Below are positions 1 to 64,000 of a stretch of DNA of 64,000 nt, one piece after another (within the stretch, counting starts at the first letter, position 1; each line of letters begins with the position of its first letter). The translations under genes were made by a program, and so were the position numbers. The notes below the pieces were generated by a model. That model did not search any database and had not been told where the DNA came from. It saw only the letters and a program-made list of their open reading frames with translations. Source of the stretch: Vicinamibacteria bacterium (GTDB lineage Bacteria > Acidobacteriota > Vicinamibacteria > Fen-336); the NCBI GenBank assembly GCA_016934575.1, contig JAFGSN010000194.1, positions 411 to 64,410 of the forward strand. The letters run 5' to 3'.

Positions 1-588
1 CCGCAAAGGATCGCCGCTGCGGAATTCCTCGCCGACAAGAAGCACGAAGACGCGTCGCCGGGCCTCCGGGCTCAAGCTCTTGACGCGTTGATACAGATTC
101 TCGCTCTTGCCGCTCCGCATCGTCGCGGCCACGAGCGCGCAAGTACCCCGTTCGAGCCGTCGCATCGCCTCGTCGTCGTCTCCAGGCGCGTCGACGACAA
201 AGCCCTGGCGAGTCAACGCCAGCGTCAACGCGCCGGCCTGGGCGCCGTCGGCGATGGCGACCAGCGCGCGGCCTTCCGTCGCTTGATCTCCCGGATCGCG
301 GACCCAAATCGCCGTTTGCACGCGTGCATCATCCGGGGCCGTCGATGCGGGCGACGATATCGGAAGCGAATCCGCCGAGGGCGTCCGAGCAGCGACCTCC
401 GTGGGGGTCGAGCGCTGCCACGCGTCAGCGCCGTCATCTTGTCGCGCGTCGTCGGGCATCGAGCTTTCGCGTCCAGGGATGTGAATGGTCGTACGGCAGC
501 GCGGACAGCGCACGGCAAAGGGACGTTCCGGAACTTTGGCGTCGTCGACGATGATGCCCTGCGAGCATTGCGGACAAACCGTCTGCAT
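1..588 (-). CDS. MJ0042-family zinc-ribbon protein with C-terminal receiver-like domain (partial, runs off window start)
   Basis: Reverse translation from an ATG at 588 gives MQTVCPQCSQGIIVDDAKVPERPFAVRCPRCRTTIHI, matching the CPxC...RCxxC pattern of MJ0042-type fingers. It continues into a receiver-like segment (ALVAIADGAQ...VDAPGDDDEAMRRL...VFVLLVGEEF). No stop occurs before position 1, so it is missing from the ORF track. Confidence 0.6.
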   Translation of the reverse strand, partial: MQTVCPQCSQGIIVDDAKVPERPFAVRCPRCRTTIHIPGRESSMPDDARQDDGADAWQRSTPTEVAARTPSADSLPISSPASTAPDDARVQTAIWVRDPGDQATEGRALVAIADGAQAGALTLALTRQGFVVDAPGDDDEAMRRLERGTCALVAATMRSGKSENLYQRVKSLSPEARRRVFVLLVGEEFRSGDPLR

Positions 589-590
589 GC

Positions 591-1775
591 TCAACTCTCG
601 ACCAGATCCTCGAGGCTGGAGGCCTCACGACGCGCGTCGCGATCCATCCGAGCTTCCGGCGCGCGGCCTGTTTCGCCGGCGCCGCTCCGCATCTCGAGCC
701 GTAGCTGCAAGTCGGCGCGACTCGTGGCATAGGACAGGCCGACGTCGCGCGCGACGATGCCCGATTCGATCAACCGCTCCAACTCGCCGTCGAAGGTCTG
801 CATGCCCTCGAGCTCGCCGTCATGCATGGCGTCGAGAAGGCTCTTGCCTCGACGCTCTCCTTCGAGGACGTATTCGCGCGTCCGGGAGTTGGAGCGCAGG
901 ATCTCGCAAACCGCGACGCGGCCTCCGCCGATTCTCGGCACCAGGCGCTGGCTCACGATCCAGCGGAACGACTGCGCGAAACGCGTGCGTATCTGCCGCT
1001 CTTCGCCTTCCGGAAAAACGCCTACGATGCGATCGACGGTCTTCGCGGCGTCAATGGTATGCAGTGTCGACAGCACGAGGTGCCCCGTCTCGGCCGCCTC
1101 GAGCGCGGTCGCGATCGTCTCGGCGTCGCGCATCTCGCCCAGAAGAATCACCTTGGGAGACTGCCTGAGCGCCGCTCTGAGCGCCAGCGTGAAGTCGGGC
1201 GTGTCGGCGCCGATCTCGCGCTGATTGACCGTCGCTTTTTTGTGCGGATGAAGATACTCGATCGGATCCTCGATGGTGATGATATGGACCGCCTTGTCGC
1301 GGTTGAGCCGATCGACGATCGCCGCCAATGTCGTCGACTTGCCCGATCCGGTTGGTCCCGTGACGAGCACGATCCCGGCGCGTTCCTCCGCTATGGTCGC
1401 GACCGGCGATGGCAGTTTCAGCTCTTCGATCGTCGGGATCCGGTCGGGGATCACGCGCAGGACAATGGAAAAAGTGCCGCGTTGTGAGAAAACATTGACG
1501 CGGAATCGTGTGCGGCGCGGGATGCTATAGGAGAGATCGACCGAGCCCGTGCGTACAAGGCGTTCGGCCAGCTCGCGTTTGTTGGCCAGAAGCCGCATGG
1601 CGACCAGCTCCGTCTGGTACGGCTGCAGTCTTTCAAGACCGGCGAAGCTCACGGCCTGAAGCTGGCCGTCGATCTCCACCTGAGGCGGACGTCCCACGGA
1701 CAGGTTGAGGTCCGAAACGGCGGGAGCCGCGTCGAGCATCGCCTCGAGCAGGGGATCCAGCTCGAAAAAAGGCAT
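591..1775 (-). CDS. pilT: Type IV pilus retraction/twitching-motility ATPase, PilT/PilU family
   Basis: Walker A GPTGSGKSTT and the PilT-family core (IITIEDPIEY, Asp/His boxes) are present, and the length is about right. It carries a C-terminal extension of about 40 aa. Confidence 0.85.
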   Translation of the reverse strand: MPFFELDPLLEAMLDAAPAVSDLNLSVGRPPQVEIDGQLQAVSFAGLERLQPYQTELVAMRLLANKRELAERLVRTGSVDLSYSIPRRTRFRVNVFSQRGTFSIVLRVIPDRIPTIEELKLPSPVATIAEERAGIVLVTGPTGSGKSTTLAAIVDRLNRDKAVHIITIEDPIEYLHPHKKATVNQREIGADTPDFTLALRAALRQSPKVILLGEMRDAETIATALEAAETGHLVLSTLHTIDAAKTVDRIVGVFPEGEERQIRTRFAQSFRWIVSQRLVPRIGGGRVAVCEILRSNSRTREYVLEGERRGKSLLDAMHDGELEGMQTFDGELERLIESGIVARDVGLSYATSRADLQLRLEMRSGAGETGRAPEARMDRDARREASSLEDLVES

Positions 1776-1924
1776 CTCGAAACGACGCTAGCTCAAGACG
1801 CGGGATGAAGCAAGCGGCTTGATCGGCATGCCGAAACGGCGCGCGTCTCGGACGACGCGCCGGCTTCAACGGGCCGCGCGGCCCGCGAATCGAGGCGGAA
1901 ACGTTCGCCCCTTCCCGACTCGCT

Positions 1925-2779
1925 CTAGTCCTGACGCGCGCGCGAATGGAGCGTCGTGGAGTAAAGCGCCATGGCCGCCTGCGAGGCAAGCAGATCGAAC
2001 AGCTCCCGATCCAGGGGCTCGAGTCCCGACTTCTGGGGCAGAAGACGGAAGACGGCCAGCACGCCCGTGACGCGGCCCGCCAGCTTGAGAGGAATGCAAG
2101 CCGTGAGGTGCTCCTCGCCCGGCGCCGACTCGCCTTGCGATCCGTCGCCCGCCGTGTACGCCTCTCCCGTGGCGGCCACGCGGCCGATGCGGCCGACGCC
2201 CACGGGAATCGTCCGGTAAATCTCCGGTTGAATCCCGTTCGACGCCGAGAGCGAAAGCGTGCCGCCGTCGCCGCTCATCTCGAAAAGCGCCATCTCCTCC
2301 GTGCCCACGAGGTTGGCCAGGATCTCCTGCAATGTCTGAACGACCTCGTCATGATCGAGCGTCTCGTGCAGGCGATAGCTCGCGACATAGAGATTGGCCA
2401 GGTTGTTGTTCTGCTGTTCAAGGGCGACGAACTGCTCCGTGAAGCACCGGTTGTCGGCGTCCACCGTGTCGAGCTGCCGGCGCAGGCGCTCATGTTCGCG
2501 CTCGTGCGCCGTGAGCGCGTCGCGCGCGGCCTCGAGCTCGACGGTCAGGCGTTCGTTCTCACTCTTGCTCTCGAGGAGCTGCTCGCGCAGCACGACGACC
2601 TCCCGCGACAGGGCGCGCGCCGCCTCGATCTCCTCGCGCGCGCGCTCCTCGTCGGTTCGGAGCGCGGCTATCAGCGCGCGCAGGCGCTCGTTTTCCTCGA
2701 GTATCTCCCGCGCATAACGCCGCGTGCGCTCGCCGACTTGGCGGATGTAGGCGCCATGCTCGTCCCGGTGTTCGTCCAT
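1925..2779 (-). CDS. Coiled-coil + GAF domain protein
   Basis: The N-terminal 120 aa is heptad-rich (ERLRALIAALRTDEERAREEIEAARAL...). A GAF-like C-terminal half follows (LANLVGTEEMALFEMSGDGGTLSL...). Confidence 0.65.
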   Translation of the reverse strand: MDEHRDEHGAYIRQVGERTRRYAREILEENERLRALIAALRTDEERAREEIEAARALSREVVVLREQLLESKSENERLTVELEAARDALTAHEREHERLRRQLDTVDADNRCFTEQFVALEQQNNNLANLYVASYRLHETLDHDEVVQTLQEILANLVGTEEMALFEMSGDGGTLSLSASNGIQPEIYRTIPVGVGRIGRVAATGEAYTAGDGSQGESAPGEEHLTACIPLKLAGRVTGVLAVFRLLPQKSGLEPLDRELFDLLASQAAMALYSTTLHSRARQD

Positions 2780-2797
2780 GCTCGTCCTCCGTCGTGG

Positions 2798-3169
2798 TCA
2801 ATCGCCGATGCAATTCTTGACCTTGGCCAGAAGCTCGACGCTGTTGATCGGTTTGGTGACGTAATCGGTGCAGCCGCTCGCGTAGCCGCGCTCCATGAAT
2901 TCCGACTCGCCGCGCGTGGTCATCATGATGATAGGGATGGCCTGGGTCTCCGGCTCGCCGCGCAGGCGGCGGCAAGCCTCGTATCCGTCCATCTTGGGCA
3001 TCATGACGTCGAGCATGATGAGGTCGGGCTTTTCATCATGCGCCTTGCGAACGCCCTCCTCGCCGTCGACCGCGGTCAGGATTTCATAAGCGCCCTTGCC
3101 CAGAATCATGCTGGCCATCATCGTGGCCGTCCGCGAGTCGTCGACGACAAGAATCCGCTTCTTCGGCAT
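2798..3169 (-). CDS. Single-domain response regulator (CheY-like receiver)
   Basis: RILVVDDS, IMLDVMMPKMDG, TTRGE and KP motifs; 123 aa. Confidence 0.85.
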   Translation of the reverse strand: MPKKRILVVDDSRTATMMASMILGKGAYEILTAVDGEEGVRKAHDEKPDLIMLDVMMPKMDGYEACRRLRGEPETQAIPIIMMTTRGESEFMERGYASGCTDYVTKPINSVELLAKVKNCIGD

Positions 3170-3172
3170 GGG

Positions 3173-3616
3173 TCAACCTCCCTGTCCCGCCGCCGGCGGC
3201 GTAACGTCGAGCAGCTCGTCCACGGTTCGCGCGATGTCGCTCAAACGGATCCGCTTGTCGAGAAAGGCGTCGGCGCCGTGCGCGATGGCCTGAACCTCCA
3301 GTTCCGGAGAGCCGTATCCGGTGAGAAGAACGACGCGCGTTTCCGGATGGTGTTTCCGGACCAGACCGACGATTTCCAGGCCCTCGTTGGTCCGAGAAGA
3401 CGTCAGGCAGAGATCGGTGATCACCAGCTCATAGCGTGAGGACAACAAGAAACGCCGCGCCTCGGCCGGATCATGAGCACAGTCGACCTGATATCCTCGC
3501 CGCCCAAGAAACGACCGGATCGTCGTGAGGATTCCCTCTTCGTCGTCAACCAAGAGAATGTGCCTGTCAAGTTGACCCACGAGGGCCCTCCTTTGAGCCG
3601 GCGACAACAACTTCAT
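3173..3616 (-). CDS. Response regulator receiver protein
   Basis: Starting at the internal MKLLSP (ATG at 3616), the protein carries HILLVDDEEG, LVITDLCL and LLTGYG motifs. The upstream part of the long ORF runs through the AT-rich promoter region and is unlikely to be coding. It overlaps the previous gene by 4 nt. Confidence 0.75.
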   Translation of the reverse strand: MKLLSPAQRRALVGQLDRHILLVDDEEGILTTIRSFLGRRGYQVDCAHDPAEARRFLLSSRYELVITDLCLTSSRTNEGLEIVGLVRKHHPETRVVLLTGYGSPELEVQAIAHGADAFLDKRIRLSDIARTVDELLDVTPPAAGQGG

Positions 3617-3856
3617 CAGCAATGAGCAAGGCGCGGGCCAGGTTGTCGATTTCGTTAACGTTTTAAAACTCACGAGGTTACAATAATTTGCGTCAGTTGG
3701 TATTGTCGAAAAAAACAACAAAGCGTCCAGGATTGCTACAAAGAGGTCCATATCTTTCAAAAGACTTCTGTGATCCGGAGCGGCCAGATGACGCTCGGTT
3801 CGATCAAGACATGAGCCGTCTGGCGGTGATAAGTTAGTGGCTGCTTCGGAGGTAGG

Positions 3857-5326
3857 ATGCACGAGTACTCTCCTCGCCGGCGGACAGCCGTTGTCTTCTC
3901 GGGCGTCGGCACGGCGGGCGCATACCACGCCGGCGTGCTCAAGGCTCTCGAGGAGAGCGGCGTCAAAGTCGATCTCGTCGTGGGCTCCGGCATCGGCGCC
4001 GTGGCGGCGGCGTTCGCCGCCGTGTCGGCCGGAGACAAGCTTTACGGAATCGGCGGATTCTGGGAGGGCGTCAAATCCAGCTCATTCTATCGCATCCGGC
4101 GAGGCGTACGGCTGCTGCTGATCCTGATCGGCGCGGGCCTGGCCGCTTTTGCGCTGCCCGTTCTTCTGGCCGTGATCGCGGGAGTGCTCTCCGTGCCGGC
4201 GTTGCTCATCGATCTCTTCAATCCCGGCTGGGCCAGCCGCGCCTTGACGATGCTCGGCGTGACGCCTCAATCCATGCGCGCGGCATACGGCGTCGCGCTC
4301 TCCGTGCCCGCCTTCGCTCTTTTCCTGACGATCGCGATCGTTGGAGTCCGCGCGCTGCTCGATCGCAGGCGCTTCGCCGAGTCCCTTCAAGCGGTTTTCG
4401 ACGCCCGGCCGGCCCACGATCATTTCTTGAAGCACCTCTGGGAGGCGGTACGAGGCCCCTCTTTGTCGCCGCCGGCGTCGGCGGCGGCGCTTGGCGAGCG
4501 TTACCTGGCCTTCTGCGCCGAGAACGAGGGCCAACCGCGCTTTCGAAGATTGATACTACGAACCGCCGATCTCGATACGGGCCGCACACTATGCTTCGCT
4601 CTGCTTGACGATGATGCGCTCGGCGCGCTGTCCGAGGCGCGCAAGCACGGCGGCTCGCCGCGCGACACCGGAGTCGTCGATCTGCGGAGCCCGGGCGCCG
4701 GCCGGCTGCTTGTCGAGGCCATGTTGTCGGCGCTGTTGCCGCCGCTGCTGGCGCCGCTCACGCAAGTCGTGTTTCCGAAAGGCGGCGTTTACGCGAGCGA
4801 GTCGCACCGTCTCGCCGACGGCACCCTCTCGGCCGGATGTGGCGTCGCGGACGCGCTGGCGGCCGGCGCCGAGCAGGTGGTGCTCGTCTCGTCCGTGCCC
4901 GTGTCAACGGCACACCGTCTTGGACGGCGAGGGCCGTGGGCCGTCGCCGAGTCGCTGGTCGCCTTGATCGAGCGTCAAGCGTTGGAGCGCGATATTCATG
5001 AGACCGAGAGAATCAACCGGCTGATCGAATCACTCGGAGCGGTCGATGAGAACGGCGAGCCGGGCTGGCAAGATCCGGCCACCGGGAAACTGTATCGGGC
5101 GATCAACCTCTATGTCGTGCGGCCTCGCCAGCGTGCGCTCGGGCCGCTCTCGTTCGACGACCGGCGTGATCCCGACTCCGAGGCCGCCGTGGATCTCGCG
5201 GATCTTGTGGAGCAAGGCCATCACGACGCTTATTACCAGTTCGTCGAGCCGGTCGTCGGCTCGCCCGCCTTGGCGGACGAACCCGATCCGCTCCATCTTG
5301 GAAGCGGCCGAAAAATGCAGCTCTGA
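3857..5326 (+). CDS. Patatin-like phospholipase family protein with internal transmembrane insertion
   Basis: The N-terminus (AVVFSGVGTAGAYHAGVLKALEESGVKVDLVVGSGIGAVAAAF) resembles RssA/patatin Gly-rich and nucleophile-elbow blocks. The Asp block HRLADGTLSAG lies about 290 aa downstream. Three to four hydrophobic helices sit between them. RBS GGAGGTAGG lies upstream. Confidence 0.7.
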   Translation: MHEYSPRRRTAVVFSGVGTAGAYHAGVLKALEESGVKVDLVVGSGIGAVAAAFAAVSAGDKLYGIGGFWEGVKSSSFYRIRRGVRLLLILIGAGLAAFALPVLLAVIAGVLSVPALLIDLFNPGWASRALTMLGVTPQSMRAAYGVALSVPAFALFLTIAIVGVRALLDRRRFAESLQAVFDARPAHDHFLKHLWEAVRGPSLSPPASAAALGERYLAFCAENEGQPRFRRLILRTADLDTGRTLCFALLDDDALGALSEARKHGGSPRDTGVVDLRSPGAGRLLVEAMLSALLPPLLAPLTQVVFPKGGVYASESHRLADGTLSAGCGVADALAAGAEQVVLVSSVPVSTAHRLGRRGPWAVAESLVALIERQALERDIHETERINRLIESLGAVDENGEPGWQDPATGKLYRAINLYVVRPRQRALGPLSFDDRRDPDSEAAVDLADLVEQGHHDAYYQFVEPVVGSPALADEPDPLHLGSGRKMQL

Positions 5327-5367
5327 GGACGCGAATCCCTGGAGCGCTCCGCGGTGTCTTATATCCG

Positions 5368-5898
5368 ATGACTCCCGCCGCCAACGACATCATCGTTTCT
5401 GTGTCGCTGCTCGGAGTGGGAGTATATTTCACGCTACAGGGCGCGCGTCTTCTCTTGCGTCTCATACGTTTCCGCAAAACGAACGCGCGGGAGCTGCTCA
5501 CCTGGCCGCCGCGAAAGCTTCCTCTTCGAAATTTCTATCGCGGACTCGGCATCGTGAGCGCCGTTCTCGCCCTGTACAACGGATTGAGCCGGGATCGGAT
5601 TCATCTCGTCGGCGGCCAGGCGGCGATGGCGGCGTTTTTTCTCGGATTGATGCCCGTCTTGTCGCGCGTTCGCCCCGGTTTTTACGAGCACGGCGTCTGG
5701 ACCGAGAACGAGTTTCTTCCCTATGATCGAATAGGACGGTGGGCGTTCCTCGAGCAGTCTGAGATCGTGCTCTTGCTGCTGCCCCGAGGGAAGACGCGCC
5801 CGCTTCGGCTCCTCGTTCCGCCATCCGAGTACGGAGCCGCGCGAAAGGCGCTTCACGCGAATGTGCGCGAGCCCGAGGCTCGCATCCTCGGCATCTAG
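5368..5898 (+). CDS. Hypothetical membrane protein (two TM helices + small beta-rich domain)
   Basis: Hydrophobic segments (IIVSVSLLGVGVYFTLQ, GLGIVSAVLALY, AAFFLGLMPVL) and coding-like GC3; 39 nt after the patatin gene. Confidence 0.5.
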   Translation: MTPAANDIIVSVSLLGVGVYFTLQGARLLLRLIRFRKTNARELLTWPPRKLPLRNFYRGLGIVSAVLALYNGLSRDRIHLVGGQAAMAAFFLGLMPVLSRVRPGFYEHGVWTENEFLPYDRIGRWAFLEQSEIVLLLLPRGKTRPLRLLVPPSEYGAARKALHANVREPEARILGI

Positions 5899-6013
5899 TC
5901 CAGCGCGCTTGACCCGCGACATCACGACGTGAATCGCGCTCTGCCCCGCGCCATGCGACGTTCACTCCGCTGTCCGGCGCCTCCTTGGAGCGCTTGACGC
6001 TTCCCGGCCCATG

Positions 6014-7042
6014 TCACGGTGACGCTTCGGCGTTGCCGTCGCTCGCCGGCGGAGGGCGCTCCCCCCTCCAGAGACGTTCGTACGTTTCCCACTCGGCGTC
6101 GTCGGTCGTCCATCCGGCATACAGCGCCACGCCCTCGAACGTCCCGCCCGTTCGCGACCCCCGCAAGCCCGAGATCACGCCGAGCAAGCCGTTGCGAAGA
6201 GTCTCGACGCCGGCTCGGTGCATGAGCCCGCGCGCGTCGTATGTCGGCACGCCGATCAGGACGCGCGCGTTGGGCGTGTCGCTCGCCGTCTTCGTCGCTG
6301 CCGCGGAGACGTAAGATACATAGCGCCGGTATAGACCCGCGGTGGGCAGCCCCGTGTCGTATCCCATCACGACGATCTGATCGACGAGGGCGGAGACGCG
6401 CCTGTAAAAAGTCGTCGACCAGAAGAAGTTCGGCGCAAAGGGCAGCGCCATCGGAGCCGGACGAATCGCCGAGACCGACAGAATGCCGTTCCTGCCCATT
6501 GCCGGACGCAGAGCGCGGAGAAGCGCGAGGTATTCGTCGCTCCCGTCATTGACGGGCTCGATGTTCAGGTGGATGCCGTTGAATCCTTCGTCCATGAGGC
6601 CCCGGCATTCAGCCACCATCCGCTGGCGCTGGCGCAGATCGCCCAGATCGAGCGCGCCCTTGAGCGTTCTCCGATACCCGACACGCAGGCCTCCCACCCA
6701 CGGCAGCACGCGCACCCGCGGAGTCGCGCCGCGTGCGGCGGCGAGAAAGGCCCGCATCTGGCCGCGATCATGCGCCGGCAAACGCCCCGCTTCGTCGAAA
6801 GGAATGAGATGCGGATAGACGTAAAGAATGCCGCGCCGCGCGAGCGCTCGGAAGAGCGCTTCCATCTCCTCCGGCGGCGCGGGTCGCTCGAGCCATCGGT
6901 GCTCGAGCCAGACGGCGTTACGATCCTGATTGAACGGGTGCGGCCGGATGTCGTCCGCCGGCGATCGTTGCAGATGAAACGCCGTTCCGGTCGCAACCAG
7001 CAACGACGCGGCGAGCGGAAGAATCCAGCGCCGTCTCCTCAT
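6014..7042 (-). CDS. Secreted putative glycoside-hydrolase-like (TIM-barrel) protein
   Basis: Signal peptide MRRRRWILPLAASLLVATGTA from the internal ATG at 7042; block GFNGIHLNIEPVNDG. The family was not determined. The start overlaps the acpS stop (ATGA). Confidence 0.45.
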   Translation of the reverse strand: MRRRRWILPLAASLLVATGTAFHLQRSPADDIRPHPFNQDRNAVWLEHRWLERPAPPEEMEALFRALARRGILYVYPHLIPFDEAGRLPAHDRGQMRAFLAAARGATPRVRVLPWVGGLRVGYRRTLKGALDLGDLRQRQRMVAECRGLMDEGFNGIHLNIEPVNDGSDEYLALLRALRPAMGRNGILSVSAIRPAPMALPFAPNFFWSTTFYRRVSALVDQIVVMGYDTGLPTAGLYRRYVSYVSAAATKTASDTPNARVLIGVPTYDARGLMHRAGVETLRNGLLGVISGLRGSRTGGTFEGVALYAGWTTDDAEWETYERLWRGERPPPASDGNAEASP

Positions 7043-7425
7043 CGCTCTTCTTGCACGAGCAAAACGCAGGCGGCCGCGTGAGCTCTGCCATGCGTCATGC
7101 TCAGGAGGATGCGGCCGGCTTTCTTCGCCGCGCATCGTCTGGCCGCCGTTTCGGAGAGCGAGATCCGCGGAGGTCCTCCGCGCGCCGGCAGCACTTCAAC
7201 CTCTTCCAGAGAGATCGCGTCGTCGAGCAGGCGGCACACGGCGCGCTTCGCGGCAAGCCGCGCCGCCAGGCGCCGCTCGGGATCCGACTTCGACTCGGCA
7301 TAGCGTCGTTCGTCCGTTGTAAATATCAGTGCGCCGCCTGATGCAATCAGGGTGTTCGCCTCTTCGATCTCGACGATCTCGATCGCGCGACCGAGAACGC
7401 CGTCGTCTTCGACTCGATATTCCAC
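7039..7425 (-). CDS. acpS: Holo-[acyl-carrier-protein] synthase (4'-phosphopantetheinyl transferase)
   Basis: GVLGRAIEIVEIEE ... FTTDERRYAE ... ERRLAARLAAKRAVCRLL ... ISLSETAARRCAAKKAGRILLSMTHGRAHAAACVLL matches the AcpS layout; about 125 aa. Confidence 0.75.
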   Translation of the reverse strand: MEYRVEDDGVLGRAIEIVEIEEANTLIASGGALIFTTDERRYAESKSDPERRLAARLAAKRAVCRLLDDAISLEEVEVLPARGGPPRISLSETAARRCAAKKAGRILLSMTHGRAHAAACVLLVQEER

Positions 7426-7594
7426 GGCGATAGTCTAGCGCGGCCCGAAGGCCGCGACTATTGAGACGGCGTGAAAGCGAGAGGGCCAAAGATCGTGATG
7501 GCCATGATCGACGAGCGTAGATGAAGGGCATTCCACGCATTTCGCGTATGTTTGCGGCGTCACCGCACTTCGTTTAAACTGAAACTGTTATCGT

Positions 7595-7668
7595 TGGGAG
7601 GTCGTCCAACGGCAGGACACGTGGCTCTGGACCATGGAATCGGGGTTCGAATCCCTGCCTCCCAGCCA
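7595..7668 (+). tRNA. tRNA-Gln (anticodon CTG), CCA encoded
   Basis: Hand-folded cloverleaf. Acceptor stem TGGGAGG pairs with CCTCCCA. D-stem GTCC pairs with GGAC. Anticodon stem CGTGG pairs with CCATG, with loop CT-CTG-GA. T-arm CGGGG-TTCGAAT-CCCTG. Discriminator G followed by CCA. Confidence 0.8.
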
Positions 7669-7877
7669 AATTTCCACCGCTGAAATCTGCCGTTGCTTGC
7701 CATCCCGTGGCATGCATCGCCGTCGGCGCCGGCAGGAACGTCCAAGAGCTTGCGATCGAGAGGATGCCGGCGCCGATGAAAACGATCCGTCTCGCGCAGG
7801 CGGGGTTGGCGTCGGTGGTCGAATCCAGGCCCACGTCAATGCCAATGCAACCGGCGTATATATCGGAGGAATGACGG

Positions 7878-10592
7878 ATGATCGATCCTTTTGGCGCCCG
7901 TGACCGGCTGTCGACCGCCGGGGGCATCGTCGCGATCCATCGACTGAGCGCGCTCGAGAAGGCCGGGCTCGCGCCGAGCCTGGCGCGGCTGCCGTTCTCG
8001 GTGCGCGTGCTTCTCGAGTCGTTGCTACGACACTGCTGCGGGCCTCTCGTCTCGGAAGAAGAAGTCGTGCGACTGGCGCGGTGGCGCCCGAAGCCGGAGC
8101 GTGGGGAGATTCCGTTCCTGCCGGGCCGTGTGATTCTCCAGGACTTCACGGGAGTGCCCGCCGTCGTCGATCTCGCGTCGATGAGGGCGGCGTTCAAGCG
8201 TCTGGGCGGAGATCCGAAGAGGATTAATCCGCGAATACCGGTTGATCTCGTCATCGATCACTCCGTCCAGGTCGATTTCGCCGGTTCGCCGGACGCGCTT
8301 CGGAAGAACATGGCGCTGGAGTTCGAGCGCAACCGCGAGCGCTACGCCCTGCTGCGCTGGAGCCAGCGGGCCTTCGAGGGCTTTCGCGTCGTGCCTCCCT
8401 CGGCGGGCATCATCCATCAGGTGAATCTCGAGTGTCTGGCCGAGGTCGTGCTCACGCGCGCGATCGACGGAGAGACGGTCGCCTTCCCCGATACGCTCGT
8501 GGGCACGGATTCCCACACGACCATGATCAACGGGCTGGGCGTTCTCGGCTGGGGCGTGGGGGGCATCGAGGCCGAGGCGGCCATGCTTGGTCAGCCGCTT
8601 GACATGCTCGTGCCCGAGGTCGTGGGCGTGAGACTCTCCGGACGTCTCCGCGAGGGCGTCACCGCCACCGACCTCGTGCTCACCGTGACGCAGCTTCTGC
8701 GTCGCAAGGGCGTCGTGGAGAAGCTCGTCGAGTTCTTCGGCCCGGGCGTCGGCGTGATGAGCCTGGCGGATCGGGCCACGGTGGCGAACATGGCTCCGGA
8801 ATACGGCGCCACGACGGGCTTTTTTCCAGTCGACAAGGTCGCCATCGAGTACCTGCGCCGCACCGGGCGAGGCGCCGCCGCGGTCGATCTCGTCGAGCGT
8901 TATACGAAGGAGCAGGGGCTTTTCCGCGTCGAGGACGGCGTCCAGCCGGAGTATTCGGACGTGCTCGCGCTCGATCTGGGCGACGTCGAACCGAGCCTGG
9001 CCGGGCCGAAGCGGCCCCATGACCGCGTGGCGCTCGCTGACATGGCCGCTTCTTTCGACAAAGCGCTCACGGCTCCTGTCAATGAACGCGGCTTCGGCTT
9101 GAAAACGGATGCGGCCGCAAAACGCGTCGCGATCGACATCGCGGACCGGAGCCGAGACATCGGTCACGGCGCCGTCGTCATCGCGGCGATCACGAGCTGC
9201 ACCAACACCTCGAATCCGTCGGTGATGCTTGGCGCCGGGCTGATCGCGCGCGCGGCGGCGGCGCGCGGCTTGCGCGTTCCGCCGCACGTCAAGACCAGCC
9301 TGGCGCCGGGTTCGCAGGTCGTCACAGAATACCTCCGGAAGACGGGCCTGCTCGGCGATCTTGAAGCGATCGGTTTTCACGTCGTGGGCTACGGATGCAT
9401 GACGTGCATCGGGAACAGCGGCCCGCTGGCCGAGCCGGTGAGCCGCGCGGTGCGCGCGGGAGGGTTGATCGCCTCGGCCGTGCTCTCGGGAAACCGGAAT
9501 TTCGAAGGACGCGTGCATCCCGACGTCAAGGCCAATTATCTCGCCTCGCCGATGCTCGTCGTCGCTTACGCTCTGGCCGGTTCCGTCGCCGTCGATCTCA
9601 CGCGCCAGCCCATCGGGGTCGATCACGGCGGCCGGCCGGTGTATTTGCGCGAGCTCTGGCCCTCCCACGCCCAGGTCGAAGCGCTCGATCCGGTCATCGA
9701 CGATAAATTATTCGGCGACGCATACGCGCGCGTGTTCGAGGGAAGCGCGTCGTGGAACGCGATCCCGGCGGGCGAAAGCGCTCTCTTTGACTTTCAAGCG
9801 GAGTCAACCTATATCCGGGAGGCGCCGTTCTTCATGGATCTCGCGCTCGATCCTCCTCCCGTCAGGGATATACGGGATGCGCGTATCCTGGCGCTTCTCG
9901 GCGACTCCGTGACGACGGACCACATCTCGCCGGCCGGCGTCATTCCCGAAGACAGCCCGGCGGGGAAATACTTGACCGAGCACGGCGTCTCCAAGTCCGA
10001 CTTCAATTCGTATGGATCGCGCCGCGGCAACGATTGCGTCATGGCACGGGGCACGTTCGGCAATGTTCGGCTCAGGAACCTCATGCTGCCCGGCGTCGAG
10101 GGCGGCTTCACGATCCACGTACCCTCCGGCGAGCAGATGGCGATTTTCGACGCCGCGGAGCGGTATCGCGCCGAACGTACGCCCCTCGTGGTCGTCGCCG
10201 GCCGAGAATACGGCAGCGGCTCCTCGCGCGACTGGGCCGCGAAAGGCACGCTCCTGCTCGGCGTGCACGCCGTGATTGCGGCCGGTTTCGAGCGTATCCA
10301 TCGCAGCAACCTCGTCGGCATGGGCGTGCTGCCGCTCGAGTTCGAGCGCGGACAGAACGCGGAGTCCCTCGGCCTGACAGGACGTGAAAAGCTAACGATT
10401 CCGGGCGTCGGCGAAGGGCTCGCGCCGCGCCAGCGACTCACCGTCGAAGTCGAGCGATCAGGACGAGAACGCTCCGCCTTTCAGGTCGTCGCACGTCTCG
10501 ACACGCCGATCGAAGTCAAGTATTACAGGAATGGAGGCATTCTCCACGCGGTGCTCAGGGATCTTCTCCGAACGGAAAAGCAAACGATATGA
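7878..10592 (+). CDS. acnA: Aconitate hydratase A
   Basis: 904 aa with Fe-S ligand blocks [10 protein letters not shown] and [12 protein letters not shown] and the aconitase swivel domain; RBS GGAGGA upstream. Confidence 0.95.
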
Positions 10593-10644
10593 CTCAGATG
10601 TCGTGATTGAGACTTGCGCCGGGACGACGGGCGCGTGAGCCTCA

Positions 10645-11094
10645 TCAATCGAACTCGCCGAGGCCGCGACGCACGTCGACTTCGGCCGAGGTGGAAGCGA
10701 CTGTCCGGCCGCCGTTTTTCAATCGCAACTGAATCGAGTAGCTTCCTTGCCGGGAATAGAGATGGCGCGCGGTGAAGCGTCGCTCGATCTTCATGCCGGG
10801 CTCGAACGCCGGGCAATCGATTTCCTGAATGCTGGTCGCGTCGTCGTCCCACTCCCACTCCAGCTCGGGACAGTAGAATTCCTCGGTGTCGTCCCCGTCG
10901 ACGAGGCTGGCGATCGCCAGCACCTCGACCGGCGCGATGCCGATGCGGGGCAAGGCGCGCATTTCGAGCTTCGGTTTCTTCCGCTTGGCCTTCGCGTCCC
11001 CCCCCGCCGAAGCCGTTCCGGGCAACAGCAGGGCCGCCGCGAACAGGCCCATGACGCCGATGCTGAGCGTGATCAGCAACATCTTCCATGACAT
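10645..11094 (-). CDS. Hypothetical secreted/lipo-protein
   Basis: Internal start MSWKMLLITLSIGVMGLFAAALLLP is signal-like. The rest has no recognisable domain, and the start is uncertain. Confidence 0.4.
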   Translation of the reverse strand: MSWKMLLITLSIGVMGLFAAALLLPGTASAGGDAKAKRKKPKLEMRALPRIGIAPVEVLAIASLVDGDDTEEFYCPELEWEWDDDATSIQEIDCPAFEPGMKIERRFTARHLYSRQGSYSIQLRLKNGGRTVASTSAEVDVRRGLGEFD

Positions 11095-11276
11095 TCGCGC
11101 CGCTCGCGCCCAGGTTCCGGTCCGGACAAGCGCGCGGCCCATGCGGCCTTCGGACCGCCGTCCACGAACCATGAGATACGATAATATTGACGGCGCATTG
11201 AACCTGCCCTGCGACATGACGGACTCCCCTTCTGGACGGGCTTCTGAACCAGACGCGCCCCCGATAGAATCTATCA

Positions 11277-12707
11277 ATGGTAACCCAGAAGGATATGCCG
11301 GCGCTGGTCCTTCCACGGGGATTGCTCGCGTTGATCGACTCCGTGGCCGCGGAAGGGGGACAAGCGCTGCTCGTCGGCGGCGCTGTCCGTGACGCGTTGC
11401 TCGGCCTCCCGCTCAAGGACTACGACATCGAGATATACGGCATACCCGAGGAGCGGCTGCCGGCGCTGCTTGATCGACATGGGAAGGTGGACGCGGTCGG
11501 GCAAGCGTTCACCGTTCTCAAGTTGAGCGGCCTCGACGGCCTCGATGGCGCTCTGGACGTTTCGCTGCCGCGTCGCGACTCCAAGGTTGGGCCCGGCCAC
11601 CGCGGCATCGCCGTCAACGGCGATCCGGAATTGCCGGTCGAGGAAGCCGCGCGCCGCCGGGACTTCACGATCAACGCGATGCTCTATGATCCCGCCGAAC
11701 GGCGGATTCTGGATCCCTTTCACGGCCGCCGTGATCTCAAGGATCGCGTCCTGCGGGCCGTGGATCCGGCGACTTTTACTGAAGATCCTTTGCGCGCTCT
11801 GCGTGCGGTGCAGTTCGCCGCGCGCTTCGATCTGAGAGTCGAGCCTCGCACGGCGGAGCTTTGCGCCGTGATGCCGCTTCACGAGCTGCCGGCCGAGCGT
11901 GTCTTCACGGAAATGGAAAAGCTCATTCTGCGGGCCGCTCGACCCTCGGTCGGTTTGAGGCTTCTCAGTAACTGGGGCCTATTATCGGTCGTGGCGCCCG
12001 AGCTCATTCCCCTGGCGGAAACCCCTCAGGATCCATTCTGGCATCCGGAAGGCGACGTCTTCACGCATACGTTGCTCTGCATGGATCAGGCGGCCGGTCT
12101 GCACGCCGATCTTGACCGGCCGCGCGCCTTGTCGCTCATGCTGGCAACGCTGTGTCACGATCTCGGCAAGCCGTCGACGACGGCTTGTGAAGGAGGAAGG
12201 ATTCGTTCGCTGAATCACGAAGAGGCGGGAGTTTCACCCACGGAGTCGCTGCTTGATCGGTGGAACGTGCACACGCTCTCGGGTTATGACGTCAGGAGTC
12301 AGATCCTGGGTCTCGTGGCGAATCATCTGAAGCCGATGCAGTTTTTTAACGATCGCGAGCGGATCACGGACGGGGCGTTCCGGCGCCTGGCGCGAAAGTG
12401 CGAGCTGGAGCTGCTCGGGCGCGTGGCGCGCGCCGATTGTCTGGGCCGCGTCGGCCGCTTTGACGCCGCCGCCATGGACTGGTTTCTCGATAAGGCGCGA
12501 CGGCTCGACGTGAGCCGTCATCCGCCTGAGCCTCTGTTGCGCGGTCGTGACGTCCTGGAAATGGGGATTCCTTCGGGTCCCGCCGTAGGTCGGCTCCTAC
12601 GCGCCGTCTACGAGCGTCAACTGGACGGCGACGTCGCGAGCGTCGAGGACGCGCGCGCCGAGGCGCGGCGTATCCTGGCGTCGCCTTCGTCCGGGAAAGA
12701 GCGATGA
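11277..12707 (+). CDS. cca: CCA-adding tRNA nucleotidyltransferase with HD domain
   Basis: Pol-beta head GGAVRDALLG..DYDIE and RRRDFTINAM blocks; HD motif HTLLCMD...LCHDLGK. Confidence 0.85.
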   Translation: MVTQKDMPALVLPRGLLALIDSVAAEGGQALLVGGAVRDALLGLPLKDYDIEIYGIPEERLPALLDRHGKVDAVGQAFTVLKLSGLDGLDGALDVSLPRRDSKVGPGHRGIAVNGDPELPVEEAARRRDFTINAMLYDPAERRILDPFHGRRDLKDRVLRAVDPATFTEDPLRALRAVQFAARFDLRVEPRTAELCAVMPLHELPAERVFTEMEKLILRAARPSVGLRLLSNWGLLSVVAPELIPLAETPQDPFWHPEGDVFTHTLLCMDQAAGLHADLDRPRALSLMLATLCHDLGKPSTTACEGGRIRSLNHEEAGVSPTESLLDRWNVHTLSGYDVRSQILGLVANHLKPMQFFNDRERITDGAFRRLARKCELELLGRVARADCLGRVGRFDAAAMDWFLDKARRLDVSRHPPEPLLRGRDVLEMGIPSGPAVGRLLRAVYERQLDGDVASVEDARAEARRILASPSSGKER

Positions 12708-14899
12708 AAAAAGGAGACGCCGGTGGCGGAGCTGGGCCGGTTCTCGACCTGCGCGTGCGCTGGAGGATCGGCTGGATCGCCGCCGGCTGGGCCGCGCTAG
12801 CGGCGCTGGTCGCCGTCGCCCGCCCGTTGGAGCAAACCTCCTCGCCTCGTCTCCGGCTCGCCGCCGCCTTGCTGTTGAGCCTCGGCGTGACCTGCGCGGC
12901 GCTCATGGCCAGCCTCAAGGGCCGGGGGCGCGGCGAGCGGCTCGCCTTTTACGTCTTCCTCGCTCTTTCGCTCGACGGAATCGGACAGCTCGTCGCGCCC
13001 TGGGGATTTCCCGTCTGGCCCCTCATGATGTTGCTCGTCGGGACTCTGGCGGTGGCCGAGCGTTTGGGCTTGGCCCTGCTGATCGCGGGATTGGCGTCGA
13101 TGCTGGCGGCGGCCGAAGCCATGGTCGGCAAGTCGCGTTTCAACGGCGACTGGAGCCTCGCGGCCGCGACGGCGATCGCGGGCTTCTTGTTGGCGATCGC
13201 CGTGAACCGCGCGCTCCTCGCCGAAAAACGGCGGCTGAGCGCCACGCTGGCCGAGCTGACGCGGCTGCGCAGCGGCATCGACCAGATCGAGGAGCTGGAC
13301 GGCGGCTCTTCCTGGCCGCCGTACAACACCGCTTCGCTCACGCTGCGTCAAGTTTCGGAGGAACAGCGTCGCGCCCGGCAGGTCGAGCGCGCGGCGGAGC
13401 TCTATGACGCTCTCGCGAAGCTCATGTCGGTCGCGCGACGCGCGGTCGGCGCCCATGCGGCGCTTTACTTCGAGCTGGATCGCGAGCGGGAGCGCGCATA
13501 TCTCCGCGCCGCCGACGGTCCGGAGAATCTCATCGCCGATTGTTCGATGTCCTTGCGCGACGATCCCGTCGCTTTCGTCATCAACCGCGAGCAGGCGTTC
13601 TACGCCACGGACTTCAAGCGACTTCTGTGGTCCCTGCCGTATTACCGCACCGAGACGAAGATCGGCACGCTGCTGGCCCAACCCGTGCGGGTGGGCGGCG
13701 TGCTCGCCGCCGTCGTGATCGTCGACCATATCGAGATCCAGGCCTTCTCGTCGTCCGAACCGGATCTCGTTTCCTCTTGCGCCGAGATCGCCGCCGATAC
13801 GGTGGCGGGCGTCAAGGCCGCGCTCAGCCGCGAGGAGCTGGGCGCGGAGTTCAAGGCGGCGTACGGCGTCTCGCGACAGTTGGCCGCGCTCACCGAACCC
13901 GCTCCGGTGTCACGGCTGTTGCTCAGATCGGCGCGGGATCTGGTTCCCATCGAGGCGGGCGCCGTCGTGATGCTCGACGAGAAGCAGACGCGATACGTCG
14001 TCGAGGAAGCCTTTGGCTGGGCCCGCGAGTACGTGAGCCGCGAGGTCGGGATCTCGGAGAAGACGTGGGCCGCGTGGGTGCTTCGTAGCGCCGACGATCC
14101 ATATCTACTTGACGAGGTCGCGGGTCACAAGGACCGGATGCCCGTGCTTGTGCTGGACGAAGGAATGAGCCGCGCGGAATCGCTGCTCGCCCTGCCGCTC
14201 AAAACGCGCAACAGAGCCCTGGGCGCGCTCATGCTCACGGGACGTCGCGGCACCTTCGACGCCGCGACCAATCGCGTGCTGGGAATTCTCTCCAACCAGG
14301 CCGCGGCCGCCCTTTCCACGCTGCAGCTTCTGGAGCGGATCAAGAGTCAAGCCGTGCGCGACGGCCTGACCGGTCTTTATAACCGGCGCGCCTTCGACGA
14401 TCTCCTCATGCGATCCATGGCGCGCGAGGAGCGCCAGGAGGGACGGCTCGCCTTATTGCTGCTCGATCTCGACCGCTTCAAGAAGCTCAATGACACGTAC
14501 GGACATCCGGCCGGCGACGCCGCTTTGCGGATCACGGCGCAGATACTGGAGCGGCTCCTGCGCAAAGCCGACCAGGCGGCGCGTTTCGGAGGCGAGGAGT
14601 TCGTCGCCATTCTTCCCGGAACGGACGAGGCGGGCGCACGACGACTGGCCGAACGCATGCGCGAGGCGATCGAGAAACACACTTTCATCTTCGAGGGCGC
14701 GCGGATATCGCTGTCCGCGAGCTTTGGAGTCGCCGTCGCTCCGGCGGACGGCGGGGAGCCGGAGGCCCTGCTCGCCGCCGCGGATCGTGCGCTCTACGCG
14801 GCGAAGCAAGCCGGACGCAACCGCGTCATGACGGCTTCGAGCCTGAACGACTCCAAGACGACGGACTCCAGAAACGAAACGGTTCCAGGAGAATCGTGA
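12704..14899 (+). CDS. Membrane-anchored GAF-GGDEF diguanylate cyclase
   Basis: N-terminal 4-5 TM helices, a coiled coil, two GAF-like regions, and a C-terminal GGDEF with active GGEEF and I-site RKAD. The start overlaps the cca stop (ATGA). Confidence 0.85.
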   Translation: MKKGDAGGGAGPVLDLRVRWRIGWIAAGWAALAALVAVARPLEQTSSPRLRLAAALLLSLGVTCAALMASLKGRGRGERLAFYVFLALSLDGIGQLVAPWGFPVWPLMMLLVGTLAVAERLGLALLIAGLASMLAAAEAMVGKSRFNGDWSLAAATAIAGFLLAIAVNRALLAEKRRLSATLAELTRLRSGIDQIEELDGGSSWPPYNTASLTLRQVSEEQRRARQVERAAELYDALAKLMSVARRAVGAHAALYFELDRERERAYLRAADGPENLIADCSMSLRDDPVAFVINREQAFYATDFKRLLWSLPYYRTETKIGTLLAQPVRVGGVLAAVVIVDHIEIQAFSSSEPDLVSSCAEIAADTVAGVKAALSREELGAEFKAAYGVSRQLAALTEPAPVSRLLLRSARDLVPIEAGAVVMLDEKQTRYVVEEAFGWAREYVSREVGISEKTWAAWVLRSADDPYLLDEVAGHKDRMPVLVLDEGMSRAESLLALPLKTRNRALGALMLTGRRGTFDAATNRVLGILSNQAAAALSTLQLLERIKSQAVRDGLTGLYNRRAFDDLLMRSMAREERQEGRLALLLLDLDRFKKLNDTYGHPAGDAALRITAQILERLLRKADQAARFGGEEFVAILPGTDEAGARRLAERMREAIEKHTFIFEGARISLSASFGVAVAPADGGEPEALLAAADRALYAAKQAGRNRVMTASSLNDSKTTDSRNETVPGES

Positions 14900-14919
14900 C
14901 CTGAATCGAGATTGCGGCG

Positions 14920-15699
14920 TCAGCCCGAGAAATCACGCGTCTGCAGAACGGTTTTCGGCCCGTCCCCGCCGATCTCGATCACGCGCTCCAGCACCACGCC
15001 GCATTCGCAGCAGTCGGATGACGCGAGAAGATAGCGCTTGCGGTTGATCTTGAAAGCCAGCGGCTTCGGAGCGCAGAGATCGACGACCGGCATGACGGCG
15101 AAGACCTTTTTCTTGTTGACGATCAGCAGCGGTCCCGTAACGTATTCGTCGAAGATCTTGATCTGATATTGCAGGATCGCGAGATGGTCGCCGGCGCCGC
15201 GCAGGCGGTAAGCGAGAGGGGCGCGCTCCGTGAGAAACCCGATGTCAACCCTGAAGTATTCGCCGCGCGCCTGGCGCGCGCTCTCGAACGCGACGAGCAA
15301 CGCTTCCCTGGCATCGCGCGAGCCCGACAGTCGTTCAACCTCCGCCTTGGATTTGACGCCGTCCAGCGGAATCGGCTCGTACTTGACGTGTTTTCTGCCG
15401 ACGATGGCGAGGCTATAGTCTTCCGGCTTTCCGCATGCGCCGGCATTCCTGAGCCGAGTGACCTCGAAGCTTTTCACGAATGAGACTTGCGCCAAACCGC
15501 CGGTCACGGCCGCGCAGGTTCGGGACGTCTTGCGATCGAGAAGAAGAACGGGTTTGCCCGACGCATGCTTGCCGTGAAGGCAGATCCCGGCGCGTCCAGC
15601 TTCCTTGCAGCTCACGACAAATGCGAAGATGGGCGGCTTCCCCTCGGCGGACGTGGCCGCGCTCAACCCGAGAAGACAGGGGATCAGATATCGAATCAT
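14920..15699 (-). CDS. Hypothetical secreted protein
   Basis: Signal peptide MIRYLIPCLLGLSAATSAEG; coding-like; no recognised domain. Confidence 0.5.
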   Translation of the reverse strand: MIRYLIPCLLGLSAATSAEGKPPIFAFVVSCKEAGRAGICLHGKHASGKPVLLLDRKTSRTCAAVTGGLAQVSFVKSFEVTRLRNAGACGKPEDYSLAIVGRKHVKYEPIPLDGVKSKAEVERLSGSRDAREALLVAFESARQARGEYFRVDIGFLTERAPLAYRLRGAGDHLAILQYQIKIFDEYVTGPLLIVNKKKVFAVMPVVDLCAPKPLAFKINRKRYLLASSDCCECGVVLERVIEIGGDGPKTVLQTRDFSG

Positions 15700-16053
15700 C
15701 TCTCACCTTCATAGACGGCAAAGACGTAACAACAATCGTCCGATCGTGACACTGGTCGCGGCGCGGATGCGACGATCACTTGACGACGCTTGAGCCTGAG
15801 AAAGATTAGCTTGAGGCGATGGGGAGCGTCAAGGCGGAATAGGGACGCCGCCAGCGAGAAGAAGCATGTAACTCAATGACGGCGCCAGGGATTTCAAGCC
15901 AGGCATGTCGCCGTGGTTTGGGCATGTCAAGGGTCCATCCTGGCGACCGGCATTCATAGAGTACTATTTAATATGTTCTCTGATCGGCAATCCGCTTGTT
16001 CAAGATATGCGGAGAAGAGATGTGTCACAGCACGCGTCGACTGCGATCGATAG

Positions 16054-17043
16054 ATGCCGGGATTGAGCATGCCGCCTGACGAGTCGGGCGCGCAGATGGA
16101 AGATCGCTTCGTCCTCGGAGTCAATCTTCCCTGGCGGCGTTACGGGTGCGATTTCGGCGCGAACGCATGGGAACCAGGCGGAGGGCTTGCCGGCGTGGCG
16201 GATCGCGACGCGCTCGAGGACGTATTCACGAGACTGGCCGCGAATCGAATTCGTTGGGTGCGCTGGTTCCTCTTTTGCGACGGTCGCGCGGGAATCATGT
16301 GGGGCCCCGATGGAACGCCGATGGGCCTCGATGAACATGTGTTCCCGGATCTTGATGTGGCGCTTGGCCTGGCTCGGCGGCACGGCCTCCGGCTCGTCTT
16401 TGCCCTGTTCGATTTCCACTGGTTCCGCGCGGCGAGGCGCCACAAGAACGTTCAGCTCGGAGGCCGCGCGGACCTCGTGGCCGATCCCGTCGCCCGCGAG
16501 CATTTGCTCGACCGCGTTGTCGATCCGATCCTGGAATGGACCGGCCGCTCAGGCGCAATCGGCGCCTGGGATGTGATCAATGAGCCGGAATGGGTCACGG
16601 GCGACCGTGACGCTCGCGGATGGCGCCGGCGGAGTCGAATCGCGGCCGACGACATGCGGGCGTTTATCGGGGCCGTTGTCGAACGCATCCATTCACGCAC
16701 CGTTCATCAGGCGACCGTCGGCCTGGCCGGCGCGCGAGGTTTGCCGCTCGTGCGTGGTCTTGGACTCGACTTCTATCAGATCCATTGGTATGACGCGCAC
16801 GATGCGGAGTCGCCTCTCGATCGGCCCGTGGCCGCTCTCGAGTTGGATCGGCCCGTGCTCCTGGGTGAGTTCCCGACGCGGCGATCGTCGCGCGATGCGG
16901 TATCGATTCTCAACAAAGCGCGCGCGATGGGGTACATGGGCGCCCTGGCCTGGTCGGTCTTGTCTTCCGACGCATTTTCGGATTACTTCGGGCGCTCCGC
17001 CGAGATCGCCGCTTGGAGACGCGATCCAGGCCTCATTGCATGA
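16054..17043 (+). CDS. Clan GH-A glycoside hydrolase (GH5/GH113-like), no signal peptide
   Basis: Acid/base signature WDVINEPEW (NEP) and nucleophile-like LGEFP; TIM-barrel spacing. Confidence 0.55.
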   Translation: MPGLSMPPDESGAQMEDRFVLGVNLPWRRYGCDFGANAWEPGGGLAGVADRDALEDVFTRLAANRIRWVRWFLFCDGRAGIMWGPDGTPMGLDEHVFPDLDVALGLARRHGLRLVFALFDFHWFRAARRHKNVQLGGRADLVADPVAREHLLDRVVDPILEWTGRSGAIGAWDVINEPEWVTGDRDARGWRRRSRIAADDMRAFIGAVVERIHSRTVHQATVGLAGARGLPLVRGLGLDFYQIHWYDAHDAESPLDRPVAALELDRPVLLGEFPTRRSSRDAVSILNKARAMGYMGALAWSVLSSDAFSDYFGRSAEIAAWRRDPGLIA

Positions 17044-17232
17044 GCTGTTCGTCGAATCAGTTTCGCTCCTTGCTTGTCGATTGGCGTTCTCAGTTTGACG
17101 AGCACGGCTCGTCGGCTTCAGGGGGGGGCGAGGCGTCGAGCGTCGCTTGACAGCCGGGCCGGGTTGCCGGATGCTCTTGTCGCTGAACAAGGAGATAATG
17201 CCATTCTCACGCTGACCTATATCGCGCTCGCG

Positions 17233-17856
17233 ATGCTCGGAAGCGGATACGTTCTGTTCTCGATGTTGCTCGGGCACTTCGGATCCGGAGATGGAGCCGA
17301 CGGTCATGCGGCCGATCACGGCGGAGATTTCGCGGACGGACACGCCGGCGATCATGGAGGAACGGATTATGGAGTCGACGGGCACGGCCACGGCGACGTT
17401 TCCACGAGCGGCGGCGCCTTGGGCTCGTTCCATTTTCCCTTCTTCTCTCCGTTGGCCCTGGCGACGTCTCTCGGCGCACTGGGCGCCTATGGCCTCATTG
17501 CCCAATTCGGTCTGCGCGTTTCGAACCGAATGAGTCTCGTTGTCGCGATTCCCGCGGCCTTCGCCACGGCTTACCTCGTCACGTACGTCGGCTGGCGACT
17601 TGCCGCCTCCTCGATCGGTTCGAGCCAGATTCGCATCATGGAGCTGCGCGGCGCCTCGGCGGAGGTGATCACGCCCATTCCCGTGAACGGCGTCGGCGAG
17701 ATTGCGGCGGTGGTGAGCGGGCAACGATACACCGGACCGGCGCGCGAGGCCAACGGACGCGCGGTGTCGCGCGGCGCTCATGTCACGATCAAGAACCTGG
17801 TGGGAACGACGTTGATCGTCGTCCGGGACGTTCCTTTGGAGGAATCACGCCAATGA
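17233..17856 (+). CDS. NfeD-like membrane protein (flotillin-associated), start uncertain
   Basis: TM helices followed by a C-terminal OB-like beta domain (VITPIPVNGVGEIAAVVSGQRYTGPAR...VTIKNLVGTTLIVV). The ORF runs back to a TTG at 17074, and the first ATG is at 17233. The stop overlaps the flotillin start (ATGA). Confidence 0.55.
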   Translation: MLGSGYVLFSMLLGHFGSGDGADGHAADHGGDFADGHAGDHGGTDYGVDGHGHGDVSTSGGALGSFHFPFFSPLALATSLGALGAYGLIAQFGLRVSNRMSLVVAIPAAFATAYLVTYVGWRLAASSIGSSQIRIMELRGASAEVITPIPVNGVGEIAAVVSGQRYTGPAREANGRAVSRGAHVTIKNLVGTTLIVVRDVPLEESRQ

Positions 17857-19400
17857 CAGAAGGGATGAAGGTGACCGCGGTCCTGTTTGGCGGCAGCGTT
17901 CTCGCGGCGGTGATCGTCGGGTATTTTCTGACGTACCTCGCTTTCCTCAAGAAAGTCGGCCCGAACGAGGTTCTCGTCGTCTCCGGGCGCGGCCGCGTGA
18001 AATTCGTCACCGGCGGCGCCAGCATGGTCATCCCGCTCTTTCATACCTGGAACAAACTGTCGCTCGAGGTCATGACGCTCGACGTCACCACCCCCGAGGT
18101 CTACACCTCGCACGGCGTGCCGGTGATCGTCGACGGCGTGGCCCAGATCAAGATCCGCAAGGACGAAGTCTCCCTGCACGCGGCGGCGGAACGTTTCCTG
18201 GGGATGCCGCCCGAGCAGATCGCCCGCATCGCGCTCGAAACGGTTCAGGGCCATCTGCGCGCCATTCTCGGCACGCTGACCGTGGAAGACATCTACAAGA
18301 ACCGCGACGAGTTCGCTCAGAAAGTTCAGGAGATCTCGGCCGGCGACCTGGCCAACATGGGGCTGGGCATCGACTCTTTCACCATCCGCGATATTCGCGA
18401 CAAGCACGGCTATCTCGACGCTCTCGGCCGCCCGCGCATCGCCGAGGTCAAGCGCACCGCCGCCATCGCCGAAGCGGTCGCGGCCAAGGAAGCTGCCGTG
18501 GCCCAAGCCGACGCCGAACGCGAGACGCGCGAGAAGCAGGCCGAAGCGCAACGCCTGGCCCAAGAGGCCGAGGCTCGCCGTGACGCGGCTGTGGCCGAGG
18601 CCAACGCCGATCGGTTACGCCGGCAGAAGGAGGCCGAGGCGACGGCCCATCGCGCGTCGGAGGTCGCCAACCAGCAGGCGATTCTGGCCATTGCCGAGCA
18701 GGAGCGCGAGTCTAATCTGAAGCGCGCCGACGCCGACATCGCCTACGACCTGCAAAAAAAGACGATGGAGATCAAGGTCCAGGAACAGGAGATCCAACGG
18801 AGAGAGAAGGAGCTGGACGCGACGATCAAGCGTCAGGCCGACGCCAAGCGTTACGAGGTCGAAACGCTGGCCGAGGCGGAGAGGGAACGTCAGACCAAGC
18901 TGGCTGAAGGCGAGAAGGCGCGTGGTTTTGCCGCGGCCGACATCAATAAAGCGCAGGGTCTGGCCCAAGCCGACGCGGAGAAGGCGCGTGGGATGGCCGC
19001 AGCCGCGATCCGCGAGGCGCAGGGCCTGGCCGAAGCCGAGGCGCGCAAAGCGCAGGGTCTGGCCGAGGCGCTCGCCATGGAGAAGAAGGCCGAGGCATGG
19101 CGCAAGTACAACGAGGCGGCCGTTGTACAGATTCTCGCGCCGATTCTGCCCGAAATCGCCCGGGCGGTGACCGAGCCGCTCGCCAGGATCGATCACATCA
19201 CGATGGTCAACACGGGCGGCGGCGAGATCGGCGTGTCGCGCCTGACCGGCGAGGTCGCCAAGATCATCGCGCAAGTGCCTCCGGTCGTCGAATCGCTCAC
19301 CGGCGTCGACATCAGCGGTCTGATCGACAAGCTACGCGTCACGCCCGAAGGCGCGCATACGGAAGCGTCGAAAACGCCGCCGTCTCCCAAGAAGGTTTGA
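17853..19400 (+). CDS. Flotillin-family (SPFH/band-7) protein, YuaG/FloT-like
   Basis: N-terminal TM and SPFH domain; long Ala/Glu-rich coiled coil with tandem repeats (KAQGLAQADAEKARGMAAAAIREAQGLAEAEARKAQGLAEA). Confidence 0.85.
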   Translation: MTEGMKVTAVLFGGSVLAAVIVGYFLTYLAFLKKVGPNEVLVVSGRGRVKFVTGGASMVIPLFHTWNKLSLEVMTLDVTTPEVYTSHGVPVIVDGVAQIKIRKDEVSLHAAAERFLGMPPEQIARIALETVQGHLRAILGTLTVEDIYKNRDEFAQKVQEISAGDLANMGLGIDSFTIRDIRDKHGYLDALGRPRIAEVKRTAAIAEAVAAKEAAVAQADAERETREKQAEAQRLAQEAEARRDAAVAEANADRLRRQKEAEATAHRASEVANQQAILAIAEQERESNLKRADADIAYDLQKKTMEIKVQEQEIQRREKELDATIKRQADAKRYEVETLAEAERERQTKLAEGEKARGFAAADINKAQGLAQADAEKARGMAAAAIREAQGLAEAEARKAQGLAEALAMEKKAEAWRKYNEAAVVQILAPILPEIARAVTEPLARIDHITMVNTGGGEIGVSRLTGEVAKIIAQVPPVVESLTGVDISGLIDKLRVTPEGAHTEASKTPPSPKKV

Positions 19401-19554
19401 AAGAGGGGCAATCGCGGCCATTCGACTTCCAAGCGCCGGCATGCGAAAATATGTCACTCGCGCTCCATGAGGGAGCCGCGCGGACGGCGGCTTCCCGGCA
19501 ACCTCCCCGTTCTCATTAAATAATCACGAGCCGGTCAAGGAACAACGAAGATCC

Positions 19555-20811
19555 ATGCCTTTTTCTCCCCTTTGCTTACACCCCACGCTCTTGCGTGGAA
19601 TTCAAGCCCTCGGTTATACACGGCCCACGCCGATTCAAACCAAGGCAATCCCGCCGGCCATGGAAGGCCGCGATATCCTGGCGAGCGCGATGACCGGCAG
19701 CGGAAAGACCGCGGCTTTTGTCCTGCCCATTCTGCACCGTCTCACTGAACGGCCGCGAAGCGCAACCCGCGCCCTGATACTGACTCCCACGCGCGAGCTG
19801 GCCGCGCAGATCGAAGAGAACGTCGCGCTCCTCGGTCGTCACGCGCGCGTGTCTGTGGCCGCCGTCATCGGCGGCGTCGGCATGCGACCGCAAGAACAGG
19901 CGTTCCGTAGAGGCGTCAGCGTGATGGTCGCGACGCCGGGTCGCTTGCTCGACCATATGCGTTCTTCGTATGCGACTCTGTCCGGCGTCGAAGTGCTCGT
20001 GCTGGACGAGGCCGATCGGATGCTGGACATGGGTTTTCTGCCCGACGTGCGGCGGATCCTGAGCCGGCTGCCCGCCCGCCGCCAGACGTTGTTCTTCTCG
20101 GCCACGATGCCGCCGCCGATCGTGAGCCTTTCGCGCGAGATGCTTCGCGACCCGGTTGCGATCGCCGTCGATCCTCCGGCGGCTCCGCCTTCCGCCATCA
20201 CCCACGCGGCCTATCCGGTTTCGGCCGAGCTGAAGTCCGCGTTGCTCGTGGAACTGGTGCGGCGCGGCGAAATTCGCAGCGTCATCGCCTTCACGCGCAC
20301 GAAGCACCGCGCGAACCGCCTAGCCGACTACCTGGCGCGCAATGGCGTCGCCGCCGGTCGAATCCACGGCAACCGCAGCCAGACGCAGCGCACCCAAGCC
20401 CTGAGCGGATTCAAGGCCGGCAAGTTCCCGGTGCTGGTGGCCACCGACATCGCGGCCCGCGGAATCGACGTGGACGCGCTGTCTCACGTGGTCAACTTCG
20501 ACGTGCCGAAATCGCCCGAGGATTACGTTCACCGCGTCGGGCGTACGGCCCGGGCCGAGGCCAAGGGCGATGCGTTCGTGTTCGTCTCTCCCGAGGAGGA
20601 GGCGAACGTGCGCGGCATCGAGCGCGCCATCGGCAAGAAGATGATGCGCGTCATGTTGCCCGGCTTCGATTACATGAGGAGGCCGGCCGAGAAGCTCGAG
20701 GCGCCCTTGGGGCAGCGCCTGGCGAAGATGAGGAGCCGGAGAGCCGCGGCCACGATAGAAGGAAGACGCGACACACTGAGACCACGCGGGCGTCGCGTTT
20801 ATGCTTTTTGA
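19555..20811 (+). CDS. rhlE: DEAD-box ATP-dependent RNA helicase (RhlE-like)
   Basis: Q-motif, AMTGSGKTAAF, PTRELA, DEAD, SAT and HRVGRTAR motifs. Confidence 0.9.
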   Translation: MPFSPLCLHPTLLRGIQALGYTRPTPIQTKAIPPAMEGRDILASAMTGSGKTAAFVLPILHRLTERPRSATRALILTPTRELAAQIEENVALLGRHARVSVAAVIGGVGMRPQEQAFRRGVSVMVATPGRLLDHMRSSYATLSGVEVLVLDEADRMLDMGFLPDVRRILSRLPARRQTLFFSATMPPPIVSLSREMLRDPVAIAVDPPAAPPSAITHAAYPVSAELKSALLVELVRRGEIRSVIAFTRTKHRANRLADYLARNGVAAGRIHGNRSQTQRTQALSGFKAGKFPVLVATDIAARGIDVDALSHVVNFDVPKSPEDYVHRVGRTARAEAKGDAFVFVSPEEEANVRGIERAIGKKMMRVMLPGFDYMRRPAEKLEAPLGQRLAKMRSRRAAATIEGRRDTLRPRGRRVYAF

Positions 20812-20909
20812 GCTCTCGGCGTCCGCAGCCGAAATCCGAGAAGGAGATTCGTTTCGCTTGGATCAATCGGCCGAGGCGATGATTGCGGTCGTTCTATGGC
20901 AACCTCGTG

Positions 20910-20938
20910 ATTGCTTCTGTCTTAATGGTATGTATACT
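20910..20938 (+). promoter_or_regulatory. Sigma70-like promoter TTGCTT-N17-TATACT
   Basis: -35 at 20910-20915 and -10 at 20933-20938 with 17-nt spacing, in an AT-rich intergenic patch upstream of the small TM2-like gene. Confidence 0.35.
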
Positions 20939-20985
20939 CGTTTCATCCTGGATTGCCCGCTAGAGGGCTGGGAGCGAGGTGCGCA

Positions 20986-21303
20986 GTGCCGAACACAGTC
21001 CACAGGCCCGATGTCAATCCCGTCGTCTCGGCTTTGCTGACGGCGTTCGTCCTCAACCTCGGCCACTTGCTCGTCAATGGACAACAACGCAAGTGGCTGA
21101 TGACTCTCATCGCGATGGTCGTCGGCACAATCCTGTGCTGCGTGCCAGGCTGCGTCATCTGGATCTTGAGCGTGATCGATTCGTACCAGACGGCCGTGCG
21201 GCTTCGGAGCGAGGAGATCATCCCGGAGAACGAGTACAGTCAGCCATGGCTCTTTAAGATCGTCCAGTTGATCGACAAGACGGCGAGCTGTGCGCGCGCC
21301 TGA
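20986..21303 (+). CDS. Small TM2-domain-like membrane protein
   Basis: GTG at 20986 preceded by GGAG..GAGG. LNLGHLLVNGQQRKWLMTLIAMVVGTILCCVPGCVIWILSVID fits the TM2 pattern. Confidence 0.45.
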   Translation: MPNTVHRPDVNPVVSALLTAFVLNLGHLLVNGQQRKWLMTLIAMVVGTILCCVPGCVIWILSVIDSYQTAVRLRSEEIIPENEYSQPWLFKIVQLIDKTASCARA

Positions 21304-21761
21304 GCGCTGAAATCAAGGGGAGTGATCTGCACAGGAAGATCTGCCGTGCATGCTGCGCGATGATCGTCGCGTCCCGGAGGATGGGCTCGCCAACGAGACG
21401 CTTAAGTTTCTTTAGCAATTGGACGAGGATTCCAGCCTGCGGGCTTGCATTGATGCCATGCTCCGGGGCGAGAGCATCACGCAGAAGCGAGCCGTCGTGC
21501 GCTCCCAAAGAACGACCCGTCGTCATGGGCGGCGAAGACGTTGCGCCTCAAACGCGCGCATAGAATTCAACGAGAGGCGCCGCCGGATTCTTGGCGCTGT
21601 CGGAACGCCTCGGAACGATCTGCGTGCGGCGAACCTCGTGGTCGCCGGGGCTTTTCGAAGGAGGATACTCTAACGCCTGACGTTGACGCTCGCATATTAC
21701 GACGGACGATCCGAACGTCCGATGCTGCGATCTTCGGTTCTGTTCGCCGGGGAAGCAGGCC

Positions 21762-24700
21762 ATGGTGAGCGGCGAGAAGCCGTTCCGCGACGAGTTGCTC
21801 AGCATCGAGCGACTGGAGGAAAGGGCCAAGTCTCTCGCCGCCCGCCTCACGGTCGATCCAAACGCGCGCGGCGGATCGCGCAACGTGTTCCCGCGTTTCG
21901 ACGACAACGCCCGCGTTTTACGCAAGGCTTATCGCACGCTGGCGGACGACGTGCATGAGGGCAAGTTCGTCACTCCGGCGGCGGAATGGCTTCTCGACAA
22001 CTTTCATCTCGTGGCGTCTGAAATTCGTGACGTGCGCCAGAATCTCCCGCGCGGCTACTATCGCGAGCTGCCCAAACTCGCGCTGCGTGAGCTGGCCGGC
22101 CACGCTCGCGTCTACGCCATGGCCGTGGAGCTGATCCGGCACAGCGACAGCCGTCTGGATCGGCATCAGCTCGAGCGTTTTCTGAACAGCTTCCAGACCG
22201 TGGCCCCGTTGACGATCGGCGAGCTATGGGCCTGGCCCAGCATGCTGAAGCTGGCCCTTGTCGAGAACCTGAGGCGGCTGACGGATGAAATGCTCGTGGC
22301 GCGCGATGCGCGCCGAACGGCCGACGCCGACGTCGAGCGGATCGACGGCGCCGGTAAAGGCTCGCCGCCTGCGTTGCCGCCGATCCTGCACATGGCCTAC
22401 GTCGTTCAGCTTCTTCAACGCGCACGCGAGTACGGTCCGCGACTTGCGATCCTCCGCGAGGCGGTGGATGCGCACCTGGCCGCCCGGCATCTGACGTCCG
22501 AGGATGCGATCCGAGACGAGCATCAACGTCAGGCCGCCGCCCAGGTCACGGTGGCCAACCTTATAACGAGCCTTCGTCTCTGCTCCACGCTCGATTGGAG
22601 TCAGCGCTTCGAGGCCGTGAGCCTGGTCGAGCGCGTTCTGCAACGCGATCCGGCCGGCGTGTACGGAAGCATGGATTTCCTGAGTCGCGACCGTTACCGC
22701 CAATCCGTGGAGGAGCTGGCCGAGGCCACCGGGGAGGCTCAAATGCGCGTGGCTTTGCGCGCGGTCGAGAGCGCCCGTCAAACCGCGGAAAGCGACTCGC
22801 CGGCCGATCGAGGCGCCCACGTCGGCTTTCACCTGATCGGCAAGGGCCGTCGCGGCCTTGAAACCGACGTGGCTTTTCGTCCCGGTCTCGCCAAACGTAT
22901 TCGGCGCTTTGTATTCGCCCATACGACCGCCGCCTACCTCGGAGCGATCGGATGCGTGACGGCGCTGTTGATCGCCCTGGCGCTCGCTTACGTTCGCCGG
23001 CAGGGAGGCTCGCTCTGGACGCAGGCCTGGGCGGCTATGTTCCTGGCGCTGCCGGCCAGCGAGATGGCCATCGCCTTCGTTCAACGACTGGCCGCCCGCT
23101 TCGCGCCGCCGCGTCGTCTTCCACGCTTCGACTACCAGGCGGGAATCCCCGAGAGCGGCCGGACCATGGTGATCATACCGGCGCTGCTGACGAGCGTGGC
23201 CGAGGTCCAGAGGCTCATCGAGCATGTCGAGGTTCTCGCCCTGGGGAATCTCGATCCAAGAATACATTTCGCGATTCTTGGCGACTATGCCGACGCTTCC
23301 ATGCGCGAAACGCCGGAAGACGAACCGATTCTCTCGGCCGCCCGGGAGGGCGTCGAGGCGCTGAACGCCCGCTACGGCGAGGGTCGCGCGGATCGTTTCT
23401 TTCTCTTCCATCGCATGCGGCAGTGGAACGCCGCGGAGCGTTCGTGGATGGGTTGGGAGCGCAAACGCGGGAAAATCGCGGAGTTCAACCGTCTCTTGCG
23501 AGGAGCGAAGAACACGAGCTTTGAGACGCAGGTCGGCGACCTGAGCGTCCTCGCCGCGGTCCGTTACTGTCTCACTCTCGATTCCGACACACGCTTGCCG
23601 CGGGACGCCGCCAAGAAGCTGATCGGCATCATTGCGCATCCGTTGAACCGTCCCCGCTTCGATCCGCGTGAAGGGCGCGTGACCGAGGGTTACGGGATTC
23701 TGCAACCGCGAGTCAGCATTACCATGGCGAGCGCCGTCGGCTCGCTCTTTGCGCGAGTTTACGCCGGACACACGGGAGTCGACCCCTACACCACCGCCGT
23801 GTCGGACACGTACCAGGATCTTTTCGGCGAAGGGATCTTCACGGGCAAGGGGCTTTATCACGTGGACGCATTCATGGCGGCTCTTGAAGGGCGTGTCCCC
23901 GAGAACGCCCTCCTGTCGCACGACCTGTTCGAAGGCGTTTATGCGCGCACCGCGCTCGTCACGGACGTGGAGGTGGTGGACGACTATCCGGCGAGCTTCC
24001 TCGCCCATGCACGACGCCAGCATCGTTGGGTGCGTGGCGATTGGCAGATTCTTCGATGGCTGCTGCCTTTCGTCCCGGGTCGATCGGGCCTCATGCGCAA
24101 TCGTCTGCCCCTTATCTCGCGTTTCAAGATTTTCGACAACCTGAGACGCAGCCTGGTGGCTCCGGCGACCGTCGCCTTGCTGCTTCTGGCATGGACGCTG
24201 CTGCCGGGCAGCCCGCTGGTCTGGACGTCCGCCGTCTTGGTCGCGCTTGCGCTTCCTCTCTATCCGCTTCTTCTGGCGATGCTCGCCGGTCCAAGACCAA
24301 GACAGCCGTGGCGCGTGTTCCTGCGGTCGACGTGGGAGGAGGCGAAGACCGCTCTCGCTCGGACGGCCTTGCAGCTTTCGTTCGTCGCGAACCATGCGGC
24401 CGAGATGGTGCACGCCATCACCGTCACCCTCTTCCGTCTCGTGTTCACCAGGCGCCGCCTGCTCGAGTGGGAGACGGCCGCGGCCAGCGGGGTTCGGGCT
24501 TCCGGCATGGCGCGTCGCGCCGGACCGTGTTTTTTCTTCCTGGAGATGATCGCCAGCCCGGCCATCGCGTTGGCGGGCCTTGTCCTCATCACCGTGGCGC
24601 GTCCAGGCGCGCTCTTGACGGCGCTGCCTCTGCTCGCATTGTGGGCGACCGCGCCGTTCATCGCCTTTGGTCTGAGTCGGCCGAAAACACGACGGCACGC

Positions 24701-27700
24701 CGATCTCTCGCCGGAGGATCGCCGCAGTCTGCGCCTCATCGCTCGCAAGACGTGGCGATACTTCGAGGCGTTCATGGGTCCGGAAGATCACGGCCTGCCC
24801 GCCGACAACTTTCAGGAAACGCCCGAGCCCCGTGCGGCTCACCGGACCTCGCCCACCAACATCGGCATGGGATTGCTCGCGACGCTTTCGGCGCACGATC
24901 TCGAATTCATCCCGACGGAAGAGCTGATCGAGAGAATCGACCGGACCTTGTCAGCCATGGAAAGCCTGGAGCGTTTCGAAGGCCACCTGTTCAACTGGTA
25001 CGACACGCAGAGCCTGGCGCCGCTTCCGCCGCGCTACATTTCCTCGGTCGACAGCGGGAACCTCGCGGGCGCTCTCCTGACCGCGGCCGAGGGCCTGCGC
25101 CGAATCAGTCGCGCGCCGCACGCCGCACGGGCGATTGGCGAGAGAATCGAGGACTTGGCGCGACGCGCGGACCTGTTCGCGAGCGGGATGAACTTCCGGC
25201 AATTCTATGATCCAAAACGCAGGATGCTTTCCATCGGCTATCGTCTCGCGGACGCCGACGGGCCGGGGCGTCTCGATTCCTCCTACTACGACCTTCTGGC
25301 CTCGGAAGCGCGTCTGGCGAGCTTCATCGCCATCGCCAAGGGCGACGTTCCGGAGACGCACTGGTTCCACTTGAGCCGGCTCGTCACCAGCGTGAACGGA
25401 AATCCGACGCTCCTGTCCTGGAGCGCGACCCTGTTCGAGTACCTGCTGCCGCTGCTCATGATGCGGAGTTATCCGGGAACGCTTCTCGACCAGTCGTGCC
25501 GGATGGCCGTGCGCCGGCAGATCGAGTTCGGAGCGGAGCGCGGCGTGCCTTGGGGAATTTCGGAATGCGCCTACAATCTCGTCGACCGACACGACAATTA
25601 CCAGTACAAAGCCTTCGGCGTTCCCGGCCTCGGCCTGAAACGGGGTTTGGGCGACGAGTTGGTGGTGGCTCCGTACGCCACGGCGCTCGCCGCAATGATC
25701 GAGCCTGAGCAGGCCGTACGGAATCTGCGTCGCCTGACCGAGGAGGGACTCGAGGGCGATTACGGTTACTATGACGCCATCGATTACTCGCACACGCAGA
25801 GGGACGAACCCGATAGACTCTCGCCGCGAACGTCGCGACCGCAAGGCGCCGTCGTGCGGGCCTACATGGCGCATCACCAGGGCATGACGCTCGTCTCCCT
25901 CGCCAACGTGCTCCTCGGCCAGCCGATGATCGAGCGTTTCCATGCCGATCCGCGCGTCAAGGCGACGGAAATGTTGTTGCAGGAGCGCGTTCCGCGCCAT
26001 GCGCCGACGATGCAGCCTCGGCCGGTCGAAGAGACACGGGCGGCGCCCGCGCCCGCGGTCGCGGTGCGTCGTTTTCGATCGCCGCACACGGCTTTTCCGC
26101 ACGCGCAGTTTCTGTCCAACGGCAGCTATGCCACGATCGTGACGAATGCGGGAGGGGGCGCCAGCTTCTGTCACGGCCGCGTGGTGACGCGCCATCGCCG
26201 GGATCAGACCCGCGATCCCGGAAGCCAGTTCCTCTATCTACGCGACGTCCGAAGCGGGACGGTGTGGTCCGCCACCCATCATCCCGTCGGCAAGGAGTCG
26301 GAGGATTTTCTGGCCTCCTTCCACGTCGACAAGGCGACGTTCCGCCGCCGTGACGAGGACATCGTCACGCAGCTCGACGTCGCGGTCTCCACCGAGCATG
26401 ACGTTGAAGTGCGCCGGCTGTCGGTGACCAACAAGAGCGATCGATCGCGCGAGATCGAGATCACGAGTTACGCGGAGATCGTCCTCGCGCAGCCGGCTGA
26501 AGATCTGGCTCACGCCGCCTTCGGCAAGCTGTTCATCGAGACGGAGTACCTGCCCGAAAGCGCCGCGCTCCTTTGCCGACGCCGGCCGCGCGCGCCGGAC
26601 GAAACGGGAGCGTGGGCCGTGCACGTCCTGAGCCTTGAAGGCCGGGCGCAAGGACCGGTGGAATGGGAAAGCGATCGCGCACGTTTTCTGGGCCGCGGTC
26701 GCGGTCCGGAGAATCCACAGGCGCTCGACGGACGCTCGCTTTCCGGCACGACAGGGATTCTCGTCGATCCCATCGTCAGCCTGCGACAACGCATCCGCCT
26801 CGCGCCGGGTGGTTTCATGCGGCTGTCCTTCGCCACGGGCATGGCCTCTTCTCGAGAAACGGCCCTGGCCCTGGCCCAGAAATACCACGATCCCAGCGCC
26901 GCCGCGCGCACCTTCGCCCTGGCTTTCGCGCACGCGCAAAGCGGTCTCAGGCACCTGGGCATCTCGCAGGAAGAAGCCCTGCTCTTCGATCGGCTGGCCT
27001 CGCGAGTGTTGTACTCGGACGAATCATTGCGCGCGAGCCCGAAAATCCTGGCTCAGTGCCGGCTCGGACAGGAGGGTCTCTGGCCTCACAGCATCTCCGG
27101 CGATCTTCCGATCCTTCTCGTGAGAGTCGTTGAAGAGGACGACCTGCCGCTCGTGCGGCATGTCTTGCAGGCGCAAGAGTACTGGCGGCTCAAGGGGCAA
27201 AAGGCGGACGTCGTCATCTTGAACGAGCACCCGACGAGCTATCTCGATGAGATGCAAACGCAGCTCGCGGGGCTCCTCGACAACGGCCCATGGCGAGCCT
27301 GGAAGCACCGGCCGGGCGGAGCCTATCTCCTCCGTGGAGATCTGATGCCCGAAGCCGAGCGTATCCTGATCGAGGCCGTGGCGCGCGTCGTGCTCAGCGG
27401 CGACAGGGGCGAACTGGCCGCACAGCTCGACCGGCCTTACGCCGAATGGCCGGGACCGGAGCCGGATGAGCTTGCATTCTCCCGCGAATCGCCGCCTGTC
27501 GGATCTTCGCCATCTATTAGTAATGAAGGGATCCCGGCGCCGCCCCTCGCCTTACCGAACGGCTTCGGCGGCTTTGCCGACAACGGACGAGACTATGCGA
27601 TCGTCCTCGAAGGAGACCAGGAGACGCCTCTGCCCTGGGCCAACGTCATCGCCAATCCTTCTTTCGGAACCGTCGTCACCGCTTCGGGTTCCGCCTATAC

Positions 27701-29969
27701 GTGGTCGGAGAACAGCCGCGAGAATCGCTTGACGCCCTTCGCGAACGATCCCGTCACGGATCCCACGGCCGAGGCGTTGTACATACGCGACGATGAAACC
27801 GGCGAGACCTGGTCGCCGACGCCGGGTGCGCTGCTTCGCACTCCCGCGAGCGGCCGCTTCTTGATTCGGCACGGCGCCGGGCTCTCGCGCTTCGCCCGTG
27901 CGACGCACGGCGTTCGCCACGACCTCGACGTCTTCGTGGAATCGAAGGATCCGGTCAAGTTCTCCCTGCTCACGCTCACCAATGAGAGCGGAGGGCCGCG
28001 TCGACTGAGCGTCATCGCCTACAACGAATGGATCCTGGGACCGCCGCGGGCAGGCCAGCAGGCGCACGTCGTCACCGATCTCGACGCATCGACCGGAGCG
28101 ATCCTGGCGAGGAACGCCTACAATCAGGAGTTCCCGGAGCGTGTCGCGTTCGCGCATGCCAGCGAACCATTGCGCTCGGCGACGGGAGACCGCCTGTCCT
28201 TTCTCGGCCGCAACGGCTCCATGACGCAGCCGGCGGCCCTTCGACGCCAGGCGCTATCGGGTCGCTTCGGCGCCGGGCTTGATCCGTGCGCGGCGCTCCA
28301 CGTCTCGCTCACGTTGGCTCCCGGCGAGAGTCGCCGCGTCGTTTTCCTCTTGGGTCAAGCTCGAGATACGCAGCATGCCCGCGAGCTTCTAGGGCGATAC
28401 GGGCAGGTCGACGCCGCCGAGGAAGCGCGGGAAACCGTGCGCCGTTTCTGGGATGAGACGCTGGGCGCGGTTCAGGTGCGCACGCCCGACGATTCTTTTG
28501 ACCTGCTGATGAACCGTTGGCTTCTCTATCAGGACATCAGTTGCCGCTTGTGGGCCCGCTCGGCCTACTATCAGCCCGGCGGCGCTTTTGGTTTCCGCGA
28601 TCAGTTGCAGGACGTCATGGCTCTCGCGTACTGCCGGCCGGATCTCATGCGGGAGCATCTGCTGCGCGCGGCGAGCCGGCAGTTTCTCGAAGGCGACGTC
28701 CAGCACTGGTGGCACGAGCCGAGCGGCCGCGGCATTCGCTCCCGCTGCTCCGACGATATGCTATGGCTTCCCTATGCCGTCGCGCACTACGTCCGGACGA
28801 CGGGAGATGCGGGCATTCTGGATGAGCGCGTGCGCTTTCTCGAAGCGCCGATCCTCGCCCCTGGCGAGGACGAGGCTTACGGTCAGCCCCGCGTTTCGAA
28901 AGAGGCGCAGCCGCTTCTTGACCACTGCCTGCGCGCCATCGACAAGGGAATCACGATCGGCGCTCACGGCCTTCCGCTCATCGGCACGGGAGACTGGAAT
29001 GACGGCATGAATCGCGTGGGACGGGAAGGGCGCGGCGAAAGCACGTGGTTGGGTTTCTTTCTTCACGGCATCCTGAGTGAATTCGCGCCCTTGTGCGAGT
29101 CGCGCGGCGAAAAGGCTCGCGCCGAGCGCTACCGCAACAAGGCCCACCGCCTGGCGACCATGCTGAAACGCACGTGGGACGGCGAGTGGTACCGGCGCGG
29201 CTATTACGACGACGGCATGCCTCTGGGTTCGGCGCAGAACGACGAGTGTCAGATCGACTCGATCGCGCAGTCTTGGGCCGTGCTTTCCGGCGCTGTAACC
29301 GTGGGTCATGCGGATCGCGCCATGGACGCGGTCCGCACTCACCTCGTCCGGCGAGGTCCGCAAGTGCTGCCGCTTCTCACGCCTCCTTTCGATTGCTCGG
29401 CGCAGGAACCCGGCTACATCAAGGGCTATCCTCCCGGCGTGCGTGAGAACGGCGGTCAATATACCCACGCCGCCCTCTGGGTCGTGATGGCCATGGCCAA
29501 GCTCGGCAGCGGGGACGAGGCGGTCGAGCTGTTCCACATGATCAACCCCATCAACCACACGCGCGCGCCGGCCGACGTCGAGCGCTACAAGGCCGAGCCG
29601 TACGTCGTCGCCGGCGACGTCTGCGCCCACCCCGCGCATGCCGGGCGCGCCGGCTGGACCTGGTACACCGGCTCGGCGGGCTGGATGTATCGCGCGGGTC
29701 TCGAGAGCATCCTCGGGCTTCGGCGTCGCGGCTCCGTCTTCGAGATTGATCCCTGCATTCCCTCGTCATGGTCCGAATATTTCGTCGTCTGGCGTCTCGG
29801 CCGGACGTGTTACGAGATCGCGGTCACCAATCCGGAAAGCCGCTGTCGTGGCGTTGCCAAGGCGAAACTGGACGAAATCTCCGTGGACCCGAGCGCCGTC
29901 CCTCTTGTGGACGACGGTAAAACCCACCGCGTCAAGGTGACCTTGGGTTCAGTCGTGAGAATGTCTTGA
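21762..29969 (+). CDS. cgs: Cyclic beta-1,2-glucan synthase (Cgs/NdvB/ChvB-type; GT84 + GH94-like domains)
   Basis: Single 2735-aa ORF. The N-terminal region is followed by TM helices. Next is a processive-GT block ([16 protein letters not shown]...GYGILQPRV). The C-terminal (alpha/alpha)6 phosphorylase-like region carries [11 protein letters not shown]. Confidence 0.88.
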
Positions 29970-30129
29970 TTTTTCCGCTGCCGGACTTCCCGGCGCGTTC
30001 CTCAGGCTTTACAAACTACTGCCTGAGATTGACCGGTCTGGACGACACCGACCGAACAACGATTCACTGGACCGCGGCCCATTTTTACCGGTCCGTGGCA
30101 GAGACTACTCCGTGTTGTTTCTGGCTATT

Positions 30130-31752
30130 TCACCTTGACGACACGGCCTGCTTGTACGCGTCCCGGATACGTTCCAGGTAGCCGCCCGACTTGTGGTACG
30201 CGGCGCTGTCCTCAGGCTTCGGATCGACACGCCTGCCGCGGGGCAGAGCGGCTTTGCTGAGCGCCTCCGCGTCGACGGCGGCGTCCTTGGCTTTCAGGAG
30301 CGCGACCGCCGCCGACACGGCGCTGCCTAGGGCGGCGCCGACATGGCCGATGGCGACGACCGGACGGTTCCAGATGGCGCTGATCCTGCGCATGATCTGA
30401 TCGCTGGCCGTGGCGCCTCCGGTCGCGAACAGGGGGAGCTTCGACTCGGGAGCGAAGGCGCGCGAGGTCAGATAGACCGCGGCCAGCGAGAAGTCGATGA
30501 TGCCGCCGTAATCGCTGTTCAGATCGGCCGACTTGTAACCGATACGGATCAGATCGAACGCCGGCGATACGGGGAAGGATTCGTTATCGGGTTGCCACAT
30601 GAACACGGTCGTTCCCGGGTTGTGCCTGGCGAGGGCGGATTCGCCCGGCGCGTAGTCCGACTTGGCGATGCCGTGCAGCGCGCGGACCCGGTCCCAGACC
30701 ATGGCGCCGTTCGTCCGGCATCCGAACGTGAACGGGCGGCCGATTCCATCGTACATCGCGTTGGCGAAGCCCTCGTTGTCCATGGTCTTGCCGTCGGTGG
30801 AAACCATGTTGACGAACGACGTTCCGAGGCTCAGAAGGTCGCTCTCAATCAGCACCTTGGTCTGAGGATTGTCGCCCGATCCTGCCGCTATCAGACAGTC
30901 CGGCGAGAGTCCGTACTTGGTCGTGAAGTACGGGCACAGCCGGCCGACGGCGCTGTCCGGCGGGACGAGCCCGGGGAGCTTGTCTTTGAGGGCGTTTGCG
31001 CCGCCGGGCAACCCCGCGGCCGCGGCGTCGATCAGAGTCTGCGACCAGGCCTTGGAACGATAGTCCATGAGCGAGGTTCCGCAGCCGTTGCCGAAGTCCC
31101 AGGGAACGCCGGGATCGGCGCAGAGCACGGCCGGAATGAAGCTGCTGATCAGTTGCACCTTCCACGTGTCCCGATAAGTGGCGGGAAACTGCTGGCCGAC
31201 GCGCCGCATGACGGCGCCGGTGAATCTGAGAGGCGAATCCGAGCCCGAGATTTCGATCATGGCCTTCTTGCCGCCGGCGCCTTGGCGCAGAGCGGCGGCC
31301 TGATCGGAGGTGTTTGAAGTTTTCCAGATCGGAGCGGCGCCGTATGAAAAGGCGTCGCCCAGAAGGGCGACAAGATCGGAATCGGCCGAGCTTTTCTCTT
31401 TCAGGGACGCGAACAAGGCCGGAGCGCGACCGTTCAGATATACATGGCCGTGTTGTTGGCCCGACACGTTGATGGCCGCGACCGAAGACAGATCGACGCC
31501 CTCGGTTTTCCAGTCGGCCAGGAGCGCGTCGAGCGACGCCAGAAACATCCGCGGAGGCTGATCGGCTTCGCCGGGCACCCGCGGCGGGACGATGTAATCG
31601 CTGAAACTGATGCCAAAACGGTTGAGACGCTTGTCCACGGCATAGTCGAGGCTTTTCTGCCACAAGATCTCGCCGGAGTCGACGTCGATGATCACGCCCG
31701 TCAGGCTCTGGGTGCTGGAATCGAGACCCATGGAGTAACGCTTGACGCTCAT
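30130..31752 (-). CDS. FGGY-family sugar kinase (eukaryotic-type xylulokinase-like)
   Basis: N-terminal MGLDSSTQS resembles the xylulokinase LGxDxSTQ motif; FGGY N- and C-domains. The last gene of the operon; 46 nt after the GT87-like gene. Confidence 0.8.
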   Translation of the reverse strand: MSVKRYSMGLDSSTQSLTGVIIDVDSGEILWQKSLDYAVDKRLNRFGISFSDYIVPPRVPGEADQPPRMFLASLDALLADWKTEGVDLSSVAAINVSGQQHGHVYLNGRAPALFASLKEKSSADSDLVALLGDAFSYGAAPIWKTSNTSDQAAALRQGAGGKKAMIEISGSDSPLRFTGAVMRRVGQQFPATYRDTWKVQLISSFIPAVLCADPGVPWDFGNGCGTSLMDYRSKAWSQTLIDAAAAGLPGGANALKDKLPGLVPPDSAVGRLCPYFTTKYGLSPDCLIAAGSGDNPQTKVLIESDLLSLGTSFVNMVSTDGKTMDNEGFANAMYDGIGRPFTFGCRTNGAMVWDRVRALHGIAKSDYAPGESALARHNPGTTVFMWQPDNESFPVSPAFDLIRIGYKSADLNSDYGGIIDFSLAAVYLTSRAFAPESKLPLFATGGATASDQIMRRISAIWNRPVVAIGHVGAALGSAVSAAVALLKAKDAAVDAEALSKAALPRGRRVDPKPEDSAAYHKSGGYLERIRDAYKQAVSSR

Positions 31753-31798
31753 TCTATGTTCCCCTTTTTCTTACAGTCTTCATTGACGCGCAATACTA

Positions 31799-33229
31799 TC
31801 ACGCCGCGGAGCCCGCGTCGGCGGGTTCGTGCTCGGGAAACGTCTGGTTGGCCTCGATCCGTCGGCGCTCGCTTTCTGTCGTTGGCCGGACTCGCAGCAG
31901 CATGAGCAGCGAGAGGAGCATGACGATCTCGGCGGCGACGAATTGCCACGTGGCATACGGTCCGCCGAAAGGCGCGATCAGGGCCCAGGAGTGACGGTCG
32001 GGAAGGGCGGCAAGGAGAAGTCCCAGGGCGCAGCCGGCGAGGGCGATGGATTCGCGCCTGCCGGAAAGGCGCGGGAAGAGCCCGAGAATCAGCACGGCCA
32101 GCGGAAGGAGCCATACGAGGTTCATGACCCAGGTGAGCGGCCCGGCGAGAAGGACGGCGGTCATGGCACACAGCCAGTACGTTGTTTCTTGAAAACGGCT
32201 CAGATCGTCTCTGCGACGACGGACGGCGATTCCGGCGACAAGGCCGGCGAGGCCGATGATGACGAGCGAGATCGTCGACGTCGCGCGATGCTCGCCGATC
32301 CGCGTGCGCGGCCGGGCCAGCCGGGCCGCCACGATCCGGGCCAGCGAGGCGTTGGCCACGATCTCGAACGACGATTCGCGATAAGCGCGGCCGTCCTTGA
32401 TCACGCGGCCTTCGGGAGCGCCGGAGCGCAGACGCGCGAGCGTCGCGCCATCGAGCAGCATTTCCGACGTGCCCCGCTCGCCGAATCGCGTGATGCGTGG
32501 AAGCTCCCGGAGAACGTATTCACGAACGGCAGTCGGGCCGTTCACGGCCAGCGCCGTCAGGAGCAGGACGAACGCGCCCAGGACGTATCCCGTGAGAACG
32601 CGCCATTTCCGGCGGATGAGCAGGAAGAGCGCCAGATAGCAGACGTTGAGCTTGAGCAGCGTCGCGGCGGCCAGAATCGCGCCGGAAGCCGGACCTCCTT
32701 TGCGGCCCCGGATCAACGGCGTGACGCCGAGGCTGACCAGGAGGAGCGTGACCGCGTCGATCTGGCCGGTCTCGAGGTGCGCGAGCAGCGGATGAAAGAG
32801 AGCGATTAAGGCGGCCAGAGCGCAAGTCGCGCGGCGATCGAGAGTCAGGCCGAGAGCGCGGACAAAGAGCCACACCGAGAGGCCGAGGCACGTCAGGCCG
32901 AAGAGCATCCACAGCCGTTTCGCCGCCGCATACGGCAGAAACGCCAGCGGCTTGAAGAGCGACGCCACGAGCGGCGGATAGAGGAAGCGGCTGTGACGAT
33001 AGGCGTCGATTCCGTCCCAGATCGGAGGGACGTGGTCCGCGTGCGTGCGATAGGGCGACAGGCCGTGCTGGAGTGCCTCGCCCGCGGTGTAGAACGCGGC
33101 GAAGTCGCGTTGTAGGCTCTCGTGGCCGAAGCGCGCCGTGAAGCCGGCGAGACGCGCCAGCGCGAGCACGCAGATGACGCCGATGAGCGCGTTCCAGAAA
33201 ACGAGGCGCGTTTCCCCCGGGCCGTTCAT
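31799..33229 (-). CDS. DUF2029/GT87-like polytopic GT-C glycosyltransferase
   Basis: About 12 predicted TM helices. The internal start MNGPGE at 33229 overlaps the SGNH stop (ATGA). The N-terminal Arg-rich part of the long ORF is unlikely to be coding. Confidence 0.55.
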   Translation of the reverse strand: MNGPGETRLVFWNALIGVICVLALARLAGFTARFGHESLQRDFAAFYTAGEALQHGLSPYRTHADHVPPIWDGIDAYRHSRFLYPPLVASLFKPLAFLPYAAAKRLWMLFGLTCLGLSVWLFVRALGLTLDRRATCALAALIALFHPLLAHLETGQIDAVTLLLVSLGVTPLIRGRKGGPASGAILAAATLLKLNVCYLALFLLIRRKWRVLTGYVLGAFVLLLTALAVNGPTAVREYVLRELPRITRFGERGTSEMLLDGATLARLRSGAPEGRVIKDGRAYRESSFEIVANASLARIVAARLARPRTRIGEHRATSTISLVIIGLAGLVAGIAVRRRRDDLSRFQETTYWLCAMTAVLLAGPLTWVMNLVWLLPLAVLILGLFPRLSGRRESIALAGCALGLLLAALPDRHSWALIAPFGGPYATWQFVAAEIVMLLSLLMLLRVRPTTESERRRIEANQTFPEHEPADAGSAA

Positions 33230-34347
33230 GGCTTTTCCCGTTCCATCATGACACGCACGACCGGCGCCAGGCTTTCGGCCGCGAGCCGGTGGGCGGTCTC
33301 GTTGGGATGCATGTCGATGGGATGGACCCAGAGCGAGCGCGTGGGCCGGCCGCGGAGCGCGGATCGCAGGTCGTGATGAGGCACGCCGGCGGAGAGGCAC
33401 ATGCGGGCGACGGCGTCCGCGACGTCCTCGAAGGGATAGACGCCGTCGAGTCCGACGAGCAACGGCCATGACGCGACGAGCAAACGGCCGCCGCGCGCCC
33501 GGATCCGGCGGTTCATCTCGCGAACGTGCTCTTCAGTTCGGCGCCGGCCCTCTTCGTTGGCCGCGCCCCACATTTCCTTGTACCAGCGCGTCGTTTCCCT
33601 GCCGACGCGGCACGATTCGACGCGGTCGCTCAAGAGCGCGGCCAGGCGCGAGTCGAGAAGGCCGAGGCGCTCTTCGGGCCGGCCGATGAGCATGCGCCCG
33701 CGATTCATTATCCAGTCGTTCACGTAGCTCTGGCGCACCTCGAACGACGCCGCGCGCGCGGCGTCGTTCGGAACCAGCGCGTAGACGAGAACATCCGCCT
33801 CGAGGAGCTCGGCTTCCTCGAAAACCTTCATGAGTCGCGGAAAATCCGTGGCGCGCCTCCCGCAGTTGAGCACCTCGCAGCGGCGGCGCATGGCGGCGTT
33901 CAACAGGCGTTCGAGCACGCGCGGATAGGCGTCCTCTTCCTTGACTCCCTGGCCTTCGGTGAACGAGTCCCCGAGCACCACGACGCGCCGCGCATCGCTT
34001 CGCTTCGGATCGGGCTCCGGCCCCCTGAATCCGAGCGTGTTGTAGCGGAACTCGACGGCCCAGGGAGCGCGATGGGAAACGACGTCGTAGCGGCGCGGCG
34101 CAAGGCCGAGATAGCGGGCGCGGGCTTCCGGACGGCGGAGATCGACGTCGAAGTATCCGCGCGGATTCGTCGGGTAGCAGTCGAGGAGCAGGCGCCCGTC
34201 GGAGCTGCGCAGAAACGCCATGCTCTTGTACGTCTCGGGCGCGTATCCGCGAGCGCGCAACGCGATCTCGAACAGGACGAGACAGGCCGTCACCGACGCG
34301 GCGAGCAGAGCCAGGCGAGCGAGGATTTCCCGCGATCTTCCGCTCAT
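33226..34347 (-). CDS. Membrane-anchored SGNH/GDSL hydrolase
   Basis: N-terminal TM anchor; block I VVVLGDSFTEG; block V DMHPNETAH. It is the C-terminal 373 aa of the artefactual 984-aa ORF 33226..36180. Its ATG overlaps the upstream stop (ATGA). Confidence 0.75.
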   Translation of the reverse strand: MSGRSREILARLALLAASVTACLVLFEIALRARGYAPETYKSMAFLRSSDGRLLLDCYPTNPRGYFDVDLRRPEARARYLGLAPRRYDVVSHRAPWAVEFRYNTLGFRGPEPDPKRSDARRVVVLGDSFTEGQGVKEEDAYPRVLERLLNAAMRRRCEVLNCGRRATDFPRLMKVFEEAELLEADVLVYALVPNDAARAASFEVRQSYVNDWIMNRGRMLIGRPEERLGLLDSRLAALLSDRVESCRVGRETTRWYKEMWGAANEEGRRRTEEHVREMNRRIRARGGRLLVASWPLLVGLDGVYPFEDVADAVARMCLSAGVPHHDLRSALRGRPTRSLWVHPIDMHPNETAHRLAAESLAPVVRVMMEREKP

Positions 34348-36092
34348 GGGATCGAGTACGAGAAGTTGACGCGATAGACGGAGATCGTGTGGCCGATCAC
34401 GGCCAGCGGTCGTCGGGCGCGGAAACGTTCCATCAGCGGTTGCGCCTCGGGAGGAACGTACAGACCCTGCAATGTCGTCGCGCTGATCGCCACGTAGTCT
34501 CCCGGACGCACGTCTCGGATCTCGCGCGGCCGGCGCGGGTAGCTCGGAAGGAACACGGCGTCGATGCCGTAGGCGTCGGGCTCCGCCGTTCCAAAGTAGG
34601 AGAATTTGATCCGCCGGATCCCGCGCGCGCGGAGAAAGTCGCGTAGGCCGGGCAGGTCCTGTCCCCAATCGAGGTTGGAATCGACAAGGAGCCTGTGCCC
34701 TTTTTCCGGCCCGCCGGCCAGCTCGTTGAAGTACGCCAGATAATGGGGATGCGCGCGCAGCGTGCTGGCGGCGTGCCACGCGAGCAGGGCGACCGCGACC
34801 CATCGCGCGCGTCGATTGCGGCAGGACAGGGTCCAGCCGCATGCGCGGCCGGCCGCCACGATGAGGAAGGGCAGGACCGGAAGCACGTGGCGGTGGCCGA
34901 TGTTGATCGAACGCGACATGCTGATCAGCAGGTAGATGACGGGCGGCCACCACAAAAACCATTCGGCCCGCGCCGACCTCGGGCGCCTGAGAGCCAGCGG
35001 CACGGCCGCGAGCGCCAGCGTGAGAAGCGGCAGCGGAGTCTTGAAGAGCAGCGTCAAGGGAAAGTAGTACCACCATCCCGTTTCCGAGGTCCTGCCCATG
35101 AGGAACGCCGGCCGCGTCCGGGTATGGGCCATGAAACGTTGGAATCCGTAAAGGTAGGCTTCGGGCAGAAGGCTCAAGCGCTCGGCAACGCGGAATCCGC
35201 CCGCGACGACGCGGTTCTCGGGGACGACCAGCGAGCGATCGAAAGACGCGTTGACGGCGGGTTCGGCTGCCGTGGGCGAGTTGAATCCGTAAGACGCCCA
35301 GATGACGGCGGCGGAGACGATCGCGGCAAAGACGGCGAGGGCGATGACGACGAGAATCCGCGCGAAGCGCGTTTTCACGATGACTGCCGCGGAAGATCCG
35401 AGACGAAAGCCGGCGACGGGGAGCGGCGCGTTCGATAGCGCCAGTCGGAGCGCGGGAACGCCGGCCAGGCCGACGAGCGCCGCTCCCGAGAACTTCGTGG
35501 CGAACGCGCATCCCGAGACGAGCGCGGCCAGCGCGAGACGAGACCAGGTCACGCGCTCGAAGACGCGCTCCCAGGCGGCGACGGACCCGAAAAGGAAGAG
35601 ACTGACGGCGAGATCGTTGGTGACGAGGCTCCCGTGCGCCAACAGGCTCGGGCTGAACGCGAAGAGCCAGAGGCCGCAGAGACCGGATGTCGTCCCGAAG
35701 TGGCGGCGTGTCCACAAGAAGATGGAGAGACCCAGCAGGCAGCCGAGTCCGACGACGACCAGGCGGCCCCTGAGGAGCAACGCGCCGGCGTCGTTCCAGC
35801 GATAGAGAAAGCGCCGTCCGAACTCCCAGGGGTGATGCTCTCGCCATGCGACGTCGTCGAGACGGTAATGGACGTTCATGAACAGCAGCGGCCAGGCGGC
35901 CAGGCGTCGGAGAAAGGGCGGATGATCGGGATTCAAGCGATGGTCGGCCAGGGTCAGGCTCATGTATCCGGGCGGCAGGTGAATGACCTCGTCGTATGTC
36001 CCGGACATGCGCATGAGGCTCGATATCGCCAGACTGGCATAGATCGCCAGGCACGCGCATGCCGCCGCCGCGACGAGCAGCCGCCGTTTCAT
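34344..36092 (-). CDS. ArnT/PMT-family (GT39/GT83-like, COG1807) polyprenyl-phosphate-sugar-dependent GT-C glycosyltransferase
   Basis: 582 aa with about 11 TM helices. The loop-1 acidic motif GTYDEVIHLPPGY (the PMT/ArnT 'DE' motif) is present. The start overlaps the S8 gene stop (ATGA). Confidence 0.72.
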   Translation of the reverse strand: MKRRLLVAAAACACLAIYASLAISSLMRMSGTYDEVIHLPPGYMSLTLADHRLNPDHPPFLRRLAAWPLLFMNVHYRLDDVAWREHHPWEFGRRFLYRWNDAGALLLRGRLVVVGLGCLLGLSIFLWTRRHFGTTSGLCGLWLFAFSPSLLAHGSLVTNDLAVSLFLFGSVAAWERVFERVTWSRLALAALVSGCAFATKFSGAALVGLAGVPALRLALSNAPLPVAGFRLGSSAAVIVKTRFARILVVIALAVFAAIVSAAVIWASYGFNSPTAAEPAVNASFDRSLVVPENRVVAGGFRVAERLSLLPEAYLYGFQRFMAHTRTRPAFLMGRTSETGWWYYFPLTLLFKTPLPLLTLALAAVPLALRRPRSARAEWFLWWPPVIYLLISMSRSINIGHRHVLPVLPFLIVAAGRACGWTLSCRNRRARWVAVALLAWHAASTLRAHPHYLAYFNELAGGPEKGHRLLVDSNLDWGQDLPGLRDFLRARGIRRIKFSYFGTAEPDAYGIDAVFLPSYPRRPREIRDVRPGDYVAISATTLQGLYVPPEAQPLMERFRARRPLAVIGHTISVYRVNFSYSIP

Positions 36093-39000
36093 CGCGTTGC
36101 TCGCGATCCGCGCGAATCGCTCTCGATGCCGCCGGAAGAACGCTCGGGAAGAACGGCGAACACGAGATCGTCGCGTTCATCGAGATCGCCCGGCGTACAG
36201 GGACCCGGATCGTCGCTCAAGCGGAGCTGAGCGCGCACGGCCTGCAGCGCGCCGCGCGGCAGAACGAAAGCGGCGTTGAGCGTCTGCGCGCCGGCGTGAC
36301 TTGGGCGAAGCGTTTCGATCCATTCCCAGTCGGGAGCCGCGGCGTCTCTGGCGTGAAAAACGTCGACTTTCGCGGATTCGAACTCAGGGGCCGCCCAGAC
36401 GGTCACCTCGACGCGCACCGTCGCTCCCGGCGAGAAGACGGCGCCGGAAGCGGAGGAGATGCGGATGCGATCCACCGACGCGTCGATGTGGTGCGTTCCC
36501 GCCGCGCCGTCCTCGCAGGCGCCGTCCAACGTGTTGGGAGCGTTGATCTCGGGCCCGAGCGGGCCGCGGCCCCACAAGAGCGTCGCGGAGTCGCACGCGC
36601 GGCGCGGTTTGGCGCACATGGGAACGCGCAAAACGGCGTTATAGCGCGCGCGACTGTTGAAGGTCGAGATCGTCATGATCCGGGACGCGCCGACGTTGCC
36701 GGCGGCGTCGTGGGCGCGCGCTTCGAGAAGATGCTCGCCGTCCACCTCGAGAGTCGTGTCCCATTCGTATGCGTAGGGCGGAACGATGTCAGCGTGGCGC
36801 ATCAGGCCGTCCACGTGGAATTCCACGCGATCCAGACGCGTGTCGTCCGAGGCCGAGGCCGCGACAAGAACCTGGCCGGAGACCGACGAATCCGCGGCGG
36901 GCGAGACAAGCGACACGACGGGCGGCGCGGGGTCTTTCATCCGCGGCAAGGCGCGAGTCAGAACGAGCGGATTTCCCGGAGACGCCGCGTCGAGCGGCCA
37001 GAGTGGCGTTCCGCCATGAATCGGCGTTTCCGTGCGCAGCGCCGTCAAGACGCCGCTTTCAAGCCGGCCGAGATCGCCGTCTCGGCTCACCAGCGGGTAG
37101 TGAACGGCGAGATCGAGCCGGCCGTCGCCGTCGAGATCGCCGGGAACGATCACGGCGGCGGGCGCGTAGAGCGGACGTTCATTCGCGCCATGAAGCCGCC
37201 AGGATCGCGTCGTCGTGCCGTCTCTTCGCATCGCGAGAAGAAGCGCCGCCGGACGACGTAAAGGCGCCTCGCGCTCGTCTTTCGCTAGACGCAGTATGTT
37301 CTCGACGGCGATCATGCCGTCCGCGTCCCGGCGCGTCTCACGCGCGCGACGGCGACTGTCGCCGTGGACGCCGGGCGAGGAACGACGGCGTTCGTCGGGA
37401 TATGACGCGGCCGGCGTTTCGGCGACCACGAGAATCTCGGGGTAGCCGTCGCCGTCCACGTCGGCGAGGGCCGGCGCGCCGAACCCTTCCTCGCCCGGAA
37501 AAGTCTTCGGCCACGTCCGTGAAAACGACGATCCATCCGTCCGGAGCACGTGCAAGGCAGGGCCGTCGGCGGCGACGATCTCCAATCGGCCGTCAAGATC
37601 GAGATCGCCCAGCGCGAAGGAGAAATCATGTCGATACGACAGAACCAGGGGCCAGCCGGGCAACATGGATCCGTCGGCGGCCAGAACCGCGAGGATTTTC
37701 CGTCCTTCAACCACGGCCATTAGAACGATCTCCAGACGCCCGTCTCCAATGATATCGGCCGCCGCGATCTGTCGCGGCACGCCCTCGAATGCCGGCGCGC
37801 GCCAGGCCACGGTTTCGCCGTCGCTGTTGTAGAGCCGCAAGCGAAAGAACGAAGGCGTCGAGCCCTCGACGATCAGGATCTCCTTTCGGCCGTCCCCGTC
37901 GAAATCGGCGGCGAGCACGCGTGGCGCGGGAGAGTGCGACAGCGAGTCGTTATGATCCGCGATCGAGATCGGGAAGCGGCCGGCGATCGGCGCGCCTCCA
38001 AGGCGCCAGGCATGGAGATGGGCCATGCGCGCCCCATGATCGCTCCCCAACGCCAGAAGCTCGGTCTGGCCGTATCCGTCAAGATCTTCGAGCACGGGCA
38101 ACGCCATCTGGAAATTGATCGCAATGGCGGACGCGAGGAACACGCTCCGGCCGTCGCCGCGCACGATGCGTAATCGATGGGCGTCGGTCGCGATCGTCTC
38201 GTCGCCGGCGCACGGATCAAAATCTCCGACCGCGGGCCGAAGAAAGGCGGCGCGGGCGAGGTCCAGGGAAACGGGCGGCGCCGAATGGAACGGTAAGAAA
38301 TGAAGCCTCGCGGGCAGATCGTGGCGCGGCGTGTCGATCGTCGCCAGAACGACGCGCGGCTCGCCGCCGGCGTCTTTGACGATCGCCATGCCTCCGTGCG
38401 CCGCCGGCGCGGCGTTCAGCCGGCGCGGCTCACGGTCAAAAAGAAGATCAGGCTCGACGTAGACGACGATCGTCTCCTCGCTCGTGAATCGCTCGTTATG
38501 CGCCCTGAGCCTCAGGCTGTAGTAGTCCGCCTGCTCGACTTGCGGCACGTCCCAGTGCGCGAGTCGGGCGTTCTCCGTCTCGCGCCGCCCTTCGCCCGCG
38601 AGCGTTACGCCCAGCGAAGACCAGTCGCCCGTCGGCCGCGTCCCCCGCGTCCATGTCAGGTCGTAACCGTGGAAGGACGGTCCGGTGGCGGTGCCCCTGA
38701 TGGGAACGCGGCCGCCGGCGCGGAGCACCGGCGTCGCGCTCAGCCGCCGCGCCGGCGGCGGCGCCGTGATCGCGACGTAGTCGACCCGAACGCAGACCTG
38801 ATCGGCGAACGTTCTTCCCGCGTCGTCAAAGGCCGACAGCCGAAGCGTGTAATCGCCGTCGGGCAGCGCGCGCGCATCGAAGACGCCGAGCGCTCCGCCT
38901 TTGGCCGTTTGCGAGCTTTCGTGAAGAAGACGCCAGGAGCGCGGGCGCGAACCGCGGCCGTACTCCAGGACATAACGCCGGAACCCGGGGCCCGCGGCCA

Positions 39001-40552
39001 GGCCGCGGACGTTCACGACTCCGCGCAGCGCAGCACCCTCCGGGGGATCAAGAATGCGAGAGTCGAGAGCGCCTTTGGCGTCGAGCGCCCGGCGGGCGTC
39101 GACGCGGCCTTGCCCGGAGCGATCGTCCGCGCCCGGTTTTTCGATGTCGCGGGCGGTCGTTCGCAGGATCTGCCGCACCGCTTCGGGAGAGAGGTCCGGA
39201 TGGCCGGCGAGAAGGAGCGCGGCCAGAGCCGAGACGTGCGCGGCGGCCATGCTCGTCCCGCTGGCGCGCGCATAGCGCTCGCCCACGGGATCGCCGATCG
39301 CCGTTTCGGCGCCGCGCAGCGAGAGAATGTCCACGCCGGGAGCGACGACGTCGAGGGCGGCGCTGGAGCGCGAGAAAACGGCGACCCGGTCCTCGGGATC
39401 GCTCGCGCCGACGGAGATGACGTGCGGCAAGAACGCCGGATGGCGGGGATGTTCGGCGTCGCTTTCATTGCCGGCGGCGGCGACGATGACCGTCCCGAGT
39501 TGGTGGGCGTATTCCAGCGCCTCCGCCAGGGAGCGCGATGTTCCCGTTCCGTTCCACGCAAGCAGGATGACATCCGCGCCGTTCCGGGCGGCGTAGACGA
39601 TTCCGCGCGCCGCCAGTGAATCCCGTCCGTCGCCGGCGTCATCCAACACCCTGATCGCCATGACTTGCGATTCCCAGGCCAGTCCGGCGATGCCTCGGGT
39701 GTTGTCGCCCGTGGCGGCGATCGTGCCCGCGACGTGCGTGCCGTGACCTTGTCGATCCGCGGGGTCGTTGTCCTCGGCCGGGTCGGCGCAGCGGGCGCCC
39801 ACGAAATCCCAGCCGTGAACGTCGTCGACGTAGCCGTTGCCGTCGTCGTCGCGGCCGTTTCCGTGGATTTCAGAGGCGTTGATCCAGATGTTGGCGGCGA
39901 GGTCGGGATGGTCGCGGTCGACGCCCGAATCGATGACGGCGACGACGATTCCATCACCGCGCGTCACGTCCCAGGCGGAAGGCGCGGAGATCTTGCGCAG
40001 ACCCCACAGATCCTCGTAAGGTTGGCCCCAACCGCCCTTCCTTATCAAGTAGGGATCGTTCGGAATCGCGGCTGTTCGCAGGCGGCGGTCGCGCTCGGCG
40101 AATTCGACTTCGTGGTCTTGCGCCAGGCGTGACAGCGCGAGCGGGAGATCGTCGTCTTCGACGTCAAGGAACAGCATCCATGTTCGCGCCAGTGAAGGCG
40201 GATGGAGTTCGCCGCGATGGCGCAGCGCGCGCGACGCGAATCGGGCGCGCACGCGCTCGGCCTGGTCGCGCGAGCTCAGGCCGGGCCGGCGTTTCCTTTC
40301 TCGCAAGAGCGCCGGATGCAGAGGTCGGAGCGCGACCACCGCATGACGTTCAGCGAAGGACGCCAGACGTTCCGAGGACAGGCTCTCGTGGCGTATTGCG
40401 GCGAGTCGCGGAGACCATGCGGCCTCGGCCTCGGCCGCCAGCTCGGGCCGGAGCCGGGCCAGGATCCATGATGGGCCGCACGCGGCCTTGGCCGTGCGCG
40501 CCTGCGACAAGATTCCGAAAAAGGCCATGGCTAAGCCGAGAAGGATTCGCAT
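36089..40552 (-). CDS. Secreted subtilisin-like serine peptidase (S8) with Ig-like domains and FG-GAP beta-propeller repeats
   Basis: Signal peptide MRILLGLAMAFFGILSQARTAKA. S8 triad blocks VAVIDSGVD, HGTHVAGTIAA and GTSMAAAHVSALAAL. At least six FG-GAP-like repeats follow (FDGDGRKEILIV, DIIGDGRLEIVL, DLDLDGRLEIVAAD, DVDGDGYPEILVV, DLDGDGRLDLAV). C-terminal Big-like domains. Confidence 0.85.
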   Translation of the reverse strand: MRILLGLAMAFFGILSQARTAKAACGPSWILARLRPELAAEAEAAWSPRLAAIRHESLSSERLASFAERHAVVALRPLHPALLRERKRRPGLSSRDQAERVRARFASRALRHRGELHPPSLARTWMLFLDVEDDDLPLALSRLAQDHEVEFAERDRRLRTAAIPNDPYLIRKGGWGQPYEDLWGLRKISAPSAWDVTRGDGIVVAVIDSGVDRDHPDLAANIWINASEIHGNGRDDDGNGYVDDVHGWDFVGARCADPAEDNDPADRQGHGTHVAGTIAATGDNTRGIAGLAWESQVMAIRVLDDAGDGRDSLAARGIVYAARNGADVILLAWNGTGTSRSLAEALEYAHQLGTVIVAAAGNESDAEHPRHPAFLPHVISVGASDPEDRVAVFSRSSAALDVVAPGVDILSLRGAETAIGDPVGERYARASGTSMAAAHVSALAALLLAGHPDLSPEAVRQILRTTARDIEKPGADDRSGQGRVDARRALDAKGALDSRILDPPEGAALRGVVNVRGLAAGPGFRRYVLEYGRGSRPRSWRLLHESSQTAKGGALGVFDARALPDGDYTLRLSAFDDAGRTFADQVCVRVDYVAITAPPPARRLSATPVLRAGGRVPIRGTATGPSFHGYDLTWTRGTRPTGDWSSLGVTLAGEGRRETENARLAHWDVPQVEQADYYSLRLRAHNERFTSEETIVVYVEPDLLFDREPRRLNAAPAAHGGMAIVKDAGGEPRVVLATIDTPRHDLPARLHFLPFHSAPPVSLDLARAAFLRPAVGDFDPCAGDETIATDAHRLRIVRGDGRSVFLASAIAINFQMALPVLEDLDGYGQTELLALGSDHGARMAHLHAWRLGGAPIAGRFPISIADHNDSLSHSPAPRVLAADFDGDGRKEILIVEGSTPSFFRLRLYNSDGETVAWRAPAFEGVPRQIAAADIIGDGRLEIVLMAVVEGRKILAVLAADGSMLPGWPLVLSYRHDFSFALGDLDLDGRLEIVAADGPALHVLRTDGSSFSRTWPKTFPGEEGFGAPALADVDGDGYPEILVVAETPAASYPDERRRSSPGVHGDSRRRARETRRDADGMIAVENILRLAKDEREAPLRRPAALLLAMRRDGTTTRSWRLHGANERPLYAPAAVIVPGDLDGDGRLDLAVHYPLVSRDGDLGRLESGVLTALRTETPIHGGTPLWPLDAASPGNPLVLTRALPRMKDPAPPVVSLVSPAADSSVSGQVLVAASASDDTRLDRVEFHVDGLMRHADIVPPYAYEWDTTLEVDGEHLLEARAHDAAGNVGASRIMTISTFNSRARYNAVLRVPMCAKPRRACDSATLLWGRGPLGPEINAPNTLDGACEDGAAGTHHIDASVDRIRISSASGAVFSPGATVRVEVTVWAAPEFESAKVDVFHARDAAAPDWEWIETLRPSHAGAQTLNAAFVLPRGALQAVRAQLRLSDDPGPCTPGDLDERDDLVFAVLPERSSGGIESDSRGSRATR

Positions 40553-41002
40553 GGAGACTTCTGGAGCGGCGCGGTTGCCGTTGCTTTCGCGGGGGCGGAG
40601 TCTGTTTCCGCCCGCCGCCGCCAAGCGTTGACCGCGGTTGCGTGGGCGCGATCCGGGCGCGAAACGTGGAGATGATCGCTGCCGGTGGAACAACGACGGT
40701 TTTGGTCTCCGGTCGTTCAAGGCCGCGGACTCCTGTATGACGCCATCTCATTCTAAGCGAGACGCCCTCAGGACGCTGTCACGAGCACGAGCGTTTGATG
40801 TCAAGTCGCAGCATGGCCGCCAGGCCGCGAAGACGCGCCCTTTGGCGGCGCCGTGCGTCAACTTGGGGGAAAAAGCAAAATCGTGAAGGCGCGGAGGAAA
40901 AGGCATACAGCGCCTGAGGGATGCCCCGCGAGGTTCGTTGAGCAACCTCGTGTGACGTCCTTTGTGTTTCTACCAGGGACGAGCCACGAGCAGGGCGCGT
41001 TC

Positions 41003-42361
41003 CTAAAGCTTGACCTCCGGCACGGATTTCATCGCTTCGCGGATGGCCTCTTCGGGATAGGCGTAATCCTCGAGCTTGCCCGAGAAAAAGGCGTCATACG
41101 CGGCCATGTCGACGTGGCCGTGTCCCGAGAGATTGAAGGCGATGACCTTGGCCTCTCCCGTTTTTTTGCATTCAAGCGCCTCATCGATGGCGACGCGCAC
41201 GGCGTGAGAAGTCTCGGGCGCCACGATGATGCCCTCGGTGCGCGCGAATTGAATGGCGGCCTCGAAGCAGGTCTTCTGATGACGCGCCGTGGCCTCGATG
41301 AGCTTTTTCTCGACGAGGGCGGAAATGAGCGGCGCCATGCCGTGATATCGGAGCCCGCCGGCGTGAATCCGCGGCGGCATGAAGGTGTGACCGAGCGTGT
41401 GCATCTTGACGATGGGGGCCATGCCGGCCGTGTCGCCGTAATCGAAAACATACTGGCCGCGCGTGATGCTCGGACACGATTCGGGCTCCACGGCCACGAT
41501 TCGAAGGTCTTGGCCGTCAAGCTTGTCCGGGATGAAGGGCATGGCGAATCCGCCGAAGTTGGATCCGCCTCCGACGCAGCCGATGAGCACGTTGGGTCGC
41601 TCGCCGGCGGCGGCGAGCTGCTTCTTTGTCTCCAGGCCGACGATTGTCTGATGCAAGATCACGTGGCTCAGGACCGAGCCCAGCGAGTAGTGCGTGTCGT
41701 CACGACCGAACGCATCCTCGACAGCCTCGGATATGGCCAGGCCGAGGCTGCCCGGGCAGTCGGGGTCGTTGGCCAGAGCGGTCCGGCCGGCCTTGGTCAA
41801 TCGAGACGGACTCGCCACGACGTTCGCTCCCCAGGTCTGTATCATCGACTTGCGGTAGGGCTTTTGATCGAAACTGACGCGCACCATGTAGACCATGCAC
41901 TCCAGGCCGAACTGGGCGCAGGCGAAGGAAAGCGCGCTGCCCCACTGGCCGGCGCCCGTCTCCGTCGCGATGCGCTTCACGCCCTCGCGCTTGTTGTAAT
42001 AGGCCTGGGCCACGGCGGTATTGGGCTTGTGGCTTCCGGGAGGGCTCTGGGACTCGTTCTTGTAATAGATACGGGCCGGCGTTTCCAGAGCTTTCTCGAG
42101 ATTCCTGGCGCGATGGAGCGGCGTGGGTCTCCAGAGCGCGAGAACTTCCAGGACTTCCTGCGGGATGTCGATCCAACGTTGCCGCGAGACCTCCTGTTCG
42201 ATTACGGCCATGGGGAAGAGGGGCGCCAGATCGTCGGGCTTGACCGGCTGCATCGTGCCCGGATGCAGGACCGGCGTCGCGGCGTCCGGAACGTCAGCGT
42301 AAACGTTGTACCACTGGCGAGGCATCTCTTCCCACGGCAATAGAACACGCGGCGACTTCAT
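41003..42361 (-). CDS. trpB2: Tryptophan synthase beta-chain-like protein, TrpB2 type
   Basis: 452 aa PLP fold. The N-terminus ([14 protein letters not shown]) and overall length are typical of TrpB2 rather than TrpB1. No trpA is adjacent. Confidence 0.8.
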
Positions 42362-42501
42362 CGGGATTCTCCTCTCTCGAACCAGAGCCGGATGGCATTG
42401 GCCCGTCCCGGCGCAAAAGATGCAGAATACTCTCCGTTCGGATCGGGCAAGTCAAGCGCGGTAATATCGGTCATGGCCGTACGTCAATCGAGGAGGAACT
42501 C

Positions 42502-44145
42502 ATGAGCGTTCACCCCCGCGCTGGCCAGCCGGCCGAATGGCGCGATCTCACGGACGTGCCGCGCCTGATCGCCGCGTTTTACACGGAGCGGCCGGATCCG
42601 GCCGCGAGCGCGCAGCGCGTTTCGTTCGGCACGTCGGGCCATCGTGGCTCGTCCGTGCGCGGCAGCTTCAACGAGGCGCACATCGTCGCCGTCACCCAGG
42701 CGATTTGCGAGCAGCGTGCGATGCGGGGAGTCGGCGGGCCGCTTTTCCTGGGGCGGGACACGCATGCGCTATCGGAGCCGGCGCATCGCGCCGCGCTCGA
42801 GGTGCTCGCCGCCAACGGCGTGGACGTGCGTCTGGACGCGGACGACGGATATACGCCGACGCCCGTGATCTCGCATGCCATCCTGTCATGGAATCGCGGC
42901 CGTTCCGCGGCGCGCGCCGACGGGATCGTCATCTCGCCCTCGCACAATCCTCCCGAGGACGGCGGCTTCAAGTACAACGCGCCCCATGGCGGACCGGCCG
43001 ACGCCGAGACCACGAGATGGATCGAGCGGCGCGCCAACGCGCTGATCGAGGACGATCTCGAAGGCGTTCGGCGCGTGCCTTATGAGAAAGCGCGGTCCGC
43101 GCCGACGACGAGGCGTCATGATTATCTGGGCCGGTATGTTGAGGATCTTCCGGCCGTGGTCGACGTCGCGGCCATTCATGCCGCCGGCGTTCGCATCGGC
43201 GTGGATCCCTTGGGCGGCTCGAGCGTCGCCTACTGGGCGCGCATCGCCGAGCGTTATCACCTCGCCCTGGAGATCGTCAATGCGCGCGTGGATCCCACGT
43301 TCTCGTTCATGCGCCTCGACTGGGACGGCAAGATCCGCATGGACTGCTCTTCGCCGCACGCCATGGCGGGATTGATCGGCCTGCGCGACCGCTATCAGGT
43401 CGCCGTCGGGAACGACACCGACGCCGATCGACATGGAATCGTCGTTCCGGGCGCGGGACTGCTGAGCCCCAATCAGTATCTTGCAACGGCGATCGCTTAC
43501 CTTTTCCGGCATCGGCCCGATTGGCCGAAGACGGCCGGGATCGGCAAGACCCTGGTGAGCAGCAGCCTTATCGATCGCGTGGCGCGCGGCCTGCAACGCC
43601 GACTGGTCGAGGTCCCCGTCGGATTCAAGTGGTTCGTTTCGGGGCTCTTGTCGGGCGAACTGGGCTTCGGCGGCGAGGAAAGCGCCGGAGCGTCGTTCTT
43701 GCGGCGTGACGGCGCGGTCTGGACCACGGACAAGGACGGCATTCTCCTCGGATTGCTGGCCGCCGAGATGACGGCGGTCTCGGGCCAGGATCCCGGCGAG
43801 CTGTATCGGGAACTGGCGCGCGTTCATGGCGCGCCGGTTTTCGAACGAATCGATGCGCTCGCGACGCCGGAGCAGAAAGCCGCGCTCGCGCGTCTCACGT
43901 CCGCGCAGGTCGACGCCAAGGAGTTGGCCGGTTCGCCCATAGAGAACGTGCTGACCAGGGCGCCGGGGAATGAGGAGCCGATCGGCGGTCTCAAGATCAT
44001 GACGGCTGACGGATGGTTCGCCGCGCGTCCTTCCGGCACGGAGGACGTTTACAAGATCTACGCCGAAAGCTTTCGCGGTCCGGAACATCTTCGACGGATT
44101 CAGGAAGAGGCGCAGGCTCTCGTGACCAGGGCGCTCGGTCATTGA
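42502..44145 (+). CDS. pgm: Phosphoglucomutase (alpha-D-glucose-1,6-bisphosphate dependent)
   Basis: Near-colinear with E. coli Pgm. The phosphoserine loop [17 protein letters not shown] and GGEESAG blocks are present. Confidence 0.92.
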
Positions 44146-44595
44146 CAAAGAGAAGACGTTAGGGCGCTTCCGCCGACGATTGGAGCGACTCCGGCCCCTG
44201 AACGTCACTAAGCGCGTCCCCGTGCGCTTCCGCGACTTCGCGCCTTTGCGTCGTGTGGATATGGCGCTTGTGTCGTCTGGAGCGCTCAGAACAATCGCAA
44301 GGTCGGCCGGATGAGGGTCTGGATCGCCTGGCTAAAGGTCGCCGCATCGAACGGCTTGCGCATGACGAGATCCACGCAGCTCGGTGTCTGCGTCATGTCC
44401 TCATCGACAAGAAGGATGATCGGCTTGCGCGGGGCAATGTCCTTGACGACGCCGGCGATTGAAGCGTGTTGATTCTCGGGACAGGCGACTCTCGAAAAAA
44501 GCTACGTCGTGCTTCGCATCAAGTCAACTCAGAAACGCGGCTTTCAGGAGTACAATGAGAGCCAAATTCTGTCACGCGGTCATGGATGCGCTTCG

Positions 44596-45339
44596 ATGCC
44601 CGGAACCGAACAGAAAAGAACCCTTGTCGTCAGCGACGATCATGAAACAGGAAGCCTGATTCGTGACGTTCTGGCTGGCGCGGGATTCGCCGTGGGACTC
44701 GTCACCTTCCCGAGCTTGACCCGGGAGCGCATCGAGATCGGTTATCCGGATCTCATTGTGCTTGACGTGGAGTTGTTGGTGCTGGACGAATGGCCGATTC
44801 TCGAAGAGTTGTGGCGCTTGGCGACTCCGCCGCCGGTGATCGCCGTCTCCGCGCCTTACTCTTCCCCGGAGTCCCTCGCGATCCTGAGTCATCACGTTCG
44901 CGGACATCTGACGAAGCCCATTTCTCCCCATTCGCTGCTGAGCGCATGCCGTCGCCTGATCGAGACGCCCGTTGCTCCTCAGCGCTCCGCGAACGATGAG
45001 CGCCGCAGCGAGCCCCGCCGGGCGATGATCGGCGACGTCGTTTTCCTGACCAGCAAGGGACGGCCGTCGTTCTCCGGTCAGTTGCTGGAGTTGAGCCGGA
45101 ACGGAGCGCGGGTCGACGTCGGCGCGCTTCCGGAAACGTCCCTGGCGGAGGGGCGAACGCTCCGCCTGTCCTTACGGCTGCCGCCCAGCTTTCAGCAGTT
45201 CGAGATCGAAGCGCGCATGGAGTGGCGCAAGGAGGCGACGATCGGCGTGAGCTTCCTCAACCTGGCTCCCCACTTGCAGCTCTGGCTGGAACGCTGGTTG
45301 GCGTCGGACAGAAAGCTGTCGGAGTATCCTCCGGTCTGA
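44596..45339 (+). CDS. Response-regulator receiver + PilZ (c-di-GMP-binding) protein
   Basis: From the internal MPGTEQKRTLVVSDDHE: receiver motifs (DLIVLDVEL, AVSAP, LTKP); the C-terminal half has the PilZ RxxxR (RSEPRR) and (D/N)xSxxG (LSRNGARVDV) motifs. Confidence 0.7.
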   Translation: MPGTEQKRTLVVSDDHETGSLIRDVLAGAGFAVGLVTFPSLTRERIEIGYPDLIVLDVELLVLDEWPILEELWRLATPPPVIAVSAPYSSPESLAILSHHVRGHLTKPISPHSLLSACRRLIETPVAPQRSANDERRSEPRRAMIGDVVFLTSKGRPSFSGQLLELSRNGARVDVGALPETSLAEGRTLRLSLRLPPSFQQFEIEARMEWRKEATIGVSFLNLAPHLQLWLERWLASDRKLSEYPPV

Positions 45340-45407
45340 GCGCGCGGCGGCCGTTGGATTGTCGTTTCTGGTGTAAACTCGCCGTCAACGATCAGTGTTT
45401 CGCGAGA

Positions 45408-45803
45408 ATGACGATGGGCGCGTGCAAGAAGATCTTGCTGGTCGACGACTCCAGCACGGTTCTCATGGTGGAGAAGACCTACCTGGCCGGGATGCCGTTC
45501 GAGCTGCTGGCGGCCGGCGACGGCGAGCAGGCCATTCGGATGACCCTCGCGCGGCGTCCGGATCTCATACTCCTCGATCTTCGCATGCCGCTCATGGACG
45601 GCTTCGAGGTATGTCGACGGTTGAAAAGCGACGCCGAAACGCGCGAGATCCCGATCATCATCGTGACGACGTCGGGCGGTGAGGCGGATCGAGAGCGCGC
45701 CGTCGCCGCCGGATGCAACGACTACATCACGAAGCCTTTCGGCGCGAAGGAGCTGATCGCGAGAATCATGAAGTTCCTCGGCAAGGGAGCGGGCGAGGCG
45801 TAA
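45408..45803 (+). CDS. CheY-like single-domain response regulator
   Basis: From ATG 45408: KKILLVDDSSTV, LILLDLRMPLMDG, VTTSGG, ITKPF. Confidence 0.85.
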   Translation: MTMGACKKILLVDDSSTVLMVEKTYLAGMPFELLAAGDGEQAIRMTLARRPDLILLDLRMPLMDGFEVCRRLKSDAETREIPIIIVTTSGGEADRERAVAAGCNDYITKPFGAKELIARIMKFLGKGAGEA

Positions 45804-45901
45804 GATCGTTCGCGAAAGGAGACGGCCCGATAAATCGATCACGGACGGAGACGCTTGTCTGGAATCTCACGCTGCCGTTCCTGGCCGTCTCTCCGTTTGC
45901 G

Positions 45902-46654
45902 TTGCGCTCGTTGCTGGCTTCCGGCATCGAGCCCGTCTTTGAAGAATGGCCGATTCTGCTCCTGGCGTTCGTGTCTCTCACGGTGACGCCGCTGGCGCTG
46001 CTGCTGGTCTCCGCCGTCGGATCCGGCGGCTTGAGATCCCGGCTCTGGGTCGAGGAGCTCATATCGAGGGAACGCGGCCAGAGCGACGAGACCGAGAGCG
46101 CGGTCTGGGCGCAGATCTCGGATAGATTGAATGCTCTTGGTTTCCAGGTTCGATCCGCCGGCGCGCCGCGGCGCATCGTGGTTTTCAAGGGTCGAGAATC
46201 CGCGCAATCAGGGCTCTTGCGTCATGGTTTCTTTGGTTTCGTCTCGGCGAGACCGTTCGATCATGGCGTCGCCATCGACGTCGAGTTGAGGATGGTTGAT
46301 TTTCTTCTCTGCGTCATTCACGAGGATCGACAACTGGACGCGCTGGCCGCTTATCTGTGCCTGCGCGCCTCCGATCTCGCGGGCGTCATCGGCCCGCCCG
46401 GCTTGCTGCCGCCGGGCATCGTGCTGGCTTTCATCACGACATCGCTCGGCCTGATCGCTCACACCGCGCCGTCACGCATCGCCCCATGGATATCAGCATC
46501 TTCCTGGGCGGCACTGGGACTGCTGGGAGGGGCGGCGCTGGCGCTCGTTCGTCGGCGTCGGTCGCGTCCTGGGGCTCGTTGCGTCGTTTCCGGCCTTTAT
46601 CTCGCGACGCTTCCGCATCTCGCGCGCCTCCTGCGCGCATGCATCGGCGCATGA
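45902..46654 (+). CDS. Hypothetical polytopic membrane protein (start uncertain, TTG/GTG)
   Basis: Several hydrophobic helices and high GC3. There is no in-frame ATG after the upstream gene, so the start was set at a TTG. Confidence 0.35.
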   Translation: MRSLLASGIEPVFEEWPILLLAFVSLTVTPLALLLVSAVGSGGLRSRLWVEELISRERGQSDETESAVWAQISDRLNALGFQVRSAGAPRRIVVFKGRESAQSGLLRHGFFGFVSARPFDHGVAIDVELRMVDFLLCVIHEDRQLDALAAYLCLRASDLAGVIGPPGLLPPGIVLAFITTSLGLIAHTAPSRIAPWISASSWAALGLLGGAALALVRRRRSRPGARCVVSGLYLATLPHLARLLRACIGA

Positions 46655-46792
46655 GGCGTCTTCTTCTCGATGAGGCGGTGATATTATTCGGATACGTATG
46701 GATCAGCGTAGGCCGGTCGTTTGCGACGACAGGCAGGATGTGACGAACGAGTCGAGGCCAGGAAGCGCGTCAGCGCGGGAGAAGCGTCGTTG

Positions 46793-47929
46793 ATGAGCGT
46801 CGGCGTGGCGCGTGAGACGAAGCTGCGCGAACACAGGGTTTCGCTGGCGCCGCTGGCCGTCAAGGCGTTGGTCCAGAAAGGCCACCGCCTCATCGTGGAG
46901 AACGGCGCCGGGGTCGAAGCCGGTCACGACAACGCGGACTACGAGTCGGCCGGCGCGACCGTCGTTTACAGCCGACTCGAATTGTTCGGACGCGCCGATC
47001 TGATCGTCGGCGTCGGCGCGCCCGAGTCCGCGGATCACGAGATCTTCCGCCCGGGGCAGGTCGTTCTCGCTTTCTGGGCGTTGCCGACCGCGCGCCCCGA
47101 GGATTTCAGCGCCTTGCAGGCGCGCGAGATCACGGCCATCGCCACGGAAGCGATCGTCGACCGCAACGGACGCGCGCCGGTTCTGACGAGCATGTCCGAG
47201 ATCGCCGGCGGTCTGGCGATCACGATCGGCGGCAATTATCTGCTCAACGAGTTCGGCGGGAAGGGGATTCTCTTGAGCGGCGCGCCGGGCGTCCCTTCCG
47301 CGGATGTCGTCATTTTGGGCGCCGGCGTTCTCGGGCGTTCGGCGGCGCGAGCGGCCTTGGGCGCCGGCGCGCAGGTCACGCTTCTCGACGTCAGCGTCGA
47401 ACACCTGCGCGACGCGGTCTGCGCGGCCGATCGATCGGTGCGGACATTGCTCGCCACGCGGCCGAACATCGAGGCGGCCCTGGCTCGAGCGGATCTCGTT
47501 TTGGGCGCCGCGGCCGTGCGCGGCCGGCGCGCGCCGGTGCTCGTCACGCGCGACATGCTCAAGCTGCTCGAGCCGCGCAGCGTCATCATGGATCTGGCGA
47601 TCGACATGGGCGGCTGTTTCGAGACTTCTCGGCCCACGTCATTTCCGCATCCGGCGTACGAGCTGGACGGCATCCTGCATTTTTGCGTCCCGAACATTCC
47701 ATCTGTCGTCGCGCGGTCCTCGACCCAGGCTCTCTCGAACGCGCTTCTGCCTTACATCCTCCAGATCGCGGACATGGGCGTGGACCGCGCTCTCGCGGTC
47801 GTCTCCGATCTGCGCGCCGGAGCTTACTTGTACCGCGGGAAGTGCGTGCAAGAGACGCTGGCGCGCGTTTTCAACGCGCCTCTCGAAACCTTGCCCATCG
47901 AATTGGGGGAGCAGGGTGCACTGGTTTGA
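46793..47929 (+). CDS. ald: Alanine dehydrogenase
   Basis: MSVGVARETKLREHRVSLAPLAV...VENGAG...; Rossmann GAGVLG block; about 378 aa. Confidence 0.85.
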   Translation: MSVGVARETKLREHRVSLAPLAVKALVQKGHRLIVENGAGVEAGHDNADYESAGATVVYSRLELFGRADLIVGVGAPESADHEIFRPGQVVLAFWALPTARPEDFSALQAREITAIATEAIVDRNGRAPVLTSMSEIAGGLAITIGGNYLLNEFGGKGILLSGAPGVPSADVVILGAGVLGRSAARAALGAGAQVTLLDVSVEHLRDAVCAADRSVRTLLATRPNIEAALARADLVLGAAAVRGRRAPVLVTRDMLKLLEPRSVIMDLAIDMGGCFETSRPTSFPHPAYELDGILHFCVPNIPSVVARSSTQALSNALLPYILQIADMGVDRALAVVSDLRAGAYLYRGKCVQETLARVFNAPLETLPIELGEQGALV

Positions 47930-49214
47930 GACGTATAGACGGCGCGTGACCACGGCGGCGGACGCCGTCAGTCACATTCGCTCGGGACATCACGTCTGGA
48001 TTCACGCGGGCTGCAGCAATCCCGAAGAGCTCGTGCGCGCGATGGTGGCGCGCGCCGGCGAGTTGCGGGACGTCGAGGTCTCGCACCTCCTGACTTTCGG
48101 GTGCGCGGACTACGTCGAGCCGCGCTACTCCGGCTCGTTCCGCCACCGCGCGCTTTTCATCGGCGCGAACGTTCGTCAGGCGATTCACGAGGGGCGCGCC
48201 GACTTCGTTCCGATTCATCTCTCCGAGGTTCCGCGCCTGATCGCCTCGGGGCGCCTCGTGGTCGACGTGGCTCTGATACACATTACGCCGCCAGACGAGC
48301 ATGGATTTTGTTCGTTCGGCGTCGGCGTGGACAGCACGAAAGCCGCGGCCGAACGCGCGGCCGTGGTGATCGCCCTTGTCAACCGGCGCATGCCGCGGTC
48401 TCTGGGCGACGCGTTCATCCATGTCTCGAAGCTCACGCAGGTCGTCGAGGTCGACCGGCCGATCCTCGAGCTGCCGCAACGCGCCGAGGTGGGCGACACG
48501 GCTCTGCGTATCGGCCGGCATATCGCCGGGTTGATCGCGGACGGCGCGACGTTGCAGATGGGCATCGGCGAGATACCGGACGCGGTCCTGCTCTCGCTCA
48601 CCGACAAGCGCCATCTCGGCATTCACACCGAGATGTTCTCGGACGGCATGGTGGAGCTTTTCGAGAACGGAGTCGTGACCAACGAGGCCAAGACCCTCCA
48701 TCGCGGCAAGATCATCGCTTCCTTCGTCCTTGGATCGAAAAAGACGTTCGATTTTCTCGACAACAATCCGTCGATCGAGTTTCACCCGAGCGACTACGTG
48801 AACGATCCGCTGATCGTCGCCCAGAACGAGAAAATGGTGGCGATCAACTCCGCCATCGCCGTCGATCTCACCGGGCAGGTGTGCGCCGATTCGATCGGCG
48901 CGTCGATCTATTCGGGATTCGGCGGACAGCTCGACTTCATTCGCGGCGCCTCGCGCTCGAAAGGGGGCAAGCCGGTCATCGCCCTTCCGGCCACGGCCAA
49001 AGACGGCGCGATATCGCGCATCACGGACACGCTGGCCGAGGGCTCGGGCGTCGTGACGACGCGCGCCGACGTCCACTACGTCGTGACCGAATACGGCGTC
49101 GCTTCGCTTCACGGCAAGAGTCTTCGCGAACGTTCCAGGGAGCTGATCGCCATCGCGCATCCGAGTTTTCGCGACCAACTCTGTTCCGCGGCTCGAGCGC
49201 GCAATCTCCTCTAA
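47916..49214 (+). CDS. Acetyl-CoA hydrolase/transferase family protein (4-hydroxybutyrate CoA-transferase-like)
   Basis: The GTG start at 47916 gives (M)HWFETYRRRVTTAADAVSHIRSGHHVWIHAGCSNPEELV, typical of the Cat2/Ach1 N-terminus; GIGEIPDAV and DLTGQV blocks. It overlaps the ald 3' end by 14 nt. Confidence 0.8.
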   Translation: MHWFETYRRRVTTAADAVSHIRSGHHVWIHAGCSNPEELVRAMVARAGELRDVEVSHLLTFGCADYVEPRYSGSFRHRALFIGANVRQAIHEGRADFVPIHLSEVPRLIASGRLVVDVALIHITPPDEHGFCSFGVGVDSTKAAAERAAVVIALVNRRMPRSLGDAFIHVSKLTQVVEVDRPILELPQRAEVGDTALRIGRHIAGLIADGATLQMGIGEIPDAVLLSLTDKRHLGIHTEMFSDGMVELFENGVVTNEAKTLHRGKIIASFVLGSKKTFDFLDNNPSIEFHPSDYVNDPLIVAQNEKMVAINSAIAVDLTGQVCADSIGASIYSGFGGQLDFIRGASRSKGGKPVIALPATAKDGAISRITDTLAEGSGVVTTRADVHYVVTEYGVASLHGKSLRERSRELIAIAHPSFRDQLCSAARARNLL

Positions 49215-49358
49215 AGCGCGCGGTCGATGCGCGGCTGGCGACCGCGGGATCCATGAAGACGATGCGTTCTTCACGATCGACAACGAACACGCCGGCCGAG
49301 AGGGCGCGCGGCGCTTCCGGGGCGTCCGCCGCGACGCGTCCCGGAGACGTCGTCTCGC

Positions 49359-50027
49359 TCATCGTCGGCGGGCGTGCCGCAGCGCCGGAATGACTCCGGC
49401 GAGCGTCAGCGCGGCAAAGAGAGCGACGAGTGTCCATCCGGGCAGCGCCAACGCTCTGCCCAGAAGCGCGAGAAGATAGAAACGCACGGTTCGCGAGACC
49501 GTGACGGCGAGGAGGTAGCGACCCAACGGATATCGCGCCAGCGTCGCCAGGGCGCGGAACGGGTAGAACGGCAGGGGAGAGACGCCTGCGACGACGAGCG
49601 CGGTAAACGGCGCTCGCGAGAACAGAGCGACGACGCGCGTCACCGTCCGGCCGCGGATGCGCTCGCGCAGGACGCTTCCATTCGCGACCAGATGCAAGGC
49701 ATGGTAGTTGGCCGCCTCGGTGAGCACGGTGCCCGCGCTCGAGATCAGGGCGACCGTATGCGGCTCGTACAGCTTGGCGAAGTGCAGAATCGCCGGCTCG
49801 TGCGGCACGACGGCCAGGAGAAACTCCGATGGAAAGCAGTAGAAAAAGAGCGCCCACAGACTGCGGCTGTTCCAGATGGGATCGAACACGAGCCACCAAA
49901 CGATCAGAACGACGACCAGGCTGATTTGCGCCGCCAGCAGAAGCGCGCGCAGCTTCAGCGTTCTTCGACGCCGCGAACCCAGCGCCGGCGGTGTCGGTGC
50001 GTGCGCGGCATCGAGCGGCGCGTTCAA
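49359..50027 (-). CDS. DedA/VTT-like integral membrane protein (tentative)
   Basis: Four to five TM helices. The TTG at 50027 follows GGAGG and lies 5 nt after the radical-SAM stop. The longer ORF (to 50117) would overlap the upstream gene by 85 nt. Confidence 0.4.
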   Translation of the reverse strand: MNAPLDAAHAPTPPALGSRRRRTLKLRALLLAAQISLVVVLIVWWLVFDPIWNSRSLWALFFYCFPSEFLLAVVPHEPAILHFAKLYEPHTVALISSAGTVLTEAANYHALHLVANGSVLRERIRGRTVTRVVALFSRAPFTALVVAGVSPLPFYPFRALATLARYPLGRYLLAVTVSRTVRFYLLALLGRALALPGWTLVALFAALTLAGVIPALRHARRR

Positions 50028-50032
50028 GGAGA

Positions 50033-50989
50033 TCAGTGTCCTCCGAGATTGTCCATGATGAGGTAGCGCGCCGGTTTCTCCGAGTTGCCGCGAATGCTCG
50101 TGTAGCAGTCGGCGCAAGTGTTTTGCCTTGAAAACCGTTCCACGACTTCACGTTGAGATCGGTACTCGCCCATGATCAGGCCGCAAGGAGAGAGGCTGCC
50201 GTCGGGATTGACGACGAGGAAGCGCTCTCCCGCCCGGCATCCGGGCAGCGCGCCGTGCTCGAAATACTCGATCATCTTGCGGAACACGAAATCGGACGTG
50301 CGGACGACGCCATATCGGCGTTTGTGCTCGCGCAGGCGAGCGATGACGGTTTTCAGCTCGGCCAGCTCTTCGGGAGGAATGAGAAGCTCCCGCTCGCTCG
50401 TGCGCAGCCACGTATAGGCGCTGAAATTGACGTGCGCGCCCCACTTCCGTCCCAGCTCGGCGATGTCGAGAAGGTCGCGGAGGTTTTCACGATGAACGAC
50501 GCACGCGAGCGTCACGGCATGCCTCCCGTTGGCCTTCAACGATCCGAGCAGATCTTTGATGCGGCCGAACAGGCCGGGGATCTTGCGGAACTCGTCGTGA
50601 CGTTCGTCCGGAAAATCGCAGGAAATCGAGAAGTGGTCGACGCCGGCGTCGAACAGCCGGCGATACTTGTCGGGCGTGAGCAGCGAGCCGTTCGTCGTCA
50701 GCACGACGACGGGCGCGCGATTTTTACGCCGCAAGGCGCCCACGATCGCCTCGATGTCGTCCCGCAGCAACGGCTCGCCTCCCGAGACCTGGGCCACGAC
50801 CGGTTTCAGCTCGCGGCAGATTTTGCCGAAGACTTCCGGCGCGGCGCGCTCTTCGTCGATCGGCTCGCCGAGATGGCAATGCCGGCAGCGCGCATTGCAG
50901 TTACGCGTCACCTCGAACGAAACGCAGAGTGGGCGGCCGGAGCAGTAGTTGACGGCTCCTCTTTTAAGCAAGGATAAAGATCTTGTCAT
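50033..50989 (-). CDS. Radical SAM enzyme with C-terminal SPASM/twitch-like Cys cluster
   Basis: CNARCRHCHLG (CxxxCxxC), SGGEPLL and TNGSLL motifs; C-terminal cysteines PGC..x19..SPC..x21..CADC. RBS AAGGA upstream. Confidence 0.8.
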   Translation of the reverse strand: MTRSLSLLKRGAVNYCSGRPLCVSFEVTRNCNARCRHCHLGEPIDEERAAPEVFGKICRELKPVVAQVSGGEPLLRDDIEAIVGALRRKNRAPVVVLTTNGSLLTPDKYRRLFDAGVDHFSISCDFPDERHDEFRKIPGLFGRIKDLLGSLKANGRHAVTLACVVHRENLRDLLDIAELGRKWGAHVNFSAYTWLRTSERELLIPPEELAELKTVIARLREHKRRYGVVRTSDFVFRKMIEYFEHGALPGCRAGERFLVVNPDGSLSPCGLIMGEYRSQREVVERFSRQNTCADCYTSIRGNSEKPARYLIMDNLGGH

Positions 50990-51173
50990 TCGTAAAATCC
51001 TTCGTTACACCGCGGACATGATTACGGGTCGCCAGCGTCATTCGTCCTCGGGGGAGAGCCCGGCTGCCCGTGATCGAACCGAGGATCCGGGTCAGACTAC
51101 GCCGCTCGATCCGGCGCTGTCAAGGACCGGCGTTTGCCGCGATTGTCGTGTTCCGGCGCTTGCACACGACGCG

Positions 51174-52649
51174 TCAGCGGGCTCCTCGGAGCGGTATGCG
51201 CAGGCGCTGTCCGGGCCAAATGCGGTTCGCGCTGCGGACGCGATTCAATCGCATGATGGCCGTGACGTTCGTCCTGTAGCGCCGGGCGATTTGCGAGAGC
51301 GTTTCTCCGCGCCGGACACGATGCACGGCGTGTCGCGGCGCGGGAGGGCTCCATTCGGGGAGCCGGGACACGTGCGCGGCGACGCTCTCGCTCCGATCCG
51401 CGGGAACCTTGAGATCATAGGCGCGCCGCGGCGTGGAACCGTGACGCAGCTCCGGATTCAGCGCGCGAAGCGTGCCCTGTTCCAGGCCAAGCGCCTGGTC
51501 GAGGCGGTCCAGCGCGATGGAGCGTTCGACTCGCACGTGCGTCCAGCCGTCGGTCGGCGCGAGCGGTTCGGGAAGGCTCACTCCGTGCTTTCCTGGATTC
51601 TCGATGATCAGAAGAGCGGCGATGAGGCGCGGGACATAGCGTCGCGTTTCGCGGGGGAGATGCTCGTAGAGATCCCAGAAATCGAAATAGCGGTCGGATG
51701 ACCGGCCCTGCAACCTGAGAACCCGCGCCTCGCCGCAGTTATAGGCGGCCAGCGCCTTGGACCAATCTCCAAAAAGACCATGCAGATCGGCGAGATAGGC
51801 GATGGCGGCGTCGGTGGATTTCTCGGGATCGAGGCGTTCGTCGATCCATCTGTCGCGGCTCAACCCGTAACGCAAGCCCGTGGATGCGATGAATTGCCAC
51901 AAACCGAAAGCTCCAGCCCGCGAGAGGGCGCGCACCTTGAAGCAGCTTTCGACGAGCGGGAGCCAGCTCAACTGACTCGGCAGGCCGGCGGCGTTCAGCT
52001 TGGCGAGAATCATCGGGCGGTACTGGCCCGATCGTCGATAGCCCGCGACGAAATCGTTCCACTCCACGGTCGTCAGGCTCGCGATCTCGCGCCGGACATG
52101 GTCGTTGTCGACAAGGGGCAGGCCGAGATCCCAGGAAGTCAGAGGCGCGGCCGCCGACGCGCGACGATCATAGAGTCGCAAGACGATCTTGGCCGCGAGG
52201 CGGCGGATGTCCTCCTTGGCCTGGAGATAGGCTCCGTCACCGTTGTTCGGAAGCGCGAGCATCAGCTCGTAAGCCCGATCGACCGCGGCGATCGCCTCTT
52301 CAACCTCTCCGCGATCGAGACGTTCTTCCGCCGACTGGCACAGGTCGAGAGCCTCTTTCTGCAGAGCCTCCGCGGATGGCGTGGAACCCTCGGGCAACGC
52401 GACTTCCTCGGCGTTGATATCGACGTCGTTCAAGTCGTTGGGATCGGCGACGTCCTGCGCGTTCGATCCTTCCTGCGGATTTCGATCTGCCGGCGCGGGA
52501 TCGGACGGCGTCGTCAAGATCGTTGGAGCTGGAGAAGGCGCTTGCGGAGGCGCATTCACACGCGTCGAGGCGCGGCATCCGACAAGAGTCAGGACGACGA
52601 GCGCGATGAGCGCCTTCCCGCCATGCGTTGCTGCGTTCATGCCATTCAC
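51174..52649 (-). CDS. mltD: Membrane-bound lytic murein transglycosylase D-like lipoprotein (SLT + LysM)
   Basis: Lipobox LTLVGC; SLT core ESCFKVRALSRAGAFGLWQF ... AYNCGEARV; C-terminal LysM (HRVRRGETLSQIARRY). Confidence 0.8.
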   Translation of the reverse strand: MNGMNAATHGGKALIALVVLTLVGCRASTRVNAPPQAPSPAPTILTTPSDPAPADRNPQEGSNAQDVADPNDLNDVDINAEEVALPEGSTPSAEALQKEALDLCQSAEERLDRGEVEEAIAAVDRAYELMLALPNNGDGAYLQAKEDIRRLAAKIVLRLYDRRASAAAPLTSWDLGLPLVDNDHVRREIASLTTVEWNDFVAGYRRSGQYRPMILAKLNAAGLPSQLSWLPLVESCFKVRALSRAGAFGLWQFIASTGLRYGLSRDRWIDERLDPEKSTDAAIAYLADLHGLFGDWSKALAAYNCGEARVLRLQGRSSDRYFDFWDLYEHLPRETRRYVPRLIAALLIIENPGKHGVSLPEPLAPTDGWTHVRVERSIALDRLDQALGLEQGTLRALNPELRHGSTPRRAYDLKVPADRSESVAAHVSRLPEWSPPAPRHAVHRVRRGETLSQIARRYRTNVTAIMRLNRVRSANRIWPGQRLRIPLRGAR

Positions 52650-52824
52650 GGAGATTCGTCCTCCTCCTCATGCATTCCGGCCATATGAAGCCGTGCGCCA
52701 TCGTCCATGATACTCGGGTCGGCCTCCTTTTGGGGCATGACGCCCGTTGCGACCGATCCCGCGCGCGGCCTTTCCCGTCCGAGGCGCCGCCAGGATTGTC
52801 AAGCGGCCTTTTTGCGGCCACACT

Positions 52825-53145
52825 ATGGACATGGCGCGCCCGAGAAGCGAGACCGGAACGGCGGTCATCGAGAAATCCCGGCCGGACGTCGACGAGCCGC
52901 GAATGTATCACGTCGTTCTCCTGAACGACGACTACACGACGATGGAGTTCGTCATCGAGATCCTGGAAACGATCTTTTCCAAGAGCCGGCATGAGGCCTA
53001 CCGTGTCATGCTGCACGTGCACACTCACGGGCGCGGCGTCTGCGGCGCGTATACGTTCGAGGAGGCGGAGACGAAGGTCGCCTTCGTCCATGATCTGGCG
53101 CGGGAAAGAGGCTTTCCCCTGCGTGCCACGATCGAGGAGGCCTGA
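52825..53145 (+). CDS. clpS: ATP-dependent Clp protease adaptor ClpS
   Basis: MYHVVLLNDDYTTMEFVIEILETIFSKSRHEAYRVMLHVHTHGRGVCGAYTFEEAE is a hallmark ClpS core. Confidence 0.88.
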   Translation: MDMARPRSETGTAVIEKSRPDVDEPRMYHVVLLNDDYTTMEFVIEILETIFSKSRHEAYRVMLHVHTHGRGVCGAYTFEEAETKVAFVHDLARERGFPLRATIEEA

Positions 53146-53150
53146 GAGCC

Positions 53151-55457
53151 GTGTTCAGCGCTGCCGTCGAGGGAGTGCTCGAGATCGCTTATCGCGAGGC
53201 GGTCACGAGACGCCATGCGCATCTGACGCTCGAGCATCTGCTTTTCGCCCTGGCGCAGGACCAGGGCGCCGCCCGGATCCTGCTCGCATCCGGCGCCGAC
53301 GTGAAGCGCCTGCGCGAGGAGCTCGACGTCTACCTGGATCAGGTGCTCGAAAGGCTGCCCCTCGACGCGTCCCAGACGCCGATACAGACGCTGTCTTTCC
53401 GGCGCGTGCTCCAGGTGGCCATCCTGCACGTTCAGAGCTCGGGGCGCGGCGAGGCCGACGTCGGCGACCTCATCGCTGCGCTTCTGCAGCAACCGCGCAC
53501 GCACGCCGCCCAGCTCCTTGCCGCTCATGGCGTCACGCGACTCGACGTGCTGAACTTCGTTTCCCACGGCGTGGCCAAGATTCCGCTCGACGACGAAGGA
53601 GAGGCGCCGGCGGCGCCGGCGGCCGAAGACGAACAGCCCAAGGTGCGCGACCCGCTGGCGGCTTACACCGTCGATCTGACCGATCGCGCCCGCCAGGGCA
53701 AGCTCGATCCGCTCATCGGTCGGACGTCGGAGCTCAAGCGCGCGCTGGAGATCCTCTGTCGCAGGCGCAAGAACAACCCCGTTTTCGTCGGTGACGCGGG
53801 AGTGGGCAAGACAGCCCTGGTCGAAGGGCTCGCTCAGCGCCTGTGCGCGGCGGACATCCCGGAGATACTCGAAGGCTCGGAGATCTTCGCTCTCGACACG
53901 GGGGCGCTCCTGGCCGGCACGCGCTTTCGCGGCGACTTCGAGGAGCGTTTCAAGGCGGTGATCGCGGCTCTCAAGAAGCGTCGTCGCCCCATCCTTTTCA
54001 TCGACGAGATGCACACGATGGTCGGAGCGGGCGCCGTGACCGGCGGAACGATGGACCTCGCCAACCTGGTCAAGCCGATTCTTTCGGAAGGGGATCTGCG
54101 TCTTTTGGGGTCGACGACTTTCGAGGAGTTCAAGCACATCGAGAAGGATCGCGCCCTTTTCAGGCGCGTGCAGAAGATCATCGTCAACGAGCCCGCGCAC
54201 GAGGAGACCATCAAGATACTGAAGGGCTTGAAGGCGCGCTACGCGGAGCACCACGGCGTGAGATACACGGCGGCGTCCGTCGAGGCCGCCGCCAGGCTGG
54301 CCGGACGGCACCTGCGCGATTATCGGCTGCCCGACAGCGCCATCGACGTTCTTGACGAGGCGGGAGCGATGGTGCGCCTGGCCGTCGCGACGCACGGAGA
54401 GGCGGGCGAGACCGAGCCGATCGTCGACGTGGCCGAGGTCGAGCGCGTCGTCGCGCGTATGGCCCATATTCCGGAGAAACAAGCTACGGCCTCCGACAAG
54501 GAGCGCCTGCGAACGCTCGGGGAGGCGCTCAAGCGCGTCGTCTTCGGTCAGGAAGAAGCCGTGGGCCTTGTCGCTCAGGCGATCAAGCGCTCGCGCGCGG
54601 GCCTCGGGCAGCCCGAGCGGCCGGTCGGCTGCTTCCTCTTTACCGGACCGACGGGGGTGGGGAAGACCGAGTTGGCCAGACAGCTCGCCCTGCACCTGGG
54701 GAATGAGTTCGTCCGTTACGACATGAGCGAGTACATGGAAAAGCACGCCGTGGCTCGGCTCATCGGCGCGCCTCCGGGTTATGTTGGCTTCGAGCAGGGC
54801 GGCCTGCTCGTGGACGCGGTGCGGGCTCACCCTTATGCAGTCGTGCTCATGGACGAGATCGAGAAGGCTCATCCCGACCTCTTCGGCATTCTGTTGCAGG
54901 TGATGGACCATGCCACGTTGACCGACAACAACGGACGCAAGGCGGACTTTCGTCACGTGATCTTGATCATGACCTCGAACGCCGGTTCGCGGGAGATGAG
55001 CGCCACGTCGATCGGCTTCGGGAAGGACGCCTCGCTCGAAGCGAGCCGGAGCAAGGCCGCCGTTGAACGGCTGTTCACGCCGGAGTTCCGGAACCGTCTC
55101 GACGCCGTTGTGACCTTCAAGGCTCTCAATCCCGCGGTCATGGAGACGATCGTCGACAAGTTCATCCTTCAGCTCGAGGCGCAACTGCGCGAGCGGCGCG
55201 TGGCCCTGACGCTGACGCCTCAGGCGCGGACGTATCTTGCGCGCAAGGGCTATGACCCGAAGTACGGCGCCCGCCCGCTGGCGCGCGTCATACAAGCCGA
55301 GGTCCGCGATCCGCTCACGGACGAGGTTCTTTTCGGGCGCCTCGAGCGGGGCGGCACGGCCACGATCGGCCTCGAAGGCTTGAAGCTCGCATTCGACTTC
55401 GAGCCGACCGGACCGGGCGGCAGAAAAGCCGCTCCCGTGGAATCGACGCAATCCTGA
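53151..55457 (+). CDS. clpA: ATP-dependent Clp protease ATP-binding subunit ClpA
   Basis: GTG start 6 nt after clpS. Two AAA+ modules ([15 protein letters not shown]; [17 protein letters not shown]), the sensor and C-terminal D2-small domains, and no middle ClpB coiled coil. Confidence 0.9.
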
Positions 55458-55713
55458 ATCCAGCAAGACGTCTCGGTCATGAGCGGACCGGGCGGCAATC
55501 TCGACATCGTCGAACCGTGCGTTCGCGGCCGTTTCCCGCCACGACGCTCGCTTTCGTCAAGTGTTCATCTGCATTAGGAATATTGATACTTGTTCATTTG
55601 ATCAGTCGATTGTATCCTTGAGGCGTGACATGGACCGTTCGAGATCACGCTAGGTTGATTTCAGTATTTCTAATAAAGTAGCCGCGGCCCGCCACGGGGC
55701 GTTCCGGGTCTGA

Positions 55714-56582
55714 ATGGAGACGGACGTGTTTCGAATCCTTGAAAAGGGCTTGCTGGCTCCGCGCGTGAACCGCTATGTGGTTCATGCGCCGCAGGTGGCG
55801 CGGTCATGGCGCGCGGGACAGTTCGTCATCGTTCGTCCGCGCGAGGATTCGGAACGGATTCCTCTCACCATCGCCGACGGCTCGGCGGAGACCGTCACGC
55901 TGGTGGTTCAGGAAGTGGGCAAGACCACGGCCGTCATGGCCGACATGCAAGCGGGCGAGCGGTTGGCCGACCTGTGCGGTCCGCTGGGCGTGCCGGCCAA
56001 GATCGAAAAGGTCGGCGGAGTGGCCGTCGTCGGAGGCGGCGTCGGCATCGCTCCGGCTTATCCCATTGCCCAGGCTCATAAGACCTTCGGTAATCACGTC
56101 ATCGCCATTCTGGGCGCGCGGACGCGCGAGTTGCTCATCATGGAGGAGGAGATGCGCCGCGCGTCGCATGAGACCGTCATCGTCACGGATGACGGAAGTC
56201 GCGGAGAAAAAGGTTTCGTCACGACGGCCCTTCAGCGGCTGCTCGATCTCGGCCGGACGATCGACGAGGTCGTGGCCGTCGGTCCGGCCGTCATGATGAA
56301 GATGGTTGCGGCGTTGACTCGTGACGCGGGCATCCCGACTCGCGTCAGCCTCAACACCATCATGATCGACGGCACCGGCATGTGCGGCGGCTGCCGTGTC
56401 GCGGTCGGCGGACGGACAAAGTTCGTATGCGTCGACGGCCCCGAATTCGACGGCCATCAGGTGGACTTCGATCTGATGATGCGACGCCAGGCCATGTATC
56501 TCGATCATGAACGCGGAACCTACGAGGATTACCTCGAGACTCGCCGCTGCCGGCTCGACGCCACCCGGGAGCCTTCACGCCG

Positions 56583-56586
<4 letters not shown>
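55714..56586 (+). CDS. nfnA: NfnA/SudB-like FAD/NAD(P)-binding ferredoxin-NADP reductase subunit with [2Fe-2S]
   Basis: PyrK-like fold; C-terminal CGGCRVAVGGRTKFVCVDGP cluster. The stop overlaps the nfnB start. Confidence 0.8.
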
Positions 56587-59506
<2,920 letters not shown>

Positions 59507-59575
59507 TCGATCCTTTAAGGCGTGGAAGCGTCGGGAAGCGATGCTGGTCGTCTCGATCGCTTCGGGCGGCTTCGC

Positions 59576-60319
59576 CTAAAACCGCAGCACGAGGCCGGCC
59601 ACGCCGTAGTTGACCCAGGTGAATGTGTAGACCTCATCGTTGTCGGCGCCGCCCTCGAGCAGTCGGTAGCCGGCGCGCAGCGCGAGCTTCGGGCCGACTG
59701 CGCACTCGACGGCGACCAGGATGTCTTCCGCTCTTCCTTGCGGAGCCGCGGCGGCGTCGCCTTCAAGGATGAACGAGACTCGATCCGCGGCCTTGTATCG
59801 CGCCAGGAAATGCAGAAGCGGCACGGGCCCGATGTTGCTTTTCTCGGCGCGGAGCGCGCCGTCCGACAGCTCCACCGTCGCGTCGCGGATTTTGGCGGTG
59901 AGGCCCAGGGCCAGCTCCAGGCGCGGGCGGCTGAGGATGCTGCGGCGGTATGTCAGGCGATACGAGTCGAAGCGATATCGGCCCACGAGCGGCACGCCCG
60001 CCTCGAACGTGGCGTTCTCGAAACGGACGGGACGGGCCACGCTTCCTGCCGCCTCGAAACGAAGAGGAGCCGCCAGGAATCGGATGGCGTGCCGTCGTCC
60101 AATGCGCCAGACGGCCTGGGCGCGGAGATATGCGGCCGTCCGCGTTTGCAATTCCTCCGAAAACGAGAGGAGCGTTCCAGCGTCACCGGGGATACGGACG
60201 TCGTTATAACCGCTCCAGGCGGGTCCCGTCTCCAGTTCGAGCGATAGCCGCTCGGCCGCATTCAGGGCTTCGGAAGCCAGGAGCAGAAGCGTTCCAATCA
60301 TCAACCGGCGCATGATCAC
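59576..60319 (-). CDS. Putative outer-membrane beta-barrel protein
   Basis: Signal peptide, alternating amphipathic beta-strands, and a C-terminal ...GLVLRF ending in Phe. Confidence 0.55.
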   Translation of the reverse strand: MIMRRLMIGTLLLLASEALNAAERLSLELETGPAWSGYNDVRIPGDAGTLLSFSEELQTRTAAYLRAQAVWRIGRRHAIRFLAAPLRFEAAGSVARPVRFENATFEAGVPLVGRYRFDSYRLTYRRSILSRPRLELALGLTAKIRDATVELSDGALRAEKSNIGPVPLLHFLARYKAADRVSFILEGDAAAAPQGRAEDILVAVECAVGPKLALRAGYRLLEGGADNDEVYTFTWVNYGVAGLVLRF

Positions 60320-60489
60320 CTCCGCTCATGATAACGTAAGCAACCGCCGTTCTGGATTGCAGGCAGGCTCCAACAACCGAGCGTCGATCTCCGACACCCG
60401 ATATGCCGCGTTGGGCGGCTCGATTCCGAGGATACGCAGGATTCGATGACGCCGTGAATCGGTTAAAATCGCCGCGCGGAGCATGCGAC

Positions 60490-61410
60490 ATGAGCGAGAC
60501 GAAAGATCCTTACCCGCGTGTCGAACACATCAACCACATCTTGGAGCATGATCGGCCGGCCTTCAGCTTTGAGTTTTCACCGCCGCGTACGCCGGCCGGC
60601 GCGGAAAGGCTGTACCAGACGATCGAGGAGCTGGCGCCGCTCGGACCGTCGTACGTCAGCGTCACGTACGGGGCCGGAGGCTCGACCCGGGAGCTGACGC
60701 ACGACGTCGTTCTGCGCATGCAGCGCGACCTCGGTTTGACCGTCGTGGCGCACTTGACTTGCGTCGGCGCATCGCGAGCCGAGATCGGCTCGATTCTCGG
60801 AAAGTATTACTCCTCCGGCATCCGCAATATCATGGCGATCAGAGGCGATCCTCCGTTGGGCGAAACACGTTTTGTGCCTCCTCGGGACGGTTTCGCTTAT
60901 GCCGCCGAGCTTGTGGCGTTCATCAAGCGCGAGTTCCCCGACATCGGCATCGGCGTGGCCGGATATCCCGAGGGACACATCGACACCCCCAACCGTCTCA
61001 GGGAGATCGAGCATCTCAAGGCCAAGGTCGACGCCGGCGCGGACTACGTCTGCACGCAGCTTTTTTACGACAATCGTGATTACTTCGACTTCTGCGAGCG
61101 ATGCGCGCTTGTCGGCGTCCATGTGCCCATACTCGCGGGCATCATGCCGATCACTTCGCGCCGGACGATGCATCGGATGGCCGAGCTGGCCCTGGGCTCA
61201 CGTTATCCCGCCGGACTACTCCACCGGTTTATGCTGGCGGAAGATGACGAACGGCTCGAACGCGCCGGAATCGAGTGGGCCACCGAGCAGGTTCGCGAAC
61301 TCGTCGCGCGCGACATTCGCGGCGTCCACTTCTATACGCTCAATCTTTCCAAGGCGACAGCGAGCATCTATCGAGCGCTCGGCCTGGCCCGCAAGCGCCG
61401 TGCGCCTTGA
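60490..61410 (+). CDS. metF: 5,10-methylenetetrahydrofolate reductase
   Basis: FEFSPPRT, VSVTYGAGGSTRE, AHLTC and IRGDPP blocks, from the internal ATG at 60490. Confidence 0.9.
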   Translation: MSETKDPYPRVEHINHILEHDRPAFSFEFSPPRTPAGAERLYQTIEELAPLGPSYVSVTYGAGGSTRELTHDVVLRMQRDLGLTVVAHLTCVGASRAEIGSILGKYYSSGIRNIMAIRGDPPLGETRFVPPRDGFAYAAELVAFIKREFPDIGIGVAGYPEGHIDTPNRLREIEHLKAKVDAGADYVCTQLFYDNRDYFDFCERCALVGVHVPILAGIMPITSRRTMHRMAELALGSRYPAGLLHRFMLAEDDERLERAGIEWATEQVRELVARDIRGVHFYTLNLSKATASIYRALGLARKRRAP

Positions 61411-61481
61411 TCGCTCATGCGATGCACGAAACGGGCCGGCGCGCCGATTCCGGTCCTAACTCGTGAGTCGGTTCAATCGGT

Positions 61482-61703
61482 CTAGCGCTCTCTCGGCAAA
61501 ACAGTGAGCAGTGCGCCGATCGCGCCCAGGATGACGGCGACGTATCGTCCCAGCTCCATCTGGCCGGCCGGATACCGCAACGTTTCCATGATGGAGCTCC
61601 CGGGCGGGACTAGACTCGCATTCGAGAGCTGAGACGCGCAGTAGATGTAACCGCTGATGCCGACGAGGATCAGAAAGGCTCCCAGACTACGCATGGCCGT
61701 CAT
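61482..61703 (-). CDS. Small hypothetical membrane protein
   Basis: 73 aa from the internal ATG; two hydrophobic helices; weak evidence. Confidence 0.3.
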   Translation of the reverse strand: MTAMRSLGAFLILVGISGYIYCASQLSNASLVPPGSSIMETLRYPAGQMELGRYVAVILGAIGALLTVLPRER

Positions 61704-61940
61704 TCCTCCCCCGCCCGATTGAGGATTCGGGTGGCGCCATGATACCGCGGGTTGTCCTCTGCTTGAAAGGAAACGTCCTTGGGCGATGACAAGACGCTTC
61801 CAGCGAGACACGGCGCTCATTCACACAGGCAGAAGGAGTTACAGGGAATCCTCGCTGGCACATTGCTTGCCTTGCTTCTTGGCGGGCGTGCGCTCCCAAC
61901 CATCTCGGGTGCGGGGCTTGCGACCAGGAGGGAATGAACG

Positions 61941-62399
61941 ATGATTGCGCGAACCATGGTCGGTCGAACACTGGCCGTCGCTCTGGCGATCGGCCTTTCT
62001 CATGTCGGAATTCCTCTAGCCCAGGCGACGCCGCGGATCGTCTCACAGAGCGAGATGGCCGCCCGCCTGCTCGAGAATGCCCAGTCACGCGAGCAACGTA
62101 TCCGGCTGTTTCAGGAAGCGCTGGGCGTTCCTGAGGTTCAAGCCCGGGCGCGCACCATGGGCCTGGATCCCGTCAGGCTTCAATCGGCGATCCCGCACCT
62201 TTCCGACGCGGAGCTGGCGGAGCTGGCGGCACGCGCTTCCAAGGTCGAGGACGTCACGGCGGGACATTACCGGCGCGGAGGCGGCAATGAGGGGCTGGTG
62301 ATTCTCGGCGTGGCCCTTCTCCTGACAGGACTGATTATTTTGGCGGTCTTGGTCGAGGACGATTATGACGACTGGGACGACTGCGATTGCTGGTACTGA
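61941..62399 (+). CDS. Hypothetical secreted, C-terminally anchored protein with acidic Cys/Trp tail
   Basis: Signal peptide; a helical Ala/Glu-rich middle; a C-terminal TM (GLVILGVALLLTGLIILAVLV) followed by EDDYDDWDDCDCWY. Confidence 0.5.
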   Translation: MIARTMVGRTLAVALAIGLSHVGIPLAQATPRIVSQSEMAARLLENAQSREQRIRLFQEALGVPEVQARARTMGLDPVRLQSAIPHLSDAELAELAARASKVEDVTAGHYRRGGGNEGLVILGVALLLTGLIILAVLVEDDYDDWDDCDCWY

Positions 62400-62557
62400 C
62401 GAGGCGCGCATGGCCGAATTCGCGCCGCCCGACGACTTTAGCGCGTGAAGGGTCTCTTGACGAGGCCCTTCACCTTATCCGGAGCTTGCGCCCCGCGCCC
62501 GTTGCCCGACAGTTGAACCGTATTTGTCGTCTCCCATCCGACGATCAGGCGCGGTGT

Positions 62558-63445
62558 TCAGGGCACAATCCCCAGGCTCTTGAGCTCCTTGAGCAACGCT
62601 TCGCGAGTCGCATCGGCGGGCGGCGTCAGCGGCAGGCGAAAACTCTCCTCACACAAACCCATGAGCGCGAGCGACGTCTTGACGGGAATCGGATTGGTTT
62701 CGAGGAAATTGAGGCTTATCAGACGCAGATATCGGTAATGGACGCGCCGTGCCGCGGCCCAGTCGCCGCAAGCGCAGGCGCCGACAAGCTCGTGCATCGC
62801 TTTCGGGATCTGATTGGCGGCCACCGAGATGACGCCCTTCGCGCCGAGAGCCATGAGCGGCAACGTGACGGCGTCGTCGCCCGAGAGCACCTCGAATTCG
62901 GACGGGGCGTCGCGCAGAATCTCCATGATCTGGGTGAAATTGCCGGAGGCTTCCTTGACGCCCGCGATGTTCGGGTGCTCCGCCAGGCGGAGCTGCGTCT
63001 TGACGTCGATGTTGCCGGCGGTGCGCCCCGGCACGTTGTAGTAGACGACGGGGAGCGTGCTCGCGTCGGCGATCGCGGTGAAATGGTGATGGTATCCCTC
63101 GCTCGTCGGCTTGTTGTAATACGGCCCCACCGAGAGAATGCCGTCAGCTCCGGCCGCCGCCGCCTTGCGCGTCTTCTCGATGGCGGCTCGCGTGTCGTTG
63201 CTGCCCGCGCCCGCGAGAACCGGGACCTTGCCTTTAGCCTCCTCGACGACCGTCTCGATGACGCGCACATGCTCGACGGCGTCGAGCGTGGCGGCCTCGC
63301 CCGTCGTGCCGCACGGCACGAGCACGTCGATGCCTTCGTCGATCTGGCGCCTGACCAGACGCCGCAGAGCCTTTTCGTCGAGCTTGCCGTCCGGCGTGAA
63401 CGGCGTGATGAGAGCGACGCCAGCGCCGGCGAATGAACGTGTCAT
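62558..63445 (-). CDS. dapA: 4-hydroxy-tetrahydrodipicolinate synthase
   Basis: From the internal ATG at 63445: VALITPF, PCGTTGE, active-site Lys region; 295 aa. Confidence 0.9.
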   Translation of the reverse strand: MTRSFAGAGVALITPFTPDGKLDEKALRRLVRRQIDEGIDVLVPCGTTGEAATLDAVEHVRVIETVVEEAKGKVPVLAGAGSNDTRAAIEKTRKAAAAGADGILSVGPYYNKPTSEGYHHHFTAIADASTLPVVYYNVPGRTAGNIDVKTQLRLAEHPNIAGVKEASGNFTQIMEILRDAPSEFEVLSGDDAVTLPLMALGAKGVISVAANQIPKAMHELVGACACGDWAAARRVHYRYLRLISLNFLETNPIPVKTSLALMGLCEESFRLPLTPPADATREALLKELKSLGIVP

Positions 63446-63677
63446 GATTGACTCCTTCCGCGTCACGCGTGGCGCTGATTCTACTATCGCCCGGGCCGCG
63501 AGGCCAGAGCCGCTGCGGCCGGTTTTTTCTTCATGTTCTTGGCGCCATTGAAACAACGGCGGTCCTCGGGCCGCGCCGGTGTGAGGCGGCGCACGTCATC
63601 GATCGCGGTGTGATCCGACTCGCTGCGCTGCATGCGCGCTTCATTTAGTGTATGTTCATGATCGACAGGAGGTATCG

Positions 63678-64000
63678 ATGAGGAATCGCGTCATGCGTTG
63701 GATTGCGCTGTCGGCGGTGACGGCTCTCGTGGTCGGATTCGCGCCGGAAGCGCAGGCTCAGAACGTGCTGATGAACTCGGCCGAGACCATCAATAAAGGC
63801 AACTTCAAGCTGGCGGCCTTTCCGACGGCGTTGCTTGGCGAGAACGGAGCGGACAACGAGTGGGGAATCGCGGGGCGCGTCGGTTATGGGCTCACGCGCA
63901 GCGTGGACATCGAGGGCAAGCTGGCCGTATTCGACGGCATAACGTTCTACGGCGGCGACGCCGAGGCCTGGGTCGTGCGCAATCCGTACGGCGTCAACGG
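63678..64000 (+). CDS. Secreted protein, N-terminal fragment (runs off window end)
   Basis: AGGAGG RBS, then ATG at 63678; signal peptide MRNRVMRWIALSAVTALVVGFAPEAQA. Confidence 0.5.
   Translation, partial: MRNRVMRWIALSAVTALVVGFAPEAQAQNVLMNSAETINKGNFKLAAFPTALLGENGADNEWGIAGRVGYGLTRSVDIEGKLAVFDGITFYGGDAEAWVVRNPYGVN

Follow-up and report, generated by a model that had tools for sequence, protein, structure and literature searches.

Does a gene for a synthase of cyclic beta-1,2-glucan work with the glycosyltransferase operon that it faces tail to tail, or does it stand alone? The question is raised by a 64-kb stretch of Vicinamibacteria DNA (the window, which is the whole stretch analyzed here). 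In it, a first-pass annotation had noted a giant synthase gene, cgs, without its usual partner genes and beside an operon whose products might process its glucan. We conclude that this is very probably a solitary, monocistronic gene for a synthase of cyclic beta-1,2-glucan, and that the tail-to-tail operon is in all likelihood an accident of position and not part of a functional unit. The gene and the regions of its product (window Cgs) are as follows.

21762..29969, + strand: cgs ORF, uninterrupted from an ATG start, 2735 aa, full-length match to Agrobacterium tumefaciens Cgs
21762..22916, + strand: putative N-terminal scaffold domain (NTD) on the cytoplasmic side, aa 1 to ~385, aligned to A. 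tumefaciens Cgs 30 to ~400
22923..24677, + strand: predicted membrane-embedded GT84 glycosyltransferase module, from a hydropathy scan and residues aligned to A. tumefaciens Cgs
24675..26039, + strand: cyclase (CY) domain, GH189, aa ~972-1426, matching 8wy1 (E 1e-125) and A. tumefaciens Cgs (E 6e-117)
26040..29966, + strand: C-terminal GH94 phosphorylase region (GP), from Pfam and alignment to A. tumefaciens Cgs 1846-2805

The single 2735-aa ORF proposed earlier is confirmed. Its product aligns collinearly and end to end with A. tumefaciens Cgs (8rf0/8rf9; its residues are prefixed Atu below) at 2072 bits, in two blocks that pair query 13-1122 with Atu 30-1129 and query 1125-2690 with Atu 1247-2805. 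Pfam assigns a GT2-like stretch (aa 604-833), DUF3131 (993-1087), Glycoamylase (1175-1384), two GH94 supersandwich matches (best 1956-2198) and the GH94 catalytic domain (2229-2652), with the GH94 parts at E 1e-120 to 1e-152. Every residue shown or proposed to be important in either of the two structure papers (PMC10901819, PMC10834661) is identical in window Cgs. Domain order and conservation of key residues make this protein a member of the Cgs family. The earlier three-part layout holds for GT84 and GH94 but omitted the GH189 cyclase domain, and alignment to A. tumefaciens Cgs, the check suggested at that time, finds all GT84 and GH94 catalytic residues kept.

Homologs are abundant. There are more than 6400, and the best 120 are of similar length and 72-78% identical to window Cgs; JGI names many of these 120 cyclic beta-1,2-glucan synthetase. 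Rhizobiaceae homologs are ~45% identical across 95% of the length of window Cgs. Members of the family turn up in at least 600 species in a genome scan, on 173 plasmids and in metagenomes, where they number in the thousands. An identical NCBI entry, from a Vicinamibacteria MAG, is labeled merely 'DUF3131 domain-containing protein', and the literature searched holds nothing specific on an acidobacterial Cgs or ndvB. The GC content of cgs, 0.65, is in line with that of the window.

At the N-terminus, a membrane region had been proposed. The hydropathy scan finds no hydrophobic segment N-terminal of aa 388, and the first ~385 aa correspond instead to the cytoplasmic NTD scaffold described for A. 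tumefaciens Cgs (PMC10901819). Six TM-like segments follow (aa 388-413, 422-440, ~796-822, 818-844, 922-948 and 949-972), assigned by hydropathy scan only and not by a topology predictor. They are arranged 2+2+2, as expected, and TM2 and TM3 flank the GT84 domain. Within that domain, D508 corresponds to Atu D527, the DxD pair D607/D609 to Atu D624/D626, the catalytic base D721 to Atu D739, and R755 of the RW motif (R755-W756) to Atu R773. The primer tyrosine is also present, as Y676 in GVDPY, equivalent to Atu Y694 in GIDPY of the IF1h loop.

The cyclase domain keeps its catalytic residues. In the Thermoanaerobacter italicus enzyme (TiCGS), E1442 is the nucleophile and E1356 the acid/base, with supporting roles for E1400 and H1536/H1537 (PMC10834661). 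The window counterparts are E1268 (nucleophile), E1182 (acid/base; also Atu E1300), E1226 and H1371/H1372, and D1097 corresponds to Atu D1104. The one structural difference from A. tumefaciens Cgs is an insert of ~118 aa, forming four helices (Atu 1130-1246), which is absent here. Atu 1129 is followed by Atu 1247 in the alignment while the query is contiguous, and the TiCGS insert (chain residues ~153-289) occupies the position where window Cgs has none.

Could a Cgs without this insert still be a cyclic-glucan synthase in practice, or does it make linear beta-1,2-glucan or turn glucan over, as a glucanotransferase or phosphorylase? The second reading would fit the loss of an element found in both structurally studied enzymes, and some sources do name homologs 'glucanotransferase' or 'glucoamylase family'. 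Those vague names, however, arise because NCBIfam has no model dedicated to the family, and window Cgs keeps its GT84 motifs and primer tyrosine as well as all five GH189 residues with a catalytic or supporting role. The Atu insert takes no part in forming the active site; it points outward and does no more than mediate back-to-back dimers, seen in a subset of the particles (PMC10901819). The insert-less short form is, moreover, found in ~25 of the 66 homologs measured (about 38%), so the insert is a variable feature rather than a family-defining one. Its spacing covers a continuous range of 67-283 aa and varies even between close relatives. We therefore regard a linear-glucan or turnover enzyme as very unlikely. 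Since the insert is present in both characterized enzymes whose cyclase domain has been solved, its loss may nevertheless affect the oligomerization or the product of window Cgs.

In the C-terminal region, query 1733-2690 is contiguous with Atu 1846-2805 and includes a Rossmann-like subdomain (aa ~1734-1895). The GDWNDGMN motif reported earlier is present at aa 2410-2417. Its D2414, the second aspartate of GDWND (aa 2410-2414), corresponds to Atu D2528, the catalytic acid, and the aspartate of FGFRDQLQD to Atu D2393. These are the two residues that were mutated to inactivate the GH94 phosphorylase of A. tumefaciens Cgs (PMC10901819).

By homology to the A. tumefaciens enzyme, window Cgs would be anchored in the inner membrane by its six helices, and every catalytic domain would lie in the cytoplasm. 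GT84 would transfer glucose from UDP-glucose first to Tyr676 and next to the beta-1,2-glucan that grows on that residue. The C-terminal GH94 domain would phosphorolyze over-long chains to glucose-1-phosphate, with D2414 as catalytic acid. GH189, with E1268 as nucleophile and E1182 as acid/base, would transglycosylate the chain onto its own end and release a ring, predicted to hold ~17-25 glucoses. Without other proteins, purified Cgs produces cyclic glucan in proteoliposomes (PMC10901819), and Cgs alone also does so in E. coli (PMC11071196).

If the enzyme needs no partner for synthesis, are partners for export or modification encoded nearby? Pfam scanning of gene-sized ORFs in the 64-kb window found no ABC-transporter domain and no OpgC-type protein, and six-frame translation of the window gave no ORF of 150 aa or more that pairs a Walker A with an LSGGQ-like motif. 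An exact-sequence look-up of window Cgs and of an Anaeromyxobacter homolog returned no match, so locus context was drawn from relatives. The comparison set comprises 83 cgs loci from at least 10 phyla, whose flanks total ~1.03 Mb. Just 3 of the 83 have an ABC ORF of exporter type within 10 kb of cgs, and none has one adjacent. Because cgs is solitary in nearly all of these loci and in the five closest relatives, each with a different cgs neighborhood, the missing partners are unremarkable. The earlier statement that neither ndvA/cgt nor cgm occurs in the window is thus correct, but this absence is the norm and not a distinguishing context. An exporter or a modifying enzyme, if there is one, would have its gene elsewhere in the genome, as in most other bacteria sampled; without an exporter, the glucan would remain cytoplasmic.

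One close relative (L032) has an ABC exporter 6 kb upstream of cgs. It was considered as a dedicated Cgt and rejected as a generic ABCB/MsbA type: ABCB1, Sav1866 and MsbA lead its PDB matches, and the best 60 listed do not include the Brucella Cgt entry. Single-linkage clustering of 904 flank ORFs from the 83 loci gave one recurrent cluster, the two-component/REC superfamily, in 25 loci. This cluster is too generic for interpretation.

The genes that do lie beside cgs in the window are these.

30130..40720, - strand: convergent gene row, context only and not part of the system (Pfam, NCBIfam)
36089-40720, - strand: S8 peptidase (Pfam/NCBIfam)
34344-36092, - strand: PMT_2-like GT-C, 24.0 bits, under the Pfam cut-off of 26.1
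about 33226-34350, - strand: SGNH (Pfam/NCBIfam)
31799-33469, - strand: GT87 (Pfam/NCBIfam)
30130-31752, - strand: FGGY-like kinase (Pfam/NCBIfam)
29970..30129, no strand: spacer of 160 bp that separates the stop codon of cgs from that of the convergent FGGY-like gene, no intrinsic-terminator-like site found

The first-pass annotation described this minus-strand S8-GT-C-SGNH-GT-C-kinase row accurately, as it did the distance of 160 bp from cgs, with the FGGY-like gene ending at 30130. It also raised, as speculation, the idea that the operon decorates or processes the glucan. Under this reading, the operon would act on periplasmic cyclic glucan made by Cgs and stand in for the missing Cgm-type modification system. 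The two units are close, tail to tail, and neither cgm nor cgt is found in the window. The outer face of the membrane, where an exported glucan would be, is the place at which GT-C enzymes and SGNH acyl-hydrolases work. We know of no GT-C enzyme that acts on cyclic glucans, however, and the convergent orientation means that cgs and the operon are not co-transcribed.

Synteny argues against the link from both directions. No FGGY, GT87, GT-C or S8 homolog occurs beside cgs in the ~1.03 Mb of flanks of the 83 loci, which include four from Vicinamibacteria (L009, L016, L032 and L083), and none occurs beside cgs in the five closest relatives. SGNH gives a single match in the 83 flanks, weak and non-syntenic. 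In the reverse test, a metagenome scan, cgs is near GT87 relatives in 0 of 21 loci; this test is weaker than the forward one, because it has only 21 loci, mostly short and distant (25-51% identity). One of these loci (L092, 44% identity) extends 10 kb on the expected cgs side and has no cgs. The SGNH-GT87 pair recurs once among the GT87-relative loci, in L084, and no other operon pair recurs. Processing of the glucan by the operon is accordingly most improbable. That the operon was recruited in this Vicinamibacteria lineage alone, to modify an exported cyclic glucan, is an idea to which we give very little credence. If true, it would imply an as yet undescribed kind of cyclic beta-1,2-glucan, bearing glycosyl or acyl groups. 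The operon link would have been the interesting part of this locus, but the comparative evidence lends it no support. The arrangement would instead be a lineage-specific accident of gene order, and cgs would be monocistronic.

Other scans of the flanks gave little. Scans for promoters and terminators, covering 20700-21900 upstream of cgs and the 160-bp spacer, found nothing above shuffled background. Rfam detects only a tRNA-Gln in the whole window, and a small ORF (20953-21303) in the 950-bp gap upstream of cgs has no family match.

Is any other gene in the window a candidate partner? Farther downstream lies a phosphoglucomutase gene.

42502..44145, + strand: pgm, phosphoglucomutase, TIGR01132 equivalog at 890.7 bits (cut-off 778)

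Elsewhere, pgm is the sole recurrent specific neighbor of cgs. It lies directly downstream of cgs in a Gemmatimonadetes locus (L065) and a Chthoniobacterales locus (L059), and on the Phenylobacterium zucineum plasmid NC_011143 and two Polymorphobacter plasmids, with a gap or overlap of 0-24 bp where the two are adjacent. Agrobacterium cyclic glucan synthesis requires a phosphoglucomutase (exoC/pscA). The window pgm, a true equivalog on the same strand as cgs, is a possible metabolic accessory of it. A stronger version holds that cgs and pgm are what is left of a module for feeding UDP-glucose synthesis and for recycling glucose-1-phosphate from the GH94 reaction, with the minus-strand block 30130-42361 inserted between them. 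This seems unlikely to us. The two genes are 12.5 kb apart in the window, with six opposite-strand genes between them and no compositional sign of insertion, and their adjacency is rare (2 of the 59 loci with enough downstream DNA). Moreover, the housekeeping gene pgm is ~60% identical throughout all phyla, which leaves no way to demonstrate that the window copy is orthologous to the cgs-linked ones.

The preferred reading thus remains a solitary synthase, and its glucan would probably serve osmotic or envelope adaptation. As a further member of a known enzyme family, window Cgs has small practical value. Its distribution has a broader meaning: Cgs is known chiefly from Brucella, Agrobacterium and rhizobia, and in free-living soil phyla it occurs commonly, as a solitary, mobile gene. 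This wide occurrence suggests that cyclic glucans may be a general envelope or osmotic adaptation more than mainly a host-interaction factor. A further idea, to which we also give very little credence, concerns the widespread short-form clade without the CY dimerization insert, whose members in Acidobacteriota, Aminicenantes and Anaeromyxobacter are 72-78% identical and occur as one gene with no exporter linked to it. The cyclic glucan made by this clade might act in the cytoplasm or in soil stress generally, and not in host interaction.

How does window Cgs compare with known systems? In Agrobacterium, chvB adjoins the exporter gene chvA, whereas the window cgs has no exporter nearby in 64 kb. 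A. tumefaciens is a plant pathogen, while the window host is a free-living soil acidobacterium. The proteins share the same order of NTD, six TM with GT84, CY, and GH94 with a Rossmann-like subdomain, and are identical at the primer tyrosine and at every catalytic residue listed; only the A. tumefaciens enzyme (ChvB; 8RF0/8RF9, PMC10901819) has the four-helix dimerization insert (1130-1246). The TiCGS cyclization domain (GH189, 8WY1, PMC10834661) matches across the CY domain at E 1e-125 with its catalytic residues kept. TiCGS carries the CY insert, unlike window Cgs. The Brucella abortus Cgs-Cgt-Cgm system has a synthase of the same family, but neither Cgt nor Cgm has a homolog within the 64-kb window. 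In Brucella, too, cgs, cgt and cgm presumably lie at separate chromosomal sites. There, synthesis requires Cgs only; the ABC exporter is Cgt and the periplasmic succinyltransferase Cgm (PMC11071196). Finally, the GH94 phosphorylases for cellobiose, chitobiose and 1,2-beta-oligoglucan match the C-terminal ~800 aa (E 1e-60 to 1e-90) and share the catalytic Asp in GDWND. These enzymes are free-standing, soluble and catabolic, whereas in window Cgs the GH94 domain is fused to a synthase, and in Cgs this domain serves chain-length control (PMC10901819).

The cgs gene is a single, uninterrupted plus-strand ORF (21762..29969) with an ATG start, and its product is 2735 aa long. Its GC content is not anomalous within the window. 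The predicted protein was aligned with Cgs (ChvB) of Agrobacterium tumefaciens (Atu; structures 8RF0/8RF9), and the two are collinear with one break only. In Atu Cgs, the N-terminus is a scaffold domain in the cytoplasm; six membrane helices with the GT84 glycosyltransferase follow, then the cyclase in the middle (residues 979-1535), and the C-terminal half is a GH94 phosphorylase into which a Rossmann-like subdomain is inserted (PMC10901819). Residues named in that study and in the paper on the Thermoanaerobacter italicus (Ti; 8WY1) cyclase (PMC10834661) were checked in printed alignments, and all are conserved in the window protein. Its domains, in order, and the matching residues are as follows.

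Domains and conserved residues of the window Cgs (aa)
604-833, weak GT2-type stretch (Pfam)
993-1087, DUF3131 (Pfam)
1175-1384, 'Glycoamylase' (Pfam)
Two GH94 supersandwich stretches and a GH94 catalytic domain at 2229-2652 (Pfam; GH94 parts E 1e-120 to 1e-152)
2410-2417, GDWNDGMN
GT84, D508 (Atu D527), UDP coordination
GT84, D607/D609 (Atu D624/D626), D624 coordinates UDP, both mutated in the inactive GT construct
GT84, Y676 in GVDPY (Atu Y694), primer tyrosine
GT84, D721 (Atu D739), catalytic base
GT84, R755-W756 (Atu R773), RW motif
GH189, D1097 (Atu D1104), active-site acid
GH189, E1182 (Atu E1300, Ti E1356), acid/base
GH189, E1226 (Ti E1400), supporting residue
GH189, E1268 (Ti E1442), nucleophile
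GH189, H1371/H1372 (Ti H1536/H1537), supporting residues
GH94, D in FGFRDQLQD (Atu D2393), predicted active-site residue, mutated in the inactive GP construct
GH94, D2414 in GDWND (Atu D2528), catalytic acid

The six membrane-like segments in a hydropathy scan fall within aa 388-440, 796-844 and 922-972; the sequence ahead of aa 388 has no such segment. Because the alignment is collinear, the named residues are kept and six such segments are present, the first-pass annotation was right to call this GDWNDGMN-bearing ORF a Cgs. Judged from sequence, it is a further member of a well-characterised family. The GT84 and GH94 parts of the three-part layout proposed there hold. The N-terminal membrane region does not, as the first 385 aa are predicted to form a cytoplasmic domain, and the layout omitted a fourth catalytic-scale module, the GH189 cyclase. 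By homology, the enzyme would glucosylate its own Tyr676. The GT84 site would extend the beta-1,2-glucan using UDP-glucose, the GH94 site would trim long chains through phosphorolysis, and the GH189 site would then free the ring via transglycosylation. Every step would take place at the inner membrane, on its cytoplasmic side. We infer product, ring size, export and physiological role.

NCBI holds an identical protein from a Vicinamibacteria MAG, labelled only 'DUF3131 domain-containing protein'. Public names of homologues include 'glucoamylase family protein' and 'GH36-type glycosyl hydrolase domain-containing protein', and many are labelled cyclic beta-1,2-glucan synthetase by JGI. The names are vague because no NCBIfam model hits Cgs, the window protein included. 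That clear orthologues are named imprecisely reflects a gap in annotation rather than anything odd in their biology.

The pairs chvA-chvB of Agrobacterium and ndvA-ndvB of Sinorhizobium are adjacent, whereas cgs, cgt and cgm of Brucella are dispersed. The window cgs had been singled out as partner-less. Within the window this is correct: Pfam detects no ABC-transporter or OpgC-type domain in the ORFs, and no six-frame ORF of at least 150 aa has both a Walker A and an ABC signature motif. It is not remarkable, however. A genome scan with Cgs returned at least 600 stretches, 599 of those listed encoding a relative; the best 80 of these loci and three from relatives gave a sample of 83 from at least ten phyla. 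An ABC-motif ORF of 600-680 aa lies within 10 kb of cgs in four of the 83 and is adjacent in none. Three (L032, L042, L050) are membrane-domain exporter types by sequence; the fourth (L039) contains two nucleotide-binding domains, and no membrane domain is evident in it. The ORF in L032, the closest relative, was rejected as a dedicated partner, being a generic ABCB/MsbA-type exporter. The five closest relatives among the matches listed (77-78% identity) occupy five different neighbourhoods, none with an exporter beside cgs, and the annotated Bradyrhizobium and Phenylobacterium plasmid copies have no adjacent exporter. Cgs alone suffices for synthesis in proteoliposomes (PMC10901819) and in E. 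coli, the exporter being required only for moving product to the periplasm (PMC11071196). An 'orphan' cgs is an ordinary, common state.

The gene downstream of cgs is convergent and ends at 30130, across a 160-bp gap, as in the first reading. It belongs to a row whose content also agrees with that reading.

36089-40720, minus strand, S8 peptidase of 1543 aa with FG-GAP and Ig domains (Pfam/NCBIfam)
34344-36092, minus strand, PMT_2-like GT-C, just under the Pfam threshold
About 33226-34350, minus strand, SGNH hydrolase
31799-33469, minus strand, GT87
30130-31752, minus strand, divergent FGGY-like kinase

All five proteins score far under NCBIfam equivalog cut-offs. Since cgs and the operon are convergent, they can have no transcript in common. 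The suggestion that the operon decorates or processes cyclic glucan gained no support from comparison with other loci. We searched 22 window neighbours by tblastn against the 83 cgs loci (flanks 1.03 Mb in total; 53 loci with at least 3 kb downstream; four from Vicinamibacteria). The FGGY kinase, GT87, GT-C and S8 peptidase had zero matches in these flanks, and SGNH had a single weak, non-syntenic one. In reverse, scanning metagenomes with GT87 yielded 21 loci, none with cgs, FGGY or S8, including one (L092, 44% identity) with 10 kb on the relevant side. The SGNH-GT87 pair is kept only in the closest of the 21 (L084, 51% identity). As the GT87 loci are for the most part short or distant, the reverse test carries less weight than the forward one. 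Among the loci compared, the juxtaposition is specific to this genome, and a functional link finds no support. The row is probably an envelope glycoconjugate or protein-glycosylation operon.

When 904 flank ORFs were clustered without bias, the sole recurrent group was a generic two-component/REC cluster. Phosphoglucomutase is the only specific neighbour recurring beside cgs, directly after it in five unrelated genomes or plasmids.

10161-11795, pgm in L065 (Gemmatimonadetes)
9441-10361, pgm in L059 (Chthoniobacterales)
16472-18121, pgm in L107 (Phenylobacterium zucineum plasmid), 4-bp overlap, then stress genes
Two Polymorphobacter plasmids, pgm after a 24-bp gap (from coordinates)

Such coupling would make metabolic sense, as pgm supplies glucose-1-phosphate for UDP-glucose and can also recycle glucose-1-phosphate freed by the GH94 domain. 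The adjacency is rare, seen in 2 of the 59 loci whose downstream sequence is long enough, and pgm has a housekeeping role. The window pgm (42502-44145, plus strand; TIGR01132 score over the equivalog cut-off) lies 12.5 kb downstream on the cgs strand, with the minus-strand block 30130-42361 in between. A cgs-pgm link here is a low-confidence possibility.

Upstream of cgs, about 950 bp (20812-21761) hold no convincing gene. So long a gap is unusual in a window this dense in genes, and neither an Rfam match nor a sigma-70-like promoter was found there. The only candidate is a 116-aa TTG ORF (20953-21303) with a hydrophobic stretch and no family match. Cyclic-di-GMP signalling genes lie at a distance on either side: a GAF-GGDEF diguanylate cyclase (12704-14899, plus strand) and, just past pgm, a receiver-PilZ protein (44509-45339, plus strand).

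In PLSDB, 173 plasmids carry a cgs homologue, including plasmids of Klebsiella, Escherichia, Pantoea and Pseudomonas; 56 of the 173 are conjugative. Among the matches listed, proteins of a short-form clade labelled Vicinamibacteria, Aminicenantes and Anaeromyxobacter (oryzae) are 72-78% identical, above the roughly 60-66% of pgm across phyla. These identities and the plasmid occurrence suggest frequent horizontal transfer of the single gene, and the ever-changing neighbourhoods, with high cross-phylum identity, would fit a single-gene unit moving horizontally. AbiEi/AbiEii toxin-antitoxin pairs stand right beside cgs in two mutually unrelated loci, a metagenomic acidobacterial contig (L003, 14756-15714) and the Phenylobacterium plasmid (L107, 5805-7321), consistent with cgs lying in mobile or variable regions.

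The window Cgs is a short form, with the site at aa 1097-1182 (window ~25050-25307). Insert length was gauged by how far apart the VDSGN and LLASE motifs on either side of it lie, a distance of 67 to 283 aa across the retrieved homologues. Of the 66 loci in which it could be measured, about 25 are short-form, and these come from Acidobacteriota, Gemmatimonadota, Proteobacteria, Firmicutes and Planctomycetota. The long form occurs in L032 and L009, both among the closest Vicinamibacteria relatives. The insert is evolutionarily labile and non-catalytic, and its absence here is a minor variant. To our knowledge, no short-form Cgs has been characterised. At the alignment break, the only structural difference seen, the window protein is contiguous; the sequence absent from it corresponds to residues 1130-1246 of Atu Cgs and to chain residues ~153-289 of the T. 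italicus domain. The Atu stretch of ~120 residues is a protruding four-helix motif through which a subset of the particles dimerise back to back (PMC10901819), and it is this dimer motif that the window Cgs lacks.

Follow-up and report, generated by a model that had tools for sequence, protein, structure and literature searches.

A GT-C, SGNH and GT87 gene trio in a Vicinamibacteria genome: a probable envelope glycoconjugate module flanked by protease and kinase genes

A preliminary description of five minus-strand genes in a Vicinamibacteria (Acidobacteriota) MAG, which lie within the 64,000-nt stretch of DNA analysed here (the window), presented them as one dedicated system for a periplasmic glycoconjugate: a secreted S8 protease, two GT-C glycosyltransferases, an SGNH hydrolase and an FGGY kinase. 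In a sample of 166 loci (2.2 Mb) anchored on homologues of the first GT-C gene, only the GT-C, SGNH and GT87 genes recur together; among the matches listed, an FGGY kinase was found at 0 of the 166 loci and an S8 domain at one, 7 kb off in a planctomycete. We conclude that the functional unit is probably GT-C plus SGNH plus GT87, forming a glycoconjugate module, and that the S8 and FGGY genes became adjacent to it through local rearrangement. Because only the middle three genes travel together in relatives, the protease and the kinase are probably just neighbours. The part of the proposed glycoconjugate pathway that stands is thus the GT-C, the GT87 protein and the anchored SGNH enzyme, predicted to face the periplasm; the membership of S8 and FGGY does not. 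As it stands, the cluster is an uncharacterised yet unsurprising envelope modification locus, not a new protease-glycosylation system.

The five genes were borne out by the open reading frame list and by reading of the bases. The S8 subtilase gene (36089-40552) encodes 1487 aa counted from an ATG, the length also given in the NCBI record, and its open frame continues to a TTG at 40720. It is followed on the minus strand by the genes for the GT-C glycosyltransferase (core gene 1; 34344-36092, 582 aa), the SGNH hydrolase (core gene 2; 33226-34347, 373 aa), the GT87 protein (core gene 3; 31799-33229, 476 aa) and the FGGY kinase (30130-31752, 540 aa). Three ATGA start/stop junctions, read base by base, are exact (36092-36089, 34347-34344 and 33229-33226), as is the 46-nt spacer between the GT87 stop codon (TGA, 31801-31799) and the FGGY ATG (31752). 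The spacer is AT-rich, with a separate Shine-Dalgarno sequence, AAGGGG, for FGGY. A 984-aa ORF at 33226-36180 was discarded: it merely shadows the SGNH frame, as happens in high-GC DNA. The tight same-strand packing of the five genes, with overlaps or short gaps, makes their co-transcription likely. No sigma-70-like promoter was found by a consensus scan, and terminator-like sites occurred inside genes only, near background frequency (13 versus 8.1 +/- 3.2).

This arrangement invites the view that all five genes serve one pathway: the S8 protein would receive O-linked sugars from the GT-C enzymes during export, the SGNH hydrolase would shorten the resulting glycan, and the FGGY kinase would supply sugar precursors. 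The genes share a strand, S8 and GT-C share an ATGA, and FGGY is only 46 nt off, across a gap in which the consensus scan found no terminator-like site. ATGA overlaps, however, are a habit of this genome: three more occur in the window (12704-12707, 17853-17856 and 56583-56586), and one other than those of the cluster links a PolyA_pol/HD nucleotidyltransferase gene with a GAF-GGDEF cyclase gene, whose functions are unrelated. Functional units in compact genomes of high GC content cannot be defined by 4-nt ATGA overlaps alone; a synteny check in relatives is necessary.

Synteny of all five genes, proposed earlier as a check, fails for S8 and FGGY, neither of which adjoins the core at any of the 166 loci among the matches listed. 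An SGNH orthologue (50-82% identity) was found at no fewer than 14 of the GT-C-anchored loci, usually as the neighbour of GT-C and in a few cases as far as about 4 kb off, and at least 22 further contigs, matched by their equal lengths, are apparently common to the GT-C and SGNH match lists. GT87 is present at four or more such loci, with a fifth case, the P0013 contig, taken from the Pfam table only; its gene comes after the SGNH or GT-C gene in L002, L082, L166, L169 and the P0013 contig. The recurring unit is GT-C, SGNH and GT87 in that order, or GT-C with one of the other two, and the genes often share 4-nt overlaps like those of the window. The GT-C/SGNH overlap (34344-34347) is kept in the P0013 contig and L166, with a 3-nt gap instead in L082, and the SGNH/GT87 overlap (33226-33229) is kept in L082, the P0013 contig and L166. 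In L166 (JGI 3300057034), the closest relative listed (identities of 86% for GT-C, 82% for SGNH and 73% for GT87), seen as a 2.9-kb contig with the S8 side outside it, no FGGY gene lies in the 150 nt after GT87, which argues against a place for the kinase in the pathway.

On the other side of the core, the GT-C start overlaps differing upstream genes in relatives: in the P0013 contig the overlapped gene is GT87-like, in L168 it resembles Spermine_synth. Upstream of the core, where the window has the protease, relatives carry genes for another SGNH enzyme and a GT87-like protein, together with one for a FadL-like outer-membrane protein that is divergently paired with the cluster in at least 12 relatives. 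None of the relatives' extra genes (FadL-like outer-membrane protein, second SGNH, GT87-like 382-aa protein, M16 and PMT_2-like) was found in the window. M16 peptidases, a family other than S8, recur near the cluster in relatives; a link to proteases by way of them is faint.

The S8 protein itself is as first described, a secreted subtilase with FG-GAP repeats (Peptidase_S8, 211 bits; FG-GAP_3, 94 bits; FG-GAP, 51 bits), and it also has Ig-like domains (Big_7, 52 bits). It matches thermitase/subtilisin, its signal peptide, judged by eye, is MRILLGLAMAFFGILSQARTAKA with A as the next residue, and its catalytic triad, D208/H270/S434, lies in DSG, HGTH and GTSMA motifs in the S8 order. The final 20 residues (LPERSSGGIESDSRGSRATR, approximately 36092-36151) are missing from the closest homologues, and P0122 and P0124 end at the equivalent of residue 1467. 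The S8 frame reaches the TGA inside the GT-C start solely through this non-conserved tail; the overlap at 36089-36092 is real and appears secondary to juxtaposition. In the neighbourhoods of three S8/FG-GAP homologues, no PMT_2-type GT-C, SGNH or GT87 gene adjoins the protease gene, and no S/T/P-rich linker or acceptor region was found in the S8 protein. Given the tail, the unrelated contexts, the missing S/T/P-rich linker and the occurrence of ATGA overlaps between unrelated genes, S8 is probably a bystander outside the conserved module. The suggestion that the protease is the glycosylation target thus lacks support, being at odds with both the synteny and the composition of the protein. A five-gene pathway might still draw on a GT-C fold as near to protein O-mannosyltransferases as to ArnT, and on a PGM/PMM-family gene 2 kb upstream on the opposite strand; weighed against the evidence from relatives, the tail and the kinase, we consider it highly improbable.

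The kinase passes for both FGGY domains (FGGY_N, 36.1 bits; FGGY_C, 27.1 bits), in keeping with its earlier family call. It scores 101 bits with the XylB model TIGR01312, far under the equivalog cut-off of 380, and to call it eukaryotic-type was fair because its best solved relative is human xylulokinase (4BC2; E 2.7e-43, full length). Judged by sequence, the kinase is xylulokinase-like. To our knowledge the xylulokinase product has no precursor role for polyprenyl-phosphate sugars, which counts against a kinase that feeds the glycosyltransferases. It too is probably a mere neighbour, outside the conserved module.

For the 582-aa protein, HMM and structure tests upheld the assignment to the ArnT/PMT-type GT-C enzymes. 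It has a polytopic membrane fold of GT-C_A type, like that of ArnT, PMT and STT3, and belongs to a distinct uncharacterised clade. Immediately past TM1 (helix 3-26) comes the motif D34-E35-x-x-H38, whose three named residues do not vary among 29 sequences, D34/E35 being the conserved acidic catalytic residue(s) of the first extracytoplasmic loop by which GT-C enzymes are recognised. The PMT_2 Pfam score is 24.0 bits, below the gathering cut-off of 26.1, and 27 of 29 relatives match PMT_2 at E<=0.01; the protein is best treated as a member of a sister clade rather than of GT39. More than 3,800 homologues are spread over Acidobacteriota, Verrucomicrobiota, Planctomycetota and others. A search of PDB sequences with the family profile gave spurious globin matches only, and the predicted structure was used instead. 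With Foldseek, ArnT was the top match over the full length, C-terminal domain included, at the roughly 13% identity that holds for any solved structure. ArnT, ALG12, Pmt4 and STT3 score alike in the fold search, which does not separate lipid, glycan and protein acceptors. The core might accordingly carry out general protein O-glycosylation, PMT-like as in Actinobacteria, on many exported substrates of which S8 would be at most one. This is unlikely: a Pfam search found no MIR domain in the GT-C, its soluble domain is C-terminal as in ArnT, and its partners, an esterase, more GT-C enzymes and a FadL-like channel for hydrophobic molecules, better suit a lipid or glycolipid. The GT87 partner, of a family that we know from lipoglycan synthesis only and with a match to PimE, weighs the same way.

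The SGNH hydrolase was correctly called a membrane-anchored enzyme (Lipase_GDSL_2, 54 bits; a single hydrophobic segment at 12-30). Its catalytic residues G126-D127-S128, N194 and D345-x-H347 are invariant in 31 sequences, as are E27, R31 and P37, which lie in or beside the anchor helix. Blocks I (GDS), III (N) and V (D..H) are thus conserved, block V being DxH versus the canonical DxxH, and an AF2 model (pLDDT 87) confirmed the SGNH fold. Foldseek with this model returned generic GDSL esterases only, TesA and Axe2 among them, which give no pointer to a substrate.

The DUF2029/GT87 assignment of core gene 3 is secure (91 bits versus a Pfam gathering cut-off of 25). The protein is polytopic, with about 10 hydrophobic segments, and matches the PimE structure (PDB 9dm5; E 5.8e-6), with sequence similarity confined to residues 81-231; by these matches it is a PimE-like (DUF2029) homologue of GT-C mannosyltransferases. 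We know of no GT87 enzyme with a role in LPS. This point bears on another possibility, that the core decorates lipid A or the LPS core like ArnT, RgtA-D or LgmB, with the SGNH enzyme deacylating a carrier-linked sugar or lipid. The full-length match to ArnT, the diderm host, the divergent FadL-like protein of at least 12 relatives and the deacylase-plus-GT-C pairs that occur in the Arn and Lgm pathways are consistent with such a role. No ArnC- or ArnD-like genes were found nearby, however, and lipid A decoration is a special case of the envelope module, not a true alternative, which nothing singles out; we regard it as improbable.

The analysis supports, as a prediction, the idea that two GT-C enzymes and an anchored SGNH hydrolase use polyprenyl-phosphate sugars on the periplasmic side of the inner membrane. 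Gene structure, families, fold, conserved catalytic residues and the pattern of synteny are observed; the orientation in the membrane, the kind of donor, the class of acceptor and the part played by the esterase are predicted. The three-gene module would be specific to Vicinamibacteria and would lie at the inner membrane, facing the periplasm. The ArnT/PMT-like GT-C and the PimE-like GT87 protein would each take a sugar, in the case of GT87 probably mannose, off a polyprenyl-phosphate carrier and attach it to an acceptor in the envelope, for which a lipid-linked glycan or glycolipid is likelier than a specific protein. Its conserved anchor helix would keep the SGNH esterase on the membrane surface, where the enzyme may deacylate that donor or product or, less likely, transfer the acyl group; no MBOAT/AT3 partner for acyl transfer is present, and hydrolysis needs none. 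S8 and the xylulokinase-like FGGY, brought alongside by a lineage-local rearrangement, would probably be co-transcribed with the module and not be components of its pathway. Since no donor-synthesis GT2 (ArnC/Ppm1/GtrB-type) or flippase gene was found among the window's genes or in the sequence flanking the core in relatives, we infer the polyprenyl-phosphate donor from fold and family knowledge; the sole GT2 candidate in the window is the GT2 domain of a cyclic-glucan-synthase-like giant.

A bolder proposal, possible though doubtful, makes the conserved locus the source of an outer-envelope glycolipid, resembling lipomannan or else new in kind, which members of a Gram-negative phylum would export by way of the FadL-like channel; a weaker variant has S8 recruited as a new glycosylation substrate in this lineage. 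The window would then hold a reduced locus (GT-C, SGNH and GT87); the fuller form in relatives also includes another anchored SGNH, a GT87-like protein, more PMT_2-like proteins and the divergent FadL-like outer-membrane protein. Literature searches on GT-C with SGNH, on GT87 with GT39 and GDSL, and on Vicinamibacteria with glycosyltransferases and the outer membrane found nothing relevant. Vicinamibacteria are abundant soil bacteria that have barely been cultured. Characterisation of the core would reveal what a large and so far unstudied GT-C clade does and what role a GT87 enzyme plays outside Actinobacteria, and would give insight into the Vicinamibacteria envelope.

Among known systems, ArnT (GT83) is the undecaprenyl-phosphate-L-Ara4N:lipid A transferase of the Arn pathway. 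The window GT-C is only about 13-14% identical to it, no ArnC/ArnD/ArnEF genes are near the core, and in place of a CE4-type deformylase the partner is an SGNH esterase, which comes coupled with a second GT-C enzyme, GT87. Compared with the PMT/Pmt enzymes (GT39) of Actinobacteria and eukaryotes, the GT-C has no MIR domain and falls short of the gathering score in Pfam; the neighbours of the core include no Ppm1 gene and point to lipid/glycan chemistry. The SGNH hydrolase shares its fold with periplasmic SGNH glycan esterases and acetyltransferases (the SGNH domains of OafA/OafB, and PatB/Ape1) and, like them, is predicted to be anchored to the inner membrane on its outer side and tied to envelope glycan modification. 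It differs from them in having no fused or adjacent AT3/MBOAT acyl-translocating partner, in having generic GDSL esterases as its nearest structures, and in its block V DxH. PimE/GT87 of mycobacterial PIM/LM/LAM synthesis is the counterpart of core gene 3, although the host here is a Gram-negative acidobacterium, a setting in which PIM or lipomannan is not known, and the similarity is partial (residues 81-231). Like PimE, core gene 3 encodes a polytopic protein, one that scores 91 bits and matches 9dm5, and, as in lipoglycan pathways, it sits beside other GT-C enzymes.

Five genes lie in series on the minus strand, encoding a serine protease (S8, 36089-40552), an ArnT/PMT/STT3-like glycosyltransferase (GT-C, 34344-36092), a membrane-anchored esterase (SGNH, 33226-34347), a second glycosyltransferase (GT87, 31799-33229) and a sugar kinase (FGGY, 30130-31752). 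The preliminary description gave exact coordinates for these ORFs, and when the junctions were read base by base, the three ATGA overlaps it had claimed were present at 36092-36089, 34347-34344 and 33229-33226. A 46-nt, AT-rich spacer separates GT87 from the FGGY start and contains a ribosome-binding site (AAGGGG). A 984-aa minus-strand ORF at 33226-36180 was rejected as an Arg/Pro-rich shadow, in which the SGNH frame stays open beyond its own start and on across GT-C, out of frame with that gene; it is a high-GC artefact. The source MAG, from Vicinamibacteria (Acidobacteriota), has a GC content of about 65%. Three more ATGA stop/start overlaps were found in the window, at 12704-12707, 17853-17856 and 56583-56586. 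Because the first of these joins functionally unrelated genes, for a PolyA_pol/HD nucleotidyltransferase and a GAF-GGDEF diguanylate cyclase, the ATGA overlaps here do not imply shared function; this genome habitually packs its genes with 4-nt overlaps, which are no proof of a shared pathway.

On either side of the five genes the window holds several other features. FGGY converges, at a distance of 160 nt, on a plus-strand gene (21762-29969) for a 2735-aa protein with GT2, DUF3131/glucoamylase and GH94 domains that resembles cyclic beta-1,2-glucan synthase. A PLP-dependent (PALP) enzyme gene (41003-42361, minus) lies 450 nt upstream of S8, followed on the plus strand by a PGM/PMM-family mutase gene (42502-44145) and, just downstream of it, a gene in which a response-regulator receiver domain and a PilZ domain are fused (44509-45339). 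Apart from a tRNA-Gln (CTG) gene at 7595-7668 (plus), no RNA gene was found in the window.

Pfam searches and structure comparisons agreed with the family assignments proposed earlier. The S8 protein matched Peptidase_S8 (211 bits), FG-GAP_3 (94), FG-GAP (51) and Big_7 (52), and its protease domain, which carries the triad D208/H270/S434, resembles thermitase and subtilisin. SGNH matched Lipase_GDSL_2 (54 bits) and has one hydrophobic helix, at the N-terminus. Alignment showed invariant residues G126-D127-S128, N194 and D345-x-H347, and also E27, R31 and P37, which lie in or beside the anchor helix; the predicted SGNH model (pLDDT 87) matched only generic GDSL esterases. GT87 scored 91 bits on the GT87 family and matched the solved mannosyltransferase PimE (9dm5, E 5.8e-6). 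FGGY gave 36 and 27 bits on FGGY_N and FGGY_C. The label "eukaryotic-type" is a fair one for this kinase because human xylulokinase 4BC2 matches it over its full length (E 2.7e-43), but the label does not extend to a substrate; the 101 bits scored on the XylB model are far below the equivalog cut-off.

The GT-C family is large, with >3,800 matches at E<=1e-3, and has members in Acidobacteriota, Verrucomicrobiota, Planctomycetota, Lentisphaerota, Deltaproteobacteria and further groups. Its members often occur as two or three tandem paralogues, as in three Verrucomicrobia loci (L009, L025, L063) that have neither SGNH nor GT87 partners. All window proteins were used in tblastn searches of 166 sampled loci anchored on GT-C and totalling 2.2 Mb, of which 80 came from genomes, 80 from metagenomes and the others from several long contigs. 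SGNH orthologues, 47-82% identical, were found in 14 of the sampled loci and GT87 in four, with a fifth GT87 case, on contig P0013, known from a Pfam table only; 22 further contigs, paired by their identical lengths, were common to the GT-C and SGNH match lists. In L166 (2.9 kb), the closest relative among the matches listed, the GT-C C-terminus is 86% identical, SGNH (82%) is joined by an ATGA overlap and GT87 (73%) by a 4-nt overlap, and the 150 nt after GT87 hold no trace of the FGGY N-terminus. The conserved unit is GT-C-SGNH-GT87.

That the five genes form one protease-centred glycosylation pathway, a possibility raised in the preliminary description, is unlikely. An FGGY homologue was found in none of the 166 sampled loci, and an S8 catalytic domain in one, the planctomycete locus L057, 7 kb away. 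Searches with S8 showed that proteins of the S8 + FG-GAP + Ig architecture form a very large family (4,383 matches; best non-self identity 42%), and none of three homologues on long contigs had a PMT_2-type GT-C, SGNH or GT87 beside it. Their neighbours were unrelated to glycosylation; in one case a membrane protein with DUF2079 was encoded some 2.4 kb off, past two genes on the opposite strand. The S8/GT-C overlap itself seems to have arisen when the two genes came to lie side by side and the S8 frame ran on through what had been spacer, since the two closest homologues sharing the C-terminal domain stop at the equivalent of residue 1467, whereas the window S8 continues through a 20-residue low-complexity tail, LPERSSGGIESDSRGSRATR (residues 1468-1487; 36092-36151, minus), to the TGA that overlaps the start codon of GT-C. 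PMT substrates usually carry a Ser/Thr/Pro-rich linker; the window S8 has none, which counts weakly against it as a PMT-type substrate. With synteny in the sampled loci limited to GT-C-SGNH-GT87, and overlaps also found between unrelated genes, the five-gene system was not borne out.

In the best relatives a divergent FadL/Toluene_X-like outer-membrane protein gene precedes SGNH-a, a GT87-like 382-aa protein, GT-C, SGNH-b and GT87, and 4-nt overlaps recur within the last three. The divergent pairing was seen in 12 sampled relatives (L082 6326-7678, minus, 36 bits; equivalents in L004-L008, L026, L028, L084, L086, L087 and L127). In L169, GT-C is coupled directly to GT87. In L168 (7578-10004) and L083 (7102-9507), an approximately 800-aa Spermine_synth-like membrane protein is encoded directly upstream of GT-C, overlapping its start by 4 nt in L168, and some clusters encode extra PMT_2-like proteins (Pfam). 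An M16 (insulinase-type) peptidase gene lies just downstream of the cluster in L004 (13741-15159), L005 (16043-17353), L007 (3089-4348), L082 (16310-17608) and the P0013 contig, which may mean that gene order is conserved along the chromosome or that there is a faint link to proteases. The window lacks all of these extra genes.

As families, GT-C enzymes take sugars from polyprenyl-phosphate carriers on the outer side of the cytoplasmic membrane, GT87 enzymes are mannosyltransferases that use polyprenol-phosphate-mannose in making lipoglycans, and FadL-like channels handle hydrophobic molecules. A general protein O-glycosylation system is a doubtful reading of the GT-C-SGNH-GT87 core, as the relatives' partners, namely additional GT-C enzymes, another anchored SGNH and the FadL-like channel, suit a glycolipid or lipid-linked glycan acceptor better than a protein. 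We therefore favor, as probable, a module that faces the periplasm and assembles and remodels envelope glycoconjugates; S8 and FGGY would be bystanders to it, co-oriented and probably co-transcribed. Judging from their families, GT-C and GT87 would draw on polyprenyl-phosphate-linked sugars on that side of the cytoplasmic membrane. SGNH, tethered to the same membrane, would act on a lipid-linked substrate at the surface of the bilayer or as part of a complex with a GT-C enzyme, as its invariant juxtamembrane residues suggest. Decoration of lipid A/LPS is one possibility within the envelope module reading, not singled out by the data. We infer the donor, acceptor, orientation and esterase role of the core; no donor synthase or flippase gene was found nearby, in the window or in the relatives' flanks.

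The core resembles the Arn/Lgm systems in combining carrier-lipid sugar transfer with a putative deacylase, and it chains several GT-C enzymes as the actinobacterial lipoglycan pathways do, but it is a member of neither. GT-C is only about 13% identical to ArnT, no Arn genes lie nearby, and SGNH stands where the Arn type has a CE4 enzyme. Unlike PMT, GT-C falls below the PMT_2 threshold and has no MIR domain, and there is no Ppm1 gene; unlike acyl-transfer systems, the core has no AT3/MBOAT partner. Literature searches turned up no description of this gene combination, and the core is a lineage-specific arrangement of well-known enzyme families.
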